DNA of 64,000 nt from an uncultured Bacteroidales bacterium (lineage in GTDB: Bacteria; Bacteroidota; Bacteroidia; Bacteroidales; CAZJDA01). A program made the position numbers and the translations under genes. How positions within the stretch are numbered: position 1 is the stretch's first letter; each line of letters opens with the position of its first letter. The stretch spans positions 76,661 through 140,660 of the forward strand of contig CAZJDA010000005.1 of assembly GCA_964544705.1 (NCBI GenBank), written 5' to 3'. Positions 1 through 64,000 of this stretch are shown piece by piece. The notes under the pieces were generated by a model. That model was not told the DNA's origin. It ran no database searches and saw only the letters and a program-made list of their open reading frames with translations.

Positions 1-1217
1 TTCCAAACCTTCCATCTTCCTTCCCTAATGCCGTTTTTATAGCTACCTTCATGTTGCAACTTGCCATTGGGAAACCACTTTTTTGAGGGGCCTTCTTTTA
101 CATGATTTTTGTATTGATTTACATAAGCTTCTTGCCCGTCTTTATACCATCCTTTCCATTCCCCGTGCATTAAGCCCTGTTCAAAATGGCCTTTGTCTTT
201 CATTTGTTCATTCTCGAACCAGCTTATCCATTCGCCTTGCTCTTGGCCATTAAGGAATTTTCCTTCATGATGTTTTACACCGCTTTCGTACCATGTAGTC
301 CATAACCCGTTTTTCTTGCCGTTATTGTAATCGCCTTGTTTCCATTTTTCGCCTGTATCATACCAATATGTCCAGGTGCTGTCTTGTTCACCATTTTCAA
401 AATTCCCTTGGCTTCCTTTTTGCCCGTTTTCGTGGTAAAATATCCAGGTGCTGTCATGCTTGCCATTCTTCAGCTTGCCTTCAAATTCCAGACTCCCGTT
501 TTTTCTCCACCATTTGCAATATCCATTCAATTCTCCATTCATATAATATCCTTTAAAGGCAATTTCCCCATTTTTAAACCATTTTTTGCTAATGCTATCT
601 CTTTTTCCTTGCTCGTAATGGGCAATTTCTTCCAATTGGCCATTATTAAACCATTTTTTCCAGGTGCCGGTTTTTAACGTATCTTTATAGGTTCCTTTTT
701 CTTCTACTTCTCCGTTAGGGTGCCAGCTTATGTGGTTTCCGTTGGAATAGTTCACTTCTTTCCATTTTTTTCCGGTTTTGTAGTAATATAACCATTTGCC
801 AACTCTTTTGCCCTGGCGATAATCACCTTTAGCAAGTAATTGGCCGCCTATATCCCAATAATTCCATGTACTGTCTTTTAGCCCATTTTTGATCTTGCCC
901 TGGCTTTCCAATTGCCCGTTGGTATACCACGTTTTATTAATCCCTTTTTCATAGTTTACTATTCTCCATTTGGAACCATCTTCATGGTAGTATTTCCATT
1001 GACCTACTTTTTTCCCGATTTTGTAAGTTCCCTCGGCCATTTTATTTCCGTTTTCGTACCAATAGACCCAATGACCTTTCTCTTTGAGATTCTCATTGTA
1101 AAATCCCAAGGTTTTTTTAAACTTTTCTTCTTGGTCGTAATAGGTATAATTGCTGTCCTGGGCTTTGATTGAAATAGCGTCTACCATGCAGGCCAATATT
1201 ATAAGTATATTCCTCAT
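1..1217 (-). CDS. Secreted MORN-variant / YwqK-like repeat protein (partial; C-terminus lies outside the window)
   Basis: Manual minus-strand translation from the ATG at 1215-1217 gives MRNILIILACMVDAISIKAQD (signal-peptide-like). It is followed by many tandem ~23-aa repeats such as EGTYKIGKKVGQWKYYHEDGSKW and GKLKNGKHDSTWIFYHENGQK. The frame stays open to base 1. It is absent from the supplied track, probably because it runs off the edge. Confidence 0.75.
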   Translation of the reverse strand, partial: MRNILIILACMVDAISIKAQDSNYTYYDQEEKFKKTLGFYNENLKEKGHWVYWYENGNKMAEGTYKIGKKVGQWKYYHEDGSKWRIVNYEKGINKTWYTNGQLESQGKIKNGLKDSTWNYWDIGGQLLAKGDYRQGKRVGKWLYYYKTGKKWKEVNYSNGNHISWHPNGEVEEKGTYKDTLKTGTWKKWFNNGQLEEIAHYEQGKRDSISKKWFKNGEIAFKGYYMNGELNGYCKWWRKNGSLEFEGKLKNGKHDSTWIFYHENGQKGSQGNFENGEQDSTWTYWYDTGEKWKQGDYNNGKKNGLWTTWYESGVKHHEGKFLNGQEQGEWISWFENEQMKDKGHFEQGLMHGEWKGWYKDGQEAYVNQYKNHVKEGPSKKWFPNGKLQHEGSYKNGIREGRWKVW

Positions 1218-1259
1218 TTGTAAAACATTTTCATTTTATGCAAAAATAATGAACTATTA

Positions 1260-1709
1260 CTAATTTTCTTCATTGTCTTTGTTCCATATAATTTTTTTAC
1301 CAAAACCAAGCCTATTGTCCGTATATTTAAAAAAATGAACAGCAGCTTTCCAGAGTGTTAGTTTTGCTAAGGCTGCAACCGGGAACCTTTTTATATAGGC
1401 TCTTTTAGCTGTTTTATAAAAATTTGTGCCTTGCTGTATTTCTTCTATGATACCGGTAAATTGCACACCGCGAATTTTTCCTACCATGTTAGTTTCTAAC
1501 GCTATGGCGCCGGCAATATTATCCTGGAAAGCAACATCTTTGATATGTTTGGTTTCTTTATCGGAAGTGAAAACAAATGCATTTTCCATTTCTAAGTATA
1601 CATAAAAGCATGAAGCACAATAAGGCTTGTTATTGCTTGCTGTAGCGAGTGTTAAAACATGATGCCGGTGAATAAATTTTATGATTCTTTTGTCAATATT
1701 TCCCATCAA
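1260..1709 (-). CDS. Pyridoxamine 5'-phosphate oxidase-like FMN-binding protein (YhbP-like)
   Basis: 149-aa ORF. The N-terminus HHVLTLATASNNKPYCASCFY and its length resemble the split-barrel PNPOx-like family. Recognition only. Confidence 0.55.
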   Translation of the reverse strand: MMGNIDKRIIKFIHRHHVLTLATASNNKPYCASCFYVYLEMENAFVFTSDKETKHIKDVAFQDNIAGAIALETNMVGKIRGVQFTGIIEEIQQGTNFYKTAKRAYIKRFPVAALAKLTLWKAAVHFFKYTDNRLGFGKKIIWNKDNEEN

Positions 1710-1748
1710 AAAAAACGCTGCATATTTAATGCAATAATAGTATAAATT

Positions 1749-2537
1749 TTATTCACGGGTGCTGATCTTGTATTTTTTCCATTCGGATATGTAATCAAAG
1801 CAAATGGCATCGGATTTGTCGAGAGATTCCTCCGGGTTAATTCCGCTGATTTTAATATCTTCTTCCTTACGCGATTCGTTGATAATAACACCATTTGGCG
1901 ATATAATCCTGCTTTCGCCCCTGAATTCTGCAACCGTTTTAAAATGTTTTTCCGTTCCAATCCTATTGGCTGTGACCGTGTATATTTTATTTTCTACTGC
2001 CCTAGTTTTGATAATCTCTAAGCTCATTCTTCCCCCGAAATTTGCAGGATGACAAAGAATTTGGGCGCCTTTGCGTACCATTATCCTTATTAATTCTGGG
2101 AAGAATATCTCGAAACAGGTAGCAATACCTATTTTTACATCATTAACACTAAATACTTCTATATCATGGCCGGCTGCAAAAATGTTTTTTTCATAATTGG
2201 AAAGATGGATTTTCCTGTGTGTGCCAATCAATCCTTCCGGGCCCACAAGTACGGCCGTGTTGTATATATTATTCCCCGCATGTTCTGGTATGGTTCCAAC
2301 AATATACCCGCCTGTCCTTCTTGATATTTGAATCAGTTCTTGGGTGGTTTCTCCATCGGGGATCTTTTCGGCCAAAGAAACAAGGTCATACTTGGTATTA
2401 AAAAGATAACCCGTGTTGAATAGCTCAGGCAAAACAATAATATCAAAACTTTTGCTGGAAAGCATAATGCTTACATTGTCCAAATTAGAGAATTTGTCTC
2501 TTTGAACGATATCAAATTGATAATAACCTACTTTCAT
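1749..2537 (-). CDS. Carbon-nitrogen hydrolase (nitrilase superfamily amidohydrolase)
   Basis: 262 aa with a Glu-Lys-Cys triad context: VLPELFNTGY, HRKIHL, GIATCFEIFFPE. Confidence 0.8.
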   Translation of the reverse strand: MKVGYYQFDIVQRDKFSNLDNVSIMLSSKSFDIIVLPELFNTGYLFNTKYDLVSLAEKIPDGETTQELIQISRRTGGYIVGTIPEHAGNNIYNTAVLVGPEGLIGTHRKIHLSNYEKNIFAAGHDIEVFSVNDVKIGIATCFEIFFPELIRIMVRKGAQILCHPANFGGRMSLEIIKTRAVENKIYTVTANRIGTEKHFKTVAEFRGESRIISPNGVIINESRKEEDIKISGINPEESLDKSDAICFDYISEWKKYKISTRE

Positions 2538-2693
2538 AATACATATGGTTTTAATCGAATAAAACGTCCATTAAAAAATTTCTATATTTTCAGTACGAAA
2601 ATTATAAAAAATAATAACAGTAAGTTATACGCGACCTATTAATTATTAAAACTAAATCTTGTGAAAGTAACAAAAATTTATTTCCTCACAAAA

Positions 2694-3611
2694 TCAGTCT
2701 AAGGGTTTTTGTTTTTCACCATCCCAACCGAAATCTATATATTCCCATTGAAAGTCCTCATCATTTACTTTGAATAGCATAAACCCTTCCTCAATCCCAT
2801 CATTGGCGCCTCTCCACCACTTAGCAGATACAGCGCCCCCGGTTATAAAGTGAGTTTCCTCAACATGAAGATCTTCAATAAAATGCAAATGTCCTTGCAA
2901 AACAAGTTTTAAATTGTGATCATCAAATAATTCCAATACTTCTTTGCCGTTATTGATAACGGTTCTTTTTCCAGGGGTTTTTAATGTACCAAATTTTATT
3001 TGCGTCCAGGTAGTGATAAATGGAATATGAACAACAATGGCAATAGGTGTACGCTGGTAGGTTTTCATCAGTTCTTTTTTGATCCATTCTATTTGAGCCG
3101 AGTCAATATAACCGATGTATTTTCTTCCGGAGGTTTGCCCCACGGCATCTAATATCATAAAATGCCAGCCTTTGTGGTCAAAAGAGTAATAGCGCTTGCC
3201 TATCCGGTTTTCATACATTTTTTCATTGTATTCAGGATGAAGTGTATCCACACCACTTTTTTTATACAAACCGAATACTTCATGATTTCCCATGGTATTG
3301 TAAACCGGCATTTTAAATTCTTTTGCCATGGTGGTATACATGTTGTATAAGCTGTCGGCAGTTTGATAGTCTTGTCCTAGAGCGTCCATGATAAGATCGC
3401 CACCTGTAATAACAAATTCTGGATTGAGTTTATTAATGGTGTCAATTACCATTTGAAATGCTTGAGGTGCATTTCTTTCTGGCGTTAAATGAATATCCGT
3501 TAAAAATGCAAAGGTAAACTTATCAACTTCTTTTTCCCTAAATGGCGAATTGCAACCATAGAATATGAAAATAAAGGCGAAAAATATCGCAATAATGTAT
3601 AACTTCTTCAT
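2694..3611 (-). CDS. Metallophosphoesterase (calcineurin-like), probable lipoprotein
   Basis: Lipobox-like FIFYGCNS. Phosphoesterase motifs FLTDIHL, GGDLIMDA, GNHE and GHLH are present. Confidence 0.8.
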   Translation of the reverse strand: MKKLYIIAIFFAFIFIFYGCNSPFREKEVDKFTFAFLTDIHLTPERNAPQAFQMVIDTINKLNPEFVITGGDLIMDALGQDYQTADSLYNMYTTMAKEFKMPVYNTMGNHEVFGLYKKSGVDTLHPEYNEKMYENRIGKRYYSFDHKGWHFMILDAVGQTSGRKYIGYIDSAQIEWIKKELMKTYQRTPIAIVVHIPFITTWTQIKFGTLKTPGKRTVINNGKEVLELFDDHNLKLVLQGHLHFIEDLHVEETHFITGGAVSAKWWRGANDGIEEGFMLFKVNDEDFQWEYIDFGWDGEKQKPLD

Positions 3612-3760
3612 AACCAGCTTTTAAATTTTAAGGTTTTCTTATAGTAAATGTATACATAATCTTGCAATTAAATGTTAATGGAAAGTTAAATTTACTGCAA
3701 AATAACAAACCTAAAAATTTTAGCATATCAGCCATCAAGCCTAGTGATTAATATATAGAA

Positions 3761-3785
3761 AGCGGCAGAAGAATCTCCTGCCGCT
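3761..3785 (-). terminator. Stem-loop downstream of the glutamine synthetase gene
   Basis: AGCGGCAG-(9 nt)-CTGCCGCT is a perfect 8-bp GC-rich stem followed by a T-rich tract on the minus strand. Confidence 0.5.
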
Positions 3786-3816
3786 TTCGAAACAAATAAC
3801 TATAATGAAATAACAT

Positions 3817-5322
3817 TTATCCGCAATGAATAAATTTCTTTACCAGCTCTATCATTTTATCTTCGTTGTATTCCATTTCTTCGCGTATGTTCTTATCATC
3901 AAAACTTTTTAGCATTTTGATGGTTCCATCCAGGTTTTCTTTACTAAATACATTGTACTTGGTATAAATTTCAATGTGTTTTTCCAGGTTTTCTGCCGAT
4001 TGCCAGCAAGAAACAGGTAATTTGGAAAGCTGGTTCATTTTTTCCTTATGCTCCTCTTTAAAAATATTTACATCCACGTAAGTTTTCTCAGCATATTCCA
4101 GTGCGTTATCCATTTCCAGGCCGTGCCTTGCTGCTACAGTTAATCCTGCAAGCAGCAAATATGAATCTGCTGATCCATCAGGACACCTGAACTCCACAGT
4201 TTGCTTGTGCGTGAAATCTTTTTTTGATACCTTTTCCAATGGATTAGCTTTGGCTACCATATCCACACTACCGGTCCAGCCAAGAGGCACTCTTACCAAT
4301 ACAGAGCGGTTCCTGTCGCCCCAGCAAATATTTGTTGGCGCTTCTTGATGAGGTACGAGCCTGAAATAAGACGTTGGATTGGTATTACCAAAAGCCGTGA
4401 GCGATGGAGCTAAGTCGAGATAACCTGCAATAGCTTTTTTTGCAACATTACTAAGTTTGCCATTTTCTACCATAACGTTCTTCCCGTCTTTCATCAGCCT
4501 TGTATGAACATGCATACCGCTTCCTGCTTTTCCTATAGTGATCTTTGGTGCAAAACTAATGGTAACACTGTATTTATATCCTATCATGCGAATAATCCAT
4601 TTGGCAATAACAAGTTGGTCAGCGGCTTCTTCAACATCTACAGGAAGAAACTCTATCTCGTTTTGTTCATAGATTTTATCTTCAACAGTAAAATTACCCA
4701 CTTCGGAATGGCCGTATTTTATTTTGCCTCCAGTTTGTGCAATTGCTTGTAATGCTTCATTGCGAAAACATTCCCATTTGGTAAAAGGCATAGATTCATG
4801 GTATCCACGCTGGTCATCGGCCAAAAAGATATCTTCTTTTTCGCTGATGATATAATATTCCAATTCGCCCATAGCTTGAAAAGTGAACCCTGTTTTATCT
4901 TTAAGGGATTCATGGGCCTTTTTCAGAATATTCTCTGGGGCGCTACCATAAGGTTCTCCATCTTTTGTAAAATAAGAACACAGTATATCAATTGCAGGGA
5001 TTTCGCTAAAAGGGTTTAAGAAAGCCGTTCTAAATCGTGGCATTACATATAAATCGCTCGATCCTGCCTCTATACCTGGAAAAAGGCTTGAGCCGTCAAC
5101 CCTTTCGCCTGTAGATAATAAACCTTCAAGGTGTTCCTTGCCCTGGATGACAAAATTAAGGGTTTTAAGTCTTCCATCGCCTCCAACATAACGAAAATTA
5201 AGCATTTCAATGCCGTTGTTCTCGATGTAAGTAATGATATCTTCTTTAGTAAATTGTTGTTGTGGTTTTTTTAGGTATTGTACCAACGGATTCGGGTTCA
5301 TCGTGATCTGATCATCAACCAT
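3817..5322 (-). CDS. glnA: Glutamine synthetase family protein
   Basis: 501 aa. The ATP-binding signature region PKITIGKAGSGMHVHTRL and the MGELEYY block are typical of GS catalytic domains. Confidence 0.75.
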   Translation of the reverse strand: MVDDQITMNPNPLVQYLKKPQQQFTKEDIITYIENNGIEMLNFRYVGGDGRLKTLNFVIQGKEHLEGLLSTGERVDGSSLFPGIEAGSSDLYVMPRFRTAFLNPFSEIPAIDILCSYFTKDGEPYGSAPENILKKAHESLKDKTGFTFQAMGELEYYIISEKEDIFLADDQRGYHESMPFTKWECFRNEALQAIAQTGGKIKYGHSEVGNFTVEDKIYEQNEIEFLPVDVEEAADQLVIAKWIIRMIGYKYSVTISFAPKITIGKAGSGMHVHTRLMKDGKNVMVENGKLSNVAKKAIAGYLDLAPSLTAFGNTNPTSYFRLVPHQEAPTNICWGDRNRSVLVRVPLGWTGSVDMVAKANPLEKVSKKDFTHKQTVEFRCPDGSADSYLLLAGLTVAARHGLEMDNALEYAEKTYVDVNIFKEEHKEKMNQLSKLPVSCWQSAENLEKHIEIYTKYNVFSKENLDGTIKMLKSFDDKNIREEMEYNEDKMIELVKKFIHCG

Positions 5323-5457
5323 ATTTCATCATGTTTTAAAAATTTCACAAAAAAAAACTAAATCAGGCGCAAATTATTAAATTTAGCCGAGATAACCAAC
5401 TATCCATAAAGAAAAAAAAGTATACCAATATTGCATAGATTTATAGGGATAAAACTT

Positions 5458-5892
5458 CTATTTGCCGGGTATTTTCCTTTTGGCCATATCAATAACTTGG
5501 TCGTGGTCAAAAGCCAATTTTGGCAAGGCATTAATATCAAACCACTGGGCTTTGGCTGCATCATCCGCACCTTCAATTTTGCTAGTATAATCAGCAACCC
5601 CATAGTAAGTAACTGAAACGGTGCGTCCTCTTGGGTCTCTTCCTACCTTGCCAAAAGCATACAGTTGATTAAGGTTCGTTACTTCCAAGCCTGTTTCTTC
5701 TTTCAATTCCCTCTTAGCAGCATCTTCAAGTTCCTCTTCCATATCAACAAAACCACCGGGTAAGGCCCACATTCCTTCAAATGGATAATTGCCACGCTGT
5801 ATCAACAATACAACCCAATGGTTGTTCTTTTTGGAAAAAATAACACAATCAACGGTTACAGCAGGCCGGGGATAATCATAAGTATATGGCAT
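5458..5892 (-). CDS. NUDIX hydrolase
   Basis: Nudix box GGFVDMEEELEDAAKRELKEETGL. Confidence 0.85.
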   Translation of the reverse strand: MPYTYDYPRPAVTVDCVIFSKKNNHWVVLLIQRGNYPFEGMWALPGGFVDMEEELEDAAKRELKEETGLEVTNLNQLYAFGKVGRDPRGRTVSVTYYGVADYTSKIEGADDAAKAQWFDINALPKLAFDHDQVIDMAKRKIPGK

Positions 5893-6192
5893 ATATTTTT
5901 AAATTGGATTGTTCCATAAATAAAATAGTTCATTGAGGCAAATATAGGAAATTGAATACAACATACCTGTCTCGTCCTAGAAAAGTTGACAACTTTATGA
6001 CTTATTATGGTTTAAGTTGACAATTTTAAAAAATAACCATCCTTCGCACTGCCCCTAACCCCTAAAGGGGAACCCAACCGCACTGCTACAAATGGCTGAT
6101 TTTGCTGGTAGAGCGCTGGGCTCCCTTCTGGGAAGAAAAGGGCGGACGGAGGAAGGAAGAAAAAGCGGCTTGTCTCGTCCTAGAACCAGCAA

Positions 6193-6412
6193 GCTACACC
6201 ATTTCTTTCTCCTTTACAAACTTTCAATCCACCTGCCTATCATTCCCGCCGATGTAAACTACCTACAAAAAAAATTCATTTGCAACTCGGCGGGAGTTTG
6301 CCTTTTTTGTTATATTTCTACCAAAATTTCGCCCTTAACAGGGCTTTTGGCTTGGCTGGGATTTTTAACAACCGTATTACCGCTCGGAGCCGTAATACTG
6401 GCAAACAATATT
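6193..6412 (+). repeat. Dispersed repeat family R1, copy a (~220 nt, hairpin-rich)
   Basis: About 90% identical by eye to 6864-7082. It contains the stem CCCGCCGA...TCGGCGGG and the module CGCCCTTAACAGGGCTTTTGGC. Confidence 0.8.
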
Positions 6413-6543
6413 TTATACCAACCGCTTGAAGGGTTTTATTAAACTTAGCAGGAATTTTTTAAACTAAACCCTAACCCTTCAAGGGTTTTCTTTTGGTATT
6501 TCCGCTCTAATTGGTAATACCGGTAAGCTCAAATTAAGATTCC

Positions 6544-6764
6544 AGGCATACTACAACTCCCAAAGCCCCGCCAGGGGCGGCATCTTGGTAGCCCAGGGTG
6601 CCAGCCCTGGGTAAAATACCCACAGTATGCACACCGCCGAACTGCGATTGTTTATTTATTGTAAAACGTTAGCATCGGCGGAACATGCAGCCCGTAACAG
6701 TAAAAAGTTCATAAAGTTTATAAAGTAAAAAGTTACAGAAAAAGCAAGTTATACCAACACTTTA
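6544..6764 (+). repeat. Dispersed repeat family R2, copy a (~220 nt)
   Basis: Aligns by eye along its length with 8087-8307. Hairpins include CCGCC-AGG-GGCGG, CCCAGGG-TGCCAG-CCCTGGG and CCGCCGA...TCGGCGG. Confidence 0.8.
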
Positions 6765-6770
6765 TTAAAA

Positions 6771-7082
6771 GTCACCCGGTGAATATCAAGCCAATGCAAT
6801 AAAAATTTCACATGTGAGGAGCGGTTTATGAGCAATTCACCGGGTGAGTTTAATAGAATGCCGGCTACACCATATCTTTCAAACTTTACAAACTTTCAAT
6901 TCACCTGCCTACCATTCCCGCCGATGCAAAATACCTGCAAAAAAATACATTTGCAACTCGGCGGGAGTTTGCCTTTTTTGTTATATTTCTACCAAAATTT
7001 CGCCCATAACAGGGCTTTTGGCCTGTCTGAAATTTTTAACATCCGTATTACCGCTCCAAGCGGTAATACGGGTAAACAAGAT
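6771..7082 (+). repeat. Repeat family R1, copy b, with a 5' hairpin module
   Basis: The 5' module has a perfect 13-bp stem, TCACCCGGTGAAT ...~50 nt... ATTCACCGGGTGA. The R1 body follows. An inverted, modular homologue lies at about 38215-38459. Confidence 0.8.
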
Positions 7083-7149
7083 TTGCGAATGCAAAAGTCG
7101 GCAAGGGTTTCGCTTGGAGCGTAGCCCTTGCTGATGCACAATTTAATTA

Positions 7150-7437
7150 TCAATCCGTGGGATTCTCCTGGTATTTTACAAACCCAAAAACTTCAATTAC
7201 GTCATTGCTCTTATTGACCCTGAAAACAATGCAATAGCCCTTGAAGATTAAATCTCTGATGGTATTATCATCAAAATATATCGATTTTCTGTAGATGTAT
7301 GGATTTTGAGGGACTTGCCTGATTTTAACTAAAAGTTCGTTTTTGAATTTCCTGGCATTTTTTGGTGAATCTTTTGAAATATATTCCACTTGCCTGGCAA
7401 GCCTCTGTGTGAATGAGGTTTTAAACTTCAGCTTCAC
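7150..7437 (-). CDS. RelE/ParE-family type II toxin (start probably the GTG at 7437; the track ORF extends to 7470)
   Basis: About 96 aa. The C-terminal pattern YCIVFRVNKSNDVIEVFGFVK is typical of RelE/ParE folds. It overlaps the upstream small gene by 17 nt. Confidence 0.65.
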   Translation of the reverse strand: MKLKFKTSFTQRLARQVEYISKDSPKNARKFKNELLVKIRQVPQNPYIYRKSIYFDDNTIRDLIFKGYCIVFRVNKSNDVIEVFGFVKYQENPTD

Positions 7438-7660
7438 CTGGATCAATTGTCCTTTCCAAGATTTTGTCAAGTTCTTCTATGGTATGAAAAGATGCTTTGC
7501 CATTGTTTATTTCATTCAATTCCTTTTCCAGGTAAATTTTTGCTGCATTATAGGTTTCATCTTCTTTTATAACCTCAACCTCATCTTTGCTGAATTTACT
7601 TAGCAGCCAGGTAAACTTATCATAAATCTTGTCGCTGATTTTTAATTTTATGGTGTGCAT
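7421..7660 (-). CDS. Putative antitoxin partner of the RelE/ParE-like toxin
   Basis: 79-aa acidic ORF immediately upstream of, and overlapping, the toxin gene. No family was recognised. Confidence 0.5.
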   Translation of the reverse strand: MHTIKLKISDKIYDKFTWLLSKFSKDEVEVIKEDETYNAAKIYLEKELNEINNGKASFHTIEELDKILERTIDPGEAEV

Positions 7661-7711
7661 TGTATATCGTTTTTACAAAAATAGATTATTTCTGTTATAA
7701 ATCCAAGTGTT

Positions 7712-7949
7712 TACCTGCAAAAAAATACACTTGCAACTCGGCGGGAGTTGGTCTTTTTATACCAAACCGCTATCAAGATATATTAGATAAATTTGGTATC
7801 CCCGCATAAAATGCGGGAGTGAACAATGCCGAAGGATTAGCATGTTAAGAAAATTTATTTTCTGTTACATGATAACCATTCGGTACTACATATATTTCTA
7901 CCAAAATTTCGCCCTTAACAGGGCTCTTGGCTTGCCTGAGATTTTTAAC
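7712..7949 (+). repeat. Repeat family R1, copy c: 5'-truncated and interrupted by a ~140-nt insert
   Basis: 7712-7750 matches the middle of R1 (TACCTGCAAAAAAATACA.TTGCAACTCGGCGGGAGTT). 7891-7949 matches the R1 3' part. The insert carries the hairpins ATACCAAA...TTTGGTAT and CCCGCAT-AAA-ATGCGGG. Confidence 0.7.
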
Positions 7950-8086
7950 TTAGTGCTGTTTCATAACCTAACTTCGTATTTTTGATTCAATTTTATATAT
8001 TTTGTAGTATTATTTCGTTATTTAGCCAATTTTATGCCTGTGTTTTTTACTTACGAGACAATCCCGTGAGCATACATCAAGGTTCT

Positions 8087-8307
8087 TGGCATACCTACAA
8101 TGCCCAAAGCCCTGCCAGGGGCGATATTTTGGTAGCCCAGGGCGCCAGCCCTGGGTAAAATATCCACAATATGCACACCGCCGAACTGCTGTTGGTTATT
8201 TATTGGAAACCGTTAGCATCGGCGGAACATGCAGCCTATCACAGTAAAAAGTTCTTAAAGTTTATAAAGTATAAAGTTAAAGAAAAAGCAAGCTACACCA
8301 ACACTTT
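8087..8307 (+). repeat. Repeat family R2, copy b
   Basis: Collinear with 6544-6764. Its tail (AAGCAAGCTACACC...TTTCAAACTTTACAAACTTT) is shared with the start of R1. Confidence 0.8.
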
Positions 8308-8504
8308 CAAACTTTACAAACTTTATAAACTTTCAAACTCATCACAGTAAAAAGTTAAAAAACCAGCAGGCTATGCCAAAAATTTCAAACTCATTAAAAA
8401 CAAAAAACATCTCCTTTATTATTCCTGTTTTAATATTATTCTTTAAATTTGGCTTCGATTTTATTTCTCCTGGAGAAATCATTAAAAAAAAACAGGGGGT
8501 TGTT

Positions 8505-9413
8505 ATGATAGAAATAGTACAAAATGATCACGTAAAATGGTATCACATTCTTAGCCCATCGGAAGAAAACCTCCAATTTTTGAAAGATAAATTTGACTTT
8601 CACCCGTTAGATTTGGAAGACTGCCGTAGTAAAACCCAACGTCCCAAAATAGATATTTATGAAGAATACTATTTTATTATCCTTCATTTTCCTTATTTTG
8701 ATAAAGTAAACCGCTTTCTTAAAACCAAGGAAGTAAAACTCTTCTGGGGTAAAGATTATATTATCACTGTCGGGAGCTCGCATTGGGTAGTAAAAGACCT
8801 ATTTAGCCGGAGTAAAGAAAGCGAAAAATTCAAAGCAGATTTTATGCCCAAATCCAGTGACCGCCTGCTTTATAGAATCCTGGAAAGACTACTGACAGAA
8901 ACCCTTCTTTTGCTGAGTAAAGTGAACAACGAGGTAGACCAGATCAGCAAAGACCTCTTTAACAAAAGAGCCGTTAGAAGCATTGAACGAATTTCCGTAA
9001 CAAGAAAAAACATTATACTCCTGGATACCATATTTAAGCCCCAGCTCAGGCTTTTCCAAAAGTTTGAATCGGGGAGCATAGAAGGTTTTGTTGATAACAT
9101 GGAAGACTATTGGGGCAACATCCTCGACTACTACCAAAAAATATGGGACCTTGTGGAGGATAATGAAGAATTGATAGAAGGCTTGTCCAAAACTTTCGAT
9201 TCGTTGCAGGCCAACCGCACCAACGAGATTATGAAAGTGCTCACATTCATTTCCACTACTTTGCTACCCCTAACTTTTATTACCGGGCTTTACGGGATGA
9301 ACGTCGGACTGCCTTTAGAAAATAATCCCAGTGCCTTCTGGATCATTATTGCATCTATGATAGTGATTGTGGTGCTATTGATATTCTATTTCAAGAAAAA
9401 AAAGTGGATATAA
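8505..9413 (+). CDS. corA: CorA-family magnesium/cobalt transporter
   Basis: GMN motif (GLYGMNVGLP) sits before two C-terminal TM helices. I prefer the internal ATG at 8505 (MIEIVQNDHVKWYH), because the track extension from 8373 runs over repeat-derived sequence. Confidence 0.85.
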   Translation: MIEIVQNDHVKWYHILSPSEENLQFLKDKFDFHPLDLEDCRSKTQRPKIDIYEEYYFIILHFPYFDKVNRFLKTKEVKLFWGKDYIITVGSSHWVVKDLFSRSKESEKFKADFMPKSSDRLLYRILERLLTETLLLLSKVNNEVDQISKDLFNKRAVRSIERISVTRKNIILLDTIFKPQLRLFQKFESGSIEGFVDNMEDYWGNILDYYQKIWDLVEDNEELIEGLSKTFDSLQANRTNEIMKVLTFISTTLLPLTFITGLYGMNVGLPLENNPSAFWIIIASMIVIVVLLIFYFKKKKWI

Positions 9414-9428
9414 ATTTTATAGATATTT

Positions 9429-10379
9429 ATGCCTGGAAAAGCATTCAGCATATTGTTTGTTGATGATGAGGAACAAAACCTTGTAACATTCAAAGCCACA
9501 TTCAGAAGGGATTATACGATATACACGGCCAATAGTGCTTTGGAGGGGCTGGAAGTAATGCATGAACATAATATCAACTTAGTTATTACCGATCAAAGAA
9601 TGCCCGAAATGACCGGCGTGGAATTCCTCGAAACCATACTTCCTGAATATCCCGATACAATTAGAATACTGCTTACCGGGTATAGTGATATAGATGCTGT
9701 TATTGAAGCCATTAACACGGGTAGGGTATTCAGGTATATCACCAAACCCTGGGACGAAAGAGAACTCAGGATGACCATAGAAAATGCCCGCCAATTTTAT
9801 GGCTTGCAAAAGGAAAATATTAAATCCCAATTCGAGGTCTTGAAAAACCAAGTCAACCCGCATTTCTTATTTAACAGTCTCAATGTATTATCTTCATTGA
9901 TTTATATCGACAAGGATGCTGCTGCAAAGTTCGTAAGGCAATTATCAAAAGTATACAGGTATGTTTTGGAGTACAAAGATAAAGAAACGATTTCACTGCA
10001 TAATGAACTCGACTTCTTAGAATCATACATTTTTTTGCTTAAAACCCGGTTTGATAAAAACTTGATCATTAACACAAGCATTCATCCAAGATTCAACAAA
10101 AAACGTATTGTACCCATGGCGTTGCAACTGCTTATGGAAAACGCCATTAAACACAACGTGATATCAAAGAAAAAACCCCTTAAAATTGATATTTCAATTG
10201 ATGAAAACAACTATCTTGTGATCTCCAATAACCTGCAAAAGAAAAGTAGCGTAGAGATGTCATCAAATATAGGTATCAAAAGCATTAACAAGCGCTACGA
10301 ATATATTACGGATGACAAAGTAATTATTAACAAAACCGAAGCGGATTTTACGGTTAAATTACCATTGGTAGAATCATGA
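9429..10379 (+). CDS. Receiver-domain-fused LytS/YehU-type sensor histidine kinase (no transmembrane sensor region)
   Basis: The N-terminal REC has LVITDQRMPEMTG. It is followed by the His_kinase motif NPHFLFNSLNVLSSLI and the ATPase N-box LQLLMENAIKHN. Confidence 0.8.
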   Translation: MPGKAFSILFVDDEEQNLVTFKATFRRDYTIYTANSALEGLEVMHEHNINLVITDQRMPEMTGVEFLETILPEYPDTIRILLTGYSDIDAVIEAINTGRVFRYITKPWDERELRMTIENARQFYGLQKENIKSQFEVLKNQVNPHFLFNSLNVLSSLIYIDKDAAAKFVRQLSKVYRYVLEYKDKETISLHNELDFLESYIFLLKTRFDKNLIINTSIHPRFNKKRIVPMALQLLMENAIKHNVISKKKPLKIDISIDENNYLVISNNLQKKSSVEMSSNIGIKSINKRYEYITDDKVIINKTEADFTVKLPLVES

Positions 10380-10398
10380 TATCTAAAATTTTAAATAT

Positions 10399-11178
10399 AT
10401 GAAGGTATTAATCATAGAAGACGAGCCATTTGCACAGAAAGAACTTGAAAGGCTTTTAACACAAGTCAATAAAGATATTGAAGTATTGCAATTTATTGAT
10501 TCTATTGAAGAATCGGTTAATTGGTTTATGAATAACCCAAGCCCGGAACTCATATTTATGGATATTCAATTGTCTGACGGTTTAAGTTTTGAGATCTTCG
10601 AAAAAGCAAACGTTCAATGCCCAGTTATCTTTACAACCGCTTTTGATGAATATGCTATTAAAGCTTTTAAAGTCCATAGCATCGATTATCTCCTAAAACC
10701 TATTGAGGAAGAGGAGTTAGAAAAAGCATTGATCAAATTCTATACATTAAAAGAAGCCAGGAATAAAAGAGACCTAAAGGCCGGGAACCTATCACAGGAG
10801 CAATTACAACAAGTCATAAACTTATACAAGCCAACGAGTTACAAGTCAAGATTCATTGCTAAAGTTGGGGATAACATCTTTCATATTTCTGTTGATGAAA
10901 TACCCTACTTTTATTTTGAAGAAAAGGTGGTATTTCTTGTTACCAAAGATAATAGGAGATACATCGTGGATTATACATTAGAACAACTTGAAAAACTTCT
11001 TGACCCGGATAAATTTTTCAGAATTAACAGGAAATACATTACCAGCATTGATTCTATTGATAAGGTAAGTAAATATTTTAACAGCCGGCTAAAAATCCGG
11101 CTTAAACCAAATATTGATGATGAAATATTAATTAGTCGTGCCAAAGTGAAAGATTTTCTTGGATGGTTAGATAGGTAA
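10399..11178 (+). CDS. LytR/AlgR-family response regulator (REC + LytTR DNA-binding domain)
   Basis: REC has LIFMDIQLSDG. The C-terminal LytTR-like block reads FFRINRKYITSIDSIDKV. Confidence 0.85.
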   Translation: MKVLIIEDEPFAQKELERLLTQVNKDIEVLQFIDSIEESVNWFMNNPSPELIFMDIQLSDGLSFEIFEKANVQCPVIFTTAFDEYAIKAFKVHSIDYLLKPIEEEELEKALIKFYTLKEARNKRDLKAGNLSQEQLQQVINLYKPTSYKSRFIAKVGDNIFHISVDEIPYFYFEEKVVFLVTKDNRRYIVDYTLEQLEKLLDPDKFFRINRKYITSIDSIDKVSKYFNSRLKIRLKPNIDDEILISRAKVKDFLGWLDR

Positions 11179-11530
11179 ACAGAGTCTAAATTTGGTCAAT
11201 CATTATCCAGTCCATGCATAGCTACCAATAAGAACAAAGTTAAAGGAATTATTTTAAAGTCAACTTGTTTCAATAACAATTTGGGAATTAAAAATTAAAA
11301 TCTTAATTTCGCCGTTCATTTTTAACACCAAGTTGCATTCAAAGATACAAAGTAAAATTTGAATACTTACTTGGCTTTTACCGATTATCGTTCAAAATAA
11401 TTCCAGGATTGAAATGAACTGAAATTATTTCTTTGAACGCATATCGGTATAAAACATTACATCAATTTTTGGGCTTTGAAATCATTGTTGATTAACAGCA
11501 ATTTAAGTTTTCTGTTTAAATGTATTTTGA

Positions 11531-13975
11531 ATGTGGAATGTATTAGTTCGTGTAATTCTCAGGTATAGATTAGCAAATCTTATAATAATTGGGCTCATTA
11601 CCGTTTTCCTGGGTTATAAAGCAATGAATGTCAGCCTTTCTTACGAAATGGCTAAGATGTTACCTTCTTCTGATTCTACTGCAATTGAATACGAAGAGTT
11701 TAAAAATGTTTTTGGTGAAGATGGCAATATATTTTTTGTTGGCATCCAAGATAAAAAAATATTTCAACTACCGGCATATAGAGGCCTTTACGAACTTGGT
11801 GAAGAATTAAGGAAAACAGAAGGTGTTGAAGAGGTATTGTCTATTGCAAGGGTTTTTTACCTGGATAAAGATACGTCAAAGAAGAAATTTATATTTCGTT
11901 CATTGGTTGATGAAAAACCAAAAACACAGGAAGAACTGGATAGTATCAAAAAAGCCCTATACGCCATAGAGATCTATGGTGGGCTTCTCTATAACGAGGA
12001 AACCGATGCCAACCTCATGATGATAACCCTTGATAAGGACAAGGTTAACTCTAAAAACCGCATTAAGCTCATTGAAGTTTTGAAACAGAAATTGGAAGCT
12101 TTTGGAAAGGAGCATAATATTAAGCTTCATTATTCAGGCTTGCCCTATATCAGGACTATCACAACAAAAAAAGTAAGAGACGAATTAAAGCTATTTGTAA
12201 TTCTTGCTATGGCCATAGCTTCGCTGGCGCTCTTCCTGTTTTTCCGTTCTTTTAAAGCCGTTTTGTTCCCGATGATCATTGTACTGGTGGCCTTGGTTTG
12301 GGTGATGGGAATGATAGAACTGCTCAATTACAAGATAACCATACTAAACGGGATCATTCCTCCATTGCTAATTGTTATTGTTGTTGAGAATTGTATATTC
12401 CTGCTCAACAAGTACCATGTAGAATACCGTAATCATGGCAACAAAGTAAAGGCATTATCTAGGGTAGTACAGCGTATAGGTAATGCCACCCTTATGACCA
12501 ACGCTACAACAGCTATCGGATTTGCTACTTTCATTATCACTTTTAATGATATTTTAGTGGAGTTTGGTATTATTGCTTCTATAAGTATCATGATGGGATA
12601 TTTGTTAACCCTGTTTATGATCCCAATTACTTTTAGCTATATTGATCCTCCAAAAACAAGGCATACCAAGCACTTGGAAAACAAAACCGTGAATAAGATC
12701 GTTAGTAATGTAGTACATTCTGTATTGTACAAGAAAAAACTCAATTTTTCCATTGCTTTTATTTTAATCATAGTTGGGATTATTGGAGCAACAAAACTCA
12801 ATAGAAGCGGGAAAGTTGTTGATGATATTCCAAAAAATGACCCGCTTTATGTTGACCTAGAGTTTTTTGAAGAACATTTCAAAGGCATTATGCCCTTAGA
12901 AATTTCTATTGATACCAAGAGGAAGAATGGCGTGTTGCGATTATCAACATTAAGAAAAATTGACAGGCTTCAAGAAGAACTGGGTTCATACGATGAATTA
13001 TCCCGCCCTCTTTCCGTTACAGAAGTAGTAAAAGCTGCCAAACAAGCATTTTACAATGGTAATCAAAACAGGTATAGCTTACCCAATAATATGGAGAAAA
13101 GTTTTATCCTTTCCTATGTGCCAACTCAGCAAGACAGCGCATATAAAAACAGTATACTCAATTCTTTTATTGACAGCAATCAACAAATTGCCAGGGTGAG
13201 TGTGCAAATAAAAAACATTGGCACAGAAGATATAAAAGCCATTAAAGATAGCTTACAACCCAAAATTGATTCCATTTTTAACAAGAAAAATTACGATGTT
13301 AAAATTACCGGCACTAGTGTTGTATTTCTAAAAGGTAGCGATTTCCTAATTAAAAATCTTAAAGTGAGCCTTTCTTTTGCTGTTATCATTATATCATTGA
13401 TCATGGCGCTGTTATTTACTTCAGCAAGAATGGTATTTATTACCATCATTACAAACTTATTCCCACTATTAATTACTGCCGGCATGATGGGATACTTGCA
13501 AATACCTATTAAACCCTCTACAATCCTAATATTTAGTATTGCTTTTGGTATATTGGTAAATAATGCTATTCACTTTCTTGCAAAATACAGGCAAGAACTA
13601 AAGATCAGGGACTGGAACATTAAAGAAAGCTGTATTTACGCTTTGCGAGAAACCAGTGTAAGTATGATGTATTCTTCTGTTGTGTTGTTTTTTGGCTTTG
13701 CTATCTTTATCTTTTCTTCCTTTGGCGGCACACAAGCATTAGGGATGTTAATTTCTTTCACATTGTTGATTGCTTTCTTCTCAAATATTATTATATTGCC
13801 ATCATTATTGCTTGTTTTAAAAAGAATTACGGATAAATCATTCAAAAAACCTGTATTCAAAAGCATTGCTTTGTATGATGAGAATATAGAATACAAAGAA
13901 CGAAAATACATGGTTAGTAAAGATAAATTTTTAAAACGATTTAAACGATTTAAACAAAAAAAACAAGGATCATGA
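11531..13975 (+). CDS. MMPL/RND-superfamily membrane exporter
   Basis: 814 aa with two clusters of hydrophobic helices separated by large hydrophilic loops. This is the RND/MMPL layout. Topology was judged by eye only. Confidence 0.7.
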
Positions 13976-14832
13976 AAGGAATTATTTTAGCCGGGGGTTC
14001 CGGCACCAGGCTTCATCCATTGACTTATGCCCTTAGCAAACAGTTAATGCCGGTGTATGACAAACCAATGGTCTATTATCCTTTATCCGTTCTGATGATG
14101 GCTGGGATCAAAGATATACTCATTATTTCAACACCTACTGACCTGCCACATTTTGAAAAATTACTCGGTAGCGGCAAAAATTTAGGGATTAATTTTTCTT
14201 ATGCCGTGCAAGAAGTGCCCAACGGACTAGCACAAGCTTTTGTTATAGGTGAGGACTTTATTGGAAATGATAAAGTTTCCCTTATTCTTGGAGATAATAT
14301 CTTTTATGGTTCGGGATTGCAAAAAACCTTACAGGAAAACAACAATCCTGGTGGTGGAGTAGTTTTTGCTTATCATGTTTCCGACCCCAAAAGATATGGT
14401 GTAGTTGAATTTGACAAGAACAAGAAAGCTATATCCATTGAAGAGAAGCCTCAACAACCAAAATCCAATTACGCTGTGCCCGGTTTATATTTTTATGACA
14501 ATAGCGTGGTAGATATTGCAAAAAACATCGAACCCAGTGCAAGGGGCGAATACGAGATAACCGACGTTAATAAACATTACCTGGAAAATGAAAAGCTGCA
14601 AGTGGGGATTTTAAGCCGTGGCACCGCTTGGCTTGATACAGGTACTTTTGCATCCTTATTGCAAGCATCGCAATTTGTACATGTTATAGAAGAAAGACAA
14701 GGACAAAAAATTGGTTGTATAGAGGAAGTTGCTTACCGCATGGGATTCATAAATAAAGAACAGCTTGAAAAACTTGCACAACCCTTACTAAAAAGCGGTT
14801 ATGGAAAATACCTAATAGACCTTATTAAATAA
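13972..14832 (+). CDS. rfbA: Glucose-1-phosphate thymidylyltransferase
   Basis: The N-terminal [18 protein letters not shown] and the overall RmlA-like sequence. The start overlaps the stop of the upstream gene. Confidence 0.9.
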
Positions 14833-15782
14833 TGAATGAAGACATGAGGCAGATATTGATTACCGGTGGTGCCGGTTTTATTGGTAGCGATTTAGCTGAA
14901 AAACTTATTGAAGATAAAGAGAATTTTGTTGTTCTTGTTGATGATTTATCAACAGGTAACCTGGAAAAACTACCCAAGCAACCAAAAGACAACTGGCGGT
15001 TCATCAAATGTAACGTAAATAATTACAGGGATATCTCCGAGATCATGTTGTCTTTTCACTTTGATTATGTGTTTCATTATGCAGCCACTGTTGGGGTGCA
15101 AAGAACACAAAATCACCCCGTAGAGGTGCTAAAAGATTTGCATGGAATAGAAAATGTTCTTAGCCTTGCCAAAAGTTCTTGCGTGAAAAGAGTCTTTTTT
15201 GCTTCTTCATCAGAAGTGTATGGCGAACCCGTTGAATTGCCACAAAATGAAACAACAACTCCCTTAAACTCAAGAATTCCCTATGCTGTAGTTAAAAACG
15301 TTGGAGAATCTTACTTACGTTCTTATCATAAAGAATTTGGCTTGGAATACACCATTTTTAGGTTTTTTAATACCTATGGCCCCAAGCAAAGTATAGACTT
15401 TGTTATGTCCAGGTTCATCAATTTTGCATTGAACAACCAAGATATTTCAATCTATGGAGACGGGAGCCAAACCAGGACGTTCTGCTATATTGATGATAAT
15501 ATTGATGCTTGCGTAAATGCCTTTTATCAAAATAAAATCGTGAATGATGTTGTTAATATTGGCGATGACAGGTCAATATCCATATTAGAACTTGCTAAAC
15601 TTATTATTGATATAACCGGTTCAAAATCAAAAATTGCTTATTTACCAGCACTTGAAGAAGGTGATATGAAAAGAAGGCTGCCTGATGTTAGTAAGATGAA
15701 ATCACTGCTAAACAGGGAACCCATGGATATTGAAAAAGGCATTAAAAAAATCCTTGACAATCCTAAATACATAACCTTATAA
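14832..15782 (+). CDS. NAD-dependent epimerase/dehydratase (UDP-glucuronate decarboxylase-like SDR)
   Basis: Rossmann motif ILITGGAGFIGS and catalytic YxxxK (PYAVVK). Confidence 0.8.
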   Translation: MNEDMRQILITGGAGFIGSDLAEKLIEDKENFVVLVDDLSTGNLEKLPKQPKDNWRFIKCNVNNYRDISEIMLSFHFDYVFHYAATVGVQRTQNHPVEVLKDLHGIENVLSLAKSSCVKRVFFASSSEVYGEPVELPQNETTTPLNSRIPYAVVKNVGESYLRSYHKEFGLEYTIFRFFNTYGPKQSIDFVMSRFINFALNNQDISIYGDGSQTRTFCYIDDNIDACVNAFYQNKIVNDVVNIGDDRSISILELAKLIIDITGSKSKIAYLPALEEGDMKRRLPDVSKMKSLLNREPMDIEKGIKKILDNPKYITL

Positions 15783-15837
15783 TTTAGTACGAAAACTTTG
15801 TTTTCTGCGTTATAATTCAAACTTTATAAAACAAAAA

Positions 15838-17382
15838 GTGAAACTGCTTAAGTATCTATTTCTTTCCTTGGTAATATTAGTTATTTCTTCAACAACGCTG
15901 TTTTCACAACAAGAAGAAGAAACTACAAAAGTAGACCTTATTAATTCCAACACATTGGAATATAGCAAAAGGTATAACAAAGATGTGCAAAGGCTTATTG
16001 GCAATGTAATTTTTAAGCTGGACAGTACTTATTTATATTGCGACAGCGCTTACAACTATAACGACATCCAAAGAATTGATGCCTTTAGCAATGTCCATAT
16101 CAAGCAAGGAGATACACTCGATATTTACGGCGATACACTTATATTCAGTGGAGAAACCAATTTGGCTGAATTGCATAATAACGTGGAAATGATTGATAAA
16201 GAGATCATTCTCACTACGGACAATCTTACTTATGACCTAAATACTGAAATTGCTGATTATTACAATGGTGGAAAAATTGTTGATACAAGAAACCAGTTAA
16301 CCAGCGTTACAGGCAGGTACTTTTCAGCAGAAAAAGAATTCTTTTTCAAGGATAGCGTGGTTTTTACAAACCCGCAATACGTGATGAACTCCGACACCCT
16401 TATGTATAACACAAAAACAGAAATCGCATATTTTTATGGACCCACTACCATCAATAGCGAGGAAAATCTCATCTATTGCGAAAACGGTTGGAATGACTCA
16501 AAAAACAATATCTCTCAATTCAAAAAAAATGCTTACCTGGTAAACAAAGAAGATGGCAGAACGCTTCGTGGCGACAGCCTTTATTATAACCGTACAAAAG
16601 GTATTGGGAAAGCTTTTAATAATGTAAGTATTGAAGATACCCTTGAAAACATTACGATTACAGGCGATTTTGGAAGATATAACGAATTTGAAAAAATCTC
16701 CTTTGTAACAGGAAAAGCTTTGCTTACACAAGCGCAGGACGAAGACACCCTTTTCCTTCATGCTGATACATTAAAAGCAATCAATGATACGATTGATTCT
16801 AACAGGGTACTTTTTGCTTATCGTAAAGTAAAATTCTATAAATCAGACCTGCAAGGAATGTGCGACTCTCTTACCTATCTTTTTGCAGATTCACTTATCG
16901 AAATGAATTACAACCCTGTACTCTGGACTGAAGAACACCAGCTCTTTGCCGATACCATCAAAATTAAAACGGGAGACAACCGGATACAATCCCTTCATTT
17001 ATTCAATACTTCTTTTATCATTTCTATGGACGATACCGCCAAATTTAATCAAATAAAAGGCGATAGGATTACAGCCTATTTTAAAGATAATGAATTAAAA
17101 AGGATTTTTGTTGATGACCGCAGCCAAACCGTTTATTACATGAGGGATGAAAATGAGCACTTGGTTGGGGTTAATACTTCTTTGTCAGAAGACCTTATGA
17201 TACTTGTTGAAGATAACGAAATACAAACTATTACCTTCATTAAAAAACCTGATGGTATATTATACCCGGTAAATAAACTTCCACCCGAGAAACAAAAATT
17301 GAAAGGCTTTAAATGGCTCGATAAACACAGGCCGCATAATAAAAAAGAAATATTCAATTGGTACCCTTTAGATAAAGAATAA
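15838..17382 (+). CDS. OstA-like (LptA/LptD N-terminal-like) periplasmic protein
   Basis: Signal peptide followed by repeated beta-jellyroll-like segments typical of the long Bacteroidota OstA-like proteins. The start is GTG in the track. Confidence 0.55.
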   Translation: MKLLKYLFLSLVILVISSTTLFSQQEEETTKVDLINSNTLEYSKRYNKDVQRLIGNVIFKLDSTYLYCDSAYNYNDIQRIDAFSNVHIKQGDTLDIYGDTLIFSGETNLAELHNNVEMIDKEIILTTDNLTYDLNTEIADYYNGGKIVDTRNQLTSVTGRYFSAEKEFFFKDSVVFTNPQYVMNSDTLMYNTKTEIAYFYGPTTINSEENLIYCENGWNDSKNNISQFKKNAYLVNKEDGRTLRGDSLYYNRTKGIGKAFNNVSIEDTLENITITGDFGRYNEFEKISFVTGKALLTQAQDEDTLFLHADTLKAINDTIDSNRVLFAYRKVKFYKSDLQGMCDSLTYLFADSLIEMNYNPVLWTEEHQLFADTIKIKTGDNRIQSLHLFNTSFIISMDDTAKFNQIKGDRITAYFKDNELKRIFVDDRSQTVYYMRDENEHLVGVNTSLSEDLMILVEDNEIQTITFIKKPDGILYPVNKLPPEKQKLKGFKWLDKHRPHNKKEIFNWYPLDKE

Positions 17383-17416
17383 TTTTTTATCTTTATAACA
17401 ATCTATTTCTATTAGA

Positions 17417-17962
17417 ATGCATGAATTACTTTCCTGTTTTGATGTAAACTGGTTTAAAGCGTTGCAACTAATGCTGATCAGTAGCTTTAAATTCTTCTTT
17501 GCCATCCCCATATCCTATCAAATGAAATTCGACTTCCTGCAAACTGTAATTTTTACTTCAACCGGTGGAATTGCCGGTGTTTTTATTTATTTTTACCTAT
17601 CTTCTTGGATTTTATGGATGTATAGGAAATATCTCAAAAAGTATTATCTCAAAACCAGGGATTTCTTATTTTCATGGCTTATTGTTTATTTAAAACGAAT
17701 TAGGAAAAAACAAAAAAAGAAAAGCAAAAAGATCTTTACCAGGCGCAACAAATTAATTGTTAAAGTAAAACGCCAATGGGGGCTTTGGGGTATAGCTTTT
17801 TTTACCCCCATTTTACTGTCTATACCTTTAGGCACTTTCCTGGCCACAAAATATTATGCCAAGCGAAACGTTAAAAGCATACTAATAAGTTTGTCCATTG
17901 CTATTATTTCATGGTCAATAATTCTTTCTGGCTTCATTAGCTTTTTCAAAATAAAGTTTTAA
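17417..17962 (+). CDS. Small multi-pass membrane protein, function unknown
   Basis: 181 aa with 4-5 hydrophobic helices and a lysine-rich loop. Confidence 0.4.
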   Translation: MHELLSCFDVNWFKALQLMLISSFKFFFAIPISYQMKFDFLQTVIFTSTGGIAGVFIYFYLSSWILWMYRKYLKKYYLKTRDFLFSWLIVYLKRIRKKQKKKSKKIFTRRNKLIVKVKRQWGLWGIAFFTPILLSIPLGTFLATKYYAKRNVKSILISLSIAIISWSIILSGFISFFKIKF

Positions 17963-17983
17963 TTTCGGCAAAAAATCGAACCT

Positions 17984-19216
17984 GTGAAAAGCATCATATT
18001 AGAAAACATAAAACTCTCCTTTTCCAACATACGAAGTCATATGCTTCGTACCGTCTTAACAATTCTTATTATTGCTGTGGGAATAATGGCCTTGGTAGGA
18101 ATCTTAACGGCTATCGACTCCATTAAGAATTCCATTAACCAGAATTTCAGCAGGATGGGCGCTAACACCTTCTCAATCAAGAATTGGGAGATGATAACAA
18201 AAAGCGAAAACAACAAGCCCAAAAGCTATAGGAACATCACTTACAAAGAAGCCACACAATTCAAGGAAGATTTTAATTTCCCGGCTTATGTTACCATTAC
18301 TACTTTTGCTACAAACACGGCTACTTTAAAATATGGCCCAGAAAAAACCAATCCTAATATTGCAGTTATTGGTTCCGATGAAAATTATATTCATACATCA
18401 GGATATAAATTGAAAGAGGGGCGGAATTTCACGGCAGATGAGATCCATTATGGCAATAATGTTGCAATACTTGGGCATAACCTCTATAATACGCTTTTTA
18501 AAGGCCAATCTCCTTTAGGTAAAAGAATATCTATTGGCCCGGGCAAATATACCGTAATAGGGGTTTTAGAAGAGAAAGGGGCAAGTCTTGGTTTTAGTGG
18601 TGATAATAATTGCATTATTCCCCTAAACAACGTAAGACAATATTTTCCCCGCCAAGGAATGTCATATACCATAGAAGTTAAAACGCATAATCCCCAGTCT
18701 TTAGAAACTTGCATCAGCGAGGCCACAGGGCTATTTAGGATCATTAGAGGTGTGAAACCCGGCGAAAATAGCAATTTTGATATCGCTAAAAGCGATAATA
18801 TTGCCGAAATGCTAATTGAAAATATTCGATACGTTACTATGGCAGCAACTTTTATTGGATTCATCACTTTGTTGGGCGCTTCAATAGGGTTGATGAATAT
18901 TATGCTTGTTTCTGTTACCGAACGTACCAGGGAAATAGGAATTAGAAAAGCTTTGGGTGCAACAAAAAAAGTTATTCGACAACAGTTTCTTTCCGAAGCC
19001 ATTATTATTTGTCAATTAGGCGGAATATTTGGGATCATATTAGGGATTATTGTTGGCAATTTAATGTCTATGATAACTTCGTCAGGTTTTATTGTACCTT
19101 GGGCATGGATTATTAGCGGTGTGGTTTTATGCTTTTTTGTAGGTCTTGTTTCAGGTATCTATCCCGCTACAAAAGCTGCTAAACTCGACCCTATAGAATC
19201 ACTAAGATACGAATAG
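17984..19216 (+). CDS. ABC transporter permease, FtsX/MacB type
   Basis: An N-terminal TM, a large periplasmic domain and a C-terminal FtsX block ([24 protein letters not shown]). No ATPase partner lies adjacent. Confidence 0.8.
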
Positions 19217-19307
19217 TTTCCATCACAAAATACAATTTGTTTAAAGAAAAAAATATACACCCGGTATGTTTTCAATGTTTTTTTTTAATTTAGCACAATA
19301 AATATTT

Positions 19308-19973
19308 TTGAGTATGGAAAAAATCAGGGTATATATTGTAGACGACCACGACCTGATAGTACTTGGAGTAAACAAGATACTTAGCGTTGAAGAGAATATT
19401 GAAGTTGTAGGTACATCCAATAATGGTGAAGAAGCACTTGCTGAAATACGCAAGCTAAAACCTGATTTGGTGATATTGGATATCGACATCCCTAAAATTT
19501 CGGGAATACAAATTACAGAAGCTATTACCAATGAATTTGGAGAAGAAATTAAAATCATTTTACATTCTTCTTTTGTTGATGAAGAAAACATAGTTAAAGG
19601 TTTTGAACTTGGCGCTTTGGGCTACGTCCCCAAAAAATTTGAAGTTAATGAACTTTTAGAAGCTATAAAAATAGTAAATAGTGGGAAAAGATACATCAAA
19701 GGAGAAGTTTCCGAGATCTTTATGGATAGCTTTTACAAGGAAAGGACACATAAAGAAAAAATCAACGAGGTGAAAGAAAGCCTCACAAAACGAGAAATAG
19801 AAGTTCTGAAATTGATTACCCAAGGCATGACAAACCAGCAAATGGCAGATGAATTATACATAAGTGTTAGAACCATTGAAGTCCATAAAGCCAACATCAT
19901 GCGAAAGCTTAACATAGACAGCACTGCTGAACTCGTTAAATACGCCATAAAAAATAAAATCATTACATTGTAA
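19308..19973 (+). CDS. NarL/FixJ-type response regulator (REC + LuxR HTH)
   Basis: LVILDIDIPKISG, and LTKREIEVLKLITQGMTNQQMADELYISVRTIEVHKANIMRKL. Confidence 0.85.
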   Translation: MSMEKIRVYIVDDHDLIVLGVNKILSVEENIEVVGTSNNGEEALAEIRKLKPDLVILDIDIPKISGIQITEAITNEFGEEIKIILHSSFVDEENIVKGFELGALGYVPKKFEVNELLEAIKIVNSGKRYIKGEVSEIFMDSFYKERTHKEKINEVKESLTKREIEVLKLITQGMTNQQMADELYISVRTIEVHKANIMRKLNIDSTAELVKYAIKNKIITL

Positions 19974-19998
19974 ATCTCTCATAGCTTAAACAATCGAA

Positions 19999-20775
19999 AT
20001 GCACTACGGTACTTGCTTATTAAGCGCTATACCCATTAGGAAATCCCCTTCGCATAAAAGCGAAATGGTAACTCAATTACTTTTTGGTGATGCTTTCACC
20101 ATCATAGAAAAAAAAGACCAATGGCTATACATTTCTTGCACATATGATAATTACGAAGGATGGATAGATAAAATACAGGCTAAGATCATTGAAGAAGAAG
20201 AGTTTAATCGTATCAAAAATGCCTTAACATATTCTCCCTTAACAATATCAGCTAAGATCGTATTTAAAAAAAGCAATATAAGTATTCCTGCTTTCCCTGG
20301 TTGTTGCATCCCTCAAGATGCAAAGAACGGGTTCACCATAGCGGGTGAGGTGTTTTCTTCTATTGAAAACGCTGTTGAGGAATATTTAGATACCAGGCAG
20401 AAGATTATTGAATTGGGCAAAACGTATTTGGAAGCGCCTTATTTGTGGGGAGGAAAAACTCCGTATGGCCTTGATTGCTCAGGATTTACACAAGTGATTT
20501 ACAAAACTGCGGGGTGTAAACTTTTTAGAGATGCCGGACAACAAGTATCACAAGGAGCAGATATTGGTTTTTTATCGGATGCCCAACCCGCCGATTTAGC
20601 GTTTTTCGGCCAAGAAGAAGAAAAAATCACCCATGTTGGAATTCTTCTTGATAATAAGAAAATACTGCATGTTTCAGGAAAGGTTAGGATTGACTCTATT
20701 GACCACCTTGGAATATATAACGCAGAGCAAGGCAAATACACCCATAGATTAAGGGTTGTAAAAAGAGTGATTTAA
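19999..20775 (+). CDS. NlpC/P60 (C40) peptidase with N-terminal SH3b-like domain
   Basis: YLWGGKTPYGLDCSGFTQ supplies the catalytic Cys. The downstream HVGILL supplies the His. Confidence 0.8.
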   Translation: MHYGTCLLSAIPIRKSPSHKSEMVTQLLFGDAFTIIEKKDQWLYISCTYDNYEGWIDKIQAKIIEEEEFNRIKNALTYSPLTISAKIVFKKSNISIPAFPGCCIPQDAKNGFTIAGEVFSSIENAVEEYLDTRQKIIELGKTYLEAPYLWGGKTPYGLDCSGFTQVIYKTAGCKLFRDAGQQVSQGADIGFLSDAQPADLAFFGQEEEKITHVGILLDNKKILHVSGKVRIDSIDHLGIYNAEQGKYTHRLRVVKRVI

Positions 20776-20861
20776 TTTTTTCGCGGGGTATGGTATTATT
20801 GCGTTAGCAGAAGGATATCACCTGATGTCATGCTAATTCTAAAACGATGCTTGGAGTTTGC

Positions 20862-21212
20862 TTATGTATCTTCATTTTTGTCAATTAGAGCATCTAGCCA
20901 ATCAATTAACTCATCTATATACTCTTCGATAATTTGCCACACGATCTCATAATCAATCCCGAAATACTCATGAACGATTCTGTTTCGAAATCCACGAATC
21001 CTTTTCCATTCTATCTCCGGATTAGCGTCTTTGAAACCAGGATCAACCCGGTTGGCTGCCTCTCCAATTACCTCAAAGTTCCGAACAACCGCGTCCATTG
21101 TTTTTTCATCGGAAATAAATGAATCAAAATCAAGACCAGCTATATACCGCTTAATCTTTTGAGCGGATTGAAACATGTCATCTAACAGTAACAATGTATC
21201 TCGCTTAGACAT
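20862..21212 (-). CDS. hepT: HepT-like (DUF86) RNase toxin
   Basis: Rx4HxY motif in FRNRIVHEY. The gene overlaps the upstream nucleotidyltransferase gene by 8 nt. Confidence 0.8.
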   Translation of the reverse strand: MSKRDTLLLLDDMFQSAQKIKRYIAGLDFDSFISDEKTMDAVVRNFEVIGEAANRVDPGFKDANPEIEWKRIRGFRNRIVHEYFGIDYEIVWQIIEEYIDELIDWLDALIDKNEDT

Positions 21213-21495
21213 ATATTAAATCTGGATCAATTGATTTTAAATATTTTTCTTTAATTCCTTTTTTTGAAACCAAATCAACCTTAAATCCAACAATATTTTC
21301 TAAATCATCTGCAAGGTCAACGAACCGGATTCCAATTTTATCTGAAAACTCAACAAGAATATCCAGATCACTGGAATCATTTTGTTCCTGGCGTGAATAA
21401 GAACCAAAAATCGCCATGGTTTTTATTGGATATTCATGAAGCAATCTTTGTTTATGAATATTCAACGTGTTTTTTATTTCCTGCAATGTTTTCAT
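21205..21495 (-). CDS. mntA: MntA-like minimal nucleotidyltransferase antitoxin
   Basis: GSYSRQEQNDSSDLDILV matches the GSxxR...DxD NTase motif. Confidence 0.8.
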   Translation of the reverse strand: MKTLQEIKNTLNIHKQRLLHEYPIKTMAIFGSYSRQEQNDSSDLDILVEFSDKIGIRFVDLADDLENIVGFKVDLVSKKGIKEKYLKSIDPDLIYV

Positions 21496-21566
21496 ATCTC
21501 AAAAATAAGATTTTTTAACCAATTACAGGATAAATCAATCTAAATATTTCATGCTTAAAATGAAAC

Positions 21567-22496
21567 CTAGTACAGCTTTTTCCGCTTAACCAGGTAAGAT
21601 TGCAAAATGGGTTCAAAACCTTCGTTGATGTCGGCTTCAACAAATTCAATTTGGTATTGCATGCATTTGATCTTTAGTTGTTTCTCGTAATCTTGCATGG
21701 CTTTGATATATTGTTTCCTCACTTCAGCAGGCCTTAACTTTATCTCATTATTTGTTTCAACATCCACAAACCGGTAAGGTTTATTAGCAAAATGGAATTC
21801 TGATTCTTTACTTTTATCTATCACATGGAAGAGGATTACTTCATGCTTTTTATGCTTAAGATGCTGCAAGGCAGAAAAAAGTTCATCTTGCTTGGTGTGG
21901 GTTTCCATCATATCGCTAAAAATGATCACCAAGGAACGTTTATGAATGTTTTCTGCCAATTGGTGCAAAATTTCCCCTGCATGGGTTGTTTTAGGTGTTT
22001 TGCCGGGTTCAAGCAGGTTTTCTAATTCATGAAACAGCCGCTTTTGATGCACAGCGCTTGAGCGAGCTTTGGTATGCAGTTCCAAGTTATCAGAAAATAC
22101 TGATAACCCAAGTGCATCGCGTTGTTTTTTAAGCAAGTATATTAATGCGCCTGCAGCGTAAGCCGAAAAGGTGATCTTATTATGCTGCCCTTTGCTTAGC
22201 TTAGCTTGCAAGGGATAATGCATAGAAGAAGAATTATCAATGATCAACTGGCAACGCAGGTTGGTTTCTTCTTCAAATCGTTTAACAAAAAGTTTGTCTG
22301 TGCGGGCGTATAATTTCCAATCAATATGCTTGGTTGATTCCCCGGTATTATAAATCCTGTGCTCTGCAAACTCAACAGAGAACCCATGAAAAGGGCTTTT
22401 GTGCATACCGGTAATAAAACCTTCAACAACTTGCCGGGCGATAAGTTCCAAGTTGCTAAATCTTTGTAATTGGTAATGGTTAAGCCTGTCAGCCAT
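21567..22496 (-). CDS. DUF58 (vWA-like) domain protein
   Basis: The N-terminal block HKSPFHGFSVEFAEHRIYNTGE is typical of DUF58. Confidence 0.75.
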   Translation of the reverse strand: MADRLNHYQLQRFSNLELIARQVVEGFITGMHKSPFHGFSVEFAEHRIYNTGESTKHIDWKLYARTDKLFVKRFEEETNLRCQLIIDNSSSMHYPLQAKLSKGQHNKITFSAYAAGALIYLLKKQRDALGLSVFSDNLELHTKARSSAVHQKRLFHELENLLEPGKTPKTTHAGEILHQLAENIHKRSLVIIFSDMMETHTKQDELFSALQHLKHKKHEVILFHVIDKSKESEFHFANKPYRFVDVETNNEIKLRPAEVRKQYIKAMQDYEKQLKIKCMQYQIEFVEADINEGFEPILQSYLVKRKKLY

Positions 22497-22520
22497 AATT
22501 GAAAGAAGTTATAAAAATAT

Positions 22521-22552
22521 ACATCCGGCATTTATCATAAAATACCGGATGT
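22521..22552 (-). terminator. Stem-loop downstream of trxA
   Basis: ACATCCGG-(16 nt)-CCGGATGT is followed by a T-rich tract on the minus strand. Confidence 0.5.
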
Positions 22553-22574
22553 AATAGAAAAAAATTCGTTGCTG

Positions 22575-22892
22575 TTATAGTAAGCTGTCCAGTTTGCCTG
22601 TGAGCACGTTTTTTGGAACGGCGCCAACTTGTTTGTCAGCTACTTCACCATTTTTAACAAATAGAACTGTAGGGATATTCCTTATCCCGAATTTTGACGC
22701 AATGCCAGGGTTGCTGTCAACATCAACCTTACCAATAACGGCTTTATCTTTGTATTCTTCGCTCATTTCTTCCACGATTGGCGCTATCATCCTGCATGGG
22801 CCACACCATTCTGCCCAGAAATCAAGCATTACAGGTTTGTCAGACTTCATTACTTGTTCCTCGAAGTTGGATTCGTTTATTTCTAATGCCAT
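22575..22892 (-). CDS. trxA: Thioredoxin
   Basis: 105 aa with the active site WAEWCGPCRM. Confidence 0.9.
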   Translation of the reverse strand: MALEINESNFEEQVMKSDKPVMLDFWAEWCGPCRMIAPIVEEMSEEYKDKAVIGKVDVDSNPGIASKFGIRNIPTVLFVKNGEVADKQVGAVPKNVLTGKLDSLL

Positions 22893-22975
22893 AGTTTTTA
22901 ACTTTTTAGTTTATAGTTGATACAAATTTAAGCAAATTTAATTTTTTAAACGCTAATTTATCATCATTTATTGAA

Positions 22976-25900
22976 TTAATGCAAAGAAAAATCCACCTTA
23001 GCGCTATCAGTTAGCTTATTAAGAAAGCCATTGCAATCTATTTTATATTTTTTTGAATACATATCAATCGTTATTTTTTCCAAAGGGTCAATAACTTTAA
23101 ATTTTAAAGAACAATTGCCTTTATTACTTTCCGCCAAAGAACTCAATTGATTGATCAGTTCATTGCTCACTTCCTGCACACTGAGTTTTATGGTTAATTC
23201 TTTGGCTTGCTTTTCCATTACTTCTGATAACAAGTTAATAGTATTTACTTGGAATTCATACTGGTCTTTATTCTTGTAATTGGGTGCTACTTTTCCTTTT
23301 ATTAATACCAGGTATCCCTCTTCTAAGTAATTTTTTAACTCAACATATTTGTTTGAAAACATAAACAATTGAATAGCATCTGTATAATCCTCTAAAATAA
23401 ACGATGCCATAGGTTTGTTCTTTTTGGTATATTTATGCTGCACAGAAGTGATAATTCCACCAATTTTTATTTCTTTTTCTTTTTTTTGTTCTATTAGTTC
23501 TTTTAGCTCATTAACAGTATGGTTACAAAAATGTTCAATTTCTATCTTAAAATTATCTAAAGGATGGCCAGAGATGTAAATTCCTATAACATCCCGTTCT
23601 TTTTTTAGCGCATCCAGCTTCCCCCATTCTTCGCATTTCGGCATGGGCGGGTCAGGTATCTCCACTTCTTCACTATCGCCAAACAAGCTAGGTTGCTGGC
23701 TGTTTTTGCGGCTTTCTACGGCATTTACATGTTTAATGGCTTTGTCAATAAAGGTGAGCCCTTCGTTATTTTCTTGGTAAAAATACATGGCCCTGTGCGA
23801 ATCCTTGAAATTATCAAAAGCCCCGGACATGGCAAGGGCTTCAATACATCTTTTGTTGGCCGATTTAAGATTAATCCTTTTCAACAGGTCAAAAAAGCTT
23901 TTAAAAGGGCCGTTAGCTTGTCTTTCTTTTACAATAGCCTCAACGGCTCCTTCTCCTACGCCTTTCACTGCACCTAACCCAAAACGGATAGCACCTTCCT
24001 TGTTTACCACGAAATTGTAAAAACTTTCATTCACATCAGGGCCTAACACGGGAATGCCTTGCCTTTTGCTTTCATCCATGAAGGAGGTAACTTTCTTTAA
24101 GTCGTTGAGGTTGTGGGTTAACACGGCAGCCATGTATTCTGCCGGGTAGTGGGCTTTGAGATAGCCGGTGCGGTAAGCAACAACAGAATAAGCGGCAGAG
24201 TGGGAACGGTTAAACCCGTATTTGGCAAATTTTTCCATAACAGTGAAAACCTCTTTGGCCTTCTCTTCATCAACACCTTTATCTACAGCTCCCTTGACAA
24301 ATATCTTTTTCTGTTCAGCCATCACATCCAATATCTTTTTCCCCATGGCTCTCCGCAAAACATCAGCAGCGCCGAGCGAATAACCTGCCATGATTTGTGC
24401 AGCCTGCATAATTTGCTCTTGGTAAACCATGATGCCATAGGTGTTTTCCAGTATCTCCTCCAACCACGGGTGCGGATACTCAACCTTTTCTCTGCCTTGT
24501 TTCCTGTTGATATAAGTTGGGATAAAATCCATAGGCCCCGGGCGATACAAAGCGTTCATGGCTATCAAGTCTTCTATGCTGGTAGGTTTGAGTTCGCGAA
24601 GGTGGCTCCTCATTCCATCAGACTCAAACTGGAATGTACCTATGGTATCGCCTCGTTGGTAAAGTTCAAAAGTCTTTTCATCTTCAAGGGATACGTTTTC
24701 TATATCGATTTTTTTGCCAAGGCGCAGTTCAATGTTTTCTACAGCATCTTTGAGTATAGATAAGGTCTTAAGCCCAAGAAAGTCCATCTTGAGCATGCCG
24801 GCAGATTCCACGTATTTACCTTCGTATTGGGTTACTGCAAGGTCAGAATCTTTGGCTGTGCTAAGAGGAACATGATTAATAAGCGCCTCTGGGCCAATGA
24901 TAACTCCGCAAGCATGCGTACCAACATGACGTACCGAACCTTCCAGGGTTTTAGCAAAATCAAGGGTTTTTCTTACCTTTTCCTCTCCTTTTTGAAGGGC
25001 TGCCACCAATTCTTTAACGTCTTTATAAGCATCGGCCAGTTTTACTTTGGGCCCTTCCGGGACAAGCTTGGCAAGCTTGTCGGTCTCGGGCAAGGGCAAT
25101 TTCAGAACCCGTCCCACATCCCTGATAGCTGATCTTGCAGCCATCGTTCCAAAAGTAACGATCTGGGCTACCTTTTCCTTGCCGTATTTTTCAATAACAT
25201 AATCCATTACACGTTCGCGGCCTTCATCATCAAAATCAATATCTATATCAGGCATAGAAACTCTTTCGGGATTCAGGAACCTTTCAAAAAGCAAGTTATA
25301 CTTGATGGGGTCTATACTCGTTATTCCAATACAGAACGCCACGGCAGAGCCTGCAGCAGAGCCACGCCCAGGGCCTACCCATACTTTTCGCTTCCTGGCT
25401 TCGTTGATGAAATCTTGCACGATTAAAAAATACCCGGGAAAGCCCATCTCTTTAATGATATTAAGCTCATGGTCTAAGCGTTGTTTGACCTCATCCGTGA
25501 TCTCAGGATACATCTTTTTAGCGCCTTCGTAAGTCAAATGCCGCAAATACTCGTTTTCCCCTTCAAAAGGTTCGGGAATAGGATAAACGGGCAATAATAT
25601 TTCTTTGGTAGTAATCTCGTATTCTTCAACTTTATTGGCAATTTCAACGGTGTTGGTAATGGCTTCCGGCACATCGGCAAAGAGATCTTTCATCTCTTCC
25701 ACCGGCCTGAAATACTCAAAACCCGTGTAACGCATACGCTCGGCGCTTTCCGCATCTTCATTGGTGTTGAGGCAGATGAGGATATCGTGGGCTTCGGCAT
25801 CGTCACGGTTGATAAAATGCACATCATTGGTAGCAATGAGCTTAACGCCATGCTTCTTAGAGAGTTCTATAAGCGCTTTATTCACCGTTTTTTGCTCCTC

Positions 25901-26437
25901 ATGGCCATGATCTTGCAATTCTAAGTAAAAATCTTCTCCAAAAATATCGGTATATTCTTTTAGAACAGCTTCAGCTCTTTCTATTCCATGGTTCATGATG
26001 GCTTTGGGGATTTCGCCTCCCAAGCACGCCGAGCTTGCTATCAAGCCCTCGTGGTTTTCTTTTAACAATTCTTTATCGATGCGTGGGGTGTAATATTTAC
26101 CCTCCAAAAAACCAATTGAGCAAAGTTTTGTAAGGTTCCTGTAACCGGTCTTGTTCTTGGCAAGCAATATAAGATGGTAGCCACTCCTGTCTTCCTTAGA
26201 CTTTTTTTGGAGGTGGCCGTTTCGAGCCATATAAAATTCGCAGCCAATAATGGGTTTGATGCCGTTTTCCCTGGCTTGTTCATAAAAATCGATAACACCG
26301 AACATATTGCCATGGTCGGTAATGGCAATGGAATCCATGCCATATTCTTTTACCTTGGCCATAAGCCCGCCAATATCAGCGGCGCCATCCAGGATAGAAT
26401 ATTGTGTATGTACGTGTAAATGGGTGAATTCGGACAT
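22976..26437 (-). CDS. dnaE: DNA polymerase III alpha subunit
   Basis: PHP domain start MSEFTHLHVHTQYSILDGA, GLLKMDFLGLKTL, and OB-fold tail. I prefer the ATG at 26437 over the track start at 26491. Confidence 0.95.
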   Translation of the reverse strand: MSEFTHLHVHTQYSILDGAADIGGLMAKVKEYGMDSIAITDHGNMFGVIDFYEQARENGIKPIIGCEFYMARNGHLQKKSKEDRSGYHLILLAKNKTGYRNLTKLCSIGFLEGKYYTPRIDKELLKENHEGLIASSACLGGEIPKAIMNHGIERAEAVLKEYTDIFGEDFYLELQDHGHEEQKTVNKALIELSKKHGVKLIATNDVHFINRDDAEAHDILICLNTNEDAESAERMRYTGFEYFRPVEEMKDLFADVPEAITNTVEIANKVEEYEITTKEILLPVYPIPEPFEGENEYLRHLTYEGAKKMYPEITDEVKQRLDHELNIIKEMGFPGYFLIVQDFINEARKRKVWVGPGRGSAAGSAVAFCIGITSIDPIKYNLLFERFLNPERVSMPDIDIDFDDEGRERVMDYVIEKYGKEKVAQIVTFGTMAARSAIRDVGRVLKLPLPETDKLAKLVPEGPKVKLADAYKDVKELVAALQKGEEKVRKTLDFAKTLEGSVRHVGTHACGVIIGPEALINHVPLSTAKDSDLAVTQYEGKYVESAGMLKMDFLGLKTLSILKDAVENIELRLGKKIDIENVSLEDEKTFELYQRGDTIGTFQFESDGMRSHLRELKPTSIEDLIAMNALYRPGPMDFIPTYINRKQGREKVEYPHPWLEEILENTYGIMVYQEQIMQAAQIMAGYSLGAADVLRRAMGKKILDVMAEQKKIFVKGAVDKGVDEEKAKEVFTVMEKFAKYGFNRSHSAAYSVVAYRTGYLKAHYPAEYMAAVLTHNLNDLKKVTSFMDESKRQGIPVLGPDVNESFYNFVVNKEGAIRFGLGAVKGVGEGAVEAIVKERQANGPFKSFFDLLKRINLKSANKRCIEALAMSGAFDNFKDSHRAMYFYQENNEGLTFIDKAIKHVNAVESRKNSQQPSLFGDSEEVEIPDPPMPKCEEWGKLDALKKERDVIGIYISGHPLDNFKIEIEHFCNHTVNELKELIEQKKEKEIKIGGIITSVQHKYTKKNKPMASFILEDYTDAIQLFMFSNKYVELKNYLEEGYLVLIKGKVAPNYKNKDQYEFQVNTINLLSEVMEKQAKELTIKLSVQEVSNELINQLSSLAESNKGNCSLKFKVIDPLEKITIDMYSKKYKIDCNGFLNKLTDSAKVDFSLH

Positions 26438-26667
26438 AGTATTGGGATTTTGGTGTAAAATTATTGAATTTTTTTCTGCCGGTAAAAACAAGTTTTCAAA
26501 AGTTATTAAGAGAGAATGGAGAATGCAGAGTGAAGAAGGCAGAATTTAGGAGGTAGGGGGAGTAGGAACTCTTTTTATTTAAATCAAAATAATATTTCAC
26601 AGCGACAAATTTTGGCATATGGTGGGTTTACTTTTGGAAGCAATTATAAACATTAAAAGATATCAAA

Positions 26668-27603
26668 ATGAAAAACACTAAAGCCTCTAAAACCATGTTG
26701 AGAAAATCGTTATTGAAAATGCTTACCGCTGCTGTATTTATTGTAACAATAGGTTCTTGTTCAAATCCCGAAAAATCAGGTAAAAGAGTTGCGCAGGATG
26801 AATGCGAATGCATGCAAAAAACAGGAAAAGCTCTATTTGCATTAATAGATGAATTTATGAAAAAAATTGAAGAGGAACATTATGATAAACAATGGAATGC
26901 CTTTAAGGATTATTTCACCCTTACAGATGAATTGGCTGAAAAAAATGAAGCCTGTTTAGAAAAAGCTGGATATGAAAAAATGAAAGAGAAATATTTAACC
27001 AATAAGGAGGCTATTGAAAAGTTTGAATACGCTTATAAGGCTCAGTCAGCAAATTGCGATACAACTATAATAAGCAAAAGTGGTGAAAGATTCCTGGAAT
27101 TGGTATCAAGAATAAGGAATATCAGGGATATGGAACATAAATTGAATAAGATGGTCCATTTTTCAAGCTTAAGTACTTCCTGGAATGTTTATTCCTATTT
27201 AGATGCTGATGAAGATTGGACAACGCATTATTTTGAAAATAAGGAGGAATATGACAAAATACCCAAAGATAGCCTGTCAGAGATAAAAAGAAAATTTTTT
27301 TATGGACGAAAAATGAAAACAGGTGATTTTAATAATGATGGTATTACCGACCATGCAACAATTATACAGAATTACTGGGATGGGGATAAAATAAAGTTGC
27401 TTATTGCAAATGGAGGCAACAAAGGAATGTATTTATTAGACACAAGGGGCTCTTTTGGCATAATAGAACAGGAAGAAATGGAAAATGGATTTGGAAAGGG
27501 TATTGGCGATGGCATCATGGATATGTGTAAAGAATGCGTGCCTTTTGTAATACATTGGAATGGAGAAAGATACGAAACAGGTGGATATTTTTGGTTTAAT
27601 TAG
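26668..27603 (+). CDS. Hypothetical lipoprotein (one FG-GAP-like segment)
   Basis: Lipobox TIGSCSN. TGDFNNDGITDHA resembles an FG-GAP/VCBS calcium-binding loop. Confidence 0.5.
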   Translation: MKNTKASKTMLRKSLLKMLTAAVFIVTIGSCSNPEKSGKRVAQDECECMQKTGKALFALIDEFMKKIEEEHYDKQWNAFKDYFTLTDELAEKNEACLEKAGYEKMKEKYLTNKEAIEKFEYAYKAQSANCDTTIISKSGERFLELVSRIRNIRDMEHKLNKMVHFSSLSTSWNVYSYLDADEDWTTHYFENKEEYDKIPKDSLSEIKRKFFYGRKMKTGDFNNDGITDHATIIQNYWDGDKIKLLIANGGNKGMYLLDTRGSFGIIEQEEMENGFGKGIGDGIMDMCKECVPFVIHWNGERYETGGYFWFN

Positions 27604-27640
27604 AAAAAATGTTATATTAGGATAATTATTGCATTAACTG

Positions 27641-27737
27641 GTGACGCGTCACATTTATTATTGAGAATCTATATTGTTATAATTGAGCAAATTGCCAGAT
27701 AGATGATACATTATTTCATTGTTGACTTAACACTAAG
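27641..27737 (+). repeat. ~96-nt dispersed element R3, copy a, beginning with the palindrome GTGACGCGTCAC
   Basis: About 90% identical by eye to 57555-57650 in the same orientation. It ends 14 nt before the WYL gene ATG. Confidence 0.85.
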
Positions 27738-27751
27738 AAAGCTAGGAAACC

Positions 27752-28675
27752 ATGACGAAAAGAGAATCCATATTGAGGTATATATTGATTATCAGGAAGC
27801 TTAGGAATTTCAAATATTGCACCTTCCAAGAAATCAATGATTATTTGCAATCTGAAGGCGAAATTCACGGCTACAACCTTAGCGTTTCCAAAAGAACATT
27901 CCAAAGAGATAAAAATGATATTCGATCCATTTTTAATATGGATATACAATTTGATAGTATGCATAATAAATATTTTATTGAAGAAGAACCCGATGATAGT
28001 GAAGAGTTGAGCCATAGAATGTTAGAAGCATTTGACTTGTTCAATTCGTTAAACCTTGCCCAGGGCATGAAGGAGATTATTTCTGTAGAAACCCGCAAAG
28101 CGCTCGGTACAGAGCACGTGTATGGTTTGATGCATGCCATAAAAAACCGCCACAAAATATCCTTTTTTTATTATAAATATGATGAAGAAAAGCTTACGGA
28201 ACGTGTGGCAGAGCCATTGCACCTCAAAGAATTTAAATACCGGTGGTACCTAATTGCCAATGACATAAATGGCAGGAATAAAACCATGAAAACATTTGCC
28301 CTTGACCGCATGTCTGGGTTAGATATTTTAAAAGAGAAATTTGCTGTACATGAAAAACTTGATTTCAAAGCCTATTTCTTTGATGCATTCGGGATTATAA
28401 AGCCAACAGATAAAGGGCCACGAAAAGTTGTTTTATCTTTCGACCCTTTACAAGGGCAATATATTAAGTCATTGAAGCTCCACCATTCGCAAAAGGTGCT
28501 AATAAATAATAATACGGAATACCGTGTGCAACTAAAAGTATATATTACCTGGGATTTCATACAAGAGTTAATGATGTTTGCCAACACGATGACCGTTATA
28601 GAACCTTTGGAACTAAGAGCGCAAATAAAAAGGATTTGCCGGGGGTGTTTGGAGTTGAATAAGGGGAGTGGGTGA
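27752..28675 (+). CDS. WYL-domain transcriptional regulator (HTH + WYL, BrxR/CapW-like architecture)
   Basis: The N-terminal wHTH-like region and the WYL core ISFFYYKYDEEKLTERVAEPLHLKEFKYRWYLIAND. Confidence 0.8.
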   Translation: MTKRESILRYILIIRKLRNFKYCTFQEINDYLQSEGEIHGYNLSVSKRTFQRDKNDIRSIFNMDIQFDSMHNKYFIEEEPDDSEELSHRMLEAFDLFNSLNLAQGMKEIISVETRKALGTEHVYGLMHAIKNRHKISFFYYKYDEEKLTERVAEPLHLKEFKYRWYLIANDINGRNKTMKTFALDRMSGLDILKEKFAVHEKLDFKAYFFDAFGIIKPTDKGPRKVVLSFDPLQGQYIKSLKLHHSQKVLINNNTEYRVQLKVYITWDFIQELMMFANTMTVIEPLELRAQIKRICRGCLELNKGSG

Positions 28676-28779
28676 GATTGAATGTTTTAAATTGGGATCT
28701 CTTAAACTACAATAATCAGGCTACATCTTATAAATATGGTAAAAATATGAAATAGAACTGCTTGTATTGGCCGTTAATA

Positions 28780-29217
28780 TTAAGTTGGGATTGGATATAA
28801 TATAATTTCAAAATCAAAACTATCTTTTATTTCTTTAAACAACGCTGATTTTGCAATTTTATTAATACCTTCTTTTTCTGAAATAAAAACGAAAGTTTTA
28901 AAATCCATTTGATTATTTTTTTTAAACACCAAAAATTTTAGTATATCTTTATAAAACTCATGGTGAGGGTTTGTCCCAGAAACTTTTAGTTCATACGCTA
29001 TTTTCTTCTTAGAATCAACCAAATCAATTTTTTCATTTGATTTATCACTTATCGGAACCTCTACAGATATCTCCGGATATTTTTCTTTCGGAAATTTTTC
29101 TTGCCATAATTTAGTTATTATTTGTGATCTTTTTGTCCTTTTTGAAACATCACTTTTGCCTTTTGGGTTCTTGGCAAAAATGGATTTAAGTGGACTAACA
29201 ATATCTTTAATTTCCAT
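28780..29217 (-). CDS. Small protein with a possible PD-(D/E)xK nuclease motif
   Basis: 145 aa. IDLVD-(7 aa)-YELKV fits D...ExK spacing. It is the last gene of a tightly packed four-gene operon (4-nt gap to the exonuclease gene). Confidence 0.45.
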   Translation of the reverse strand: MEIKDIVSPLKSIFAKNPKGKSDVSKRTKRSQIITKLWQEKFPKEKYPEISVEVPISDKSNEKIDLVDSKKKIAYELKVSGTNPHHEFYKDILKFLVFKKNNQMDFKTFVFISEKEGINKIAKSALFKEIKDSFDFEIILYPIPT

Positions 29218-29221
29218 AATC

Positions 29222-29716
29222 TTAATGTTTTATTAATTTCATATACAATTCAGCACAAGCCCTTGCATCAGAAAGGGCTTCATGATGTTTTAATGCAATG
29301 CCTTCAATTGCGCAACACTCATCCAATGTACCTGAAGGATATTTATCAATTCCCCGGCAATATTTCATTGTACACTCCCACCTGTCCGGAATATTTAATT
29401 CTGAATAGTCAAAACCATTATCCGCCATTGATTTCCGTAATGCACTTCTGTCAAAAGATTCATTGTGAGCAACAACAATTTTAGCGGTTAACCGCTTTTT
29501 AATCTCAGGATAAATTTCAATAAACGGAAGTGCGTTCTCGGTATCTTCAGGTGTTATGCCGTGAACCTGCATACAATGCCAATTATATTTGTTATTTGGT
29601 GGTTTAACCAGGGAAAAGTATTCTTCAATTATTTTGCTATTTTCAACCGTAACAATGCCTACGGCGCAAATGTGGTGGTAAATAGCGGTTTCGAAGTCGA
29701 TTGCTGTGAAGGTCAT
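29222..29716 (-). CDS. DEDDh 3'-5' exonuclease (DnaQ/epsilon-like)
   Basis: ExoI AIDFETA, ExoII VAHNESFD, ExoIII HHEALSDA. Confidence 0.85.
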   Translation of the reverse strand: MTFTAIDFETAIYHHICAVGIVTVENSKIIEEYFSLVKPPNNKYNWHCMQVHGITPEDTENALPFIEIYPEIKKRLTAKIVVAHNESFDRSALRKSMADNGFDYSELNIPDRWECTMKYCRGIDKYPSGTLDECCAIEGIALKHHEALSDARACAELYMKLIKH

Positions 29717-29719
29717 GTA

Positions 29720-32077
29720 TTAAATTTTATTAGAGTTCTTCGAATGGTTTAATAGAAAATCTTTGAGTTTTTCTAATGATACATTATCATGCTTTATCCA
29801 TTCCTTATTTTCATTCAGCTCTTCCAAAAAATCCCTTGTGTTCCATCTAAAAGGTTTCTTATCAGAAGTAAACTCGATATCCCATCCCCAGAAAAAGTCA
29901 ACACCTTCTAATTTTTGCTCACTTACAATGACTTGGTTATCTACCAATTTCGATAAAACACTATTCCGTTTATCCCCAACAACATATTTTTTCCAGTTTG
30001 CATTTGCTCTTGGAGGATACAGGCAATGTTTCCCATGCATCCATTTTAATTGACATCCTCCGACAATAAGTGATAATAGATTTGTACATACAAGTTCCCT
30101 ATGGATTGTTTTATTTTCTTCAATGAATGTTTCATCTGGTCTCGCTTTTATTTTTTGCAAATTCATAAGATTATTGTCCAATAAACAACCTACAGGAACT
30201 AACCATTTTTCCTTGGTTAATATATTTTTCCATGCTGAAGCCTTGTTTTCATAGACAATATCCCAAAACTGACCCCAATTATTGAAATGTGAAATGAGGT
30301 TTCGGAGGAGAATAGCATCTTTTTTATACTCATCTTCAACACCTTGTTTATTAAAAAACATCTTACATTTTTCAAACCTATTATCAAATTTATCCCAATC
30401 ATATTCATTATTACCAGTCCTAAATAAAAAACGAATAGCACCTTTAAAAAAGGCTGTATTTTCTGCTTCTATTATCTTATCTTCCCAAGATTTGCCATCT
30501 GAGTCCTTCCAATGTGAGTTATCCAATATTTGTCTGGCTTTTTCCTTTTCTTCCTCCATTTGCTCTTTTGCAAAGTCTTTTGAAACATCACGGTCTCTAA
30601 GATGATTGAGTATATCATGAGAATTATCCGCCAATTCATTAATTAAGCGCATAGCTCCGATCATTTTTTGAATTGAGTCAATATCAGCATTCTCAACAAT
30701 ATTCCAAACAATCCTTATCCAACGCATCAAACTTTTCTTTTCATAATCACCTTTTTCAAAATAGCAACATATAGCATGGAATACAACTCTTTGTGATTGA
30801 GTTATAGTAGTAGGGAAATATTTTTCTCTATCTTCGTCCTTTTTATATCCAGGGATAAATCTAAAATCGGAATTATCCTCCCAATTCGGAAAAAAAAGTT
30901 CATTTATTTCATCTGTTGATGCCCCATTAAAAACATTATGAAAGCGATCAAGTACTTTTTCCAATTTTTCTAATCCTTCCTTAATTACTGACTTTTCCGA
31001 TTCGTAAAGATCAAATCCATTATATCGAATATTAACATCATTTCCTCTATCCCCGTACAAATACTTGAATAATTTATTGTTTTTTTCAGGATCACTAAGA
31101 AATCTTTGTTCTTCCGCTTTTGCTGTTATCAAAAGATTAAGCCAAAACCGATTAATAAAAGCAAAGTAAGCTTTATCAATTTCAGATTCTTGAGACCTGT
31201 ATTTCCAAAAAATATTAGTCCATGTTGTGTCTAACTTATGTTCGATTGTTTCTACAGGAACTTTATTTTGCTGATCGATATTTTTCTCAGTTTCTCCTAT
31301 ATATCCAACAAGATCAGCCTTAAAATTCTCGAAATTGCTTAATGGCTTTCCCCTGGCATTCATTTTAATATACAGATCATCGGATAAGCTCAAATCCAAT
31401 AAATCAATATAATAAAATATAATCGGACAATAGTCTCCTGTTAATTTTTCCCAATATTTTTTGAAGTCACCTTTCACACAGCCCTCGAATATTTCATCGA
31501 AACCATCTATTATTTCGTTTTCCTTATCATCTTTAATGGAATTACCGCCAAGCATGTTCATCATTGCCTGAATAGTTGGGTCTTGTTTCCAGGATGAAAA
31601 AAACCATGTTTGGTTTTTGATTGTTTGTACTATATTGTCGGTTTCGATTGACTCAAAGTCAGAAAGTTTATTGCAAAATTCTCTTGATGTTGTTCGTGTT
31701 TCATAGGTGAATTTTTTAAAAACCCCCCTATTATTTTGCAACTCCCCTGATTTAAAGGCAATATACCAATATAACAGCCATAGAGTTGTTAAACGCTGTT
31801 GTCCATCGAGCGGATTTAACCGGTTATTTTCAACGCTCCCATAAACAAAATCCAATTTTAAAGGTTTATTATCTTTTTCATCTTTCTTATCTAAGGCTGT
31901 TTTTATATCTGTAAGAAACTTTTCACGTAACTTTTCTTTACCTATTCTTCCCTGGGCATAATCACGTTGTATAATCGGAATTTCAATTTTTCGATGTTCA
32001 TTTATTAAGAAAGCCCAAAATGTTGTTTGTTGAATATTATTGTTTTTCATTATTTTCTTTTTCTGGTAAAAATTCAT
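29720..32077 (-). CDS. DUF262 (ParB/Srx-like NTPase) protein without a recognisable DUF1524 nuclease
   Basis: IPIIQRDYAQG and LDGQQRLTTLWLL lie at the N-terminus. I cannot assign the long C-terminal region. The start may be the internal ATG at 32050. Confidence 0.8.
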   Translation of the reverse strand: MNFYQKKKIMKNNNIQQTTFWAFLINEHRKIEIPIIQRDYAQGRIGKEKLREKFLTDIKTALDKKDEKDNKPLKLDFVYGSVENNRLNPLDGQQRLTTLWLLYWYIAFKSGELQNNRGVFKKFTYETRTTSREFCNKLSDFESIETDNIVQTIKNQTWFFSSWKQDPTIQAMMNMLGGNSIKDDKENEIIDGFDEIFEGCVKGDFKKYWEKLTGDYCPIIFYYIDLLDLSLSDDLYIKMNARGKPLSNFENFKADLVGYIGETEKNIDQQNKVPVETIEHKLDTTWTNIFWKYRSQESEIDKAYFAFINRFWLNLLITAKAEEQRFLSDPEKNNKLFKYLYGDRGNDVNIRYNGFDLYESEKSVIKEGLEKLEKVLDRFHNVFNGASTDEINELFFPNWEDNSDFRFIPGYKKDEDREKYFPTTITQSQRVVFHAICCYFEKGDYEKKSLMRWIRIVWNIVENADIDSIQKMIGAMRLINELADNSHDILNHLRDRDVSKDFAKEQMEEEKEKARQILDNSHWKDSDGKSWEDKIIEAENTAFFKGAIRFLFRTGNNEYDWDKFDNRFEKCKMFFNKQGVEDEYKKDAILLRNLISHFNNWGQFWDIVYENKASAWKNILTKEKWLVPVGCLLDNNLMNLQKIKARPDETFIEENKTIHRELVCTNLLSLIVGGCQLKWMHGKHCLYPPRANANWKKYVVGDKRNSVLSKLVDNQVIVSEQKLEGVDFFWGWDIEFTSDKKPFRWNTRDFLEELNENKEWIKHDNVSLEKLKDFLLNHSKNSNKI

Positions 32078-33941
32078 TTAACACTTTTTTAATATTCTCC
32101 TTGTATGCTTCGGCATCTTCTTGATTCCACTCTCGTAAATTATTTGTGGAAGGATTGTAGTACTTCAAAAATACATTTTTTGTGCATGGGGGAACAAAAG
32201 CAACTTCTCCTTCTTTTTGCTCAATTTGTAGGTACTCATCAACCAAAATTGATTTTCCCTGGTCTTTTCCAATGATGGCTCTGCGTTTTGCAGGGAATAT
32301 TGAATTACCATAACTTTTATTTGTCGAACTATCAAGTAATGTAAAGTTCCAGATTTTGTTTTTATCAGTTTCACTTAGTTTTGAGCTATTATCTCTAGCA
32401 ATTATTTTTTCATGCAATTTTTCAAAAATGTCGTTCTCATTCTTTTCACTATTCGCATCATCATTTAAAAATTCGATTATCTTTTTTTTCAAGTCTTCGT
32501 TCTCCAAGCCTATTGAAGATGCTTTTAACCATTCTTTTTGCTGTTCCTTATTCCCTAAGGAATTTTCGGTGCTCGAATCAACATGCTCAACATCCCATTT
32601 TTCTTTTTTGAAAAGATGAAATGGAAATTTATAGAAAACAGGGAGCTTGTATTTCTCATTTTCTATTAAAGCCTTGCTTTGATTAATGACAGTTTGAATG
32701 TTATGAAGCAAAAGAAGCGTTCGACATTGTGTTTTGGGTTTTCCATTTACATCATATTCTTTATCTAAGTCAGAAAAGGATGACATTTTGTTTTTTATCT
32801 CAGATTTGATGTAATCAATAAAATCATCCTTTCTTTTGCTTTTTTTCCATTCTCCAAGCATATCAGAAATTCTACTTCCTTGTTCAGATAGAAAACCTAC
32901 ATAATGATATAATTCTAAATCATTAAACCATTCGTTAAAAGTCTGAAATAATTCTTTTACTTTTCCCCAAGATGTTGAAATGTCGACTTCCTTTTGCTTT
33001 TTAAACCAAGCATAAAAATATCTAAATGTTTTGTATTCATCATCGCCAACCTCCTTTTGTTCCTCATCATTAAGGTTAAGCATATTGTTTTTACAGATTA
33101 AGTCAAAGATAAAATCTATACGTGTGGGTTTATCATAATTGATTTCATTTAGAAAGAGCCAAAACTCATCATTTTGCAGAGTAAATTCAATATAATCCCA
33201 TTCTCCTGCGATCTCTTGTTGTTGCAATCTTATTTTTTGATAATCAGCATTTTTAAAATTTGATTTATTAAGGAATAGTGCTTTAATAAGTTCTGAATTT
33301 GTAAGGGCTATTTTCCCAATATTTAATCTGGTAAAAACTTTTATGGGATCCTCATCTATTGATTCATACCAAATAAATTTCACATTGCCTAAAAGAATCT
33401 TCAAATAGTTGTTTTTGAACTGATTGCTTTCTCTTCCCTTTTCACTAAACCAGTCTGATATTTGCGAATGAGCTTCATAAATATGATGATAATCAATATT
33501 GTCATCTTTTTTAATTCCCTCAATTTTACTTAGAAACTTTTTACTATCGGGTCTTGTCTCATATTCTATCTCATATTCTTTCTTATTTAGATATACAAGC
33601 AAAATAAAAATAGTAGTTAGTCGCTGTTGTCCATCGATAACTTCCCATCGCGAATATTCGTTAATTATTTTTTCTGTTTTGCTTATCAGATTATTCTTGT
33701 CTGTTGGATCAAGCTTTTTAAGCTCATTGCAATAATGCTCTTCATATATAATGTTTTTCTTAATAACAAGAGGTTGAATGCAATAGAAACCTCCTATTTT
33801 TTTTTCTATAGACTCATTAATATCATCCAATAAATCTTTTACTTGTTGCTTAGTCCAGCGATAACCTCTTTGATATTTAGGAATAAAGAAATTCATTCCT
33901 GATAATTCACTTATTGATTTTAATTCAATCTTATTTCTCAT
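32037..33941 (-). CDS. GmrSD-family type IV restriction enzyme (DUF262 + DUF1524 His-Me finger)
   Basis: N-terminal motifs are IPKYQRGYRW and DGQQRLTT. C-terminal motifs are WDVEHVDS and NFTLLDSSTNKSYGN. Confidence 0.85.
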   Translation of the reverse strand: MRNKIELKSISELSGMNFFIPKYQRGYRWTKQQVKDLLDDINESIEKKIGGFYCIQPLVIKKNIIYEEHYCNELKKLDPTDKNNLISKTEKIINEYSRWEVIDGQQRLTTIFILLVYLNKKEYEIEYETRPDSKKFLSKIEGIKKDDNIDYHHIYEAHSQISDWFSEKGRESNQFKNNYLKILLGNVKFIWYESIDEDPIKVFTRLNIGKIALTNSELIKALFLNKSNFKNADYQKIRLQQQEIAGEWDYIEFTLQNDEFWLFLNEINYDKPTRIDFIFDLICKNNMLNLNDEEQKEVGDDEYKTFRYFYAWFKKQKEVDISTSWGKVKELFQTFNEWFNDLELYHYVGFLSEQGSRISDMLGEWKKSKRKDDFIDYIKSEIKNKMSSFSDLDKEYDVNGKPKTQCRTLLLLHNIQTVINQSKALIENEKYKLPVFYKFPFHLFKKEKWDVEHVDSSTENSLGNKEQQKEWLKASSIGLENEDLKKKIIEFLNDDANSEKNENDIFEKLHEKIIARDNSSKLSETDKNKIWNFTLLDSSTNKSYGNSIFPAKRRAIIGKDQGKSILVDEYLQIEQKEGEVAFVPPCTKNVFLKYYNPSTNNLREWNQEDAEAYKENIKKVLNEFLPEKENNEKQ

Positions 33942-34207
33942 TATATCATTCCCTCTAAATTTAACTTCTAATTTCGCTTTTTTTAGTAATTAATGCCTTA
34001 AATTTATACTAAAAATTTGTAAATATTTTCTTATGACAAATTTAACAATAATTTTAACTCTGGTTGCTTTTTATGACTATTTTAATGATTTTTTTAAAAA
34101 GAATATATTAACATTAGTAAGCCATCTTTTCCAAATTCTATATTTCCCATCCAGCCCATGAAAAACACCCTAAATCAATAAATTGATTTTTTTAAATGAC
34201 TACATCA

Positions 34208-35788
34208 TCAGAATTTATTAATTCCTATCATCTCAACTAAATCTTCCTGTTTAGCCCCATTGGGATAAATCACTTTTGCCAAGCGAACAAGGTTCCTGAT
34301 TTCCCTGCCGTTTAATTCGATTTTTGACACTTCTGAAAAACCATCTTGAATATTAATATTCGCTTTCTCGCATTTATCTTCCCAAATTTTTTCTCTTGTT
34401 TTTTCATCTAAATCAGGATATTTAATTTTTAAGGTAATTCTTGAATGGATAGCAAAATCGAGTACTTCCGGCCTGTTTGACGTTAAAAACATTACACCTC
34501 TAAAATAGTCCATAAGCCGTAAAAACACTCCCACAATGGCCGTTCTGTTTAAGTCACTTTTTTCTCGTTTCGCAAGAAAAACATCGATTTCATCAAACAA
34601 TACAATGGCATTCCATTTTTCAACTCGTCTAAAAATAGTGGTTAGGCTATTTTCTATACTGTTTAAGTCTGTGCCCAGTTCACTAAAATCTACAGCGTAT
34701 AGTGGCATCTGTTGCATTTCAGAATATACTTCGGCAGTAGATGTTTTCCCAATTCCCGGATTACCCGCTGCAAGTATAATCATACCTCCATGTTTATTAT
34801 CTAATACATCGCCAATAAAAGAATCTATTGATGTAGAAAACACGGTTGTTAAAAGTTTTGTAATATTCTTTGGAAGAAAAATTCTTTTATGTGCCTCTGT
34901 ATCATAAACGTAATCAGTTAAATTATTCACATTTGCAAAAAAATACTTTTTTTGTAAAAAGGAAAACACCCGTACTAATGGTAGTGAAGTATAATGATTT
35001 TTATTAACTTCCTGGTTTCTATTTGAATTATCTCTATATTCTAGCTCTGATTCTATTATTATTCTCTCTTTAATTTTATTGTGACCAATTTTAATGAAAA
35101 TACAATCATCATTATAATAATTTCTACCAAGCATCCTTACACCAAATCCACTGTATAGCATTTGCTTTTTTGTATCTCTTATTTTTTTAAGATATGATAA
35201 TGAATCTTTATGTTTTTCGAGATCACACTGTTGCGGACGACAACCAAACTCGGCAAACAGCTCCTTTAATGTTGGTTTTCTCATTTTCCCATCGGCAGCA
35301 AGTAAGTGTTCTTGCTCAATTTTAAAACCAATATTAATATATTCATAACCAAAACTAACTTTGACGTCAACAAAAACAAAAGCCTTCATATATCTTGTAG
35401 CCGGGTTGAATATAGGTATTGCAATTATAGGAAACCATGTTTTATTGAATAAGATATCTGCGTTTACTTTTTTTACACCTATTCTTGAAAAACATTCAAC
35501 AACATCAGCCAATTTTCTGATCTTTGTATCCCATACTTCATTGATTTGCGAAATTTCAATGTTTTCGCCTAAAAGTTCCATGCTTAAAAGCGCTTTTGTT
35601 TTATTCGCAATGTTGTTTGAATTTTTCAAAAAGAATGATAATAACGATACAGAAATAGAATTACTGTCTATGTCAACAAAACGGCTTTCTGCATTTTGGT
35701 AATTACCAATTTCTTGCTGGTCAGAATTACTTAAGTCCAGCTCTTCTTTAGCTTTATTTAAAAGCGCTTTCTTAATTTTAATATTCAT
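34208..35788 (-). CDS. AAA ATPase (classical AAA clade) with uncharacterised ~330-aa N-terminal region
   Basis: Walker A AAGNPGIGKTSTAE, Walker B IVLFDEIDVF, sensor-1/second region of homology FLTSNRPEVLDFAIHSRI, then LKIKYPDLDEKTREKIW. Confidence 0.85.
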   Translation of the reverse strand: MNIKIKKALLNKAKEELDLSNSDQQEIGNYQNAESRFVDIDSNSISVSLLSFFLKNSNNIANKTKALLSMELLGENIEISQINEVWDTKIRKLADVVECFSRIGVKKVNADILFNKTWFPIIAIPIFNPATRYMKAFVFVDVKVSFGYEYINIGFKIEQEHLLAADGKMRKPTLKELFAEFGCRPQQCDLEKHKDSLSYLKKIRDTKKQMLYSGFGVRMLGRNYYNDDCIFIKIGHNKIKERIIIESELEYRDNSNRNQEVNKNHYTSLPLVRVFSFLQKKYFFANVNNLTDYVYDTEAHKRIFLPKNITKLLTTVFSTSIDSFIGDVLDNKHGGMIILAAGNPGIGKTSTAEVYSEMQQMPLYAVDFSELGTDLNSIENSLTTIFRRVEKWNAIVLFDEIDVFLAKREKSDLNRTAIVGVFLRLMDYFRGVMFLTSNRPEVLDFAIHSRITLKIKYPDLDEKTREKIWEDKCEKANINIQDGFSEVSKIELNGREIRNLVRLAKVIYPNGAKQEDLVEMIGINKF

Positions 35789-35791
35789 TTT

Positions 35792-36091
35792 TTATGTTTT
35801 AATTTTTAAACCAATATCTTCGGCAATTGATTTCCAATATCTATTATGATTATTTTCAAGTCCGGCAATTGCATGCGCAATTTCATGTAATATAGTATTT
35901 TGGATTTCATCGATAGGATCTAACAGAGAGTGCTGATAGTTTAATTTTATAGCTTCATCGGTGCAGTAGCCCAGTTTTAAACTATCATTTGAAAATCCAA
36001 AATCTAAATAATCCACATCGAATTTTACCATCAAGTGATTAGCTAAAGCGATTACTTCCAAAATTTTTTCATTTATTACAAATTGTGCCAT
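35792..36091 (-). CDS. SprT-like HExxH zinc metallopeptidase (minimal, 99 aa)
   Basis: FGFSNDSLKLGYC...IKLNYQ...TILHEIAHAI...NHNRYW follows the SprT-like layout. It overlaps the upstream gene by 23 nt and lies 3 nt before the AAA gene. Confidence 0.6.
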   Translation of the reverse strand: MAQFVINEKILEVIALANHLMVKFDVDYLDFGFSNDSLKLGYCTDEAIKLNYQHSLLDPIDEIQNTILHEIAHAIAGLENNHNRYWKSIAEDIGLKIKT

Positions 36092-36659
36092 AAGTTCTAA
36101 ATAATGACTCTAAAAGTATATAAGCTTCTTCATCTACATTTTTATAATATTCCGGAAATGGTATATTTTTATTCCTATCTGTGATTTCATATTTTGCAAC
36201 ATGGCAATTATAATTATCCAGTTGATTTAGTGCATCATTTGCCATATTATTCTTTTTATTGCCTTCAAATGATGCCGGCAAAGTAACTATTATAGAAAAA
36301 TGCTTACCGGTTTCAGACAAAAACTCAGATAAGCGTAAAGAGAATTTGGTTCCTGTATATCCTCCCAAACCGGCTACAAGAATATAATATTCATTTTCAT
36401 TAAATATATCCATTATTTTGCCCGGCACTATCAAAGGAACACTTTTATCTGTCCAGGCTTCCGGGTACCTGGTATTTTTAAAATGCTCATCTAAGGGAGG
36501 CTGAAACTCCATGAGATTTAAACCCATTGGATTTGAAAAGCGTTCCGGCCGAGATACACAAGTGTACCTGCCATGTAATCCTTTCTTAAAAGTATGTTCC
36601 AAAATCATAGAACCTGCCTGGCCTAAACCAATAAAATGAAAATTTTTGAATGACTTCAT
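36069..36659 (-). CDS. FtsZ/tubulin-like GTPase domain protein, C-terminally truncated (196 aa)
   Basis: The motifs fall in FtsZ order and spacing. FIGLGQAGS corresponds to GVGGGGxN. [10 protein letters not shown] corresponds to [20 protein letters not shown] corresponds to KPFxFEGxKR. YEITDRN corresponds to ITIPNDK. The protein ends around helix H7, before the T7 loop. Confidence 0.7.
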   Translation of the reverse strand: [196 protein letters not shown]

Positions 36660-36909
36660 ATCGTAAAAATTAAATGATTTTTGTATAAAATTACTTCAAA
36701 CAGACTTCATTATTAATTGAATCTATCCTATTTTTCACAAATATAAACCCCCAAGGTGTCAAAACATGTCGCAGTAATTTGGAAAAGGATTTTTTCTATT
36801 TTATGATTCCTATTGGCACTTCTCACTTTAGTTACCTATCTGCAATATTTTTTGTATATTTGAATAGAACTTCAATCAATAGTAACAAACGGAATAACTA
36901 CAAAGTAAA

Positions 36910-37053
36910 ATGGATCTATCCAAATCATTGTTTTGGGATACGGATATCAATAAGGTTGATTACGAGAAACACGCCCGTAAGATTATAGAAAGGGTTTTGA
37001 TGCGTGGAACTTTAGACGACTGGTTTGAAATAAAACGCTATCCTATTTTATGA
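36910..37053 (+). CDS. 47-aa ORF translationally coupled (ATGA overlap) to the PLD nuclease gene
   Basis: Manual translation gives MDLSKSLFWDTDINKVDYEKHARKIIERVLMRGTLDDWFEIKRYPIL. Its stop TGA (37051-37053) overlaps the ATG at 37050. It is below the track length cut-off. Confidence 0.35.
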   Translation: MDLSKSLFWDTDINKVDYEKHARKIIERVLMRGTLDDWFEIKRYPIL

Positions 37054-37568
37054 GTACCAAATTCATTACCAACGAACAACTTTATCAACAAGTTATAGAA
37101 CCCATTATTCAGGCTAAAAAGTTCTTATGGATTGGTACGGCAGATATAAAAGACTTGCACGTTAAGCACCAAGGGGCGGTAAGGTCATTTCTTGCTGTAC
37201 TCGATTCATTGATACGGCGGAAGGTAGCTGTCCGGCTTTTGCATGCCAAAGAACCGGGGCCTAATTTCCGCAAGAGTTTTGATAAATATCCCGGCCTATG
37301 GAGTGGGTTGGAGCGCCAGCTTTGCCCCAGGGTGCATTTTAAGATCATCGTGATAGACGGCAAACTGGCATACACAGGCTCTGCTAATTTAACAGGCGCC
37401 GGGTTAGGCATAAAAAGCCCCAACCACCGCAATTTTGAATCCGGCATCGTAACAACCAACCCTCAAATGATTGACGAGATCATGCAACAATTTGACGAAG
37501 TATGGATAGGAAAACACTGCAAAAATTGCAAAAGAAGAAGTTATTGCTTGGATCCTATTGATACATGA
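37050..37568 (+). CDS. Phospholipase D-family (HKD) nuclease, Nuc-like single-domain
   Basis: The HxK(x4)D(x6)GSxN motif appears as HFKIIVIDGKLAYTGSANLT. At 172 aa it has the size of the homodimeric Nuc-type enzymes. The C-terminus has a CKNCKRRSYC cysteine cluster. Confidence 0.8.
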   Translation: MSTKFITNEQLYQQVIEPIIQAKKFLWIGTADIKDLHVKHQGAVRSFLAVLDSLIRRKVAVRLLHAKEPGPNFRKSFDKYPGLWSGLERQLCPRVHFKIIVIDGKLAYTGSANLTGAGLGIKSPNHRNFESGIVTTNPQMIDEIMQQFDEVWIGKHCKNCKRRSYCLDPIDT

Positions 37569-37639
37569 TGAGATGGTTCTTTTGTACCGCAGTCACCCGG
37601 TGAATAGATGATATTCGCAGTGTGATTTTATATCGGGCT

Positions 37640-37720
37640 TGTTGAGTTTGAAAGTTTGTAAAGTTTTTAAAGTTTGAAAATGTTGGTTTAGCTTGCTTTT
37701 TCTTTAACGTTTTACTGCCA
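37640..37720 (-). repeat. Inverted partial copy of the R2 tail / R1 head module
   Basis: The reverse complement matches ACAGTAAAA.GTT...AAGAAAAAGCAAGCTA.ACCAACA.TTTCAAACTTTA.AAACTTTACAAACTTTCAAACTC seen at about 8240-8340. Confidence 0.7.
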
Positions 37721-38214
37721 GAAGTTAATAAAGTTCACGAAAAGCGCGTCATTTCGAACCTGCGGAGCAAAAGGCATGCAGGGATTAGGCAAGGAGAAAC
37801 CTGCTTGCCCAGTGCAGCGCAGCAAACAAAATCTTATAACCCACGGTGGCTGAAATCTTTTGGTTAAGTGCAGTGGAGCGAATAAAATTTTTCAGCCACT
37901 AAGACCCAAAGGCTCTAAGATTCTCTAAGTATACATATTGCAGTGCATTCAGCAATATTCCTCAAAGACCATCCTCCGCTGGCCCTTTGATTCCCTGCTG
38001 TGCTTCGCTAAAGCTACGCGACAGCGAAGAAGGGAGGCCAGCGCACCGCCATTAAAATTTTCTTAAAGCCTTCCAGGCTTTTGGGCTTGCCTGTTTTCCT
38101 AGCCCAGGGCGTTGCCCTGAACTTTGATGCCAGAGCCTTACCGGCTTTTTGGGTTTTGTTTCCTTTAGCGAAAATTTTTGAGTGCACTGCATTTTATACC
38201 TATCAATATGGGCA

Positions 38215-38459
38215 ATATAGAAAAGCCCTGTAAGGGCGCAACAACAAAGTCCTGGGCGAAGTCCGGGGGTAAATGAAAAGAAAATACACCCCGCCGACCT
38301 GGTGTTGTAATTTTGTTGTACACAATTTGCATCGGCGGGAATTGTATACAGTTAGCAACATATGTTCACCATACTCACCCGGTGAATTGTTCATAAAATG
38401 CTCAGCACTCAGCACATGTAAAATTTTTATTGCATTGGCTTGATATTCACCGGGTGACA
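38215..38459 (-). repeat. Inverted modular homologue of R1 copy b
   Basis: The reverse complement starts GTCACCCGGTGAATATCAAGCCAATGCAATAAAAATTT (near-identical to 6771-6808). It keeps the ATTCACCGGGTGA arm, the CCCGCCGA...TCGGCGGG stem and the CGCCCTTACAGGGCTTTT module, with divergent spacers. Confidence 0.75.
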
Positions 38460-38650
38460 TTTAATAAAGCCTACTGTTTCTTTAACTTTCATGTTTTGTT
38501 AAACCTGATGGCATATAATCCACTAAAATCTTAATTTTTTCTTCCTTTGTGAAGAAAATAAAGCTTTTTCGATTTCTAATGTTTAGTCCTGAAATAAATT
38601 TACTTTTTCTTTCCATTTTTTTTTGTAAACCTATACCAGGACGAGACAAA

Positions 38651-38686
38651 ATAAAAAAGGGAATGAAATATTTACTTCATTCCCTT
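38651..38686 (-). terminator. Rho-independent terminator after tRNA-Cys
   Basis: AAGGGAATGAA-(loop)-TTCATTCCCTT followed by a T-run on the minus strand. Confidence 0.7.
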
Positions 38687-38698
38687 TAGCGCTGTTAG

Positions 38699-38769
38699 AG
38701 GTCTCGAGCGGATTCGAACCGCTGTGAAAGGTTTTGCAGACCTCCGCCTAACCACTCGGCCACGAGACC
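38699..38769 (-). tRNA. tRNA-Cys (anticodon GCA)
   Basis: Minus-strand sequence is GGTCTCGTGGCCGAGTGGTTAGGCGGAGGTCTGCAAAACCTTTCACAGCGGTTCGAATCCGCTCGAGACCT. It has a 7-bp acceptor stem, the anticodon loop CTGCAAA and the T-loop GGTTCGAATCC. It was folded by hand. Confidence 0.85.
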
Positions 38770-39124
38770 ATTTGTATTATCGGTTTGCAAAAGTAATAAA
38801 TTTTATTGGTTTGCAAATAAGTGTTTCGATATTTTTTTTGGTGAAACCCTGCTGAAACATTTCTTGGTTAGAATCATTATACTCCCTGTGCTTTGCTTTG
38901 CAAATATTTGCATATCTCTTCCTGTGCATTGATCTTTTCTGCGCAAAACGTTGTTTTATAAGTCTCTTTGAATTTTTTGATACACACAACAAGCACTTTC
39001 CGCTAAAATTTATTAAAAATATCATTCGTTAACAATAATATAAAACTTAAAAGTAACACTTTTATTTATTTTTTCTTGAAAAGAAAAAAGATTATCTTTG
39101 AGATGTAGATTTAAAAAACCATTT

Positions 39125-39742
39125 ATGAAATATTTTAGATTTCTTTTTGTTTTCATATTCTTTTTAGGTTCACTTCCGAGTCTATTTAGCCAGGATGAAA
39201 TACTATTAATTAATGGTAAGTATATTGTAGGTGATGTTAAAGGAATCACGAATAATAATGTTTTTTATGAGCAATTCAAGAATGGTAAGTTCAAGTTAAA
39301 AAGATTATCCCGGTATGATGTTTACCAAGTAGATTTTGAAGATAGCGCCACAGTAGTAATATATGAAAAAAATGAAAGCGAAGGATTAAGCTTGGAAAAG
39401 ATGGATATGAAAAAATACATTATGGGTGAGATGGATGCTCGTAAAAATTATAAAGCGCCTATGGTAACAGTTGGAGGATTGGTAGCGGGAGCAGCCGGTG
39501 GGGCTGGCATTATTAACCCGTTTTATGGCACCTTAATTCCTGCAACGTATACAAGCGTTATTGGTATTAAGTCTGCAAAAATAAAAGAAGAAATGGTAAG
39601 CAATACAGAAATGATAAATAACAGGTATTTTAAATCTGGTTATCGTGATAGGGCTTCTAAGATAAAAACGAAAAATGCTATTATAGGGAGCGTAATTGGC
39701 TTTACAATAGCAGCTAGTTTGGTGGCGTTCTCTTCCAATTAA
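39125..39742 (+). CDS. Hypothetical secreted/membrane protein
   Basis: Signal peptide MKYFRFLFVFIFFLGSLPSLFSQ, with Gly-rich hydrophobic segments at the C-terminus. I prefer the ATG at 39125 over the track start at 39098. Confidence 0.5.
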   Translation: MKYFRFLFVFIFFLGSLPSLFSQDEILLINGKYIVGDVKGITNNNVFYEQFKNGKFKLKRLSRYDVYQVDFEDSATVVIYEKNESEGLSLEKMDMKKYIMGEMDARKNYKAPMVTVGGLVAGAAGGAGIINPFYGTLIPATYTSVIGIKSAKIKEEMVSNTEMINNRYFKSGYRDRASKIKTKNAIIGSVIGFTIAASLVAFSSN

Positions 39743-39747
39743 ATTCA

Positions 39748-41106
39748 TTACCAAAATTTATAACTAATACCACTGAAGACGCCAAAAGAATATGGCCGGT
39801 AATTATAGGTGTTTTCCTCGTTAATAGAAATAATGGAATATTTCACCGTAGGTTCAAGGGTCATCGAGATATTTTTGGTAAGCTTATATTCTACACCCAT
39901 TCCAGTAATAGTATTGTAGATATTTTGATTAATATTTTGTGTTTCGCCTATTTTATCCCTTTTGTTTTCTTCCTTTCTGTAAATATTATTTCCTACCAAG
40001 ATCCCGGCATTTACACCTCCAATAAAATTCAGGTCAATTTTTTTATCTATTAGCTTATATTTAGCAATAAGAGGCACTTCAACATATTCAAAGTTTTGGA
40101 TAATGTTGTCAACTTTTGCCTGGCCAGGTAAGCTTGATGTTTCGGGTTTAGGTTTTGAACCATCAGTTTCTTTAGATGATTTGATAATATCTTCACCAGC
40201 TTTCACTTCTCCGGCTGTTGTTGTGCCGGAGTAATTGTCATCCGTACCTTCATCACCACCATTATTTGGTGAAAATACGGGATTTTCATGATACATTTTT
40301 ACATTGTCAGACTCTTGCCCCAATTGAGCATAATACACTCCTGATTGTATTGATAACCTTTTATTAAATTGGTATCCTAAGTTCACACCGCCAGAGTATG
40401 TAAATATCCCTCTTTCGTCTGTAGTACTAACATTATTGTTATATATGGATGAATAGACAACCTCGGGATTAACATTTTGAGCAGTCCTATATGAATATAC
40501 AGGAGCAATATCGCCACCAAAAGACCAGGATTTCTTTTGTTGGTTACTTTTGTTGCTTTTTTCAACAGTTTCAAAAAAAGCATCGTTAGCAACGAAAGCA
40601 CTCTTTGATTCTTGTGATATTTTAGCTGATGTGGTTGGTATAGAATTGACCTTTTTCCCAACTATTTTTGCTAATGTAGTATCTTTATGGCTTTTTACAA
40701 GTGTTTTATTTTCTTTTTGTTGAATGGCCTTTTTATGTGTATGGGTGTTTTCAACTACATTCTCTATATTATTCTTGTTTGTTGTTAATGAGTATATCTT
40801 TTCTTTATTGGATTGAAAGTTATTTGGAGGTTTTTTCTTAAAATTATGGTTGTTATTTTTCTCCAAGTATGATAAGGCTGTACTTTCAGGGGCGTTAAAT
40901 CTATTTTTAGAAAGGAAATACCCGGCATTAAAAGCAATAAGAACGGCAATAGTAGCTGCAATAGCCCTAATATATGCAATTTTTTTCTTTTTGCTTTTAT
41001 ACTCCAAGTTTTCTTTGATAGATTCCCAAGCATCGATAGGTGGAGACTCCTTGAAATCACCTAAACCTTGTTGGAATATTTTATCAATACCAGTATATCT
41101 AGTCAT
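39748..41106 (-). CDS. Membrane-anchored protein downstream of the ECF sigma factor (anti-sigma-like N-terminus, C-terminal OMP beta-barrel-like domain)
   Basis: It overlaps the sigma gene by 4 nt and has a single TM (AIAATIAVLIAFNAGYFL). The C-terminus has alternating aromatic beta-strand patterns and ends in YKFW. Confidence 0.55.
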   Translation of the reverse strand: MTRYTGIDKIFQQGLGDFKESPPIDAWESIKENLEYKSKKKKIAYIRAIAATIAVLIAFNAGYFLSKNRFNAPESTALSYLEKNNNHNFKKKPPNNFQSNKEKIYSLTTNKNNIENVVENTHTHKKAIQQKENKTLVKSHKDTTLAKIVGKKVNSIPTTSAKISQESKSAFVANDAFFETVEKSNKSNQQKKSWSFGGDIAPVYSYRTAQNVNPEVVYSSIYNNNVSTTDERGIFTYSGGVNLGYQFNKRLSIQSGVYYAQLGQESDNVKMYHENPVFSPNNGGDEGTDDNYSGTTTAGEVKAGEDIIKSSKETDGSKPKPETSSLPGQAKVDNIIQNFEYVEVPLIAKYKLIDKKIDLNFIGGVNAGILVGNNIYRKEENKRDKIGETQNINQNIYNTITGMGVEYKLTKNISMTLEPTVKYSIISINEENTYNYRPYSFGVFSGISYKFW

Positions 41107-41708
41107 AATACCTTAATTTTTTCTTCTGCAACAAATGAGTATTTTTCTTTTACCTTTGCTTGTAAAATTTTCCTAGCTCTTGCCAAGTTAGATTTTGAAG
41201 TACCAACAGATATACCCAGTTTTTTACTAATTTCTTTATGTGAGTAGCCTTCAATGCTATATAAATTAAAAACAATCCTGTATTGTGGTGTAAGGCTTTT
41301 AATAATTTCCAATAAGTCTTTAGCATTCATGTCGCCTTCAATTTCCACGGGGTCCAGGTTGTTTAACGTGTTTGAATTTTGGTCATCAACTGTAAATAAA
41401 AGTTTCTTCTTCCTAAATTTTTCCAAAGCAGTATTAACAAAAATTTTCCTTAACCATCCTTCAAAATGCCCATTTCCATTGTATTGTGATATTTTCTCGA
41501 AACACTTAACAAAACCGTCTTGCAAGATATCTTGAGCTTCCGTATAATCTTTAGAATAATACAAGCAAACGCCAAACATCTTACCAGCAAACATCTCGTA
41601 CAAATTAGCTTGTGATGCCCTGTTATTTTTTTTGCATTTTTTAATAATATCATCCAGGTTGAAATTCTCTTCCAAAATAGCCGGTTTTTTTAAGATTATA
41701 TGCATCAC
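41103..41708 (-). CDS. ECF (sigma-70 family group 4) RNA polymerase sigma factor
   Basis: Region 2 is AQDILQDGFVKCFEK. Region 4 is EGYSHKEISKKLGISVGTSKSNLARARKIL. Confidence 0.85.
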   Translation of the reverse strand: MMHIILKKPAILEENFNLDDIIKKCKKNNRASQANLYEMFAGKMFGVCLYYSKDYTEAQDILQDGFVKCFEKISQYNGNGHFEGWLRKIFVNTALEKFRKKKLLFTVDDQNSNTLNNLDPVEIEGDMNAKDLLEIIKSLTPQYRIVFNLYSIEGYSHKEISKKLGISVGTSKSNLARARKILQAKVKEKYSFVAEEKIKVL

Positions 41709-41954
41709 GTAAGCAATGATGCATGAAAAATAAAAATGGTTGCGTCAAATTAATGAAATCTTACAAAAACAATCAATTACATAAAGCAAGTTTAATCAAC
41801 AATAATGCCAAATAAATCAATCGGTTTAATTCCTTTTGAAGCAACTTTTCCTATTATTAAAACATCTATTTATAGAAAACGTTTTTGTTTTACCAATATT
41901 TTTCCAGGTTTATTTTTTAAGTAGTTTTAATTAGTTATAGGGGCTAGCCGGCCC

Positions 41955-42929
41955 CTATATTTCTATAAAATTGTTTTTTACTGCAAACATAACAAGGTCT
42001 GCCGTGTTTTTAGAGTTTGTTTTACTTATTAAATTAGCCCTGTGTTTATCAACAGTACGATGACTTATAAACAAATGTTCGGCAATTTCATGATTGGAGA
42101 ACCCTTTACAAATCAACTCCAAGACTTCTTGTTCTCTTTTTGAGAGTTTGACAAAATCCGTTGAATGTTGTTTAATAAATTCTTCTTTTGTTTGCGATTG
42201 AATATCTGTTTGGTTAATAACATTAGCTACCAATTGCGGTTTTCCTTTGGTTTTTATGACACTACCTACCAATTCAAGGTCAATTTTTTTATGTTTTTTG
42301 GTTAATGAAGTAAAAGTAAATTGTATTGAATTTTGCAAAGATTTTATACTTCGTTTCATTTTCTCATCAATAGTCTTTTTATCTTCATTAGCTACGATAT
42401 CAATAAACCTCATTTCGGACAATTCTTCTTTGCTATAGCCTGTGATTTTAGAAAATTTGTTGTTCACGTATTCAAAATGGTCATCTCTGAGCACTATAGT
42501 ACCGGAGAAGGAATTGTCTACCAAGGCAAAAAAACGTTCATCATAGGTTTTTTCAAGTTTTTCTTTTTTTTCTAACCTGATATTGATAGCAGAAAGAAGC
42601 TCGTCAAAATCAAAAGGTTTTGTGATATAGTCATCTGCTCCCATTTGCATCCCGGTGCGAATGTCGTCTCTTTCCGTTTTAGCCGTGAGAAAGATAAAAG
42701 GTATGCTTACTGTTGCTGAGATCTCTTGAAGGGTTTTATATACTTCAAAGCCATCCATCTCGGGCATAGCAATATCACAAACTATCAAGTCAGGGATTTT
42801 TAGTAAAGCTTTCTGTACGCCAATGGTTCCATTTTCAGCCGTAAGTGTTTCAAAACCTTCTTCTTTTAAAAAATCGGAAGTGTTTTCCAAAAGGTCAATA
42901 TCGTCTTCTATGATGAGTATCTTTTTCAT
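41955..42929 (-). CDS. Response regulator REC-PAS-LuxR HTH
   Basis: LIVCDIAMPEMDG, a central PAS-like segment, and the C-terminal LSKREQEVLELICKGFSNHEIAEHLFISHRTVDKHRANL. Confidence 0.8.
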   Translation of the reverse strand: MKKILIIEDDIDLLENTSDFLKEEGFETLTAENGTIGVQKALLKIPDLIVCDIAMPEMDGFEVYKTLQEISATVSIPFIFLTAKTERDDIRTGMQMGADDYITKPFDFDELLSAINIRLEKKEKLEKTYDERFFALVDNSFSGTIVLRDDHFEYVNNKFSKITGYSKEELSEMRFIDIVANEDKKTIDEKMKRSIKSLQNSIQFTFTSLTKKHKKIDLELVGSVIKTKGKPQLVANVINQTDIQSQTKEEFIKQHSTDFVKLSKREQEVLELICKGFSNHEIAEHLFISHRTVDKHRANLISKTNSKNTADLVMFAVKNNFIEI

Positions 42930-43211
42930 AGGTCTTTTTCTTGCAGTTCAATGATGTTAAAATATCTTAATGTTTTTATACCGATTATTAATAGGTTCAT
43001 TGAATCGTTATTCAAATTTACTTATTTCTACTTATTATAAAGTTACGATTATAATAATCACAAAAATTGTATACCAAATTACAATCTTTTTTGTTAAAAG
43101 ACAATAAAAATGAGCAAAATAAAATAAAAAACAGAAGGCTGAATCTTTAAAAGCGTCTATTTTTCTTGATTACGTGAGGTTTATGTAGAAATTATATGAA
43201 CTTAAAAAATT

Positions 43212-45266
43212 TTATTGTAATTGCAGTGTTACCAATACGCTGGTTCCTTTACCTAACTCGCTGTGGATTTCTATTTTCCCGTCATGAAGGTCTACACATC
43301 TTTTAACTATGGACATTCCCAATCCTGTACCTTTTATATGGCCGGCATTTTTTGCCCTGTGGAAGGGTTCATAAATATTTTTCAGTTCTTCGTTCGAGAT
43401 TCCAATTCCCCGGTCTTTTATTAAGATTGAGGTTTTTCCACCGGGAGTATTGCTAACTGCAAAGTCAATAACTTTGTTGTTGAAAGAATATTTAACAGCA
43501 TTGGACAAAAGGTTGGTAAAAATATGCCTAAGTAGGTTGGTATCTATAACAACTTCACCAATATTCGTATTAATTGATGTATTAATCCTTACATCAGAGC
43601 CAAAAATAATTTGTGTTTCTTCAATAATTTGTTTGCAAAAGGCTTCAAAATGAGCACGTGACGGCCTATATTCCAATTTACCGCTTTGGTCTTTGCCCAT
43701 AAGTAGTACATTGTTTATAAGGCCATTAGTTTGCATAACGGCATTATAAATTTTTTGAAACAGCTTTTGTTTTTTTTCTTTTTCCCATTTCTCGTTAAAG
43801 CGGTCTAATAGTTGTACACTTGAAAGAATAACCGACATGGGCGTTTTAAATTCATGAGAAACTGTTGAAACAAAGTTGGATTTCAACTGGCTCAATTCTT
43901 TTTCTTTTTCTAAGGCTTTAGTAATTTCTCTTTCATACTTTTTTCTTTCTGTAATATCTCTTACAAAAGCTAAAATACAATCTTTGCCTTTATACTTATT
44001 TTTTGTAGCAATTACATCAACATCAACAATTTCCCCGTTTTTTTTCCTGTATCTTCTTTCTTGGATATATGCTCTACTAGAGGCGAGGACTTCTTGGATA
44101 TTTTTTTCAACCAATTTTATATTGCTCACAATAAGTTCGTCTATGGTCATTTTTCGCAATTCTTCCCAAGAATAACCAAAAAAACTTTGTGTAAATTTAT
44201 TGGCCAAGAGTATTTCTTTTGTATCGGGCTCAAAGAGGTAAACAGCTTCTGGAGCATTTTCAAAAAGGTCTCTAAATCTTTTTTCACTTTCTTGTACTTC
44301 CTTTTCGGCTTGTTTCCTGGCGGTAATATCTTCCATCATCACAACAATGAAGTCAGAAAAATTGGGATCATCGTATGAAATCATTGATACGGTAATCCTT
44401 CCCCATAGATGCTTTTTGTTCTTTTTTATAAACCTGCTTTCAAGGCAAAAATTCTCTTGTTTGTTCTTGATTAGCTTTTTTAAATTTAGAGCAATGGTTT
44501 CCCGGTCATTTTGATAAATAAAATCCTTGATCTCGTGTGCCCTTAACTCCTCAATCTTGTAACCAAGCATTGCCATAACGGCCTGGTTGCATGATAGAAG
44601 CACGTTGCGTAAACTAATAATCATGATGCCAATAGAAGATTGTTCAAAAATAGACCTGAATCTTTCTTCACTATTCCTAAGTTTTTTTTCGGTTTGCCTC
44701 CTTTCTGCAATTTCATCCTGGAGTTCTTCATTGGTTTTGAGCAATTCTACGGTTTCTTGCTGCACCATCAGGTCGAGTTTTGAATTTACTTCCAGTTCTT
44801 TCATTCGTGCATCAGCCATCTGGGAAATAAGTTCGCCGAAATGCTTTAGAAAATCTGTATTGGTTTCTAATTGTTGTTGAGTGAGGGGAATTGGATTTTT
44901 CTTTGTATTCGTTTGATTTTTCTTGTTCTTTATATAAAAATTACATTGATACAAAACAGCAATAATTCTATTTTGGAGTTTAACCGGTACGGCAAGAATA
45001 TTTTCACTATGATCTTTAATAAGTGTGCTTTTCTTTTTTATGTCAACATCCTGGACAATTCTTTTTAACAATTGCTTGGCACTATCCTTGTTTTTGTTTT
45101 GCTCTTCAAGAGAGTTATAGTAGTTATTGCTTAGATTTTCGAGGGTGAATTCATGGTTGGCATAATCGATAATACCTGTTGGTATCCCTGTTATTCGATA
45201 TATATCAGCTACAACTTTGCTTAGCTTATCTACATCAAGAAGGTATCTTAAATCTGTGTTAAACAT
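43212..45266 (-). CDS. Multi-PAS sensor histidine kinase (HisKA + HATPase_c), cytoplasmic
   Basis: H-box VSTVSHEFKTPMS, N-box NLLSNAVKYS, G1 DRGIGIS, G2 GTGLGMSIVK. Two PAS-like blocks lie upstream. Confidence 0.85.
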   Translation of the reverse strand: MFNTDLRYLLDVDKLSKVVADIYRITGIPTGIIDYANHEFTLENLSNNYYNSLEEQNKNKDSAKQLLKRIVQDVDIKKKSTLIKDHSENILAVPVKLQNRIIAVLYQCNFYIKNKKNQTNTKKNPIPLTQQQLETNTDFLKHFGELISQMADARMKELEVNSKLDLMVQQETVELLKTNEELQDEIAERRQTEKKLRNSEERFRSIFEQSSIGIMIISLRNVLLSCNQAVMAMLGYKIEELRAHEIKDFIYQNDRETIALNLKKLIKNKQENFCLESRFIKKNKKHLWGRITVSMISYDDPNFSDFIVVMMEDITARKQAEKEVQESEKRFRDLFENAPEAVYLFEPDTKEILLANKFTQSFFGYSWEELRKMTIDELIVSNIKLVEKNIQEVLASSRAYIQERRYRKKNGEIVDVDVIATKNKYKGKDCILAFVRDITERKKYEREITKALEKEKELSQLKSNFVSTVSHEFKTPMSVILSSVQLLDRFNEKWEKEKKQKLFQKIYNAVMQTNGLINNVLLMGKDQSGKLEYRPSRAHFEAFCKQIIEETQIIFGSDVRINTSINTNIGEVVIDTNLLRHIFTNLLSNAVKYSFNNKVIDFAVSNTPGGKTSILIKDRGIGISNEELKNIYEPFHRAKNAGHIKGTGLGMSIVKRCVDLHDGKIEIHSELGKGTSVLVTLQLQ

Positions 45267-45295
45267 ATAAAATCGCTATAGAAAAATATTGCTAC

Positions 45296-45440
45296 TGTCA
45301 TGTCATATATGAAATAGTAAGGAGACTCCTTCGTTCCCGCTCACAACGGGACAGGCTGTGCCTCCTCGGAGTGACGTCATTGCGAGCCGACAGCAGTCGG
45401 TGAAGCAATCTCCAGGCGTCACATTAGAATTGACATGACA
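45296..45440. repeat. GC-rich palindromic intergenic element with terminal inverted repeats
   Basis: TGTCATGTCA (45296-45305) and TGACATGACA (45431-45440) flank a core of about 125 nt with nested stems (for example GCCGAC-AGCA-GTCGGT). It abuts the stop codon of the upstream sensor gene. Confidence 0.65.
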
Positions 45441-47912
45441 CTACTTTTTCTTTTTGTCTTTGAGTTCCTTGTTTTCTTTTTCCAGTTCCTGGACTTTCTT
45501 TTTTAGCTGGTTGCGTTCCTCTTCCATTTTCTTTTCTTTGTTTCTAATTTCTTCAAATTTTTTGTTGTATTTATCTTCGATAAGTTTGCTATCAGTAATA
45601 TCATTAGCAATTTTCATGATTTTATAAGGTTTGCCATGACTATCTTTTATGGGGGTATAAGTTTCTTCAAACCAAAAAGTTTGTCCTTTAATATTAAACT
45701 TATTCAGATCTTTTTTTACTTTTCCCTGCTTAAGGTCTTGCCAGAATTTATTATATTCTTTTTTTTGCTTTTCTGTCATTTGCAGGTTATCGGAATGGTG
45801 CGTGCCAATAACACCTTTTTTATCGGGAATATTGAATCTTATTAAGTAAGCATCATTAAAGTCAATAATTTTCCCATCAAGATCATAAAAGATTACGTAA
45901 TTGGATGCGTTGATAGCTTCAATAACGCCTTCCATCTCGGCATTTTTCCTGGTCATTTCTTCTTGGGTGGCATGCAATTCTTCCATATTTTGCCTCATCT
46001 CTTCTTCTTGCGCCCTCATTTGTTCTGATTGCATTTGCGATTGCTCCAATAACTTGGAAGTACGCAAGTTAATTTTAACAGAAGAAATGGTTGAAGCAAT
46101 ACTCTCAGCAACTTTTTCTATAAATTCAATTTTATATTTTTCAAATTTGTTTAAAGACGCAATTTCAATTACCCCAAATATATCTTCGTTGGTTACCAAT
46201 GGGATCTCCAGTAATGCTTTAGGTTCTGTTTCTCCAAGGCCTGAGGCAATAGACATGTATCCTTCCGGAAGTTTATCCAAGTATATGGTTCTCTTTTCTT
46301 TAAAGCAACTACCAACAAGCCCTTCTCCTATTTCTATACGTGTACCTGCTTGCTTTTTCCTGTCGTAAGCAAAATAGGCTGTCATTTCTAAGTGTTTGTC
46401 ATGCTCATTTTCGTCATTGAGAATGAAAATACCGCCCACTTTAGCTTCCAAGTATTTAACCAAGTTGTTAATAATTTCAAATGATAACTTGGATATATCA
46501 TCATTATTTTGCCTAAGTATTTCACCAAACTTGGCTATACCCTGCGTAGTCCAGTTTCTTTTTTTGTCTGCTTCTTTTCGTTTTTCTTCATCGCTTTTGG
46601 CTTTTTTAAGGCTTTCGCGCATCTTAATCAGAGAATTGCCAAGTACATCTTTAGAACTAAGCAAATCGAATTTTGCATCAAGGTTTTCTTTCCCTATTTC
46701 CTCTGAAAACTTGGCCGTACGATTAAGGCCTTCTATTAATTTATTAACAGAGTTGGCCATTTCTCCTATCTCGTCATTTGATTTTATTTCCAGTTTATGG
46801 GTGTGGTGTATATCGCCTTTGGAAAGCTTTTTCAAAACATCTGTAGTTTTTATCAATGGCTTGCTGATATTGCGGGCAATGAGCCAAATGATAAAAGCTA
46901 ATATAAGCAAGCCAAAAACGCCAACAACCAATGAGATGATAAATTTTTGGTTGGCTTTAGCCAGTATCACGTTAACAGGAACAACAATACCGATAGACCA
47001 AGGGGTTTTGGATTTGCCGATTTTAACGGGTGCAAAGGAAACATACCTTTTTTGGTTATTTTCGTTGCTTTTATGCACAAAAGAGAAATAATTGCCTTCT
47101 TGGATGTTTTTTAAAATATTATGTTTTTCATTTCCTTTTGGGTCAACTTCTTGTATTTTTTCACCAACATTTTGTTCATCTGGATGAGCTACAAAAGTGC
47201 CGTCGTTGGCAATAAGAAAAGCATGGCTTTCCGCAAAAGGTTGAATTTTGTCAACAATTTCTTGGAAACGAGCCAATGCAAGGTCAACACCTGCCAAACC
47301 AATAAATTCTCCATCTTCAACAATTGGAACACAAACACTAGATTCCAATATATTATCTTCTTCTTCCCCGGTATAAGAAAACCAATATGGGTCCATAACG
47401 GTTTCTTCTTTCGATACTTTCATCTGGTAATAGGCGCCTTGTTTTTTATCGCCCAAAGTGTCAAGAATTTCTTTTTTATATTTCATTTTTTTATTCTCAT
47501 CCCGGTAATAGGTAAAACGCGCCCTTCCATAGTCTTTTGTCCATGTTGAATCTATCGCGCTTAATTCCCAGATCAACCAAACAGACAAGAAGTTTTTATT
47601 ATGCTCAAGCACATTTTTTAAGATATTGTTATAAACTTGTTTCCTTTTTCCTGGAGACAAATCCTTATACCCAAGAAAAGCTTGTGCTAAAGCCCTTGAC
47701 ATATTCATATCTACATTAAAATTGGCTTTGGCTAGGTTAGCATATTCTCTTGCATATGAATCTGTTACCTTTTCAGCATTATTTAAAGACATACTGCGCA
47801 TATTAACGGTAATATATCCTACAGAACCAGCATAAATAATTGTGGTAGTTGTTAATATCAAAAAGATCATTTTGGCATTGATACCTATTCTTTTTTTAAG
47901 CAATGATTTCAT
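45441..47912 (-). CDS. Membrane sensor protein: dCache-like periplasmic domain, HAMP, GAF, coiled coil, PAS; no recognisable output domain
   Basis: There is an N-terminal TM, an extracytoplasmic region of about 300 aa and a second TM. HAMP follows (ISKPLIKTTDVLKKLSKGD...EIGEMANSVNKLIEGL), then GAF (GEGLVGSCFKEKRTIYL), then PAS near the C-terminus, and a Lys/Glu-rich tail. Confidence 0.7.
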   Translation of the reverse strand: MKSLLKKRIGINAKMIFLILTTTTIIYAGSVGYITVNMRSMSLNNAEKVTDSYAREYANLAKANFNVDMNMSRALAQAFLGYKDLSPGKRKQVYNNILKNVLEHNKNFLSVWLIWELSAIDSTWTKDYGRARFTYYRDENKKMKYKKEILDTLGDKKQGAYYQMKVSKEETVMDPYWFSYTGEEEDNILESSVCVPIVEDGEFIGLAGVDLALARFQEIVDKIQPFAESHAFLIANDGTFVAHPDEQNVGEKIQEVDPKGNEKHNILKNIQEGNYFSFVHKSNENNQKRYVSFAPVKIGKSKTPWSIGIVVPVNVILAKANQKFIISLVVGVFGLLILAFIIWLIARNISKPLIKTTDVLKKLSKGDIHHTHKLEIKSNDEIGEMANSVNKLIEGLNRTAKFSEEIGKENLDAKFDLLSSKDVLGNSLIKMRESLKKAKSDEEKRKEADKKRNWTTQGIAKFGEILRQNNDDISKLSFEIINNLVKYLEAKVGGIFILNDENEHDKHLEMTAYFAYDRKKQAGTRIEIGEGLVGSCFKEKRTIYLDKLPEGYMSIASGLGETEPKALLEIPLVTNEDIFGVIEIASLNKFEKYKIEFIEKVAESIASTISSVKINLRTSKLLEQSQMQSEQMRAQEEEMRQNMEELHATQEEMTRKNAEMEGVIEAINASNYVIFYDLDGKIIDFNDAYLIRFNIPDKKGVIGTHHSDNLQMTEKQKKEYNKFWQDLKQGKVKKDLNKFNIKGQTFWFEETYTPIKDSHGKPYKIMKIANDITDSKLIEDKYNKKFEEIRNKEKKMEEERNQLKKKVQELEKENKELKDKKKK

Positions 47913-48165
47913 AAAACCGGTTTTTATGTATTTTTTTAAAGCTCTACCTTATAGGGAATTTTAATTTTTCAAAATTAATATTTACGATAATTATACCCTA
48001 ATTATAACAAAAACTTATTTCAAAAGGTAAAGATAAGAAATTGTTGAAAAATAATATGAATATTACTAAAATTCAAAAAAAAATTGGAAAAATAATACCG
48101 TTGACCCCAGTTTGTGTTATTGATAATCCCAGGGTGGAAGTTTACATGGGATATGCTAAAGCATT

Positions 48166-48753
48166 TTAATGAATAGTGTCTTTTACAAAATATACCTCGC
48201 AATCAAAAGCTTCGGCAAAATTACGTATGTATAGTTTTCCCAGCATTTCCGTTTTATCCTTATATTTTTCTTTTTCTTCCAGGGTTAACGCATTTTTTGC
48301 ACTATCAAGGGCTTTTTTAATATCAGTAAAAGTTTTACTATAACTGGATTTAGAATAGTTGGGGATATTTAACTTGGTATAGATATCATAATTTTTCACC
48401 TTGTCAATGTCAATTTGAGGTTCGCTGAGCTTTGCACCGGGAAAGAATACTTTAACCTTGTTATTTCCTTCACTAATAAAATCCAACTTATGCATTTCTA
48501 TTGAACCTACTACTTCTATAGGAACAGTGGCCATCATTTGTAACTTTTCATATTCGTTTTCTAAGGTCAATAGTTTGTCTGAATAGAATGTAGTAAGTTG
48601 TAACTCTTTCATATCTTGAAGTTTTTTAAACTTACTATATACACTGCTTTTACCTGAAAACTTATTAACATATAATTTACCGAGGAAGAAACCTCCTACA
48701 AGGCCAATAATAAGGATAAACAATACCAGTGAAAAGCTGCTGTTTCGTTTCAT
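48166..48753 (-). CDS. Membrane-anchored hypothetical protein (DUF4230-like size and layout)
   Basis: A 195-aa protein with an N-terminal TM (FSLVLFILIIGLVGGFFLG). The family assignment is tentative. Confidence 0.4.
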   Translation of the reverse strand: MKRNSSFSLVLFILIIGLVGGFFLGKLYVNKFSGKSSVYSKFKKLQDMKELQLTTFYSDKLLTLENEYEKLQMMATVPIEVVGSIEMHKLDFISEGNNKVKVFFPGAKLSEPQIDIDKVKNYDIYTKLNIPNYSKSSYSKTFTDIKKALDSAKNALTLEEKEKYKDKTEMLGKLYIRNFAEAFDCEVYFVKDTIH

Positions 48754-48871
48754 AATAATCCGGGTTTTGATTTTTATACTTTATACCTTTAATAAATAAG
48801 TTTTGTTTCAATTTTTTGAAAGAAGAATTACATTGCCATTAATATTTAGAAAGGATAGCATTTAACCCAAA

Positions 48872-49060
48872 TTGAGCGATTATTCCCTTCGGTCATGAGC
48901 TAAAGGTTCTCGCTCACAGCCTGCCCCGTACACGAAGTGTCGGGGATAAAGAAATTGTATGCCTTTCACCTCACCTATTCGGTGAAAACCGACAATTTCT
49001 AAATCGGGGTTATCCGCCGGCTGGCGGAAAGCGCTTTTTCACTTCGTTCAAACCGCTCAA
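48872..49060. repeat. GC-rich palindromic intergenic element
   Basis: The ends TTGAGCG (48872-48878) and CGCTCAA (49054-49060) are complementary. Internal stems are CCCCG-(12 nt)-CGGGG and TCCGCC-GGCT-GGCGGA. It lies just after the stop of the 49068-49931 gene. Confidence 0.6.
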
Positions 49061-49067
49061 CTTAGTT

Positions 49068-49931
49068 TTAACTTGTTAATTCATTGATTGTGTCTTTGGC
49101 ATTTTTAAACTCAAATTCAAATCCATTATCAAGGAGTTTTTGGGGATATGCTTTTTGTCCTGATAATAGTGTATTTGCTGCTTCGCCATAGATAAGCTTC
49201 AAAATAAAAGGTGGTATTGTGAAAAAAGCTGGTTTATTTATGGCATTAGAAAGCAGTTTTGTAAAATTTTTGTTATCTATAATATCCGGGCTTGTCAGGT
49301 TGCAAGCTCCTTGTATTCCAGCATTTTGTATGGTAAAAAGATAAGCATTAAGTAAGTCATGAAGATGAATCCAAGAAAAGGGTTGTTTACCATGGCCAAT
49401 TTTGCCGCCGGCTCCCATCTTAAAAGGCCTAGCCATTTGTGGAAAAGCGCCGCCATTTTTACTTAATACAATTCCCAGCCTAAAAATCACAGTCCTGGTA
49501 TATTCATGGGTTTTATAAGCTTCTGCTTCCCATTGTTGGCATAAGTTGCCTAAGAAATCGTTAGAAAAAAAGGTAGATTCTTCTGTATGTTCATGAATAC
49601 TATCATAAATTCCAATGGCAGAAGTCGAGATGAAAAGTATTGGCTTGGTGTCCGCATTTTTTATAGCCTCTGAAATTTTTTTTGTGGTATTTACCCGGCT
49701 GGCATAAAGTATTCTTTTATATTTCTTTGTCCATCTTTTAATGATAGGCGCCCCTGCAAGATGAATAATGATAGGGTGGTTTTCAATTTTTCTTTGGAAT
49801 ATTGAAAATTCGCTCTCAAAATCTTTTCTTGAAAGCGAATGAATCTCATATCCTGCATTTTGTAAAAATCCTGCCAGTTTAGAGCCAATAAACCCGGAAA
49901 CTCCACTAATGAGAACTTTCATAGCTTTCAA
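49068..49931 (-). CDS. TIGR01777/YfcH-like NAD-dependent epimerase family protein (SDR with DUF1731 tail)
   Basis: Rossmann MKVLISGVSGFIGSKL and a C-terminal tail LLSGQKAYPQKLLDNGFEFEF. Confidence 0.75.
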   Translation of the reverse strand: MKAMKVLISGVSGFIGSKLAGFLQNAGYEIHSLSRKDFESEFSIFQRKIENHPIIIHLAGAPIIKRWTKKYKRILYASRVNTTKKISEAIKNADTKPILFISTSAIGIYDSIHEHTEESTFFSNDFLGNLCQQWEAEAYKTHEYTRTVIFRLGIVLSKNGGAFPQMARPFKMGAGGKIGHGKQPFSWIHLHDLLNAYLFTIQNAGIQGACNLTSPDIIDNKNFTKLLSNAINKPAFFTIPPFILKLIYGEAANTLLSGQKAYPQKLLDNGFEFEFKNAKDTINELTS

Positions 49932-50296
49932 GCAACTGCTCGATTTTTAATGGCTTCGGCAATTCTTTTATATTCTTTATTCAATTTGGCTATTCCTATA
50001 GCTCCACCCGAAACTCCTGACATACCTTTTATGAGTTCGAGTTTTGTTTGTCCATTTTCTTCCTTGATAATAACGTTAAATGTGTACCTTTTCACAAAAG
50101 CGCCAAAAAGTATCCTCATTGTTTTATTGCCAATACCATAAACAGCATTTTCGGGGCTGCCTTGTTCCCTTTTATATCCTTCGCCAAGGAATAGGTTCTC
50201 AATGATCCCGCTTAATTCTTTGATGTTGGTTTCTTCAAATAAAAAAACTTTTGATGTTTTTGCTTCCTGGAAGTCAACTAGTTTTAAGTTTGCCAT
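49928..50296 (-). CDS. Hypothetical protein
   Basis: 122-aa ORF with a 4-nt overlap to the downstream epimerase gene. No motif was recognised. Confidence 0.45.
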   Translation of the reverse strand: MANLKLVDFQEAKTSKVFLFEETNIKELSGIIENLFLGEGYKREQGSPENAVYGIGNKTMRILFGAFVKRYTFNVIIKEENGQTKLELIKGMSGVSGGAIGIAKLNKEYKRIAEAIKNRAVA

Positions 50297-50364
50297 GTTC
50301 TAAAAATTTTGAATGAATATATCGTAAATATAGCAATTCTTTTTTCAATCATTAATAAAAAAAC

Positions 50365-52725
50365 CTATATCCTTATGCCCCAAATACAAACATCGTCTGT
50401 TTGTTCGTTTTCTCCTTTCCACTGCTGGAAGGTTTTATCAAGAATAGCAAATTGTTCTTTCATGGGCTTATCAGAAATGCTAAGAAGGAGTTTTTTAAAA
50501 GGCCGTTTTTTGAATTTTATATGGTTGTTCCTGTCAAATTGGTCGGCATAGCCATCGGTTGAGATGTAGAGGATATCGCCTTTTAACAGCTGTATTTCAT
50601 GTTTGATAAAAGAGTCCATTTGGTCATAAATGGATATGGGCATCAAATCGCCTTTTATTTCGTGAAGTGTATGGGTTTTATTTTTTAACGCCCTGTTATT
50701 ATTTAATGCATTCAAGGCATAATGATTCAAATCATCCCTGGTGTTATTTTGCCTAACAATATATAGTGGGTTGTCAGCGCCGGCAAACTCCAATTTTAGT
50801 GTTTGAGTATCTAAAACACACAGCGACATGTCTATCCCGTCTCTTTGCCCACTGTCTGTATTTTTTTGTTTCAGCGAAAATATTACATTTTCCCTTAACT
50901 CATTGAGTATATTATCGGCTTCATCAATACTGTTTTTTGATACGATCTCGTTAAGTTGTGAAATGCCAAGAACGCTCATAAACGCACCCGGGACACCATG
51001 GCCTGTAGAGTCAGCGACGGTAAAAATAAGTTTCTGTCCAATTTTGGCTGCCCAATAGAAATCCCCGCTTACAACACTGTGAGGTTTATAAAAAATAAAA
51101 TGTTCAGGGAAATGCTTTTCCAAGAAGCTATTTTCTGGTAGCATGGTTTTCTGTATTCTCCTTGCATAATCAATGCTTTTGGCTAATTTGTTATGAATAC
51201 TAATTGCTTTATTTTTTTGCTCAGTAATTTTACAATTAGCTGCTTCTAAGCTTTCGTTTTTACTTTGGATTATGGCTGCTATTTTCCTTTTTTGCCTATA
51301 GTTATGGTATAATATCACAATTAGAATTAATACCAAAACAAATCCAATGACCAAAGCATTGCGTTGGATATTTTGACGTTTTACCTCTGCATTTTTTTTC
51401 TGGATTAGCAATTCTTGCTTTTCAATTTCTTGCTGCTTTTTCTTTACTTGGTATTGAACTTCAATTTTTTGAAGTTGCTCCATCTTCTTTATGGAGAAAA
51501 TACTATCATTGGCATTTTTATATAATTTGTAATACATCAATGCATTCAAATGATCTTTAATACCTTGATAGGCCTTAGAAAGCTTTTTAAACAATACTTT
51601 TTTTGTTGCTAAAGCGCCAATTTCGTTGGAGATTCCCAATCCTCTATTTGCGGCATCAATTGCTTTTTTATAATAGGTATTTATGGTGTCGTTATTAGAA
51701 CTTGATGATGCTATCTTTATATAAATGTCAGCAATGTTTTCAAAGGCAATAGCAATTCCATTCATATCACCCATTGCGGTTTTTATTTCAAGCGCTTTTT
51801 TTAAATATTGGATAGATTTTTTATAGTCTCCTTTATAATTATATACCAACCCAATATTATTATAAGCTTCAGATATTCCTTTCTTATCCCGTATATCTTC
51901 TTTTATTTCAAGCGACTTCTGGTAGTAAATAATGGCTTGGTTATATTCTTTTTTTTGGATATGAATATTTCCAATATTGTTGTAGCAAATAGCTACTCCT
52001 TTCTTGTTGCCAATTTTCTTCTTAATCTCTAAAGATTTTTTATAATATTCAATGGCTTTTTCCCAGTTTTTAGTAAAATAGTGAATTAATCCAATATTAT
52101 TAAAACAAACGGATATACCCTTTATATCATTGAGTTTTTCTTTTATTTTCAATGACTCAAAATAATACTTTAATGCTTCATTGTATTCACCTTTATAGTA
52201 ATAAATTAATCCAATATTGTTAAAGCATTTAGCCATACCTTTTTTTATCCCTAATTTCTTATCAATGGACAAAGCTTTTTCGTAAAATATTAATGCTTTG
52301 TCAAAATTTCCCTGGGCTTGGTATACCATTCCCAAATTATTAAAAGTTTTGGCTAAACTTGAGTCTTTATCTTTGTCAAAACCTTGCTTGAGTTTAATTG
52401 ACTTTTCGTAAAAGATCAACGCGCTATCATAGTTATCCTGGTAATAATAAAACAATCCTAAATTATCAAAGCTTTTGATAATACCCGCAGGATAACCAAT
52501 GCTTATGGCTTTTTTAAGAGCTAAGTTTGCATATTTGAGGGCTTCATGCAGGTCTTTTTTCCTCCATTCCTCAGAAAGTAAGTTCAAGACATCCACTTTT
52601 CTTTCTCCATTGGCCGATTTAAGCTCTGCGGCCAAGCTGTCCTTTGCACTCTTGCTGCTATTATTGGCATAGGAGTTAAACACAGGAAAAATAGCCAATA
52701 ATAAAATATAAAATTTCTTTTTCAT
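50365..52725 (-). CDS. TPR-repeat sensor with TM helix and C-terminal PP2C/SpoIIE phosphatase
   Basis: About 9 TPR units (FNNIGLIYYYKGEYNEALKYY and similar), a TM (ALVIGFVLVLILIVILY), and SpoIIE motifs GDFYW, ADSTGHGVPGAF, TDGYADQF and TDDVCIWGIRI. I prefer the ATG at 52725. Confidence 0.8.
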   Translation of the reverse strand: MKKKFYILLLAIFPVFNSYANNSSKSAKDSLAAELKSANGERKVDVLNLLSEEWRKKDLHEALKYANLALKKAISIGYPAGIIKSFDNLGLFYYYQDNYDSALIFYEKSIKLKQGFDKDKDSSLAKTFNNLGMVYQAQGNFDKALIFYEKALSIDKKLGIKKGMAKCFNNIGLIYYYKGEYNEALKYYFESLKIKEKLNDIKGISVCFNNIGLIHYFTKNWEKAIEYYKKSLEIKKKIGNKKGVAICYNNIGNIHIQKKEYNQAIIYYQKSLEIKEDIRDKKGISEAYNNIGLVYNYKGDYKKSIQYLKKALEIKTAMGDMNGIAIAFENIADIYIKIASSSSNNDTINTYYKKAIDAANRGLGISNEIGALATKKVLFKKLSKAYQGIKDHLNALMYYKLYKNANDSIFSIKKMEQLQKIEVQYQVKKKQQEIEKQELLIQKKNAEVKRQNIQRNALVIGFVLVLILIVILYHNYRQKRKIAAIIQSKNESLEAANCKITEQKNKAISIHNKLAKSIDYARRIQKTMLPENSFLEKHFPEHFIFYKPHSVVSGDFYWAAKIGQKLIFTVADSTGHGVPGAFMSVLGISQLNEIVSKNSIDEADNILNELRENVIFSLKQKNTDSGQRDGIDMSLCVLDTQTLKLEFAGADNPLYIVRQNNTRDDLNHYALNALNNNRALKNKTHTLHEIKGDLMPISIYDQMDSFIKHEIQLLKGDILYISTDGYADQFDRNNHIKFKKRPFKKLLLSISDKPMKEQFAILDKTFQQWKGENEQTDDVCIWGIRI

Positions 52726-52872
52726 TGGATAAAAATACAAAACTTCCAAAAATTACATAATAATCAAGGCATTTTCATTCATTTAAAATTTATGGTGATG
52801 TTTCTTTATGCTAACAAACTTAAATCATGCTCTTTTGTGTATCAACAATTATCCCGGGCATTGCCCGTTACA

Positions 52873-53832
52873 TTAAAAAATTTCCTTTAATATCATTTTA
52901 ATATTATCAGCTATCCCGATTGTAAAAAAATGCAAAGACGGGACATTATGACTGATGAGCTCACGTGCTTGTTTAATACTCCATTCAATACCTAAATTAT
53001 AAGCTTCTTCATTGGTTTTACATTTTCTCAATTCTTTGGCAAACTCTTCAGGGATATCTATATTGAATGTTTTAGGCAAGAGCCTTATATCGCTTAGGCG
53101 CGAAATGGGTTTTAAGCCCGGTATAATAGGTACATTGATATCGTTTTTATGACATCGGCCTACAAAATCAAAAAACTTACGGTTATCAAAAAACATCTGG
53201 GTAACGATGTATTCACCACCAGCATCGATCTTTTTCTTTAAAAAATGAATATCTGACTCAATATTTGCAGCTTCTACGTGCTTTTCAGGGTAACCAGCAA
53301 CCCCAACAGAAAAGTTTGTTGCAGCGGTGTTTTCCAAGTCATCATCCAAGTAAAGGCCCCTGTTAAGGTCTTTGATTTGCTTGATGAGTTCGGATGCATA
53401 CCTGTGCCCATTTTCCTCGGGTTTAAAAACCCTGGAGGATTTAGGCGGGTCTCCCCTTAAGGCTAAAATATTATGAACGTTCAAAAAATGCAGGTCTATA
53501 AGTGCGTACTCGGTTTCTTCTTTAGAAAAGCCACCACAGATTAGGTGGGGAACAACATTTACCGAAGGGTATTTCGATTTTATTGCAGCGGCTATAGCAA
53601 CAGTACCAGGCCTTTTACGAACACTTCTTCTCTGCAACAACCCGTTATCAAGCTTTTTATATACTACTTCTTCTTGGTGATAAGTGATATTGATATTGGC
53701 TGGATTGAATTCAACCAGCTTATCAATAGTAGAAAAAACAGATTGTATGGTATATCCCTTTAAAGGCGGCAATAACTCAAAGGAAAAGAGAGTTTTTTTC
53801 GTGTTTCTAAATATTTCCGCAACAGTTTGCAT
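52873..53832 (-). CDS. metF: Methylenetetrahydrofolate reductase
   Basis: FSFELLPPLKG at the N-terminus and a length of 319 aa. It lies immediately downstream of metH. Confidence 0.85.
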   Translation of the reverse strand: MQTVAEIFRNTKKTLFSFELLPPLKGYTIQSVFSTIDKLVEFNPANINITYHQEEVVYKKLDNGLLQRRSVRKRPGTVAIAAAIKSKYPSVNVVPHLICGGFSKEETEYALIDLHFLNVHNILALRGDPPKSSRVFKPEENGHRYASELIKQIKDLNRGLYLDDDLENTAATNFSVGVAGYPEKHVEAANIESDIHFLKKKIDAGGEYIVTQMFFDNRKFFDFVGRCHKNDINVPIIPGLKPISRLSDIRLLPKTFNIDIPEEFAKELRKCKTNEEAYNLGIEWSIKQARELISHNVPSLHFFTIGIADNIKMILKEIF

Positions 53833-53835
53833 AAT

Positions 53836-56800
53836 TTATACCTTTTGTGATGGATATACTTGGTTTTTTAATAATTGCTCGGCTTTTCCTATATCAATAT
53901 TACTGCGTTCTGCAAAATCAGCCACCTGTCTTGGTGAAATTTTACCAACATTAAAATACTTGGATCGTGGGTTGGCGAAATACCATCCACATACCGATGC
54001 AACAGGTTTCATCATGTAATTCTCCGTGAGGGTAATACATGTATTTTTTTCTGCATCTACAAGGTTGAATATTTTCACTTTATCTTTATGTACCGGACAT
54101 GCAGGATATCCTGTAGCAGGGCGTATACCAGTATATTCTTCTTTCAATAGTTTTTCTTTATCGAATTTTTCGTTGGGAGAAAAGCCCCAAATGTCTTTTC
54201 TTACCCTATAATGTATAATCTCTGCAAGGGCTTCCGCCATCCTAATGCTAAGCATTTGAACCATAAGCGCATTATAATCATCGTTTTGCTTTTTAAGCCT
54301 TTCTACTTCTTTTTCTACACCAATACCGGCGGTACATGCAAATACACCAATATAGTCTTTAATTTCTGATGACAAAGGTGCAATAAAATCCGCTAATGAC
54401 AAGTTGGGTTGACCGGGGCGTTTTTCTTCCTGGTTGCGAAGGAAATGGAAAGTAACCAATTTTTTATCCCGGTTTTCATCCTTATAAACAATCACATCAT
54501 AACCTTTTGAATTGGCAGGGAATATTCCTGCTACACCATGAGCTTCGAGAATGTTGTTTTTAATGATATAATCGAGAGACTTTTGAGCATCTTCAAAAAG
54601 CTTTTTAGCCTCTTGGCCATGCACTGGGTCTTTGAAAATATCGGGATATTTGCCATGAATGTCCCAAGATCTAAAGAAGTAGGTCCAGTCTATCATTTCA
54701 GCAAGCTCTTCTAAAGGATAATTGTTAAACTTATGTATTCCAGGGTTTTTAGGCGTTTTAATATCTTGTTCCTTCCAGTTGATATTTAGCCTGTTTCTTC
54801 TCGCTTGGTTAATGGTAACGTATTTCTTTTCCGATTGTTCTTGCATGTATTTTTCAGAAATACGAATGTATTCTTCTTGTAGTTGGTTAATATATTGGTT
54901 CTTTTTTTCAGGCGAAAGCAATTTATTAATGATCTTAATACTTTGCGAAGCATCTTTAACATGCACTACAGCACCATTGTAATGGGGGTTAATTTTTACC
55001 GCTGTATGAAGTTTACTTGTTGCTGCCCCACCTATAACCAATGGTATGTTAAATCCATTATTTTCCATTTCTTTAGCTACATGAACCATCTCGTCCATAG
55101 AGGGAGTAATAAGCCCGCTAAGCCCAATAACATCAACATTTTCTTCCAAAGCCTTTTTTATTATTTTTTCGGCAGGTACCATAACGCCCATATCTATGAT
55201 TTCGTAATTATTACATGCTAAAACCACCCCAGTAATATTTTTTCCTATATCATGCACATCACCTTTAACAGTAGCTAATAATATTTTTCCTGCCGAGCTT
55301 TTTGTTGATTCTTTACCTTTCTCAATAAATGGATGTAGATAAGATACCGCTCGTTTCATCACCCTTGCGCTCTTAACCACTTGGGGTAAAAACATTTTTC
55401 CTTCTCCAAAAAGTTCGCCCACTCTATTCATTGCATTCATCAAAGGTTCTTCAATAATAAGGATAGGTTCCGGGTATTGTTTCAATGCCTCTTCCAGGTC
55501 GTGCTCTATATGACTGGTAATGCCTTTTACAAGTGCATATTCAATGCGTTGTTCCAGACTTTGCTCCCGCCATTTTTCTTGGGTTACTTGCTGTTTACCT
55601 TTAGATTTAACCTTTTCTGCAAAAGCAATAAGCCTTTCGGTAGCATCTTTTCTCCTGTTCAGGATAGCATCTTCTGCCAATTGTTTCAGGTCGGGCTCAA
55701 TATCATCATAAACTTGCAACATTCCAGCATTAACAATGCCCATATCAAGCCCTGCTTTTACAGCATGATAGAGAAAAATAGCGTGCATAGCCTCCCTAAC
55801 CGTGTTATTTCCTCTAAAAGAAAAAGAAAGATTGCTAATACCACCACTCACTTTTGCTCCAGGGAGGTTTTCTTTGATCCAACGTGTGGCTTTAATAAAG
55901 TTGACGGCATAGTTGTTATGATCTTCAATGCCAGTAGCTATCGTTAGTATATTAGGATCAAAAATAATATCATCAGGATAATAGCCTGCTTTATTTACAA
56001 GTAAGTTATAAGCTCTTTCACAAACTTCAATTTTATGTTCATAGCTCACAGCTTGCCCTTTTTCATCAAAAGCCATTACAACTGCGGCAGAGCCATATTG
56101 TTTTAACAGTTCAGCTTTTTGGAGAAATTCCTCTTCTCCTTCTTTCAGATTGATAGAGTTTACCAACGGTTTTCCTTGCACACATTTTAGGCCGGCTTCA
56201 ATCACCTTCCAATCTGAAGAATCAATCATAATAGGCACTTTGGAAATACTTGGTTCAGCGGCAATATGATTGAGGAAGGTTGTCATAGTTTCATCACTAT
56301 CCAGCATGGCATCATCCAGGTTTACATCAATGATCTCTGCGCCATTTTCGATCTGCTGGCGGGCAATAGAAAGCGCTTCATCAAAATTGTTTTCTTTTAT
56401 CAACCGGGCAAATTTCATCGATCCTGCCATGTTGGTTCTTTCGCCAATATTAATAAAATTGCTTTCGGGATAAAGTTCTAATTCTTCCAAGCCAGCAAGT
56501 ATGGTGTTTTTGCTCCTGTCTGGTACAACCCTGGGGTGATAGTATTTTGCAACTTCTGCAATACTTTTTATATGTTGTGGTGTCGAACCACAGCAGCCAC
56601 CAACAATATTTACGAGTTCGTTTTTAAGAAACCCTTCAATAAAACCGGCCATTTCTTCGGGCGATTCATTATAGTTGCCCATTTCATCAGGCAAACCGGC
56701 GTTAGGGTGCGCACTAACAAAAAACGGTGTTTTCCCTGATATCCTCTTTAAGTAGGGCATAAGATTTTTGGCTCCAAGAGCACAATTAAGCCCAATGCTG

Positions 56801-57522
56801 AAAAGGGGTGCATGCATTACAGAATGTAGAAAAGCTTCGGGTGTTTGCCCCGAGAATGTACGTCCACTGGCATCGGTAATTGTAAAAGAAACCATAACCG
56901 GTAAAGATATATCGCGGACTTTGAAATAATCTTGAATGGCAAACAATGCTGCTTTACAGTTAAGGGTATCAAAAACCGTTTCAACAAGCAAGATGTCAAC
57001 TCCGCCATCAACAAGGCCTTTGATTTGTTCTGTGTAAGCTTTTACGAGGACATCAAATGTTACATTCCTATATGCCGGACGTTCCACATCAGGCGAAACA
57101 GAGGCAGTTGTACTGGTTGGCCCCATAGAGCCTGCCACAAACCTTGGCTTTGCCGGGTTTTTATTGGTATAGTCTTTTGCTGCTTCTTTTGCTATCTTTG
57201 CCGCATGAACATTCATATTATAGACCTGCCCCTGGATATTATAATCCTCCATTGATATGGCATTAGCATTAAATGTATTGGTCTCTATTATATCGGCTCC
57301 AGCAGATAAAAACTGGTGATGTATTTCGCTTATAATTCCCGGGTTGGTTAAAGATAATATATCATTGTTTCCCTTAAGCTCTGAAGGATGGCCTTTAAAC
57401 TTCTCTCCCCTAAAATCTTCTTCTGCTAACTTATAATTTTGTATCATTGTCCCCATTGCGCCATCAAGAATAAGAATACGTTCATGAAGCAAGTCTTGAA
57501 GAATTTTAAATTTTTTATTCAT
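53836..57522 (-). CDS. metH: Cobalamin-dependent methionine synthase
   Basis: 1228 aa with a Hcy-binding start ILDGAMGT, a pterin-binding module, the B12 motif GDVHDIGKN and a C-terminal activation domain. Confidence 0.95.
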
Positions 57523-57554
57523 GGTTTACCTTTCTTTTTAAATTTAAATAGGTA

Positions 57555-57650
57555 GTGACGCGTCACATTTATTATTGAGAATCTATATTGCTGTAATTGA
57601 GCAAATTGCCAAACAGTTGATGCGTCATTTCTTTGTTGACTTAACAGTAG
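57555..57650 (+). repeat. R3 element, copy b (GTGACGCGTCAC...), inside the metH leader
   Basis: It aligns with 27641-27737 with few mismatches. It sits between the SAM-I aptamer and the metH ATG, antisense to metH. Confidence 0.85.
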
Positions 57651-57771
57651 TTTGTTTACAATTATTAAAAATTTTAATGACATATTAAAACTCGTTTTGC
57701 AAAATAATTACATTTTGCAATGCAACTAAACGAACTGGGGAAACTTAATATAATTGAAGATTAAGCGTTCT

Positions 57772-57866
57772 AATTATAATCCCCATCCGGGTTAGGTATT
57801 GGCACCTTGCTATTGCAGGTTGCCAGAGGTTCGCAGAGCCTAATCTCTCCCCTCTTCTGTATAATC
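57772..57866 (-). promoter_or_regulatory. SAM-I (S-box) riboswitch aptamer upstream of metH-metF
   Basis: Minus-strand sequence is TTATACAGAAGAGGGGAGAGATTAGGCTCTGCGAACCTCTGGCAACCTGCAATAGCAAGGTGCCAATACCTAACCCGGATGGGGATTATAA. It contains the hallmark blocks AGAGGGGAGAGA, GGCAACC and AAGGTGCCAATACC and closes with P1 ATTATA/TATAAT. Confidence 0.75.
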
Positions 57867-58198
57867 AAACACTCTTTTTAGGAAAGAATATTTGAATGAT
57901 ATTGCAAATGTATAAACTTTTTATGAAACACCCAAACTTTATCTTCCAATTTAACATAAAGTATAACCCTTATAAAACAGATAATGAGTGAATTTTCTAC
58001 AATGATTTCTTCAAAAATCATTATAGATTATAATAAAAAGTGTTAGGCACGCTCTTGCTATTTTTATGAAAGCTCCTTTTGTCAATAATACCAATATAAT
58101 ATGACTTTCAAAATTTCATCCTAAACAAGCCACTATATTGATTTTTATCTATTAGGTATTCTCTCTGCTCCTTAAGAATGGGTATTTATGCATTATCT

Positions 58199-58639
58199 CT
58201 ATTCATTAAGGAACAGGGATTCGCACTTTTCTACTTTCTCAATTTTTAGATTGTAGAGGTTCCACTTAAAATCATCGCTTTCCATTTGTTCACCTGTATA
58301 TCCTTCCAAACGGTACAGAAGATCGTTAATACGTCCTACTGCCATTTCTTTTGGAAGAAAGCACATCTCCTTAGTATCAGAATATCCAACTCTTTTCAGT
58401 TTCCAATAATACTCCAGCCCAAATTCAATTTTTACCGGGTAATTATTGGTATTTTTTATTTTTAGGCTGATTACTTTTGGGCTCTCCGGGTCTAATCGCT
58501 TTTCATTTACAAGCTTATAAGAAAATTCTACTCCTTTTGTTTCTTTAAAAGTATTATAGGCCCAAAACTGGGCATTACAATTTATGGAAACAATGGTTAT
58601 AAAAGAGATAGCCAGGGTTTTTATAATAATATTTCGCAT
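58199..58639 (-). CDS. Hypothetical secreted protein
   Basis: 146 aa with an N-terminal signal-like segment (IIKTLAISFITIVSINCNAQ). Confidence 0.45.
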   Translation of the reverse strand: MRNIIIKTLAISFITIVSINCNAQFWAYNTFKETKGVEFSYKLVNEKRLDPESPKVISLKIKNTNNYPVKIEFGLEYYWKLKRVGYSDTKEMCFLPKEMAVGRINDLLYRLEGYTGEQMESDDFKWNLYNLKIEKVEKCESLFLNE

Positions 58640-58739
58640 AGCCTATTTTCTTTTTTGTGCAAGTTTATAAAATTTATTCATTATTTAACACCATTTCCGT
58701 GCTATATTTTTTAAATTTATGGCAGTAAATTCTATACGT

Positions 58740-60965
58740 ATGAAAAAGTTTTTTAAGTTTTTACTCATTCTTTTCATCATTATTATTTTGATAGGCGGGG
58801 CATTCTTTGCTTATATCTATTTTAAGCCTTCAAAGCACCGCGATCCATACACGCTTATTCCACAAGACGCCGTGTATATCATTGAAACCGACAACCTTAC
58901 TAAGGGTTGGGAAGAAATAAATAGCAGTGAAGTATGGCAAAAAATGATGAAAAACGAATATTTTAAAGATCTCAATAAAAGCGCCCAAACTCTTGATTCC
59001 TTAATTGGAAACAGCGAAACCATGAACATGCTTTTTGAAGGAAGAAAATTGATGATCAGTTCGCATATGACATCGGGGGTTGACTATGACTTTCTTTTTG
59101 TTGTAGACTTAAAACAAGCATCAAAACTATCATTTATAACGGATTATATTAGTAATGACATAGTGAATTACTTCGACTATACAATGAACAGAAGTACTTA
59201 TGATGAACAAGAAGTATTTGAATTAACCGGCAATGAAAACGGGGATAAAATATACCTTTCTATTATAGATAACATTTTTGTTGCAACCTTCACCCCCACC
59301 TTGCTTGAAGAATCATTAAAAACCCGGAAAGATTCTGTATGGAAAACCAACGATTATTTCATGAAGGTAGCCAATGAAGCAAGCCCGAGGAAACGTTTTC
59401 ACTTCTATTTTAACTATTCCATGCTTGATAAATACATTCGTTGTTTTATTAAAGAACCTGGCGATATCACTGCGTCATTATCCAAAACCCTAAAATTCTC
59501 TGCCTTTAACTTCCATATGAAAAATAAAAGGCTGCAATTTAATGGAGTTACCAATATCAATGATTCTGTTTCATCTTACATAAAAGCGCTTGCCACATCA
59601 AAACCGGGGAAATTTTCTGCTTATAATATATTAAGCCAAAACACTGCCTTATACACTTCTATGTGTTTTGAAAACTTTGAAGCGCTTAACGATGCTGTAC
59701 TCAAAGAGTATCAAACCCAAGACAGCGCTGAATACAATGATTACAACAAACAATTTACCAGGATCGAGAATTTTTTAAAGATCAACATAAAAGAAGACTT
59801 TTTTAGTTGGATAGGCAATGAAATTGCTTTTGTTAAGATGAAACCCCGCTTGGGATATTCAAATGAAGACAATGCCCTGGCAGTAATCCATACCCATGAC
59901 ATTTCTCTTGCCAAAGAACGTATGGGAAAAATAATGAAAATGGTAAAAAAAAGATCACCCCTCAAGTTTGAAAGCTTAAATTACCTGAACTATGAAATAC
60001 ACCATCTTAAAATAAAGGGATTTTTTAAACTCTTTTTTGGTAAGTTATTTGCACAATTAGAAGGTTCTCATTTTATATTTCTTGAAGATTATGTTGTTTT
60101 TAGCAATAGTGCCGAAAACCTGAAAGAATTATTAGACGATTACACAAGGGGCTATGTTTTGGAGCGTGATGAAAAATTCATGTCTTTTAAAGATAATTTC
60201 AAAAACAAATGCAATGCCATGGTTTTTGTGAATATGCCCAAATTGTATGCCCATATGTATTATTATAGCAACCTTGAAACCAAAAAGTCATTGAAGAAAA
60301 ATAAGAAGCTTATCTTAAGTTTCTCTAGGATTGGTTTACAAATGAATGCTGACGGACAAATGTACAAAACCAATCTCATAAGCGATTTTGATGAAGAAGC
60401 CATGAGAAACGAAGAGGTAGAAAAGTTTGAGAAAGCCACGGTTAATATTTCAAACAAAAAAATTGAATCTTTGGAATTTAGGGAACCTATAGATGATTTA
60501 AAGCTTCCTGCTGACAGTTCCGGTATCATCAAAAGATATTATGAAGATAGCATCCTCAAATTTGAAGGTAGCATTATTAATGGGCTTCCTGAAGGGCTAT
60601 GGAGAACCTATTATAAAAGCGGCAATATCAAAAGCGCTATAAATTTCAAAAACGGCAGTGTAGACGGGATCGTTATTTTCTATTATGATGATGAACAACA
60701 AAGCATCAGCGCTAAGGCCAGGTTTAGGAAGAACAAAATGGTTGGAGTATACAGGGAATACTACCGCAATGGGGTTAGGAAACTACAATTGGAATATGAC
60801 GATGGGGTTGCCGATGGAATTATTGAATTCTATTATCCCAATGGCGTATTAAAAATACAAGGCAGTTACAAAAACGGTTTAAAACACGGGAAATGGCATT
60901 ATTACAATGAAGACGGCGAGCTTTTTAACAAGATCAAATGGAAAAAAGGAGAGAAGAAGGATTGA
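58740..60965 (+). CDS. Membrane-anchored protein with C-terminal MORN-variant (YwqK-like) repeats
   Basis: An N-terminal TM (FKFLLILFIIIILIGGAFFAYIYF), a long uncharacterised region, then repeats GLPEGLWRTYYKSGNIKSAINFKNGSVDG and GLKHGKWHYYNEDGEL. I prefer the ATG at 58740. Confidence 0.6.
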   Translation: MKKFFKFLLILFIIIILIGGAFFAYIYFKPSKHRDPYTLIPQDAVYIIETDNLTKGWEEINSSEVWQKMMKNEYFKDLNKSAQTLDSLIGNSETMNMLFEGRKLMISSHMTSGVDYDFLFVVDLKQASKLSFITDYISNDIVNYFDYTMNRSTYDEQEVFELTGNENGDKIYLSIIDNIFVATFTPTLLEESLKTRKDSVWKTNDYFMKVANEASPRKRFHFYFNYSMLDKYIRCFIKEPGDITASLSKTLKFSAFNFHMKNKRLQFNGVTNINDSVSSYIKALATSKPGKFSAYNILSQNTALYTSMCFENFEALNDAVLKEYQTQDSAEYNDYNKQFTRIENFLKINIKEDFFSWIGNEIAFVKMKPRLGYSNEDNALAVIHTHDISLAKERMGKIMKMVKKRSPLKFESLNYLNYEIHHLKIKGFFKLFFGKLFAQLEGSHFIFLEDYVVFSNSAENLKELLDDYTRGYVLERDEKFMSFKDNFKNKCNAMVFVNMPKLYAHMYYYSNLETKKSLKKNKKLILSFSRIGLQMNADGQMYKTNLISDFDEEAMRNEEVEKFEKATVNISNKKIESLEFREPIDDLKLPADSSGIIKRYYEDSILKFEGSIINGLPEGLWRTYYKSGNIKSAINFKNGSVDGIVIFYYDDEQQSISAKARFRKNKMVGVYREYYRNGVRKLQLEYDDGVADGIIEFYYPNGVLKIQGSYKNGLKHGKWHYYNEDGELFNKIKWKKGEKKD

Positions 60966-61128
60966 AATGAACCCGGGCATCAAAGCTTTTGACTAAGAAA
61001 GCTTCTATTGTAGCCACTGTGAGGCCGACTGAGTGTAGCTAATTTCCTCCCCTGCAACATACTCCACCCGCTTAGGAAAGGAGAAAAATTACAAGCGTCT
61101 GAACAAATGCAACACTATACTATCTTCT

Positions 61129-64000
61129 CTACTTCCCGCCCATGATTTGCTTAGCTTTTTGCATGAATTGGCGTCCTTTCTTTTTCTGCCCTATTTTGGT
61201 ATATGCATAGCCAAGGTTGTGATAACCCTCGGCAAAGTTTTTGTCAACCCTTACGGCCATTTCAAAATTCTTGATAGCTTCCCTGGGATTTTTTAATGCT
61301 AAGTATACCTTTCCTATTTGGTTATAGATTACTGCCGAATGGCCCTGGTAACGTAAAAATTGCCTGTAATTATGAATGGCTGCATTGTATTTTTTATTGG
61401 TAAAATAAATATCTCCCAACAGTGAATACGCTACACTAAGATTTTGCTTATAATCAATAGCTTTTTTAAGCAAGGTTTCGGCTTCATCATGCTCATTTTC
61501 GTTAAAGGCGATCAAACCAAGAAAATAGTAAGCAATAGGATTAGGTTCATAGAGCTCTATTGATTCGTATAAGTACTTTTTGGCTTTTTCAAAATCTCTT
61601 TTCACAAAATAGCACCAACCAATGTTTCTTGGAGCCTCTTCTTCTAATGGATAATATTCAGCGGCCTTCTTAAAATAATAAAGTGCCGAATCAAGTTTTC
61701 TCTTATTAAAGAAATTATAAGCTTTAGGGAAATATTCTTTTTCTCTTTTAACGATAGCGGCTAAAGGTATTCCTCCTGCATCTATAGTATGAATGGTGTT
61801 TTTAGGAGGAAAATAGCCATTCTCTAACAACTGTTTGGGTAATGTCCTGGTAGTCCAAATAGCATAATCCCAATCTCCTTTATTCCATTCAAAAGTTCTG
61901 GCCCATAGTATTTTAATGCTGTCTGTATGCTTTTTAGCGTAATATGACAATGACACGGGTTCATTATTGGTTGCAATTTTTGTGACTTTATCAGTAACCG
62001 GCTCATTTTCAATAAGCCATTCAACAGCTTCCCTGGGCGATTGACACCAATAATCGGTTTCGTATTTTCCGTAAACACCTTTTAACCCGCCAACCAATTC
62101 ATTATAATAGGTATATTGGTAAGGGTGATTCCTAATACTCCATATGGTAGGTTTAATGAGCAGTAATCCCAGTATAATAGCTATTAATACTTTTATGGTT
62201 TTATGATTAACGGCATTGATGACCCAATCCCATCCCAAAACTGCTAAAACAATAGTTGAAGGGTAAATAAAATATACGTGGCGCCAATTGCTATAGAGAT
62301 TAGACTCTTTATAAATGATATAAAACAATGGAAAAAGGGAAATGAATAAAACCATAAGTACCGGGCCGCTCCCATAATTCTTAAACATTTTTTTTATCCC
62401 TACAACCGCCATTGCCAAACCTGCTAATACAAACAACGGTGTGGTGATAAGGATAAATTTAGGTGCATAATACCATGGAAATTCTTTCATATACGTCTTC
62501 ACACCATCAAATAATTCCCAAATATGTACCATAGAAAATTTCTCGAACCTGGACAATGCTATAAATGGGTTCTTGATAGGGTCTTGCAAAGCAAACGGCC
62601 ATAAAATGATCCCAATAATATAAGCAAAAATCCCGATAACAATTATATACTTCAAAAACCTTGGGATAAGTTTTGCTGATTCTTTTAGCTTGTATTTACT
62701 TGTATAAGCGATCCAAAAAATAGCCATAAATAAACCTAAGTAGGCCAAAGTGAGCAATCCTGCTATACGTATGCTAATGGTAAGGCCTATCACAATTGCA
62801 AGGGTGGTAATAAGTTTTGATGATGGCTTTGGCAGTTGCTGAATGAATATAATGATGTAATATGCGCTAATGATGTATAATGCGGCAAAAGGTATATCTT
62901 TTTGATTGTTCATACTGCTTCCAAAAAAGAAGGGAGTAAGAAATATAAATAAAATAGCAAAAAAACCGGTTTTCCAGTTGCCCAGCCTTTTTGCAAGCAA
63001 TCCTGCAAAGAGCATTGCAAAAAACCCAAAAAGCGAGATAATTATATGCCTGGTTTCATAGAGGCCAAATGGTGAGATGTATTTATCAGCTACAACACAA
63101 GTAAGGTTTACCAGTGGGCCGTAATATACCAAGTGGGTGTTGATAAGCTCGCTCATATCAAGGCAGCTTTTATCTTCTCCGCCGGTTTGGAAATAACTCC
63201 ATACCTTTTCAAAATATTCGTGATCTTCGGGTTCATCCCATGTTATGCCATAATCAAAACTCATTATGGGCATAAAAAAGAAGGCAAATATTGCCAAAGA
63301 AAAGAACAAAAGCCGGTATACAGGGTGTTTACCACTCCATGCGGAGACACCAATTTTATGTTCTTTGCAAAAGGTTTGTTGAACAGGTTCTTTCACGAAC
63401 CACTTAAGCCTGATCCTAAAATAGTTGTTAAGTACCGAACCTGTACTAAGTTTAACCGGCTGCTCTTCCAGGTTGCGCAAGTTGGTTTTCTTTATAGGGA
63501 TTTCGTGAAGTTTGGCCTTAAAAGGGATTTCAATCATGATATCTTTAAAGCTACCACTAATACTTGGCAAGAGCTTGTTTGCAATATCTTTGTGCATTAA
63601 GAAGACTCCCTGCCCAATAGTGTCCTTTTTAAATGGCATAGTAAGCCCTGCCAAGAATGCTGCAAATCCTTTAGGGCCTTGTCCTTTCTTTTTGCTTTTT
63701 TTCTGGAGTGAAAATATTTTATCAGCAGATAATCCTTGTTTGTTCTGGTGATACCAGTTGCTTATATGGTTAACATTATTGATTGCTTCGGGGTTAAGGA
63801 TGACATAATATTTGCTGGTTCCCTTTTCCAAGGCTTCTTTATATGGCTGTTTTTGGCTCTTAAAACATTTGATCTTTTCTTCTTCAACAAAACCTGCGAG
63901 TTTTTTATGCTCTTGCAGTTGCTTTATTAATGCTTCATCTTTTGAAGCTACGATAAATTCAACTTCAATTTTTGCCTTTGAATAAAATATAGATATGGTA
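61129..64000 (-). CDS. GT-C (family 39/PMT/ArnT-like) glycosyltransferase fused to C-terminal TPR repeats; the reading frame is still open at the window edge
   Basis: About 11 hydrophobic helices follow a first-loop WDEPED motif. The C-terminus has TPR units (AYYFLGLIAFNENEHDEAETLLKKAI and similar). The track start (TTG, 63831) is arbitrary, because the frame has no stop up to base 64000. The true start is unresolved. Confidence 0.65.
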   Translation of the reverse strand, partial: TISIFYSKAKIEVEFIVASKDEALIKQLQEHKKLAGFVEEEKIKCFKSQKQPYKEALEKGTSKYYVILNPEAINNVNHISNWYHQNKQGLSADKIFSLQKKSKKKGQGPKGFAAFLAGLTMPFKKDTIGQGVFLMHKDIANKLLPSISGSFKDIMIEIPFKAKLHEIPIKKTNLRNLEEQPVKLSTGSVLNNYFRIRLKWFVKEPVQQTFCKEHKIGVSAWSGKHPVYRLLFFSLAIFAFFFMPIMSFDYGITWDEPEDHEYFEKVWSYFQTGGEDKSCLDMSELINTHLVYYGPLVNLTCVVADKYISPFGLYETRHIIISLFGFFAMLFAGLLAKRLGNWKTGFFAILFIFLTPFFFGSSMNNQKDIPFAALYIISAYYIIIFIQQLPKPSSKLITTLAIVIGLTISIRIAGLLTLAYLGLFMAIFWIAYTSKYKLKESAKLIPRFLKYIIVIGIFAYIIGIILWPFALQDPIKNPFIALSRFEKFSMVHIWELFDGVKTYMKEFPWYYAPKFILITTPLFVLAGLAMAVVGIKKMFKNYGSGPVLMVLFISLFPLFYIIYKESNLYSNWRHVYFIYPSTIVLAVLGWDWVINAVNHKTIKVLIAIILGLLLIKPTIWSIRNHPYQYTYYNELVGGLKGVYGKYETDYWCQSPREAVEWLIENEPVTDKVTKIATNNEPVSLSYYAKKHTDSIKILWARTFEWNKGDWDYAIWTTRTLPKQLLENGYFPPKNTIHTIDAGGIPLAAIVKREKEYFPKAYNFFNKRKLDSALYYFKKAAEYYPLEEEAPRNIGWCYFVKRDFEKAKKYLYESIELYEPNPIAYYFLGLIAFNENEHDEAETLLKKAIDYKQNLSVAYSLLGDIYFTNKKYNAAIHNYRQFLRYQGHSAVIYNQIGKVYLALKNPREAIKNFEMAVRVDKNFAEGYHNLGYAYTKIGQKKKGRQFMQKAKQIMGGK

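Follow-up and report, generated by a model that had tools for sequence, protein, structure and literature searches.

Gene content and left edge of the block

The window, a 64,000-nt stretch of Bacteroidales DNA, carries between dnaE and a tRNA-Cys gene a densely packed set of regulator, nuclease and NTPase genes (Table 1). The gene list of the initial annotation was recovered by Pfam, PADLOC HMM and NCBIfam searches, except for its label of the 145-aa protein as PD-(D/E)xK-like, and the packing of nucleases and NTPases that it described was borne out; these are gene kinds known from defence islands. No complete named defence system was found in the block, where PADLOC and Pfam hits were to individual modules only.

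Table 1. Features of the block and its flanks, in window coordinates
Feature	Position	Strand	Remarks
P1, WYL-type operator-promoter	26599-26638	+	ACAGCGACAAATTTTGGCATATGGTGGGTTTACTTTTGGA; faces lipo311 and WYL
Start of strain-variable segment	26648		BLASTN similarity to relatives L043 and L044 gone after 26647
lipo311, predicted lipoprotein, 311 aa	26668-27603	+	Inside strain-variable segment (26648 onward)
WYL+WCX regulator	27752-28675	+	wHTH-WYL-WCX; Pfam WYL 1.3e-14, WCX 2.2e-8
145-aa protein	28780-29217	-	Last gene of minus-strand array; 4-nt gap to DEDDh gene
DEDDh (DnaQ/RNase T-type) 3'-5' exonuclease, 164 aa	29222-29716	-	Pfam RNase_T 5.8e-20
DUF262-only protein, 785 aa	29720-32077	-	N-terminal domain, GmrSD_N 1.4e-21
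GmrSD-like DUF262 protein, 634 aa	32037-33941	-	GmrSD_N 1.5e-30
AAA ATPase, 526 aa	34208-35788	-	Pfam AAA 1.3e-14
SprT-like zinc metalloprotease, 99 aa	35792-36091	-	HEIAH motif; Pfam SprT-like 1.4e-7, above gathering score
Mini-FtsZ, Tubulin/FtsZ-like, 196 aa	36069-36659	-	Pfam; AlphaFold pLDDT 92.7
P2, WYL-type operator-promoter	36736-36775	-	ACTGCGACATGTTTTGACACCTTGGGGGTTTATATTTGTG; faces mini-FtsZ-SprT-AAA unit
DUF6922, 47 aa	36910-37053	+	Pfam 4e-19
PLD/HKD nuclease-like protein, 172 aa	37050-37568	+	Pfam PLDc_2 2.7e-14
Non-coding spacer, 1.13 kb	37569-38697	.	GC-rich repeats dispersed in this genome
tRNA-Cys terminator	38656-38687		Within spacer
tRNA-Cys (GCA)	38698-38769	-	ARAGORN; Rfam tRNA 63 bits

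From 26648 to about 38650, the DNA forms an accessory block that varies between strains. All similarity to a relative with 94.8% nucleotide identity across dnaE (98% DnaE amino-acid identity) ends at 26647; thus, the variable segment includes the lipoprotein gene, and the left edge at 27641 proposed by the initial annotation was wrong. P1 lies within DNA kept in relative L043, and its home may be the conserved dnaE flank, not the island. The next relatives after these close ones have only 65% DnaE identity and no flanking genes in common. Pfam and NCBIfam family searches detected no known domain in lipo311.

Proteins of the minus-strand array

The mini-FtsZ, SprT and AAA genes form a tightly coupled operon, the SprT gene overlapping the mini-FtsZ gene by 23 nt and ending 3 nt ahead of the AAA gene. 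Among the loci compared, the complete mini-FtsZ-SprT-AAA order was found in the window only; L037 has a SprT homologue in the order AAA-SprT-WYL-mini-FtsZ.

Mini-FtsZ is a previously undescribed half-size copy of FtsZ. As judged from its structural model, it comprises the FtsZ N-terminal GTPase domain and helix H7, without the T7 loop and without the C-terminal domain. FtsZ accounts for every one of the 50 best PDB matches listed by Foldseek, at query-normalised TM-scores of 0.56-0.70 (0.61-0.70 except two). Its family numbers 285 representatives, about 190-230 aa in length, none with a T7-like motif; the window protein belongs to one cluster only, from one contig lineage, among 5.8 billion database proteins. 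Engineered or natural cappers of FtsZ filaments include SulA, MciZ and bottom-face FtsZ mutants. Similar to FtsZ, mini-FtsZ has the nucleotide-binding domain fold and conserved G-box motifs (GLGQAG, GLGGYTGT, P(A)SFEG), and it lacks the T7 face as does a capping mutant. In contrast to FtsZ and its cappers, mini-FtsZ has 14-20% identity to FtsZ, its C-terminal domain is wholly missing, and nearly half of the family (57/128 representatives) carries a twin-arginine-like export signal. Because of this signal, cytoplasmic FtsZ capping fits poorly for the family as a whole.

The AAA ATPase has an uncharacterised N-terminal region of 330 aa followed by a classical-clade AAA domain (Cdc48/p97/Rix7-like, IetA-like), and its closest PDB matches are Rix7 and p97. 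L020 and L034 also have AAA genes near mini-FtsZ, and the window ATPase resembles them in the generic AAA domain only. IetAS, reportedly described by Gao et al. in 2020, pairs an AAA ATPase with an adjacently encoded S8 subtilase protease in a defence context. Similar to IetAS, the island AAA gene adjoins a protease gene, and its best PADLOC and NCBIfam matches are IetA models (PADLOC IetA, 2.7e-14; NCBIfam IteA_antiphage). However, the NCBIfam score is far under the family cut-off (40 versus 510 bits), the protease, of 99 aa, is of the SprT-like zinc type and not an S8 subtilase, and a third gene, mini-FtsZ, heads the operon.

In the GmrSD operon, the 634-aa protein is a candidate type IV restriction enzyme, with a DUF262 NTPase domain and a His-Me-finger-like C-terminus. 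BrxU, found with BrxR, is a GmrSD-family enzyme. Similar to the GmrSD, BrxU and SspE type IV enzymes, the 634-aa protein has an N-terminal DUF262 domain (107 bits) and a C-terminal EH...N...N motif, whose residues E452, H453, N532, N541 and N546 stay unchanged across an alignment with a protein bearing Pfam GmrSD_C, and it gave distant matches to SspE. Unlike in those enzymes, its C-terminal domain is under the Pfam threshold (GmrSD_C, 12.6 bits; cut-off 23), it is encoded in a conserved tandem with a DUF262-only paralogue, and its operon also includes the DEDDh exonuclease and the 145-aa protein. Homologues of the two DUF262 proteins are likewise paired beside mini-FtsZ genes in L024 and L025. 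A domain search with residues 260-785 of the 785-aa paralogue was empty, leaving a long uncharacterised C-terminal region. The DEDDh protein matched the PADLOC models PDC-S48 (1.5e-28) and DEDDh (2.4e-26), and a homologue lies near the WYL-mini-FtsZ pair in L033. The sole match of the 145-aa protein was a sub-threshold one to SMEK_N (18 bits versus a cut-off of 27), and its single-sequence AlphaFold model has a pLDDT of 50.

The WYL regulator and its operators

The window WYL protein is 41-48% identical to WYL proteins encoded directly upstream of mini-FtsZ elsewhere. Few related loci were sampled, about 15 of them independent; in L020, L029, L030, L033, L037, L038 and L039, WYL homologues (E 1e-60 to 1e-87) share the strand of mini-FtsZ and start the pair 0-199 nt upstream of it, the exception being L034, where the WYL gene instead lies 1.4 kb downstream. 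The genes surrounding these pairs vary from locus to locus. In the window, the two genes stand at opposite ends of the block, whereas in other Bacteroidota they are adjacent and co-directional.

A 40-nt position weight matrix (PWM) was derived from 20 sites in other loci, with the window sites left out, and the learned motif reads CGACA-N5-TGTCG, then TAnnTTTG. The best window score was 26.6, at P2 (36775, minus strand), followed by 25.7 at P1 (26599, plus strand) and 11.7 for the third site; the highest score in 200 shuffles was 19.2, and no site scoring at least 20 was found in 304 kb of control loci. The exact core pattern GYGACMNNTTTTG occurs twice in the window, at P1 and P2, versus 0.20 occurrences expected. 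P1 consists of a CGACA-N5-TGGCA operator overlapping a -33 TTTG, then the -7 box TACTTTTG. At P1 and P2 the left operator half-site is perfect and the right one imperfect (TGGCA at P1, TGACA at P2), and both sites point inward, heading two convergent units, lipoprotein-WYL and mini-FtsZ-SprT-AAA. The PWM scan of the window detected no operator ahead of the GmrSD operon, and the 266-nt gap there holds a plausible ordinary -7 box (TAAATTTG); therefore, the GmrSD operon may be independent. At other loci the motif stands ahead of mini-FtsZ alone (L024, L025, L026, L040), AAA-SprT-WYL-mini-FtsZ (L037), GmrSD pairs (L024, L025), DEDDh-PDDEXK_4 (L033), Mrr_cat (L034) and RmuC (L040).

At the level of sequence, the motif equals the published operators of DriD (CGAC-N7-GTCG) and DdaA (CGWCA-N5-TGWCG) (PMC12392091), two ssDNA-binding WYL activators of division inhibitors, repair and defence genes (PMC9186387, PMC13010146, PMC12392091). 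By profile comparison, the island regulator is closer to DriD and PafBC than to CapW and BrxR (PafBC 5e-15 and DriD 1e-8 versus CapW 8e-4 and BrxR 6e-3). In Caulobacter crescentus, DriD senses ssDNA, binds a 20-bp palindrome (ATACGACCGTTTCTGTCGCA) adjoining the -35 region, and has among its targets its own gene and the division inhibitor didA, which it switches on (PMC9186387); the match of the island regulator family profile falls in the DriD WYL-WCX region. Whereas DidA is a small membrane protein acting on FtsN/FtsW/FtsI (PMC9186387), the gene adjoining island-type WYL encodes a truncated homologue of FtsZ, and operons for nucleases and proteases have the same operator.

The DdaA regulon of Acinetobacter and other Moraxellaceae (PMC12392091, PMC13010146) also has a wHTH-WYL-WCX regulator, and its operator is matched by the island-family consensus. 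One regulator there governs a cell-division inhibitor, repair genes and both restriction and CRISPR defence, switching on aciT, recA, and restriction-modification and CRISPR systems (PMC13010146, PMC12392091). However, it belongs to another phylum and its protein kinship to the island WYL is distant; its division effector is the small protein AciT, whereas the island's candidate effector is an FtsZ fragment. BrxR/CapW-type WYL regulators (papers cited in PMC12392091), similar to the island regulator, stand beside a GmrSD-type nuclease and defence genes in a variable island. Unlike the island regulator, BrxR and CapW act as repressors, and each is encoded first in the operon that it controls; the island regulator profile matches both far more weakly than PafBC and DriD, and the island operator is of the DriD/DdaA type.

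One response unit or several modules

The 12-kb cluster looks like a single response unit triggered by DNA damage or phage, and we consider it fairly probable that its core forms a single regulatory unit rather than an assortment of unrelated modules. Each convergent unit is headed by CGACA-N5-TGNCA overlapping the -33 TTTG, with a TAnnTTTG -7 box following; P1 would drive the lipoprotein gene and then WYL, and P2 would drive mini-FtsZ, the SprT-like protease and the AAA ATPase, with possible read-through into the GmrSD-like, DUF262, DEDDh and 145-aa genes. By analogy with DriD and DdaA, ssDNA arising from DNA damage or phage attack would bind the WYL domain, and the ssDNA-bound regulator would act at P1 and P2, presumably as an activator and not a repressor, to turn the units on. 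Mini-FtsZ, with its nucleotide-binding face kept and its T7 face missing, could then cap FtsZ-type filaments and act as a blocker of division or filaments. The p97-like AAA unfoldase and SprT protease might remove or destroy protein targets, while the GmrSD-type enzyme, its DUF262 paralogue and the DEDDh exonuclease might cut and trim modified foreign DNA.

A second reading, which we hold only tentatively, is that the core is mainly a chromosomal, SOS-independent DNA-damage response cluster and not anti-phage, the GmrSD genes being incidental. A DriD-like regulator would induce a division checkpoint (mini-FtsZ), DNA-protein crosslink repair (SprT and the p97-like AAA) and exonucleases. The eukaryotic parallel is SPRTN/Wss1 acting with p97/Cdc48 in DNA-protein crosslink repair. 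This reading gains from the operator and the regulator profile, from the position of P1 in conserved DNA beside dnaE, and from the fact that both characterised regulators of the WYL activator type turn on a division inhibitor (PMC9186387, PMC13010146, PMC12392091). Neighbours or motif-bearing genes at other loci include RmuC, SRAP, the ExoVII large subunit and DEDDh; however, neighbours there also include a type I restriction subunit (HsdR), Cas10/RAMP, AbiEii, McrBC, Mrr and GmrSD pairs, with integrases and IS elements also close by. In addition, a 95%-identical strain lacks the block at this position, and the GmrSD pairs in L024 and L025 bear the same operator. Because DdaA controls repair and defence genes alike, the damage and defence readings are compatible.

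The model taken from the initial annotation is an old, immobilised island at a tRNA-Cys hot spot, in which independent defence modules (the GmrSD operon, the FtsZ-like/SprT/AAA triad and the PLD pair) are stacked and WYL is a passenger. We regard this as unlikely. The tRNA-Cys 3' end does point at the block, which differs between strains, and every module has PADLOC or Pfam defence-type matches, with the lack of a complete named system expected of a mix of orphan modules. Composition also suggests several acquisitions, the core being AT-rich and the PLD gene GC-rich. However, Pfam and further searches found no integrase or transposase in the block, and no copy of the tRNA-Cys 3' end of at least 12 nt was found, absences that the initial annotation had itself noted. 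The sole mapped boundary is on the dnaE promoter side, 12 kb from the tRNA, which has its own terminator, and the DNA adjoining it consists of repeats native to this genome. The island stands as a strain-variable block with a core of modestly different composition, and its tie to the tRNA as insertion site is not supported. Simple stacking also fits poorly: the WYL and FtsZ-like genes occur as a conserved pair at other loci, and the 64 kb contain no strong operator sites other than the two that head the convergent units.

The AT-richness ascribed to an island of about 11 kb holds only for the core (28780-36659, 7.9 kb; 31.1% GC versus 35.1%), which is the lowest-GC 8-kb stretch of the window (8-kb windows: mean 34.9%, sd 1.7). 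Six of its genes have GC3 values of 0.19-0.27, lower than in any of the 39 ORFs beyond the island (minimum 0.275). Codon-usage distance did not differ significantly (p = 0.10). The WYL gene has 36.4% GC. That the core is a mere composition fluctuation in ordinary core genome is highly improbable: the modest dip (about 4 points, 2.3 sd), the codon-usage result and the 31.8% GC of the 5 kb right of the tRNA, almost as AT-rich as the core, would fit, but replacement of DNA from 26648 onward already contradicts it, and the confinement of mini-FtsZ to a single cluster and a gene content typical of variable islands speak against it.

Two further elements, the DUF6922-PLD pair and the repeat spacer, were added separately and differ from the core in composition: the PLD gene has 43.7% GC and the highest GC3 in the window (0.465), and the spacer has 40.1% GC. 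The two genes are translationally coupled via an ATGA overlap, and the PLD protein is DrmC-like, yet at 39.5 bits versus a cut-off of 133. The spacer matched no Rfam family. Its repeat at 37640-37716 is 91% identical to 8268-8344 and that at 38373-38469 is 88% identical to 6760-6849, and TCACCCGGTGAAT has 9 matches versus 0.76 expected. The spacer is also a break point of short-read contigs.

Gene content and composition of the block

The accessory segment between dnaE and tRNA-Cys (hereafter the block) clusters defence-associated families: Pfam and PADLOC recognized two DUF262/GmrSD proteins, a DEDDh exonuclease, an IetA-like AAA ATPase, a DrmC-like PLD protein and a WYL regulator. The map built from the ORF listing and from Pfam, PADLOC and NCBIfam scans agreed with the gene list of the initial annotation, apart from the PD-(D/E)xK-like label of the small 145-aa protein, which these scans did not confirm. 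None of the block proteins attained the curated cut-off of an NCBIfam model, and neither NCBIfam nor PADLOC revealed a complete named defence system.

Features of the block and selected elements of the window (window positions)
Feature	Position	Strand	Remarks
dnaE	22976-26491	-	
P1, predicted operator-promoter	26599-26638	+	
Predicted lipoprotein, 311 aa	26668-27603	+	no known domain
WYL+WCX regulator, 307 aa	27752-28675	+	Pfam
145-aa protein	28780-29217	-	tightly packed array
DEDDh exonuclease	29222-29716	-	tightly packed array; PDC-S48-like
DUF262-only protein, 785 aa	29720-32077	-	tightly packed array
DUF262 protein, 634 aa	32037-33941	-	array; a 266-nt gap then separates the AAA gene
Palindrome AAATCAATAAATTGATTT	34172-34189		perfect, 8+8; 19 nt past the AAA stop codon
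AAA ATPase, 526 aa	34208-35788	-	array; IetA-like
SprT-like protease, 99 aa	35792-36091	-	array
Tubulin/FtsZ-like protein (mini-FtsZ), 196 aa	36069-36659	-	array
P2, predicted operator-promoter	36736-36775	-	
DUF6922	36910-37053	+	overlaps the PLD/HKD gene
PLD/HKD protein, 172 aa	37050-37568	+	DrmC-like
Non-coding spacer, 1.13 kb	37569-38697		lies before the tRNA
Terminator, 14-bp stem	38656-38687		downstream of tRNA-Cys
tRNA-Cys(GCA)	38698-38769	-	ARAGORN, Rfam; sole tRNA found in the window
SAM riboswitch (S-box)	57771-57867	-	66.7 bits, above the gathering score

The N-terminus of the 634-aa protein is a DUF262 (ParB-like NTPase) domain, matched by PF03235 at 107 bits (cut-off 33). Its C-terminus scored 12.6 bits with PF07510 (GmrSD_C, a DUF1524 His-Me finger), under the cut-off of 23; when the protein was aligned with two homologues, one bearing a Pfam GmrSD_C match, the EH and N...N...N columns were invariant. 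The sole match of the 145-aa protein was to SMEK_N, below threshold, and its single-sequence AlphaFold model was unusable (pLDDT 50). Literature searches on DUF6922 gave nothing relevant.

Two named systems were weighed against these genes. The 526-aa ATPase was compared with the ATPase of IetAS, and it scored 40 bits with the NCBIfam model IteA_antiphage (IetA), whose cut-off is 510. Its PADLOC IetA match (2.7e-14) was restricted to the AAA domain region, which belongs to the classical Cdc48/p97/Rix7 clade. Because the ATPase falls under the IetA cut-off and its partner is a SprT-like metalloprotease, with no S8 subtilase (IetS), we rejected IetAS. DISARM was dismissed since the PLD protein scored 39.5 bits against a DrmC cut-off of 133, and neither Pfam nor PADLOC found DrmA, DrmB or the methylase in the block.

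The window as a whole has 35.1% GC. The core of the block (28780-36659), from the 145-aa gene through mini-FtsZ, is its lowest 8-kb stretch at 31.1% GC (8-kb windows: mean 34.9%, sd 1.7), and six core genes have GC3 values (0.19-0.27) under those of every one of the 39 ORFs that lie outside the island (lowest value 0.275). The GC3 difference gave a Mann-Whitney p of 0.02, and the codon-usage distance a p of 0.10. The core dip is modest, and the 5 kb past the tRNA are close to it at 31.8% GC. In contrast, the PLD gene (43.7% GC, GC3 0.465) and the spacer (40.1% GC) deviate in the opposite direction. Since these two deviate oppositely and the DNA past the tRNA is nearly as AT-rich as the core, composition alone is weak evidence and points to a mosaic. 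Thus, the AT-rich island proposed initially holds for the core, but not for the PLD gene or the spacer.

Boundaries, strain variation and the DNA beside the tRNA

A synteny comparison with species-representative genomes was uninformative, as DnaE N-termini were at most 68% identical and the flanking genes and tRNA were never near dnaE. In a large protein database a single close relative was present (runs SRR28370465 and SRR28370467), sharing 98% identity in DnaE; the second-best match had 65%. The relative's two contigs (L043 and L044), derived from samples other than the source's, align to window positions 20988-26647 at 94.8% nucleotide identity, after which similarity vanishes; the 758 bp past the breakpoint on the relative's contig hold two small unrelated ORFs, and the contig ends there. 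The region upstream of dnaE is thus strain-variable. As the variable segment begins at 26648, it includes the lipoprotein gene, which the initial annotation had mistaken for flanking DNA. The strain difference was seen on the left side of the block; exact-protein look-ups of two ORFs on the tRNA side returned the source sample alone and no contig of the relative.

The initial annotation had described an independent stack of modules at a tRNA insertion hot spot, while noting no integrase, transposase or duplication of the tRNA 3' end. The latter point was borne out. Domain scans of the ORFs at 26.6-39 kb revealed neither integrase nor transposase domains, the 23-nt 3' segment of the tRNA has no copy with up to three mismatches within the window, and no 13-mer or longer is shared with that segment anywhere in the window. 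In addition, mini-FtsZ was absent from the viral contigs and plasmids searched, and the DUF6922-PLD pair from the plasmids searched. The spacer consists of GC-rich repeats that recur at two further intergenic sites in the window (37640-37716 versus 8268-8344, 91% identity; 38373-38469 versus 6760-6849, 88% identity), and the motif TCACCCGGTGAAT has 9 matches where 0.76 are expected. Because the spacer repeats recur in the window, the DNA beside the tRNA is native repeat DNA rather than an attachment-site scar. A structured RNA or att site was rejected as an identity for the spacer, since it matches dispersed repeats and Rfam gave no credible match. The initial observation was largely right, and its hot-spot reading stands in part: the block is accessory and strain-variable, but has neither an integrase nor a tRNA-derived repeat.

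The GC-rich intergenic repeats are dispersed through an AT-rich genome (6240-6965, 8168-8401 and 37569-38697) and belong to no Rfam family. Their segments are 77-97 nt long and 88-91% identical, with inverted TCACCCGGTGAAT pairs about 60-70 nt apart at 6772/6835 and 38375/38445. Short-read assemblies break at such repeats, and the source-sample short-read contigs break within the spacer.

A predicted WYL operator-promoter

A motif is common to the regions upstream of WYL genes. Our first matrix for this motif (19 nt, four sites) located copies before mini-FtsZ alone (loci L024, L025, L026 and L040), before an AAA-SprT-WYL-mini-FtsZ unit (L037), before GmrSD pairs (L024, L025), and before DEDDh-PDDEXK_4 (L033), Mrr_cat (L034) and RmuC (L040) genes. 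Because 13% of shuffles reached its top score, this matrix was too weak to discriminate, and we replaced it with a 40-nt matrix made from twenty sites of related loci and none from the window. The consensus of the 40-nt matrix, aC.aCGACAcaTTTTGtCgta-N8-TAtcTTTG, is an inverted repeat, CGACA-N5-TGTCG, overlapping a -33 TTTG and followed by a -7 box, TAnnTTTG. Promoters of Bacteroidetes have the consensus -33 TTTG and -7 TAnnTTTG.

Scanning the 64-kb window with the 40-nt matrix returned P2, which scores 26.6 at 36775 and lies 77-116 nt before the start of mini-FtsZ, and P1, which scores 25.7 at 26599 and lies 30-69 nt before the start of the lipoprotein gene. The third-best score, 11.7, was the P1 site read in reverse. 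Among 200 shuffles the mean maximum was 10.9 and the highest 19.2, and zero sites scored at least 20 in a 304-kb control drawn from the dnaE loci of 17 other genomes. The window contains two exact matches to the core GYGACMNNTTTTG, with 0.20 expected. The sole control-locus site scoring at least 15 (18.9; CTGCCGACACACTGTGTCGGCAG...) lies at 1449-1488 on the minus strand of L010, a contig labelled Paceibacterota.

P1 and P2 face inward, ahead of two convergent units. In silico, P1 is predicted to drive the lipoprotein and WYL genes, and P2 the mini-FtsZ, SprT and AAA genes. The GmrSD operon has no such operator site before it, and may be transcribed by read-through from P2 or from an ordinary promoter in the 266-nt gap. 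The palindrome in that gap was rejected as a shared operator because it occurs once in the window; its loop is too short to form a hairpin. A reading of the P1 region on the dnaE strand was also rejected, as TTTGTCG-N11-TANNTT gave 2 matches versus 2.5 expected and the strong reading runs on the plus strand toward the island.

P1 itself sits in DNA conserved with the close relative. Similarity stops 9 nt past the end of the site, a few nucleotides beyond its -7 box (window 26640-26650; L043 750-760); thus, the DNA that follows this predicted, conserved WYL-type promoter differs between the two strains. On the relative's contig, the P1 equivalent is oriented toward the 3' ends of two small ORFs that converge.

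In Caulobacter, mycobacteria and Acinetobacter, ssDNA-sensing WYL regulators couple DNA-damage signalling to division arrest and phage defence. A profile of eight WYL homologues matched PafBC (5e-15) and DriD chains (3e-9 to 1e-8) across the WYL and WCX domains, and was weaker on CapW (8e-4) and BrxR (6e-3). No Pfam HTH model matched the block regulator. R48 and R52 are invariant across the eight homologues in an SKRTFQRD helix, the recognition helix; two recognition-helix arginines have been described for PafB (PMC6789036). The block regulator shares with DriD and DdaA the wHTH-WYL-WCX architecture with two such arginines. The DriD operator in binding assays is ATACGACCGTTTCTGTCGCA (PMC9186387), and published operators have been summarised as CGAC-N7-GTCG for DriD and CGWCA-N5-TGWCG for DdaA (PMC12392091). 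The predicted block motif, at two sites in the window and about 20 in related loci, equals these operators in sequence. DriD binds ssDNA and activates didA (a division inhibitor), its own gene and recA (PMC9186387), and DdaA activates aciT (a division inhibitor), repair genes, and restriction-modification and CRISPR systems (PMC13010146, PMC12392091). Limited searches of the Bacteroidota literature did not find a comparable WYL circuit.

Mini-FtsZ and its possible role in a proposed core regulon

We examined mini-FtsZ loci from other genomes, eight obtained by exact-protein look-up and sixteen by metagenome scan, about 15 of them independent. In L020 (Marinilabilia salmonicolor), L029, L030, L033, L037, L038 and L039, a homologue of the window WYL protein (E 1e-60 to 1e-87; 41-48% identity) directly precedes mini-FtsZ on the same strand, at a distance of 0-199 nt; in L034 it instead lies 1.4 kb downstream of mini-FtsZ. 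The genes flanking the pair vary from locus to locus, and no gene is linked more tightly to the WYL regulator than mini-FtsZ. Other parts of the core recur in varied company. L024 and L025 carry, beside mini-FtsZ, a tandem DUF262 pair like that of the window (in L025 the identity to it reaches 44%), L033 has DEDDh and PDDEXK_4 nucleases near WYL-mini-FtsZ, and in L037 an AAA gene interrupted by an IS3 element is followed by SprT-like, WYL and mini-FtsZ genes. The mini-FtsZ-SprT-AAA order was seen in the window only, among the loci examined. Further neighbours of mini-FtsZ include HsdR (a type I restriction subunit), SRAP, ExoVII-L, Cas10/RAMP, AbiEii, McrBC, Mrr_cat, RmuC, integrases and IS elements. 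AAA orthology across loci was rejected, as the L020 and L034 AAA genes match the window ATPase in the generic AAA domain alone. A single inversion parting WYL from mini-FtsZ was likewise rejected: the putative breakpoints have no inverted repeats, and the two-promoter layout accounts for the arrangement with no need of an inversion.

Several families of these loci were observed in passing. A 75-83-aa protein with two CxxC...RHPxGxxKGKH repeats (L025 6142-6393, minus strand; L033 267-494 and L037 1467-1718, plus strand) is the first gene of the GmrSD-pair operon in L025 and of the DEDDh-PDDEXK_4 operon in L033, each behind a predicted WYL operator. A family of about 240-250 aa without a Pfam match adjoins mini-FtsZ in L020 (7718-8437), L026 (6209-6946), L027 (965-1723) and L028 (4539-5297), occupying the place of the WYL gene in the last three. 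These small zinc-ribbon and ~240-aa families, and the PDDEXK_4 partner, are absent from the window. At L037 3891-6984, the AAA gene upstream of SprT-WYL-mini-FtsZ is interrupted by the IS3-type transposase (rve domains). Repair genes beside mini-FtsZ comprise the SRAP peptidase and ExoVII large subunit (L027 2702-3565 and 3915-4811) and RmuC (L040 8282-9901). As RmuC is preceded by the WYL operator motif and repair genes adjoin mini-FtsZ, the regulon may include repair as well as restriction.

A word-indexed search with mini-FtsZ recovered only the protein itself, from one contig lineage. An exhaustive HMMER search delineated a family of 285 cluster representatives (50% identity), mostly of 190-230 aa, none of which exceeds 36% identity with the window protein. 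The family alignment has the G-box motifs HFIGLGGAG, GLGGYTGT and PFxFEG, and the window protein GLGQAG, GLGGYTGT and PxSFEG. An AlphaFold model from this alignment had a pLDDT of 92.7. The top 50 PDB matches listed by Foldseek were all FtsZ (best E 2.7e-8, query-normalised TM-scores 0.56-0.70), spanning the FtsZ N-terminal GTPase domain and helix H7, with only 14-20% identity. Pfam Tubulin scored 29.9 bits, under its gathering score of 33. The modelled structure places mini-FtsZ in the FtsZ/tubulin superfamily, with a GTPase-domain fold. It is not FtsZ proper, because it ends in helix H7 at residue 196, without the T7 loop and C-terminal domain; TIGR00065 (ftsZ) scored 30 bits against a cut-off of 295, and neither the NxDxxD (T7-type) motif nor the C-terminal domain occurs in any family member of up to 260 aa. 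A twin-arginine-like N-terminal extension is present in 57 of 128 representatives, and 32 of the 128, including the window protein, have none. The pattern, MNRRxxIKxL followed by an uncharged stretch, was observed among family proteins P0002-P0150 and in L020, L033 and L038, and implies export of a nucleotide-binding FtsZ-like domain. Limited searches found no literature describing the family or a WYL gene paired with an FtsZ-like gene.

The best-supported interpretation is that the block is strain-variable and that a DriD/DdaA-like regulator governs its core as a local regulon. We treat the spacer and the DUF6922-PLD pair as separate, as they differ in composition and have no operator. By analogy with DriD and DdaA, ssDNA arising from DNA damage or phage attack would switch the regulon on, with transcription of the mini-FtsZ unit predicted to start about 7 nt after TATATTTG. 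Mini-FtsZ would then cap FtsZ-type filaments and stop division; it could do so because it keeps the nucleotide face and lacks the T7 face. The p97-like unfoldase with the SprT protease may be a second output, and the GmrSD-type nuclease pair with a trimming exonuclease a third. Filament capping is the weakest step, as mini-FtsZ shares only 14-20% identity with FtsZ and almost half of its family appears to be exported. Roles in repair, a division checkpoint and anti-phage defence can coexist, and DdaA offers a precedent by analogy.

On a broader reading, which we think improbable, Bacteroidota would possess an SOS-independent damage and phage response in which DriD/DdaA-like WYL regulators control, as signature effector, a new class of protein: a half-FtsZ reduced to the GTP-binding domain that caps FtsZ-type or phage tubulin filaments. 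The SprT/p97-like protease-unfoldase pair and the GmrSD nuclease pairs would then be optional modules of that regulon. As it would poison filaments by capping, the half-FtsZ would be a division inhibitor derived from a division protein. If mini-FtsZ does block FtsZ or phage-tubulin filaments, it would represent a novel type of effector for checkpoints or abortive infection, and would provide a natural tool with which to study filament polarity. WYL-regulated damage and defence clusters are known; the most interesting part here is the WYL-mini-FtsZ pair, which is without prior description. The predicted regulon extends operator logic of the DriD/DdaA type to Bacteroidota and offers a ready list of candidate members, and suggests that regulatory motifs can reveal seeming stacks of defence genes as one unit. 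Elsewhere in the window, the SAM riboswitch lies near the gene that had been named metH.

What the first reader, a model, noticed from the sequence alone, without database searches (positions are those of the whole stretch)
28780..33941. GmrSD-type enzyme in an operon with a second nuclease-less DUF262 protein, a DEDDh exonuclease and a small PD-(D/E)xK-like protein
The four minus-strand genes overlap or are 3-4 nt apart. The overlap is 32037-32077, and the gaps are 29717-29719 and 29218-29221.

The first gene has both DUF262 (QRGYRW, DGQQR) and DUF1524 (EHVDS, NFTLLDSSTNKSYGN), which is the canonical type IV, modification-dependent architecture. The second gene keeps only DUF262 plus about 550 aa of unassigned sequence. 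It is followed by a stand-alone 3'-5' exonuclease (DFET/HNESFD/HHEALSD) and a 145-aa protein with a D...ExK pattern.

A DUF262 protein that may have outsourced its nuclease to separate exo- and endonuclease subunits would be an unusual variant of the GmrSD theme. Alternatively, these are two stacked systems.
Basis: partly seen in the sequence, partly recalled or inferred. Interest (0 to 1): 0.65.

Follow-up and report, generated by a model that had tools for sequence, protein, structure and literature searches.

The report
Two-protein GmrSD-type restriction operon
Two always-adjacent DUF262 genes, one carrying the nuclease and one without it, form a widespread unnamed two-protein relative of the GmrSD/TgvAB anti-phage restriction enzymes; the small exonuclease beside them travels with a WYL regulator gene, not with the enzyme pair.

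Summary

- **Core pair.** Gene 1 (634 aa) is a GmrSD-family protein with DUF262 and a DUF1524 His-Me finger. Its family keeps E452-H453 and N532/N541/N546 invariant. Gene 2 (785 aa, probably 776) has DUF262 plus a family-specific C-terminal half with no nuclease signature. Gene 1 sits directly upstream of gene 2 in 79 of 80 genomes; the 80th contig is cut there. Their divergence is tightly correlated (r = 0.83). So this is one two-protein system, not two stacked systems. The nuclease partner of gene 2 is most likely gene 1, as in TgvAB of Vibrio cholerae. Sequence similarity to TgvA/TgvB stops at DUF262.
- **Exonuclease.** The DEDDh gene recurs in 24 of 80 loci but tracks the WYL/WCX regulator: 23 of 34 loci with WYL against 1 of 46 without (p = 8e-11). 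A close relative follows an McrC gene.
- **145-aa gene.** It has a PD-(D/E)xK-like fold and motif but never recurs with the pair (0 of 160 loci). Elsewhere it directly follows WYL genes.

Verdict: a new variant of a known kind, in a WYL-controlled defence island. No function was tested.

The parts
32037..33941 (-). Gene 1, 634 aa. GmrSD-family protein: DUF262 NTPase domain (QR 24-25, DGQQR 103-107, FTRLNIGK 203-210), helical middle, and DUF1524 His-Me finger (E452-H453; N532, N541, N546). The nuclease-bearing subunit.
   Evidence: In the family alignment A3, W449, E452, H453, N532, L535, L536, N541, N546, K552 and R553 are invariant. 14 of 21 members match Pfam GmrSD_C. The family profile matches DndI 9jfl (2e-14, both ends), SspE and BrxU in the PDB.
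29720..32077 (-). Gene 2, 785 aa as the longest ORF; the likely start is 32050 (776 aa). DUF262 with intact QR/DGQQR/NARG motifs, an SspE-like helical region, and a family-specific C-terminal region of about 350 aa. No nuclease motif. The nuclease-less subunit.
   Evidence: AlphaFold2 model has pLDDT 83. Foldseek finds only SspE and DndI. hhalign against the gene 1 family aligns only the DGQQR region. The C-terminal 386 aa occur only in this same architecture, in 935 50%-identity clusters.
29222..29716 (-). Gene 3, 164 aa. Stand-alone DEDDh (DnaQ-like) 3'-5' exonuclease. An accessory gene linked to the WYL regulator.
   Evidence: Pfam RNase_T 5.8e-20 and PADLOC DEDDh 2.4e-26. PDB matches to the PolC exonuclease domain 2p1j, ISG20 and DnaQ. 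Present in 24 of 80 loci, 23 of them with WYL. Relatives at 70% identity or more sit as WYL-g1-g2-DEDDh.
28780..29217 (-). Gene 4, 145 aa. Small protein with a restriction-endonuclease-like (PD-(D/E)xK) fold and motif (E53, D65, E76-x-K78). A sporadic passenger or WYL-linked gene, not part of the conserved system.
   Evidence: Family of 53 proteins with E53, D65, D68, E76 and K78 invariant. Model pLDDT 94. All top Foldseek hits are PD-(D/E)xK nucleases, but E is 0.04 or higher. Absent from all 160 related loci. Follows WYL+WCX genes in L085, L090 and L091.
27752..28675 (+). WYL+WCX transcription factor gene (307 aa, BrxR/CapW type), convergent with the operon. The probable regulator.
   Evidence: Pfam WYL 1.3e-14 and WCX 2.2e-8. 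PADLOC WYL 9e-31. A WYL gene is present in 34 of 80 g2-anchored loci. Homologues 42-50% identical lie downstream of g2 or g3 in L002, L005, L073, L107 and L109.
33942..34207 (-). 266-nt A+T-rich spacer upstream of gene 1. Presumed promoter and operator region of the operon (inference only).
   Evidence: Sequence read. Contains an imperfect inverted repeat at 33998-34045. The sigma-70 scan was no better than shuffles.
37050..37568 (+). PLD/Nuc-like nuclease gene (172 aa). In other genomes the same family sits directly after gene 2. A possible further accessory gene.
   Evidence: Pfam PLDc_2 2.7e-14. Homologues 54-61% identical occur in 14 of 80 loci, directly after g2 in L007, L014 (after each of two pairs), L026, L034 and L059.
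34208..35788 (-). AAA+ ATPase gene (526 aa) directly upstream of gene 1, the last gene of a tubulin-like/SprT-like/AAA+ trio. A neighbour of uncertain relation.
   Evidence: Pfam AAA 1.3e-14, and PADLOC IetA-like 2.7e-14. An AAA+ of similar size lies beside the pair in 16 of 80 loci, but only the ATPase module aligns.

Best explanation
The locus combines two blocks.

**1. Effector pair.** Genes 1 and 2 form an obligate two-protein member of the GmrSD/SspE/DndI superfamily. Both subunits keep the DUF262 (ParB-like) NTPase motifs. Only gene 1 carries the DUF1524 His-Me finger that cuts DNA. Gene 2 replaces it with a family-specific C-terminal domain.

By analogy with TgvAB, I infer that the two proteins form a hetero-oligomer. 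In that model, nucleotide-dependent DNA sensing by both DUF262 domains licenses the single nuclease of gene 1 to cut foreign DNA, probably base-modified phage DNA. The C-terminal domain of gene 2 would help sensing.

**2. Regulatory and accessory block.** This block holds the WYL/WCX transcription factor, the DEDDh 3'-5' exonuclease, and here also the small PD-(D/E)xK-like gene. WYL repressors of the BrxR/CapW type release their operator when short ssDNA binds with its 3' end docked in the WYL-WCX pocket (PMC11662680). I infer that the exonuclease trims or removes that ssDNA signal, which would set the threshold or reset the switch. It would not serve as the outsourced nuclease of gene 2.

The 145-aa gene is a sporadic addition. 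It belongs to the same WYL-linked pool of small nucleases.

**Shown:** domain content, conserved catalytic residues, obligate pairing and co-divergence of genes 1 and 2, and the WYL-DEDDh linkage.

**Inferred:** complex formation, modification dependence, the regulatory role of WYL at this operon, and the role of the exonuclease.
For: **Pairing**
- A g1 homologue lies immediately upstream of g2 in 79 of 80 GTDB species genomes, with gaps of -98 to +54 nt. The 80th contig ends at the g2 start.
- The same holds in 12 metagenome loci found through gene 3 and on two plasmids.
- Many loci hold the pair alone.
- Two different pairs sit side by side in L014 and L058.
- Pairwise identities of g1 and g2 correlate at r = 0.83 over 3486 locus pairs. 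The figures for g1 against DEDDh and g1 against WYL are 0.35 and 0.46.

**Nuclease in g1 only**
- The g1 family has E452-H453 and N532/N541/N546 invariant.
- GmrSD_C matches 14 of 21 g1 members.
- The g1 profile matches DndI, SspE and BrxU.
- g2 members match GmrSD_N only, in 20 of 20, and have no invariant His.
- Foldseek on the g2 model finds only SspE and DndI.

**Precedent**
- TgvA (DUF262 only) and TgvB (DUF262+DUF1524) are both required for defence. DGQQR mutants of either one abolish it.

**WYL-DEDDh link**
- DEDDh is present in 23 of 34 loci with WYL and in 1 of 46 without (Fisher p = 8e-11).
- The order WYL then DEDDh, directly adjacent, occurs in 15 loci.
- At least two DEDDh lineages are involved. 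The window's lineage is nested among exonucleases found in housekeeping contexts.
- A 70%-identical DEDDh directly follows an McrC gene in L104.
- The CapW-regulated CBASS operon of E. coli upec-117 carries the 3'-5' exonuclease Cap18.
- CapW binds ssDNA with its 3' end docked.

**Gene 4**
- It directly follows WYL+WCX genes in L085, L090 and L091.
Against:
- Gene 1 has every domain of the single-chain enzymes (Eco94GmrSD, BrxU) that work alone, so the requirement for gene 2 rests on synteny and on the TgvAB analogy.
- The best solved relatives of g1 and g2 are the phosphorothioate-sensing SspE and DndI, not hmC-specific enzymes, so the DNA feature recognised is unknown.
- In the window the WYL gene is convergent and 104 nt beyond gene 4, not upstream of the operon. 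I found no shared operator between its own upstream region and that of gene 1.
- A catalytically dead Cap18 did not change lambda defence, so a regulatory exonuclease may have no plaque phenotype.
- In 12 loci DEDDh also abuts g1 or g2. In the window's own lineage it follows g2 with WYL at the far end. This fits an effector-level role equally well.
- Locus counts are not corrected for shared ancestry.
Confidence: 0.55

Rival explanations
1. Integrated multi-nuclease system. The DEDDh exonuclease, and in other genomes the PLD nuclease, metallophosphoesterase or HAD phosphatase, acts at the effector level. It would degrade or process the DNA ends made by the g1-g2 enzyme so that cut phage DNA cannot be repaired. 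WYL would merely be the shared regulator.
For: - DEDDh abuts g1 or g2 in 12 loci, and it follows g2 by 0-6 nt in the window's own lineage.
- PLD follows g2 directly, including after each of two pairs in L014.
- Several end-processing enzymes recur near the pair: metallophosphoesterase in 10, RtcB in 7 and HAD_SAK_2 in 5 of 80 loci.
- A close DEDDh follows McrC, another type IV system.
Against: - 56 of 80 loci have no DEDDh, and many hold the pair alone.
- DEDDh presence depends on WYL (23/34 against 1/46).
- DEDDh divergence is only weakly tied to that of g1 and g2 (r about 0.35).
Confidence: 0.17
2. Two stacked independent systems. Gene 1 is a self-sufficient single-chain GmrSD enzyme. Gene 2, with or without genes 3 and 4, is a separate defence gene that happens to be co-transcribed.
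For: - Gene 1 has the complete GmrSD architecture.
- Single-chain GmrSD and BrxU work alone.
- DUF262 genes are known to cluster near GmrSD homologues (PMC4619093).
Against: - Adjacency holds in 79 of 80 loci, with a fixed order and overlapping stop and start codons.
- The two genes co-diverge at r = 0.83.
- The C-terminal domain of gene 2 never occurs in any other architecture.
- TgvB also looked self-sufficient but needs TgvA.
Confidence: 0.1
3. The pair is an SspE/DndI-like sensor of a host DNA modification, or a nicking and abortive system, not a type IV enzyme that cuts modified phage DNA.
For: - The best solved relatives are DndI (2e-14) and SspE for g1, and SspE and DndI for the g2 model.
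- PADLOC SspE models match both proteins weakly.
Against: - No dnd or ssp modification genes appear among the recurrent neighbours of 80 loci.
- The PADLOC matches to SspE cover only part of DUF262.
- A close DEDDh relative pairs with McrBC, a classic modification-dependent system.
Confidence: 0.1
4. Gene 2 has lost its nuclease and uses the DEDDh exonuclease and the 145-aa PD-(D/E)xK protein as separate nuclease subunits.
For: - The four genes are tightly spaced in the window.
- Gene 2 has no nuclease domain.
- Both small genes encode nuclease folds.
Against: - Gene 4 is absent from all 160 related loci.
- Gene 3 is absent from 56 of 80 loci.
- Gene 2 always has the nuclease-bearing gene 1 beside it.
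Confidence: 0.03

Closest known systems
TgvAB of Vibrio cholerae VPI-2 (two-protein GmrSD-like type IV restriction system; PMC11411939, PMC11014532)
   Same: - Two adjacent genes: one DUF262-only protein and one DUF262+DUF1524 protein.
- Both proteins keep DGQQR.
- In TgvAB both are required, and the His-Me finger residues are essential.
   Different: - Similarity to TgvA and TgvB (first 400 aa each) is confined to DUF262 at 24-26% identity.
- No entry in the stored part of the published TgvAB hit tables carries the QRGYRW or QRDYAQG motifs of this family.
- The gene order is reversed, with the nuclease-bearing gene first.
- The nuclease-less partner has a family-specific C-terminal region not found in any other architecture.
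- The pair is not embedded in a type I R-M operon.
- It is often accompanied by WYL and DEDDh genes.
GmrSD (E. coli CT596 GmrS+GmrD; single-chain Eco94GmrSD) and BrxU
   Same: Gene 1 has the same DUF262 - helical linker - DUF1524 layout and the same H...N...N catalytic residues.
   Different: - Those enzymes are either single chains that act alone or a DUF262 protein plus a DUF1524 protein.
- Here a complete chain is always paired with a second DUF262 protein.
- Pfam GmrSD_C is below threshold on the window's own protein.
SspE and DndI (phosphorothioate-sensing DUF262-DUF1524 nucleases; PDB 6jiv, 7drs, 9jfl)
   Same: They are the closest solved structures by sequence profile (g1) and by fold (g2 model).
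   Different: - No ssp or dnd modification genes lie in the window's island or among the recurrent neighbours.
- g2 lacks the nuclease domain.
BrxR/CapW family of wHTH-WYL-WCX repressors, and the CapW-linked 3'-5' exonuclease Cap18 of E. coli upec-117 CBASS
   Same: - A WYL+WCX regulator lies next to a defence operon that also carries a small stand-alone DEDDh exonuclease.
- The YRW(Y/H) motif is conserved.
   Different: - Cap18 is only 24% identical to gene 3, and CapW only about 16% identical to the window's WYL protein.
- The effector there is CBASS, not a GmrSD-type pair.
- The WYL-exonuclease link is a single described example there. Here it is a statistical association.
Menshen NsnA, PD-T4-2 and Dazbog (other DUF262-containing defence systems; PMC12065111)
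   Same: They share the ParB-like DUF262 followed by a helical DNA-binding region.
   Different: - No PADLOC model of these systems matched either protein at E <= 0.01.
- No ABC ATPase or BECR effector partner is present.

Membership tests
GmrSD family (gene 1) | N-terminal DUF262/GmrSD_N with QR, DGQQR and FxxxN motifs | tested here: met
   Pfam GmrSD_N 1.5e-30. The motifs lie at residues 24-25, 103-107 and 203-207 and are invariant in 21 orthologues.
GmrSD family (gene 1) | C-terminal DUF1524/GmrSD_C His-Me finger with H...N...N | tested here: met
   The window's protein is sub-threshold (E = 0.035). However, 14 of 21 orthologues match GmrSD_C (best 6.5e-6). H453, N532, N541 and N546 are invariant. 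The C-terminal motif aligns to DndI and SspE.
GmrSD family (gene 1) | NTP-stimulated cleavage of modified (hmC or glc-hmC) DNA only | not testable with these tools
   This needs enzyme assays or phage challenge.
GmrSD family (gene 2) | C-terminal DUF1524 nuclease domain | tested here: not met
   0 of 20 members match GmrSD_C. There is no invariant His beyond the N-terminal domain. hhalign against the gene 1 family aligns only 61 columns around DGQQR.
TgvAB | Operon of one DUF262-only and one DUF262+DUF1524 protein | tested here: met
   here. The TgvAB architecture is described.
TgvAB | Sequence homology to TgvA and TgvB along the protein | tested here: not met
   BLASTP with the first 400 aa of each matches only DUF262, at 24-26% identity. 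The family motifs are absent from the published hit tables. The C-terminal parts of TgvA and TgvB were not available.
TgvAB | Embedded in a type I R-M operon | tested here: not met
   None of the ten island genes scanned (26668-37568) matches a type I R-M (Hsd) domain in Pfam. No Hsd family is among the annotated recurrent neighbours.
TgvAB | Both proteins required for defence | not testable with these tools
   Only indirect support: 79 of 80 loci show adjacency and r = 0.83 co-divergence.
DEDDh (DnaQ-like) exonucleases (gene 3) | Exo I (DxE), Exo II (NxxFD) and Exo III (Hx4D) motifs | tested here: met
   D7-x-E9, N85-x2-F88-D89 and H145-x4-D150. Pfam RNase_T 5.8e-20 over the full model.
wHTH-WYL-WCX repressors (BrxR/CapW) | WYL domain followed by a WCX domain in a protein of about 300 aa | tested here: met
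   Pfam WYL 1.3e-14 (residues 125-191) and WCX 2.2e-8 (residues 223-298) in 307 aa.
wHTH-WYL-WCX repressors (BrxR/CapW) | Binds a palindromic operator at the regulated promoter and releases it on ssDNA binding | tested here: inconclusive
   A perfect palindrome, GTGACGCGTCAC, lies upstream of the WYL gene but not upstream of gene 1. Its only other copy is upstream of metH. Binding itself is not testable here.
PD-(D/E)xK nucleases (gene 4) | Restriction-endonuclease-like fold with a D...(D/E)xK active site | tested here: inconclusive
   E53, D65, E76 and K78 are invariant in 27 aligned homologues. The model has pLDDT 94. The top Foldseek hits are XisH, NucS/EndoMS, SgrAI and Can2, but E is 0.04 or higher and the probability is at most 0.89. 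The only Pfam hint is SMEK_N at 0.0024.
Catalogued defence systems (PADLOC-DB 2.0) | Full-length match to a system-specific model | tested here: not met
   g1 gives only partial N-terminal matches to the Orf5, HEC-06 and SspE models. g2 gives two weak partial matches. g4 gives none.

The most novel reading that the evidence does not exclude
WYL/WCX defence regulators have dedicated partner nucleases. These would be a DEDDh 3'-5' exonuclease in most cases and the 145-aa PD-(D/E)xK protein in others. They would make or destroy the short ssDNA ligand of the WYL domain, forming a portable sense-and-reset module. That module would plug into different effectors: this DUF262 pair, McrBC, CBASS, or AAA-protease/PDDEXK_4 sets.

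Separately, the C-terminal domain of gene 2, which is found only in this family, could be a new reader of DNA modification that gives the two-protein enzyme its specificity.
Probability: 0.2. Interest if true: 0.7.

Novelty: new variant of a known kind. Interest (0 to 1): 0.48.

Why it matters
- **A large unnamed family.** Two-protein GmrSD-type enzymes are known from a single characterised family, TgvAB. This pair is a second family. The C-terminal part of gene 2 alone defines 935 clusters at 50% identity. The pair occurs across Bacteroidota, Spirochaetota, Cloacimonadota, Lentisphaerota, Bacillota and Campylobacterota, and on plasmids. Databases call both proteins only 'DUF262 domain-containing protein'. 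Naming and testing it would improve defence-system annotation, especially in gut Bacteroidales.
- **A comparison case for a mechanistic question.** Why does a seemingly complete GmrSD chain need a nuclease-less paralogue? This family gives a second system in which to ask.
- **A testable role for an unexplained exonuclease.** The strong WYL-DEDDh linkage suggests a role for stand-alone exonucleases such as Cap18, which sit in WYL-regulated defence operons and have no known function.

Tried and rejected
- **Cryptic nuclease in gene 2.** I looked with Pfam at E <= 10 on the C-terminal 528 aa and with Pfam on 20 family members. I also tried a PDB sequence search and a PDB profile search, hhalign against the gene 1 family, and Foldseek on a pLDDT-83 model. 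Nothing turned up beyond DUF262 and an SspE-like helical region. The beta-hairpin plus helix at residues 402-433 (FRFIPGY...QRVVF) could be a dead His-Me relic, but no tool aligned it, so I do not claim it.
- **Gene 4 as a homing endonuclease.** I considered this because one homologue lies between dnaB and a DnaB_C-like gene and another between nuoE and nuoF. I dropped the split-dnaB idea after reading L086, where DnaB is complete at 531 aa.
- **Promoters and terminators.** The sigma-70 and terminator scans of 27.5-37.2 kb were no better than shuffles.
- **A shared WYL operator.** The search found only the palindrome upstream of the WYL gene and a second copy upstream of metH.
- **Other databases.** PHROGs gave nothing for genes 2 and 4. 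No phage record encodes a gene 2 relative.
- **The upstream AAA+ gene.** Its relation to the AAA+ genes that recur beside the pair could not be shown beyond the ATPase module.


Full report
**1. Observation**

The four minus-strand ORFs lie at 32037-33941 (634 aa), 29720-32077 (785 aa), 29222-29716 (164 aa) and 28780-29217 (145 aa). Every quoted motif is present.

Pfam finds GmrSD_N in gene 1 (1.5e-30) and gene 2 (1.4e-21), and RNase_T in gene 3 (5.8e-20). In gene 4 it finds only a weak SMEK_N hint.

Two refinements:
- The public protein collection and all homologues begin gene 2 at MKNNN (window 32050, 776 aa). The overlap is then 14 nt.
- GmrSD_C on the window's own gene 1 is sub-threshold (E = 0.035).

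The region has low G+C (0.29-0.33 against 0.35-0.44 in the flanks). It lies between dnaE and a tRNA-Cys gene.

**2. Gene 1 is a GmrSD-type nuclease**

I aligned 21 orthologues taken from other genomes.
- The DUF262 motifs are invariant, as are W449, E452, H453, N532, L535, L536, N541, N546, K552 and R553.
- 14 of the 21 reach Pfam GmrSD_C.
- A profile of the family matches DndI (9jfl, 2e-14) at both the N-terminal domain and the C-terminal N...LLD...N...N motif. It also matches SspE and BrxU.

**3. Gene 2 has no nuclease**

Thousands of full-length homologues of 740-850 aa exist. In 20 aligned members:
- The N-terminal QR, DGQQR and NARG motifs are invariant.
- No His is invariant in the C-terminal half.
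- None matches any Pfam family except GmrSD_N.

An AlphaFold2 model (pLDDT 83) matches only SspE and DndI in the PDB. Profile-profile comparison with the gene 1 family aligns 61 columns around DGQQR and nothing else.

The C-terminal 386 residues were searched against 1.8 billion cluster representatives. They gave 935 hits, almost all in proteins of the same length with the match at the same position. This domain therefore exists only in this architecture.

**4. Genes 1 and 2 are one unit**

A scan of one genome per GTDB species returned 80 loci encoding a gene 2 relative at 31-59% identity.
- In 79 of them a gene 1 relative lies directly upstream on the same strand, with gaps of -98 to +54 nt. 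The 80th contig starts at gene 2.
- Many loci contain the pair and nothing else that recurs.
- L014 and L058 carry two divergent pairs side by side.
- Pairwise identities of the two genes correlate at r = 0.83 over 3486 locus pairs. The figures are 0.35 for gene 1 against DEDDh and 0.46 for gene 1 against WYL.
- The pair also occurs on plasmids of Aliarcobacter faecis and Chryseobacterium balustinum, annotated only as 'DUF262 domain-containing protein'.
- No phage record encodes it.

These results exclude the 'two stacked systems' reading. They also make gene 1 the obvious nuclease partner of gene 2.

**5. Comparison with the known two-protein system**

TgvAB of V. cholerae consists of TgvA (DUF262 only) and TgvB (DUF262+DUF1524). 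Both are required. DGQQR mutants of either one, and His-Me mutants of TgvB, abolish defence against T-even phages.

The first 400 residues of TgvA and TgvB were taken from the paper's Table S5. They match genes 1 and 2 only within DUF262, at 24-26% identity. No entry of the stored tables contains the QRGYRW or QRDYAQG motifs.

PADLOC has no full-length model for either protein, and no PD-T4-2, Dazbog or Menshen match.

So the window's pair works like TgvAB in architecture but is a separate family. Its gene order is reversed, and it has its own C-terminal domain on the nuclease-less subunit.

**6. The exonuclease**

Gene 3 relatives occur in 24 of the 80 loci. That is far above what a few DEDDh genes per genome would give by chance.

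Their presence follows the WYL gene:
- 23 of 34 loci with a WYL gene have DEDDh, against 1 of 46 without (Fisher p = 8e-11).
- In 15 loci the order is WYL then DEDDh, with gaps of -34 to +82 nt.
- DEDDh abuts gene 1 or gene 2 in 12 loci.

A second survey started from gene 3 itself, in metagenomes.
- 12 of the 21 relatives at about 68% identity or more lie in the order WYL-g1-g2-DEDDh, as in the window.
- Five contigs are too short to tell.
- Four have other upstream genes. One of those is McrC, part of another modification-dependent restriction system (L104).
- Relatives at 56-64% identity sit next to DUF2851, RNase HII, cystathionine beta-synthase and permease genes, with no defence genes nearby.

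In a neighbour-joining tree the window's lineage is nested among these. The Bacteroidales WYL-DEDDh lineage is separate, at a mean of 39% identity. The association therefore seems to have arisen more than once.

A described precedent is Cap18, a 3'-5' exonuclease in the CapW-regulated CBASS operon of E. coli upec-117. Its catalytic mutant did not change lambda defence. It is only 24% identical to gene 3.

**7. The 145-aa gene**

Its family is small, with 53 proteins. E53, D65, D68, E76 and K78 are invariant.

The model is confident (pLDDT 94). Its best matches are all restriction-endonuclease-fold proteins: XisH, NucS/EndoMS, SgrAI, OkrAI, Can2 and viral restriction enzymes. None reaches E <= 0.001.

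It is absent from all 160 related loci. Elsewhere it:
- directly follows a WYL+WCX gene with an 8-nt overlap (L085, L090, L091);
- lies between dnaB and a DnaB_C-like gene (L086, L087);
- lies between nuoE and nuoF (L081-L083);
- lies among transposases (L084).

In the window it is the gene next to the convergent WYL gene. I treat it as a sporadic, possibly WYL-linked addition and not as a subunit of the DUF262 system.

**8. Wider neighbourhood**

These families recur within 8 kb of the pair in the 80 loci:

| Neighbour | Loci |
|---|---|
| WYL | 34 |
| DEDDh | 22 in this clustering (24 by BLAST) |
| AAA+ of about 557 aa | 16 |
| PLD nuclease | 12 in this clustering (14 by BLAST) |
| Small metallophosphoesterase | 10 |
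| Unknown 173-aa protein | 10 |
| RhuM | 8 |
| RtcB | 7 |
| DUF6557 | 6 |
| HAD_SAK_2 | 5 |
| dnaE | 4 |

The window holds WYL, DEDDh, a PLD gene 54-61% identical to those that follow gene 2 elsewhere (37050-37568), and an AAA+ gene directly upstream of gene 1. That AAA+ shares only its ATPase module with the recurrent ones.

**9. Mechanism**

*Shown:* one nuclease-bearing and one nuclease-less DUF262 protein are inherited as a unit. Both keep the NTPase motifs.

*Inferred from TgvAB, BrxU and SspE:* they form a hetero-oligomer in which nucleotide-dependent DNA sensing licenses the His-Me finger of gene 1 to cut foreign, probably modified, DNA.

*Inferred from CapW:* CapW binds short ssDNA with the 3' end docked between the WYL and WCX domains, and then leaves its operator. 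By analogy, the WYL protein would control expression, and the 3'-5' exonuclease would act on that ssDNA signal.

The main rival is that the exonuclease and the PLD nuclease finish off cleaved DNA. I could not find an operator shared between the WYL gene and gene 1. The promoter and terminator scans were uninformative.

**10. Verdict**

The finding is a new variant of a known kind: a large, unnamed family of two-protein GmrSD-type systems. It comes with a statistically strong and little-described link between WYL regulators and a small DEDDh exonuclease. All functional statements remain untested.

Noticed in passing
window 34208-36659 (-): Three abutting genes lie upstream of gene 1:
- a 196-aa FtsZ/tubulin-like fragment (Pfam Tubulin 8e-7, below cut-off; contains GLGGYTGT);
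- a 99-aa SprT-like metalloprotease;
- a 526-aa AAA+ ATPase (IetA-like in PADLOC; PHROG 29662 at 1e-43).

They may form a separate ATPase-plus-protease defence module.
   Followed up: partly
window 37050-37568 (+); L014 9923-10465 and 16570-17145; L007, L026, L034, L059: A 172-aa PLD/Nuc-like (DrmC-like) gene sits directly after gene 2 in several genomes, at 54-61% identity. In L014 it follows each of two different g1-g2 pairs. This suggests a g1-g2-PLD three-gene form.
   Followed up: partly
window 27628-27735 and 57542-57649: A 108-nt direct repeat (85% identical, 29.9 kb apart) contains the perfect palindrome GTGACGCGTCAC.
- One copy is just upstream of the WYL gene.
- The other lies between a SAM riboswitch (57771-57867) and the metH start codon (57522).

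Its meaning is unknown.
   Followed up: partly
window 6200-8400 and 37640-38470; tRNA-Cys 38698-38769 (-): A set of 40-210-nt repeats, partly spaced 671 nt apart, lies at 6.2-8.4 kb. It recurs in inverted orientation at 37.6-38.5 kb, right between the PLD gene and a tRNA-Cys gene at the edge of the low-G+C island.
   Followed up: no
L024, L034, L059, L070 and window 22976-26491: dnaE (DNA polymerase III alpha) lies within a few kb of the DUF262 pair in four other genomes as well as in the window. It may mark a recurrent insertion site for this island in Bacteroidales.
   Followed up: no
L104 3-1277 and 1282-1788; L105 1044-6114; L085 209-6276: A DEDDh gene 70% identical to gene 3 directly follows an McrC gene.

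Another such gene precedes an AAA/M41-peptidase-like gene, a PDDEXK_4 gene and a metallophosphoesterase gene. The first two families (AAA/M41-peptidase-like and PDDEXK_4) also accompany the WYL-gene 4 pair in L085.
   Followed up: partly
L003, L013, L016, L018, L037, L041, L046 (RtcB); L018, L026, L037, L051, L058 (HAD_SAK_2): RNA-repair-type genes recur beside the WYL-DEDDh-g1-g2 cluster in Bacteroidales: RtcB ligase, the HAD domain of 'Swiss Army Knife' repair proteins, and DUF6557.
   Followed up: no
gene 2 family, residues about 127-203: The family profile weakly matches a phage baseplate 'Wedge 1 protein' (9cuy_O, E = 0.002). This is probably chance.
   Followed up: no

Follow-up and report, generated by a model that had tools for sequence, protein, structure and literature searches.

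The reading frame at 36069..36659 of the window, by which we mean the whole 64-kb stretch of DNA analysed here, encodes a real stand-alone FtsZ N-terminal-domain protein, hereafter called mini-FtsZ. It represents an undescribed, sizeable Bacteroidota family, whose descent from FtsZ and termination after helix H7 are shown by the comparisons reported below. The WYL box predicted in its promoter and the recurrence of a WYL regulator beside its relatives give good grounds to expect that DNA damage or phage attack induces mini-FtsZ. As to what the protein would then do, we tentatively propose, as a possibility somewhat short of an even chance, that mini-FtsZ, once induced by damage or phage, terminates FtsZ chains and so has a role comparable to that of SulA, DidA and AciT. 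This division-inhibitor reading is based on the FtsZ ancestry of the protein, on its missing bottom face and on its predicted control by a WYL regulator. Table 1 reports the positions of the relevant features.

Table 1. Genes and predicted regulatory elements of the window, in order of position.
Feature	Position	Strand	Description
Palindromic WYL box CGACAAATTTTGGCA	26603-26617 (element 26584..26636)	both	-7-like elements on both strands
311-aa ORF	26668..27603	+	Directly upstream of the WYL gene, downstream of the box; no Pfam hit
WYL-WCX transcription regulator	27752..28675	+	307 aa; Pfam WYL and WCX; protein cluster c1
145-aa protein	28780-29217	-	Downstream of the operon
RNase_T-like exonuclease	29222-29716	-	Pfam
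GmrSD_N (DUF262) proteins, two	32037-33941 and 29720-32077	-	Pfam
AAA ATPase	34208..35788	-	526 aa; uncharacterised N-terminal region of ~330 residues; Pfam AAA, E=1.3e-14
SprT-like minimal zinc metalloprotease	35792..36091	-	99 aa; HEIAH motif; Pfam SprT-like, E=1.4e-7, above gathering cut-off
Mini-FtsZ	36069..36659	-	196 aa, ATG start; FtsZ N-terminal nucleotide-binding domain only, S1-S6, ending in helix H7; GGYTGT signature
Predicted WYL box CGACATGTTTTGACA	36757-36771	-	Followed after 11 nt by the Bacteroidota -7 element TATATTTG (36738-36745); whole element 36738..36771

A preliminary description of this DNA had aligned three peptide strings of the reading frame with FtsZ by eye. All three strings are present in the translation, and the proposed collinearity holds: phmmer against the PDB aligns mini-FtsZ residues 9-155 with FtsZ residues 12-159, FtsZ being the sole match type (top match 2r6r, E=9e-5). 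A family profile built from 71 members matched FtsZ in the PDB with an E-value of 2.5e-19, spanning FtsZ residues 9-190, through helix H7, while hhalign against 59 genuine FtsZ sequences returned a probability of 99.4% (E=1.4e-21). Judged by these sequence comparisons, mini-FtsZ is far closer to FtsZ than chance allows. As a single sequence it matches Pfam Tubulin (PF00091) with E=8.1e-7 and 29.9 bits, under the gathering cut-off of 33, and the same model is matched by 66 of 71 relatives. It is not a genuine cell-division FtsZ according to TIGR00065, on which it scores 30.3 bits against a cut-off of 295.2. No Pfam match to the FtsZ_C domain (PF12327) was found in mini-FtsZ, nor did any of the family members checked carry this domain; together with the Pfam and PDB matches, this bears out the earlier suggestion of a protein reduced to the GTPase domain.

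The fold agrees with the sequence comparisons. Specifically, an AlphaFold2 model computed with a 41-sequence alignment reached a pLDDT of 90.8 and a pTM of 0.88, the model from the single sequence (pLDDT 34) being unusable. Foldseek comparison of the alignment-based model with the PDB gave FtsZ in all 50 matches listed (probability 1.00, query-normalised TM-score 0.55-0.70), with no competing fold. The model contains the Rossmann-like tubulin nucleotide-binding fold (S1-S6 and H7), and its last helix, H7, comprises residues 168-195. Since the chain stops in H7, mini-FtsZ has neither the T7 loop nor a C-terminal domain.

Within this fold, the nucleotide pocket is conserved in part. T1, T4, the T5 Glu and the H7 Asp are kept across the family, while T2, T3 and T7 are absent. 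In the window protein, T1 reads GLGQAGSM as against the family consensus GLGGAGxN, T5 reads LPASFEG as against LPFxFEG, and the H7 Asp is retained in NVDEE. T4 reads GLGGYTGT and departs from the tubulin signature GGGTG(T/S)G; a first strand could be recognised in 144 relatives and a T4 motif read in 127 of these, in which the position of the third Gly is occupied by Tyr in 71 cases, by Phe in 11 and by Gly just once. T2 (NTD in FtsZ) is replaced by SRP and T3 (GLGAGA in FtsZ) by HFKNTR, and the T6 Asn is not retained. Family-wide, G13 is conserved in 100% of the sequences, P128 in 99-100% and E132 in 93-94%, and the H6-H7 segment follows the pattern LxLxeAFxkADE. Three pocket residues of the window protein deviate from the family (G14->Q, N18->M and F129->A). 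The FtsZ T3 loop touches both the gamma-phosphate and the adjacent subunit (PMC11157280); its loss thus indicates that the docking face of mini-FtsZ has been remodelled. A short relative closer to FtsZ, in which T3 and T6 are still present, was observed at locus L038 and looks like an intermediate. The absence of T3 and T7 and the end in H7, all noticed at the outset, are therefore real, and canonical head-to-tail polymerisation with GTP hydrolysis is, as had been anticipated, implausible for a protein that is domain-only, lacks both loops and is not a fragment of a longer gene.

On this last point, the short length of the gene, taken alone, would fit a decaying piece of a once full-length FtsZ-like gene, and the preliminary description had named a frameshifted longer gene as the finding that would overturn its reading. 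An exhaustive HMMER search identified mini-FtsZ relatives in 285 clusters at 50% identity (E<=1e-3), whereas a word-indexed search returned only mini-FtsZ itself. All but 4 of the best 150 of these clusters are 165-260 aa long and nearly all end at the same point in H7. In addition, no FtsZ C-domain sequence lies downstream of mini-FtsZ in any frame, and within the window an FtsZ profile matches only the mini-FtsZ reading frame. The relatives' shared length, their strong motif conservation (G13, P128, E132), the confident fold and the missing downstream C-domain rule out a pseudogene, a reading that we regard as effectively refuted.

The named sources of the relatives are all Bacteroidota, in which they are labelled 'hypothetical protein' or mislabelled 'cell division GTPase FtsZ'. 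A phage or plasmid origin is not supported, because searches of IMG/VR viral contigs, GenBank phages and PLSDB plasmids found no relative.

A distinct feature of the family concerns its N-terminus. In 61 of the 144 relatives, an RRxa[IL]K leader (RR/RK-x-a-[IL]-K) is followed by 12-25 uncharged residues, a layout resembling a Tat signal, and the leader often ends in a hydrophobic-x-Ala site or a lipobox-like Cys. If real, such a Tat-like leader would place these members in the periplasm, apart from FtsZ, and the export of a nucleotide-binding domain with a tubulin fold would be a surprise in its own right. On this basis mini-FtsZ could be an exported or membrane-associated binder of a small molecule, perhaps a nucleotide cofactor, unrelated to FtsZ filaments and with a merely historical ancestry. 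The remodelled T2, T3 and T6 loops would suit such a function, as would the translational coupling, in locus L029, between the leader's start codon and the WYL gene ahead of it. Leader-bearing and leaderless relatives conserve the pocket motifs to the same degree, which argues for a single common biochemical function and is likewise compatible with export. However, curated Tat models barely detect the leaders: TIGR01409 matched 1 of 10, at 14.1 bits and under its cut-off of 16.7, and Pfam TAT_signal matched 1 of 71 relatives. No Tat-type leader is present in the window protein, as its strand S1 starts at residue 7, and about 58% of the relatives are likewise without one. Moreover, the hydrophilic N-terminal extensions of leaderless members retain an (E/R)RxxaL(K/R)xL pattern, suggesting a role for the peptide other than export, and the H6-H7 interface segment remains strikingly FtsZ-like. 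We therefore consider the exported binder unlikely.

Mini-FtsZ is co-transcribed in the window, as far as the gene arrangement suggests, with the SprT-like protease and the AAA unfoldase: the last 23 nt of the mini-FtsZ gene overlap the SprT-like gene, and the AAA gene starts 3 nt past the SprT stop codon. The AAA protein has about 90 full-length relatives and matches nothing in the PDB at E<=1e-10 in a sequence search. It shows weak similarity to IetA models (E=2.7e-14 with PADLOC; 2.2e-10 with NCBIfam, far under the cut-off), the PADLOC match being confined to the ATPase core (residues 289-489 of 526). Neither mini-FtsZ nor the SprT-like protein matched any family of PADLOC-DB 2.0. The genes at 28780..33941 lie downstream of AAA in the same orientation and may or may not be co-transcribed with the mini-FtsZ operon; no intrinsic-terminator-like site was found on the minus strand of this interval, in a sigma-70 promoter/terminator scan that is uninformative for the host organism. 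The RNase_T-like gene among them recurs beside a WYL gene and mini-FtsZ in three other loci (L025, L026 and L029).

This translational coupling of mini-FtsZ, SprT and AAA bears on the role first suggested for the protein, that of a sensor or switch rather than a cytoskeletal element, with the AAA protein as its partner. Mini-FtsZ would then be a nucleotide-binding subunit that binds GTP or a related nucleotide without hydrolysis and controls SprT and AAA, for example as an adaptor or activator. The family-wide conservation of T1, T4, the T5 Glu and the H7 Asp is in keeping with nucleotide binding; the AAA protein resembles IetA of IetAS, an ATPase-plus-protease defence pair, and its family is also found near mini-FtsZ at L030, L031-33 and L034. 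These are, however, among only 4 of the ~19 distinct mini-FtsZ loci gathered with a 13-sequence alignment; SprT occurs in only 2, and mini-FtsZ in only 1 of 8 distinct AAA loci examined, with none in the AAA loci L042-L044. In L030, L034 and L004 a separate box and promoter precede the AAA gene, which marks it as a co-regulated unit and not as a fixed partner. In addition, T2 and T3, the gamma-phosphate sensors of a GTP/GDP switch, are missing. AAA and SprT are thus not obligatory partners of mini-FtsZ and appear as fellow members of its regulon. We judge a sensor or switch role possible but improbable; the regulatory context is more readily reconciled with a role still tied to the cytoskeleton, in which FtsZ is capped or sequestered.

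At locus L002, a 134-aa reading frame occupies the mini-FtsZ position upstream of SprT and AAA, and contains the segment PGFISVDLSDF, aligning to H7-T7 of the FtsZ profile at only 7 bits. This reading frame was considered as a complementary FtsZ C-half and set aside as a weak lead, having neither Pfam nor PDB support.

The gene that recurs next to mini-FtsZ, in place of AAA, is a WYL-WCX regulator. Of the ~19 distinct loci, 8 have it immediately ahead of mini-FtsZ on the same strand, and a WYL regulator is found nearby in 3 further loci, this window included. The gap between the two genes is about 12 nt in several loci, with a 4-nt overlap in L029, and the pair mostly stands at the 3' end of a gene array, the next gene being on the opposite strand. 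The window WYL protein shares protein cluster c1 with the regulators encoded just ahead of mini-FtsZ at other loci and is 45% identical to the regulator of L014; its only PDB match is PafBC (E=5.7e-4). Being the tightest adjacency of any pair observed, and one that mostly closes its array, this arrangement could indicate that mini-FtsZ is a partner of the WYL regulator, such as a co-sensor, an anti-activator or a feedback element. Yet the characterised WYL regulators DriD, DdaA, PafBC, CapW and BrxR do not depend on a partner of this kind, L003 and L004 have a regulator of the same WYL cluster but no mini-FtsZ, and no WYL gene is found near mini-FtsZ in L009, L010, L013 and L016. In the window, the two genes are 7.4 kb apart and belong to convergent operons. 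A direct partnership therefore seems to us quite improbable.

The relationship between the two genes may be one of control. Ahead of WYL genes, a box CGACAcatnTTGTCG followed by N11 and TAnnTTTG is conserved. A matrix of the box plus the -7 element at 11-nt spacing was built from 7 boxes upstream of WYL genes at other loci and applied to the window, in which only three positions, at two sites, score above 7 among ~128,000 (next best 6.9). The two best scores, 18.6 on the plus strand and 17.9 on the minus strand, belong to the palindromic CGACAAATTTTGGCA box between dnaE and the operon of the 311-aa ORF and the WYL gene. The third, 16.3, belongs to the CGACATGTTTTGACA box with its -7 element, a site 78 nt upstream of the start codon of mini-FtsZ and thus ahead of the mini-FtsZ-SprT-AAA operon. 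Scored on the 15-nt box alone, CGACATGTTTTGACA reaches 8.4 bits and ranks 8 in the window.

The DriD/DdaA consensus is CGAC-N7-GTCG, and a DdaA site reads CGACAATATGTGTCG (PMC13010146). The Bacteroidota WYL box has the same form as the DriD consensus and the DdaA site; compared with that consensus, CGACATGTTTTGACA has a perfect left half-site and a divergent right one (GACA). In related loci totalling 660 kb, correctly oriented boxes precede, at a distance of 5-200 nt (in one case 647 nt), genes that encode WYL, AAA, PDDEXK_4, Mrr_cat, RNase_T-like, RmuC and mini-FtsZ proteins. Division inhibitors are among the targets of both known regulators, DriD activating didA and DdaA aciT (PMC9186387; PMC13010146). 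As the mini-FtsZ promoter carries a predicted box of this WYL class, which senses single-stranded DNA, the gene would be expected to be on upon DNA damage or phage attack. Independently of any capping activity, these data outline a candidate Bacteroidota regulon, with a box like those of Caulobacter DriD and Acinetobacter DdaA ahead of nuclease, exonuclease, RmuC, AAA-SprT and mini-FtsZ genes.

The neighbours of mini-FtsZ share a DNA-damage and defence theme, comprising SprT, SRAP, the exonuclease VII large subunit XseA, RmuC, nucleases, GmrSD, McrBC and type III CRISPR. Every examined locus is set amid genes of a defence type (GmrSD, McrBC, type I restriction-modification, type III CRISPR, AAA_13, PLD, PDDEXK and Mrr nucleases), and BrxR/CapW-type WYL regulators co-localise with defence systems (PMC9122601, PMC11662680). 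This setting would suit an immune decoy that mimics FtsZ and traps phage-encoded FtsZ inhibitors to trigger neighbouring effectors, or a chain terminator of phage tubulins. Mini-FtsZ matches no PADLOC model, however, the adjacent effectors differ between loci, and neither phage tubulins nor phage inhibitors of FtsZ came to light here; the Tat-like leader counts against this reading as it does against the chain terminator. We rate a decoy as very improbable.

How an FtsZ chain terminator would work can be outlined as follows. Mini-FtsZ, as first gene of an operon whose promoter has a predicted box of a DriD/DdaA/PafBC-type WYL regulator, would be turned on when damage or phage produces the single-stranded DNA that this regulator class senses. 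The protein keeps the nucleotide-pocket face of FtsZ, namely T1, T4, T5 and the H6-H7 segment, while it lacks the T7 loop and the whole C-terminal domain, which would receive the next subunit. The two domains of FtsZ fold independently (PMC11157280). From the kept face and the missing acceptor, we infer that mini-FtsZ may bind free FtsZ, or the growing end of a filament at which T7 is exposed, and so prevent further subunits from being added. Chain termination or sequestration would then lead to division arrest during damage repair or to abortion of the infection. Several observations weigh against the chain-terminator reading: the lost T3 and the leader on 61 of 144 relatives, which are the main caveats, the three pocket departures, and the imperfect right half-site (GACA) together with the rank of 8 on the box alone.

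Extended to the phylum, the proposal is that in Bacteroidota a stand-alone FtsZ half serves naturally to terminate Z-ring chains and is induced through a WYL regulator responsive to single-stranded DNA; we consider this doubtful, yet worth stating for what would follow from it. Mini-FtsZ would be the phylum's missing SulA counterpart and the first fragment of a bacterial cytoskeletal protein kept as that protein's own checkpoint or abortive-infection inhibitor. Capping, if true, would name a DNA-damage division inhibitor for a major phylum, to which gut Bacteroides relatives and Flavobacteria belong, provide a natural protein inhibitor of FtsZ, an antibiotic target, and trace a simple evolutionary path from a polymer subunit to its own terminator.

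Among known proteins, mini-FtsZ is most like the N-terminal GTPase domain of FtsZ, with which it shares the fold, a collinear S1-H7 match and recognisable T1, T4, T5 and H6-H7 AFxxAD elements. Unlike FtsZ, it is ~196 aa long instead of ~380-400, has no T7 loop, C-terminal domain, linker or C-terminal peptide, has lost T2, T3 and the T6 Asn, and carries GGYTGT in place of GGGTGTG. Its gene lies in a variable island under a predicted WYL box, outside the division gene cluster.

Two divergent members of the FtsZ-tubulin superfamily, FtsZl1 and FtsZl2, have been described (Makarova and Koonin 2010, PMC2875224). FtsZl1 is without the T6-H7 elements needed for canonical filaments; it is a long protein, in which an FtsZ-like domain precedes a coiled coil and a helical C-terminal domain, and has vWA, GTPase and OmpA-family neighbours, whereas FtsZl2 retains all structural elements (PMC2875224). 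FtsZl1's description sets it apart from mini-FtsZ, which has 196 aa, nothing past H7 and other neighbours, and by description neither protein consists of the N-domain alone, at ~200 aa, with a WYL gene linked to it (PMC2875224). The mini-FtsZ family is absent from two surveys of the FtsZ/tubulin superfamily, that of Makarova and Koonin (PMC2875224) included.

IetAS and other ATPase-plus-protease defence pairs, as well as Cdc48 with Wss1/SPRTN, resemble the neighbouring AAA and SprT-like genes, not mini-FtsZ. An FtsZ-like component was found neither in known ATPase-plus-protease systems (PADLOC and literature search) nor in defence or WYL contexts (literature search).

SulA binds the T7 face of FtsZ (structure 1OFU), which is the face that mini-FtsZ would be expected to occupy. 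The LexA-controlled SulA, the DriD-controlled DidA and the DdaA-controlled AciT share with mini-FtsZ the proposed logic of a small damage-induced division blocker, and the controllers DriD and DdaA share with its putative regulator the class and the box form CGAC-N7-GTCG. DidA reportedly suppresses septum synthesis (PMC4211646). None of the three has sequence or fold kinship with mini-FtsZ, DidA and AciT being small membrane proteins; unlike all of them, mini-FtsZ would use as its tool a piece of the target itself.

A parallel in this respect is ARC3 of plant chloroplasts, which contains an FtsZ-derived domain that has lost its GTPase motifs and, as proposed for mini-FtsZ, negatively regulates FtsZ assembly. 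ARC3 differs in being a eukaryotic multidomain protein with MORN repeats, which acts in division-site placement and is not damage-induced. Finally, in work attributed to Redick in 2005 and Du in 2018, FtsZ subunits with a working top and a defective bottom face reportedly cap filaments and are toxic at low ratios. Those laboratory fragments and interface mutants are engineered, whereas mini-FtsZ is natural, evolves independently and has a remodelled T3 region.

Searches with the 196-residue mini-FtsZ protein alone already point to FtsZ and to nothing else. Its translation contains all the peptide strings quoted in the preliminary description, and it matches the Pfam Tubulin/FtsZ GTPase domain (E=8.1e-7; 29.9 bits, under the gathering cut-off of 33) and TIGR00065 (ftsZ; E=2.7e-7; 30 bits, cut-off 295). 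When all PDB chains were searched with phmmer, the matches were almost exclusively FtsZ, headed by Aquifex FtsZ 2r6r (E=9e-5), whose residues 12-159 are collinear with mini-FtsZ residues 9-155. A 71-member family profile reached solved FtsZ structures at E=2.5e-19, covering FtsZ residues 9-190, through helix H7; 66 of the 71 members individually matched Pfam Tubulin, and hhalign against 59 genuine FtsZ sequences gave a probability of 99.4% (E=1.4e-21). AlphaFold2, which reached a pLDDT of 34 without an alignment, gave 90.8 with 41 relatives (pTM 0.88), the latter model comprising six strands with their helices and a last long helix (168-195). Taken together, these searches show the FtsZ ancestry of mini-FtsZ: all 50 PDB matches listed by Foldseek for the model were FtsZ (probability 1.00), with no competitor of a different fold.

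A word-indexed search of 5.8 billion proteins returned nothing but mini-FtsZ itself. HMMER, run exhaustively over 1.84 billion cluster representatives, yielded 285 proteins at E<=1e-3, of which 118 reached E<=1e-10; the best 150 of the 285 measure 165-260 aa with few exceptions, and their matches span the whole query. The 71-member consensus reads HFIGLGGAGxN ... YTcI ... F.PP ... ICSLPFxFEG ... AFxKADE. Run against a large database, the family profile separated the mini-FtsZ family cleanly from genuine FtsZ. Specifically, the recovered family members (E<1e-30) measure 133-255 aa, with a single exception of 319 aa, and carry no FtsZ_C domain, while genuine FtsZ starts at 1e-15 and continues more weakly; a single protein of 373 aa, lacking any Pfam domain, lies between (3e-25). 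A large family of similarly short members, forming a group of its own, effectively refutes the pseudogene reading. With no rival fold and no broken piece of a longer gene, neither of the two findings that the preliminary description had named as refuting its proposal was obtained.

The named source organisms were Bacteroidota in every case, among them Flavobacterium sp. and unclassified Bacteroidota; the metagenome-assembled genomes with relatives belong to Flavobacteriales, Bacteroidales, Salinivirgaceae and Lentimicrobiaceae. These homologues, together with the promoter type, point to a member of the Bacteroidota as the source of the window as well. No relatives were found in GenBank phages or PLSDB plasmids, nor in IMG/VR viral contigs, where the scan covers close relatives only because a single peptide pattern was used.

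The family keeps loops T1 (G11, G13 and G16, at least 93% conserved), T4 (G97-L-G-G-x-T-G) and T5 (P128-F-x-F-E132-G), and its H6-H7 segment, LxLxeAFxkADE, is closely like the (I/L)sLxdAFxxAD of FtsZ. In contrast, the NTD of FtsZ T2 is replaced by S-x-P and the GLGAGA of T3 by a longer, variable loop with F.PP, and the T6 Asn, T7 and all sequence beyond H7 are lost. In the 127 relatives with a readable motif, Tyr takes the place of the third signature Gly in 71 and Phe in 11, while 1 has Gly itself. The window protein, with Q14 for Gly, M18 for Asn and A129 for Phe, is a somewhat deviant member. A 199-aa relative in locus L038 scores 96.8 bits against genuine FtsZ, much above the other relatives; since it retains T3 (GMGA) and T6 (ND), yet has GGYTGT and stops after H7, it is likely an evolutionary intermediate. 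Its end is overlapped by 4 nt by a 214-aa ORF without match.

In 61 of 144 relatives (~42%) the N-terminus carries a conserved leader, M-x-RR-x-a-[IL]-K and then a stretch of 12-25 uncharged residues, which often ends in a signal-peptidase-like site (LP...hydrophobic-x-Ala). The leader resembles a Tat export signal, which would place its bearers in the periplasm, as expected of an exported ligand-binding protein, and it argues against an FtsZ inhibitor. Export is itself called into question by curated Tat models, which barely see the leaders (a single match, below cut-off, among 10 tested, and one among 71), by the window protein, which has no leader, and by leaderless members whose hydrophilic extensions retain a related (E/R)RxxaL(K/R)xL pattern. 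Conservation of the pocket residues does not differ between members that have the leader and members that lack it, which argues for a single biochemical function that would be common to the family.

Gene context was sampled in 44 loci, in which genes were called and clustered and neighbours annotated with Pfam. The preliminary description had suggested a sensor or switch role for mini-FtsZ, with an AAA partner; as a rival reading, mini-FtsZ would be a nucleotide sensor serving the AAA-SprT pair encoded beside it. The window AAA ATPase, of the classic clade with a novel ~330-aa N-terminal region, recurs beside a minimal SprT-like metalloprotease, a pairing that recalls both Cdc48 with Wss1/SPRTN in DNA-protein crosslink repair and the IetAS defence pair. 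This AAA family lies near mini-FtsZ in four distinct loci, and SprT does so in two, but from the AAA side mini-FtsZ appears in one of eight loci; thus the AAA protein is a frequent neighbour and not a fixed partner.

Several AAA loci show further features. An FtsH-like M41 protease gene follows the AAA gene in L043 and L044, and in L031/L033 an insertion sequence divides the AAA gene, part of an AAA-SprT-WYL-mini-FtsZ array, into fragments encoding 367 and 187 aa. Upstream of SprT-AAA in L002, at the position expected of mini-FtsZ, lies a 134-aa ORF with no Pfam or PDB support; its PGFISVDLSDF aligns to the H7-T7 segment of an FtsZ profile (PGLINlDFaDV) at 7 bits only, so that either a complementary C-half of FtsZ or a chance match may be at hand. 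Genes of the uracil-DNA-glycosylase type, with a GEAPG motif or, in L007, a Pfam UDG match, lie beside AAA(-SprT) modules and add to the DNA-repair flavour of the neighbourhood.

Other repeat neighbours are PDDEXK_4, Mrr_cat and RNase_T-like nucleases, RmuC, SRAP and exonuclease VII; the RNase_T-like gene recurs next to WYL and mini-FtsZ in L025, L026 and L029. Defence modules lie close by (GmrSD, McrBC, type I restriction-modification, type III CRISPR, AAA_13, PLD), a setting in which mini-FtsZ might also be read as a decoy in immunity or as poisoning phage tubulin. A PAD_porph gene (agmatine/peptidyl-arginine deiminase type) comes just after mini-FtsZ in a Bacteroidales locus and in an unrelated Flavobacterium locus. 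In the window, a HepT/MNT pair adjoins a DUF58/vWA gene, a thioredoxin gene and dnaE.

Table. Features of the window and of related loci (L handles) and relatives (P handles)
Feature	Location	Strand	Remarks
mini-FtsZ ORF	36069..36659	-	196 aa, ATG start
AAA and SprT-like genes	34208-36091	-	pairing also in L004-6, L031-33, L044
WYL regulator gene	27752-28675	+	45% identical to L014 regulator
Palindromic box between dnaE and 311-aa ORF/WYL operon	26603-26636	+	score 18.6
Same palindromic box, other strand	26584-26617	-	score 17.9; faces dnaE (22976-26491)
Predicted box 78 nt upstream of mini-FtsZ start codon	36738-36771	-	score 16.3
Island genes	28780-33941	-	two tandem GmrSD_N (DUF262), RNase_T-like exonuclease, 145-aa protein (weak SMEK_N match)
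Divergent small DUF6922 ORF and PLD-family nuclease	37050-37568	+	nuclease with DrmC-like matches
HepT-like RNase and nucleotidyltransferase (MNT)	20862-21495	-	toxin-antitoxin-type pair
Short relative	L038:1506-2105	+	199 aa
Leader-bearing relatives	among P0122-P0297 (e.g. P0125, P0128, P0145); L022, L025, L026, L028, L029, L034
134-aa ORF	L002:2182-2586	+
Insertion sequence in AAA gene	L031, L033 ~1571-2998		93-aa ORF and 294-aa rve-family transposase
PAD_porph genes	L010:3275-3967; L013:7886-8755
Glycosylase-type genes	L044:811-1842; L007:3569-4327

The WYL-WCX regulator (~300 aa, cluster c1), for which PafBC is the sole PDB sequence match of the window copy, is the recurrent neighbour of mini-FtsZ genes. 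In eight distinct loci (L014, L022/25/26, L023, L024, L029, L031-33, L034) it immediately precedes mini-FtsZ on the same strand, with a gap of ~12 nt in several and a 4-nt overlap in L029, and in three more (L018, L030/L011, window) it is within a few genes. A partner of the regulator is accordingly among the roles to be weighed for mini-FtsZ.

Upstream of WYL genes in seven independent loci we found a conserved inverted repeat, CGACAcatnTTGTCG, with the Bacteroidota -7 promoter element TAnnTTTG exactly 11 nt downstream. In form the box agrees with the published DriD consensus, CGAC-N7-GTCG, and with the DdaA site CGACAATATGTGTCG (PMC13010146). A matrix built from the seven sites, scanned over both strands of the 64-kb window, gave three outlying positions only, representing two sites, the next best (6.9) being background. 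At the mini-FtsZ promoter the right half-site is GACA, not GTCG, and the 15-nt box alone scores 8.4 bits, rank 8 in the window. Over 660 kb of related loci, both strands counted, correctly oriented boxes lie 5-200 nt upstream of genes, a single one at 647 nt; they occur in L003, L004, L011, L018, L025, L026, L029, L030, L031, L034 and L036, and the genes behind them encode WYL, AAA, PDDEXK_4, Mrr_cat, RNase_T-like, RmuC and mini-FtsZ proteins (the last in L018 and L036, and in L013 via a small upstream ORF). CGAC-N7-GTCG with TAnnTTTG at a fixed 11 nt defines a candidate WYL regulon in Bacteroidota, and the predicted control of mini-FtsZ by the regulator is well supported.

DriD, DdaA and PafBC are single-stranded DNA sensors that switch on the response to DNA damage. 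DriD turns on the division inhibitor didA directly, and aciT is activated by DdaA (PMC9186387; PMC13010146); CapW- and BrxR-type relatives are reported to play an equivalent role for defence islands (PMC11662680; PMC9122601). In the proposed scheme, DNA damage or phage would lead the WYL regulator to induce mini-FtsZ, which would in turn inhibit FtsZ assembly. In FtsZ filament growth, a GTP-bound subunit docks by its N-terminal domain onto the T7-exposing end. The two FtsZ domains fold independently (PMC11157280), and an N-domain on its own, with pocket face and H6-H7 intact but T7 and the C-domain missing, would be the expected design of a chain terminator or sequestering agent. For this architecture we prefer, tentatively, an inhibitor of FtsZ assembly that is induced by damage or phage, as a reading that falls somewhat short of probable; the action on FtsZ is one that we only infer, and the loss of T3, a loop that helps subunits dock, argues against it.

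Two surveys of the FtsZ/tubulin superfamily (PMC9871819, PMC2875224) describe no such family, and searches of the literature revealed no FtsZ-like component in a defence or WYL setting. In conclusion, the mini-FtsZ family is a branch of the FtsZ/tubulin superfamily that is truncated, evolves independently and stands out by its regulatory context. It differs from FtsZl1, a long multidomain protein in a different genomic context, in being short and consisting of the N-domain only.
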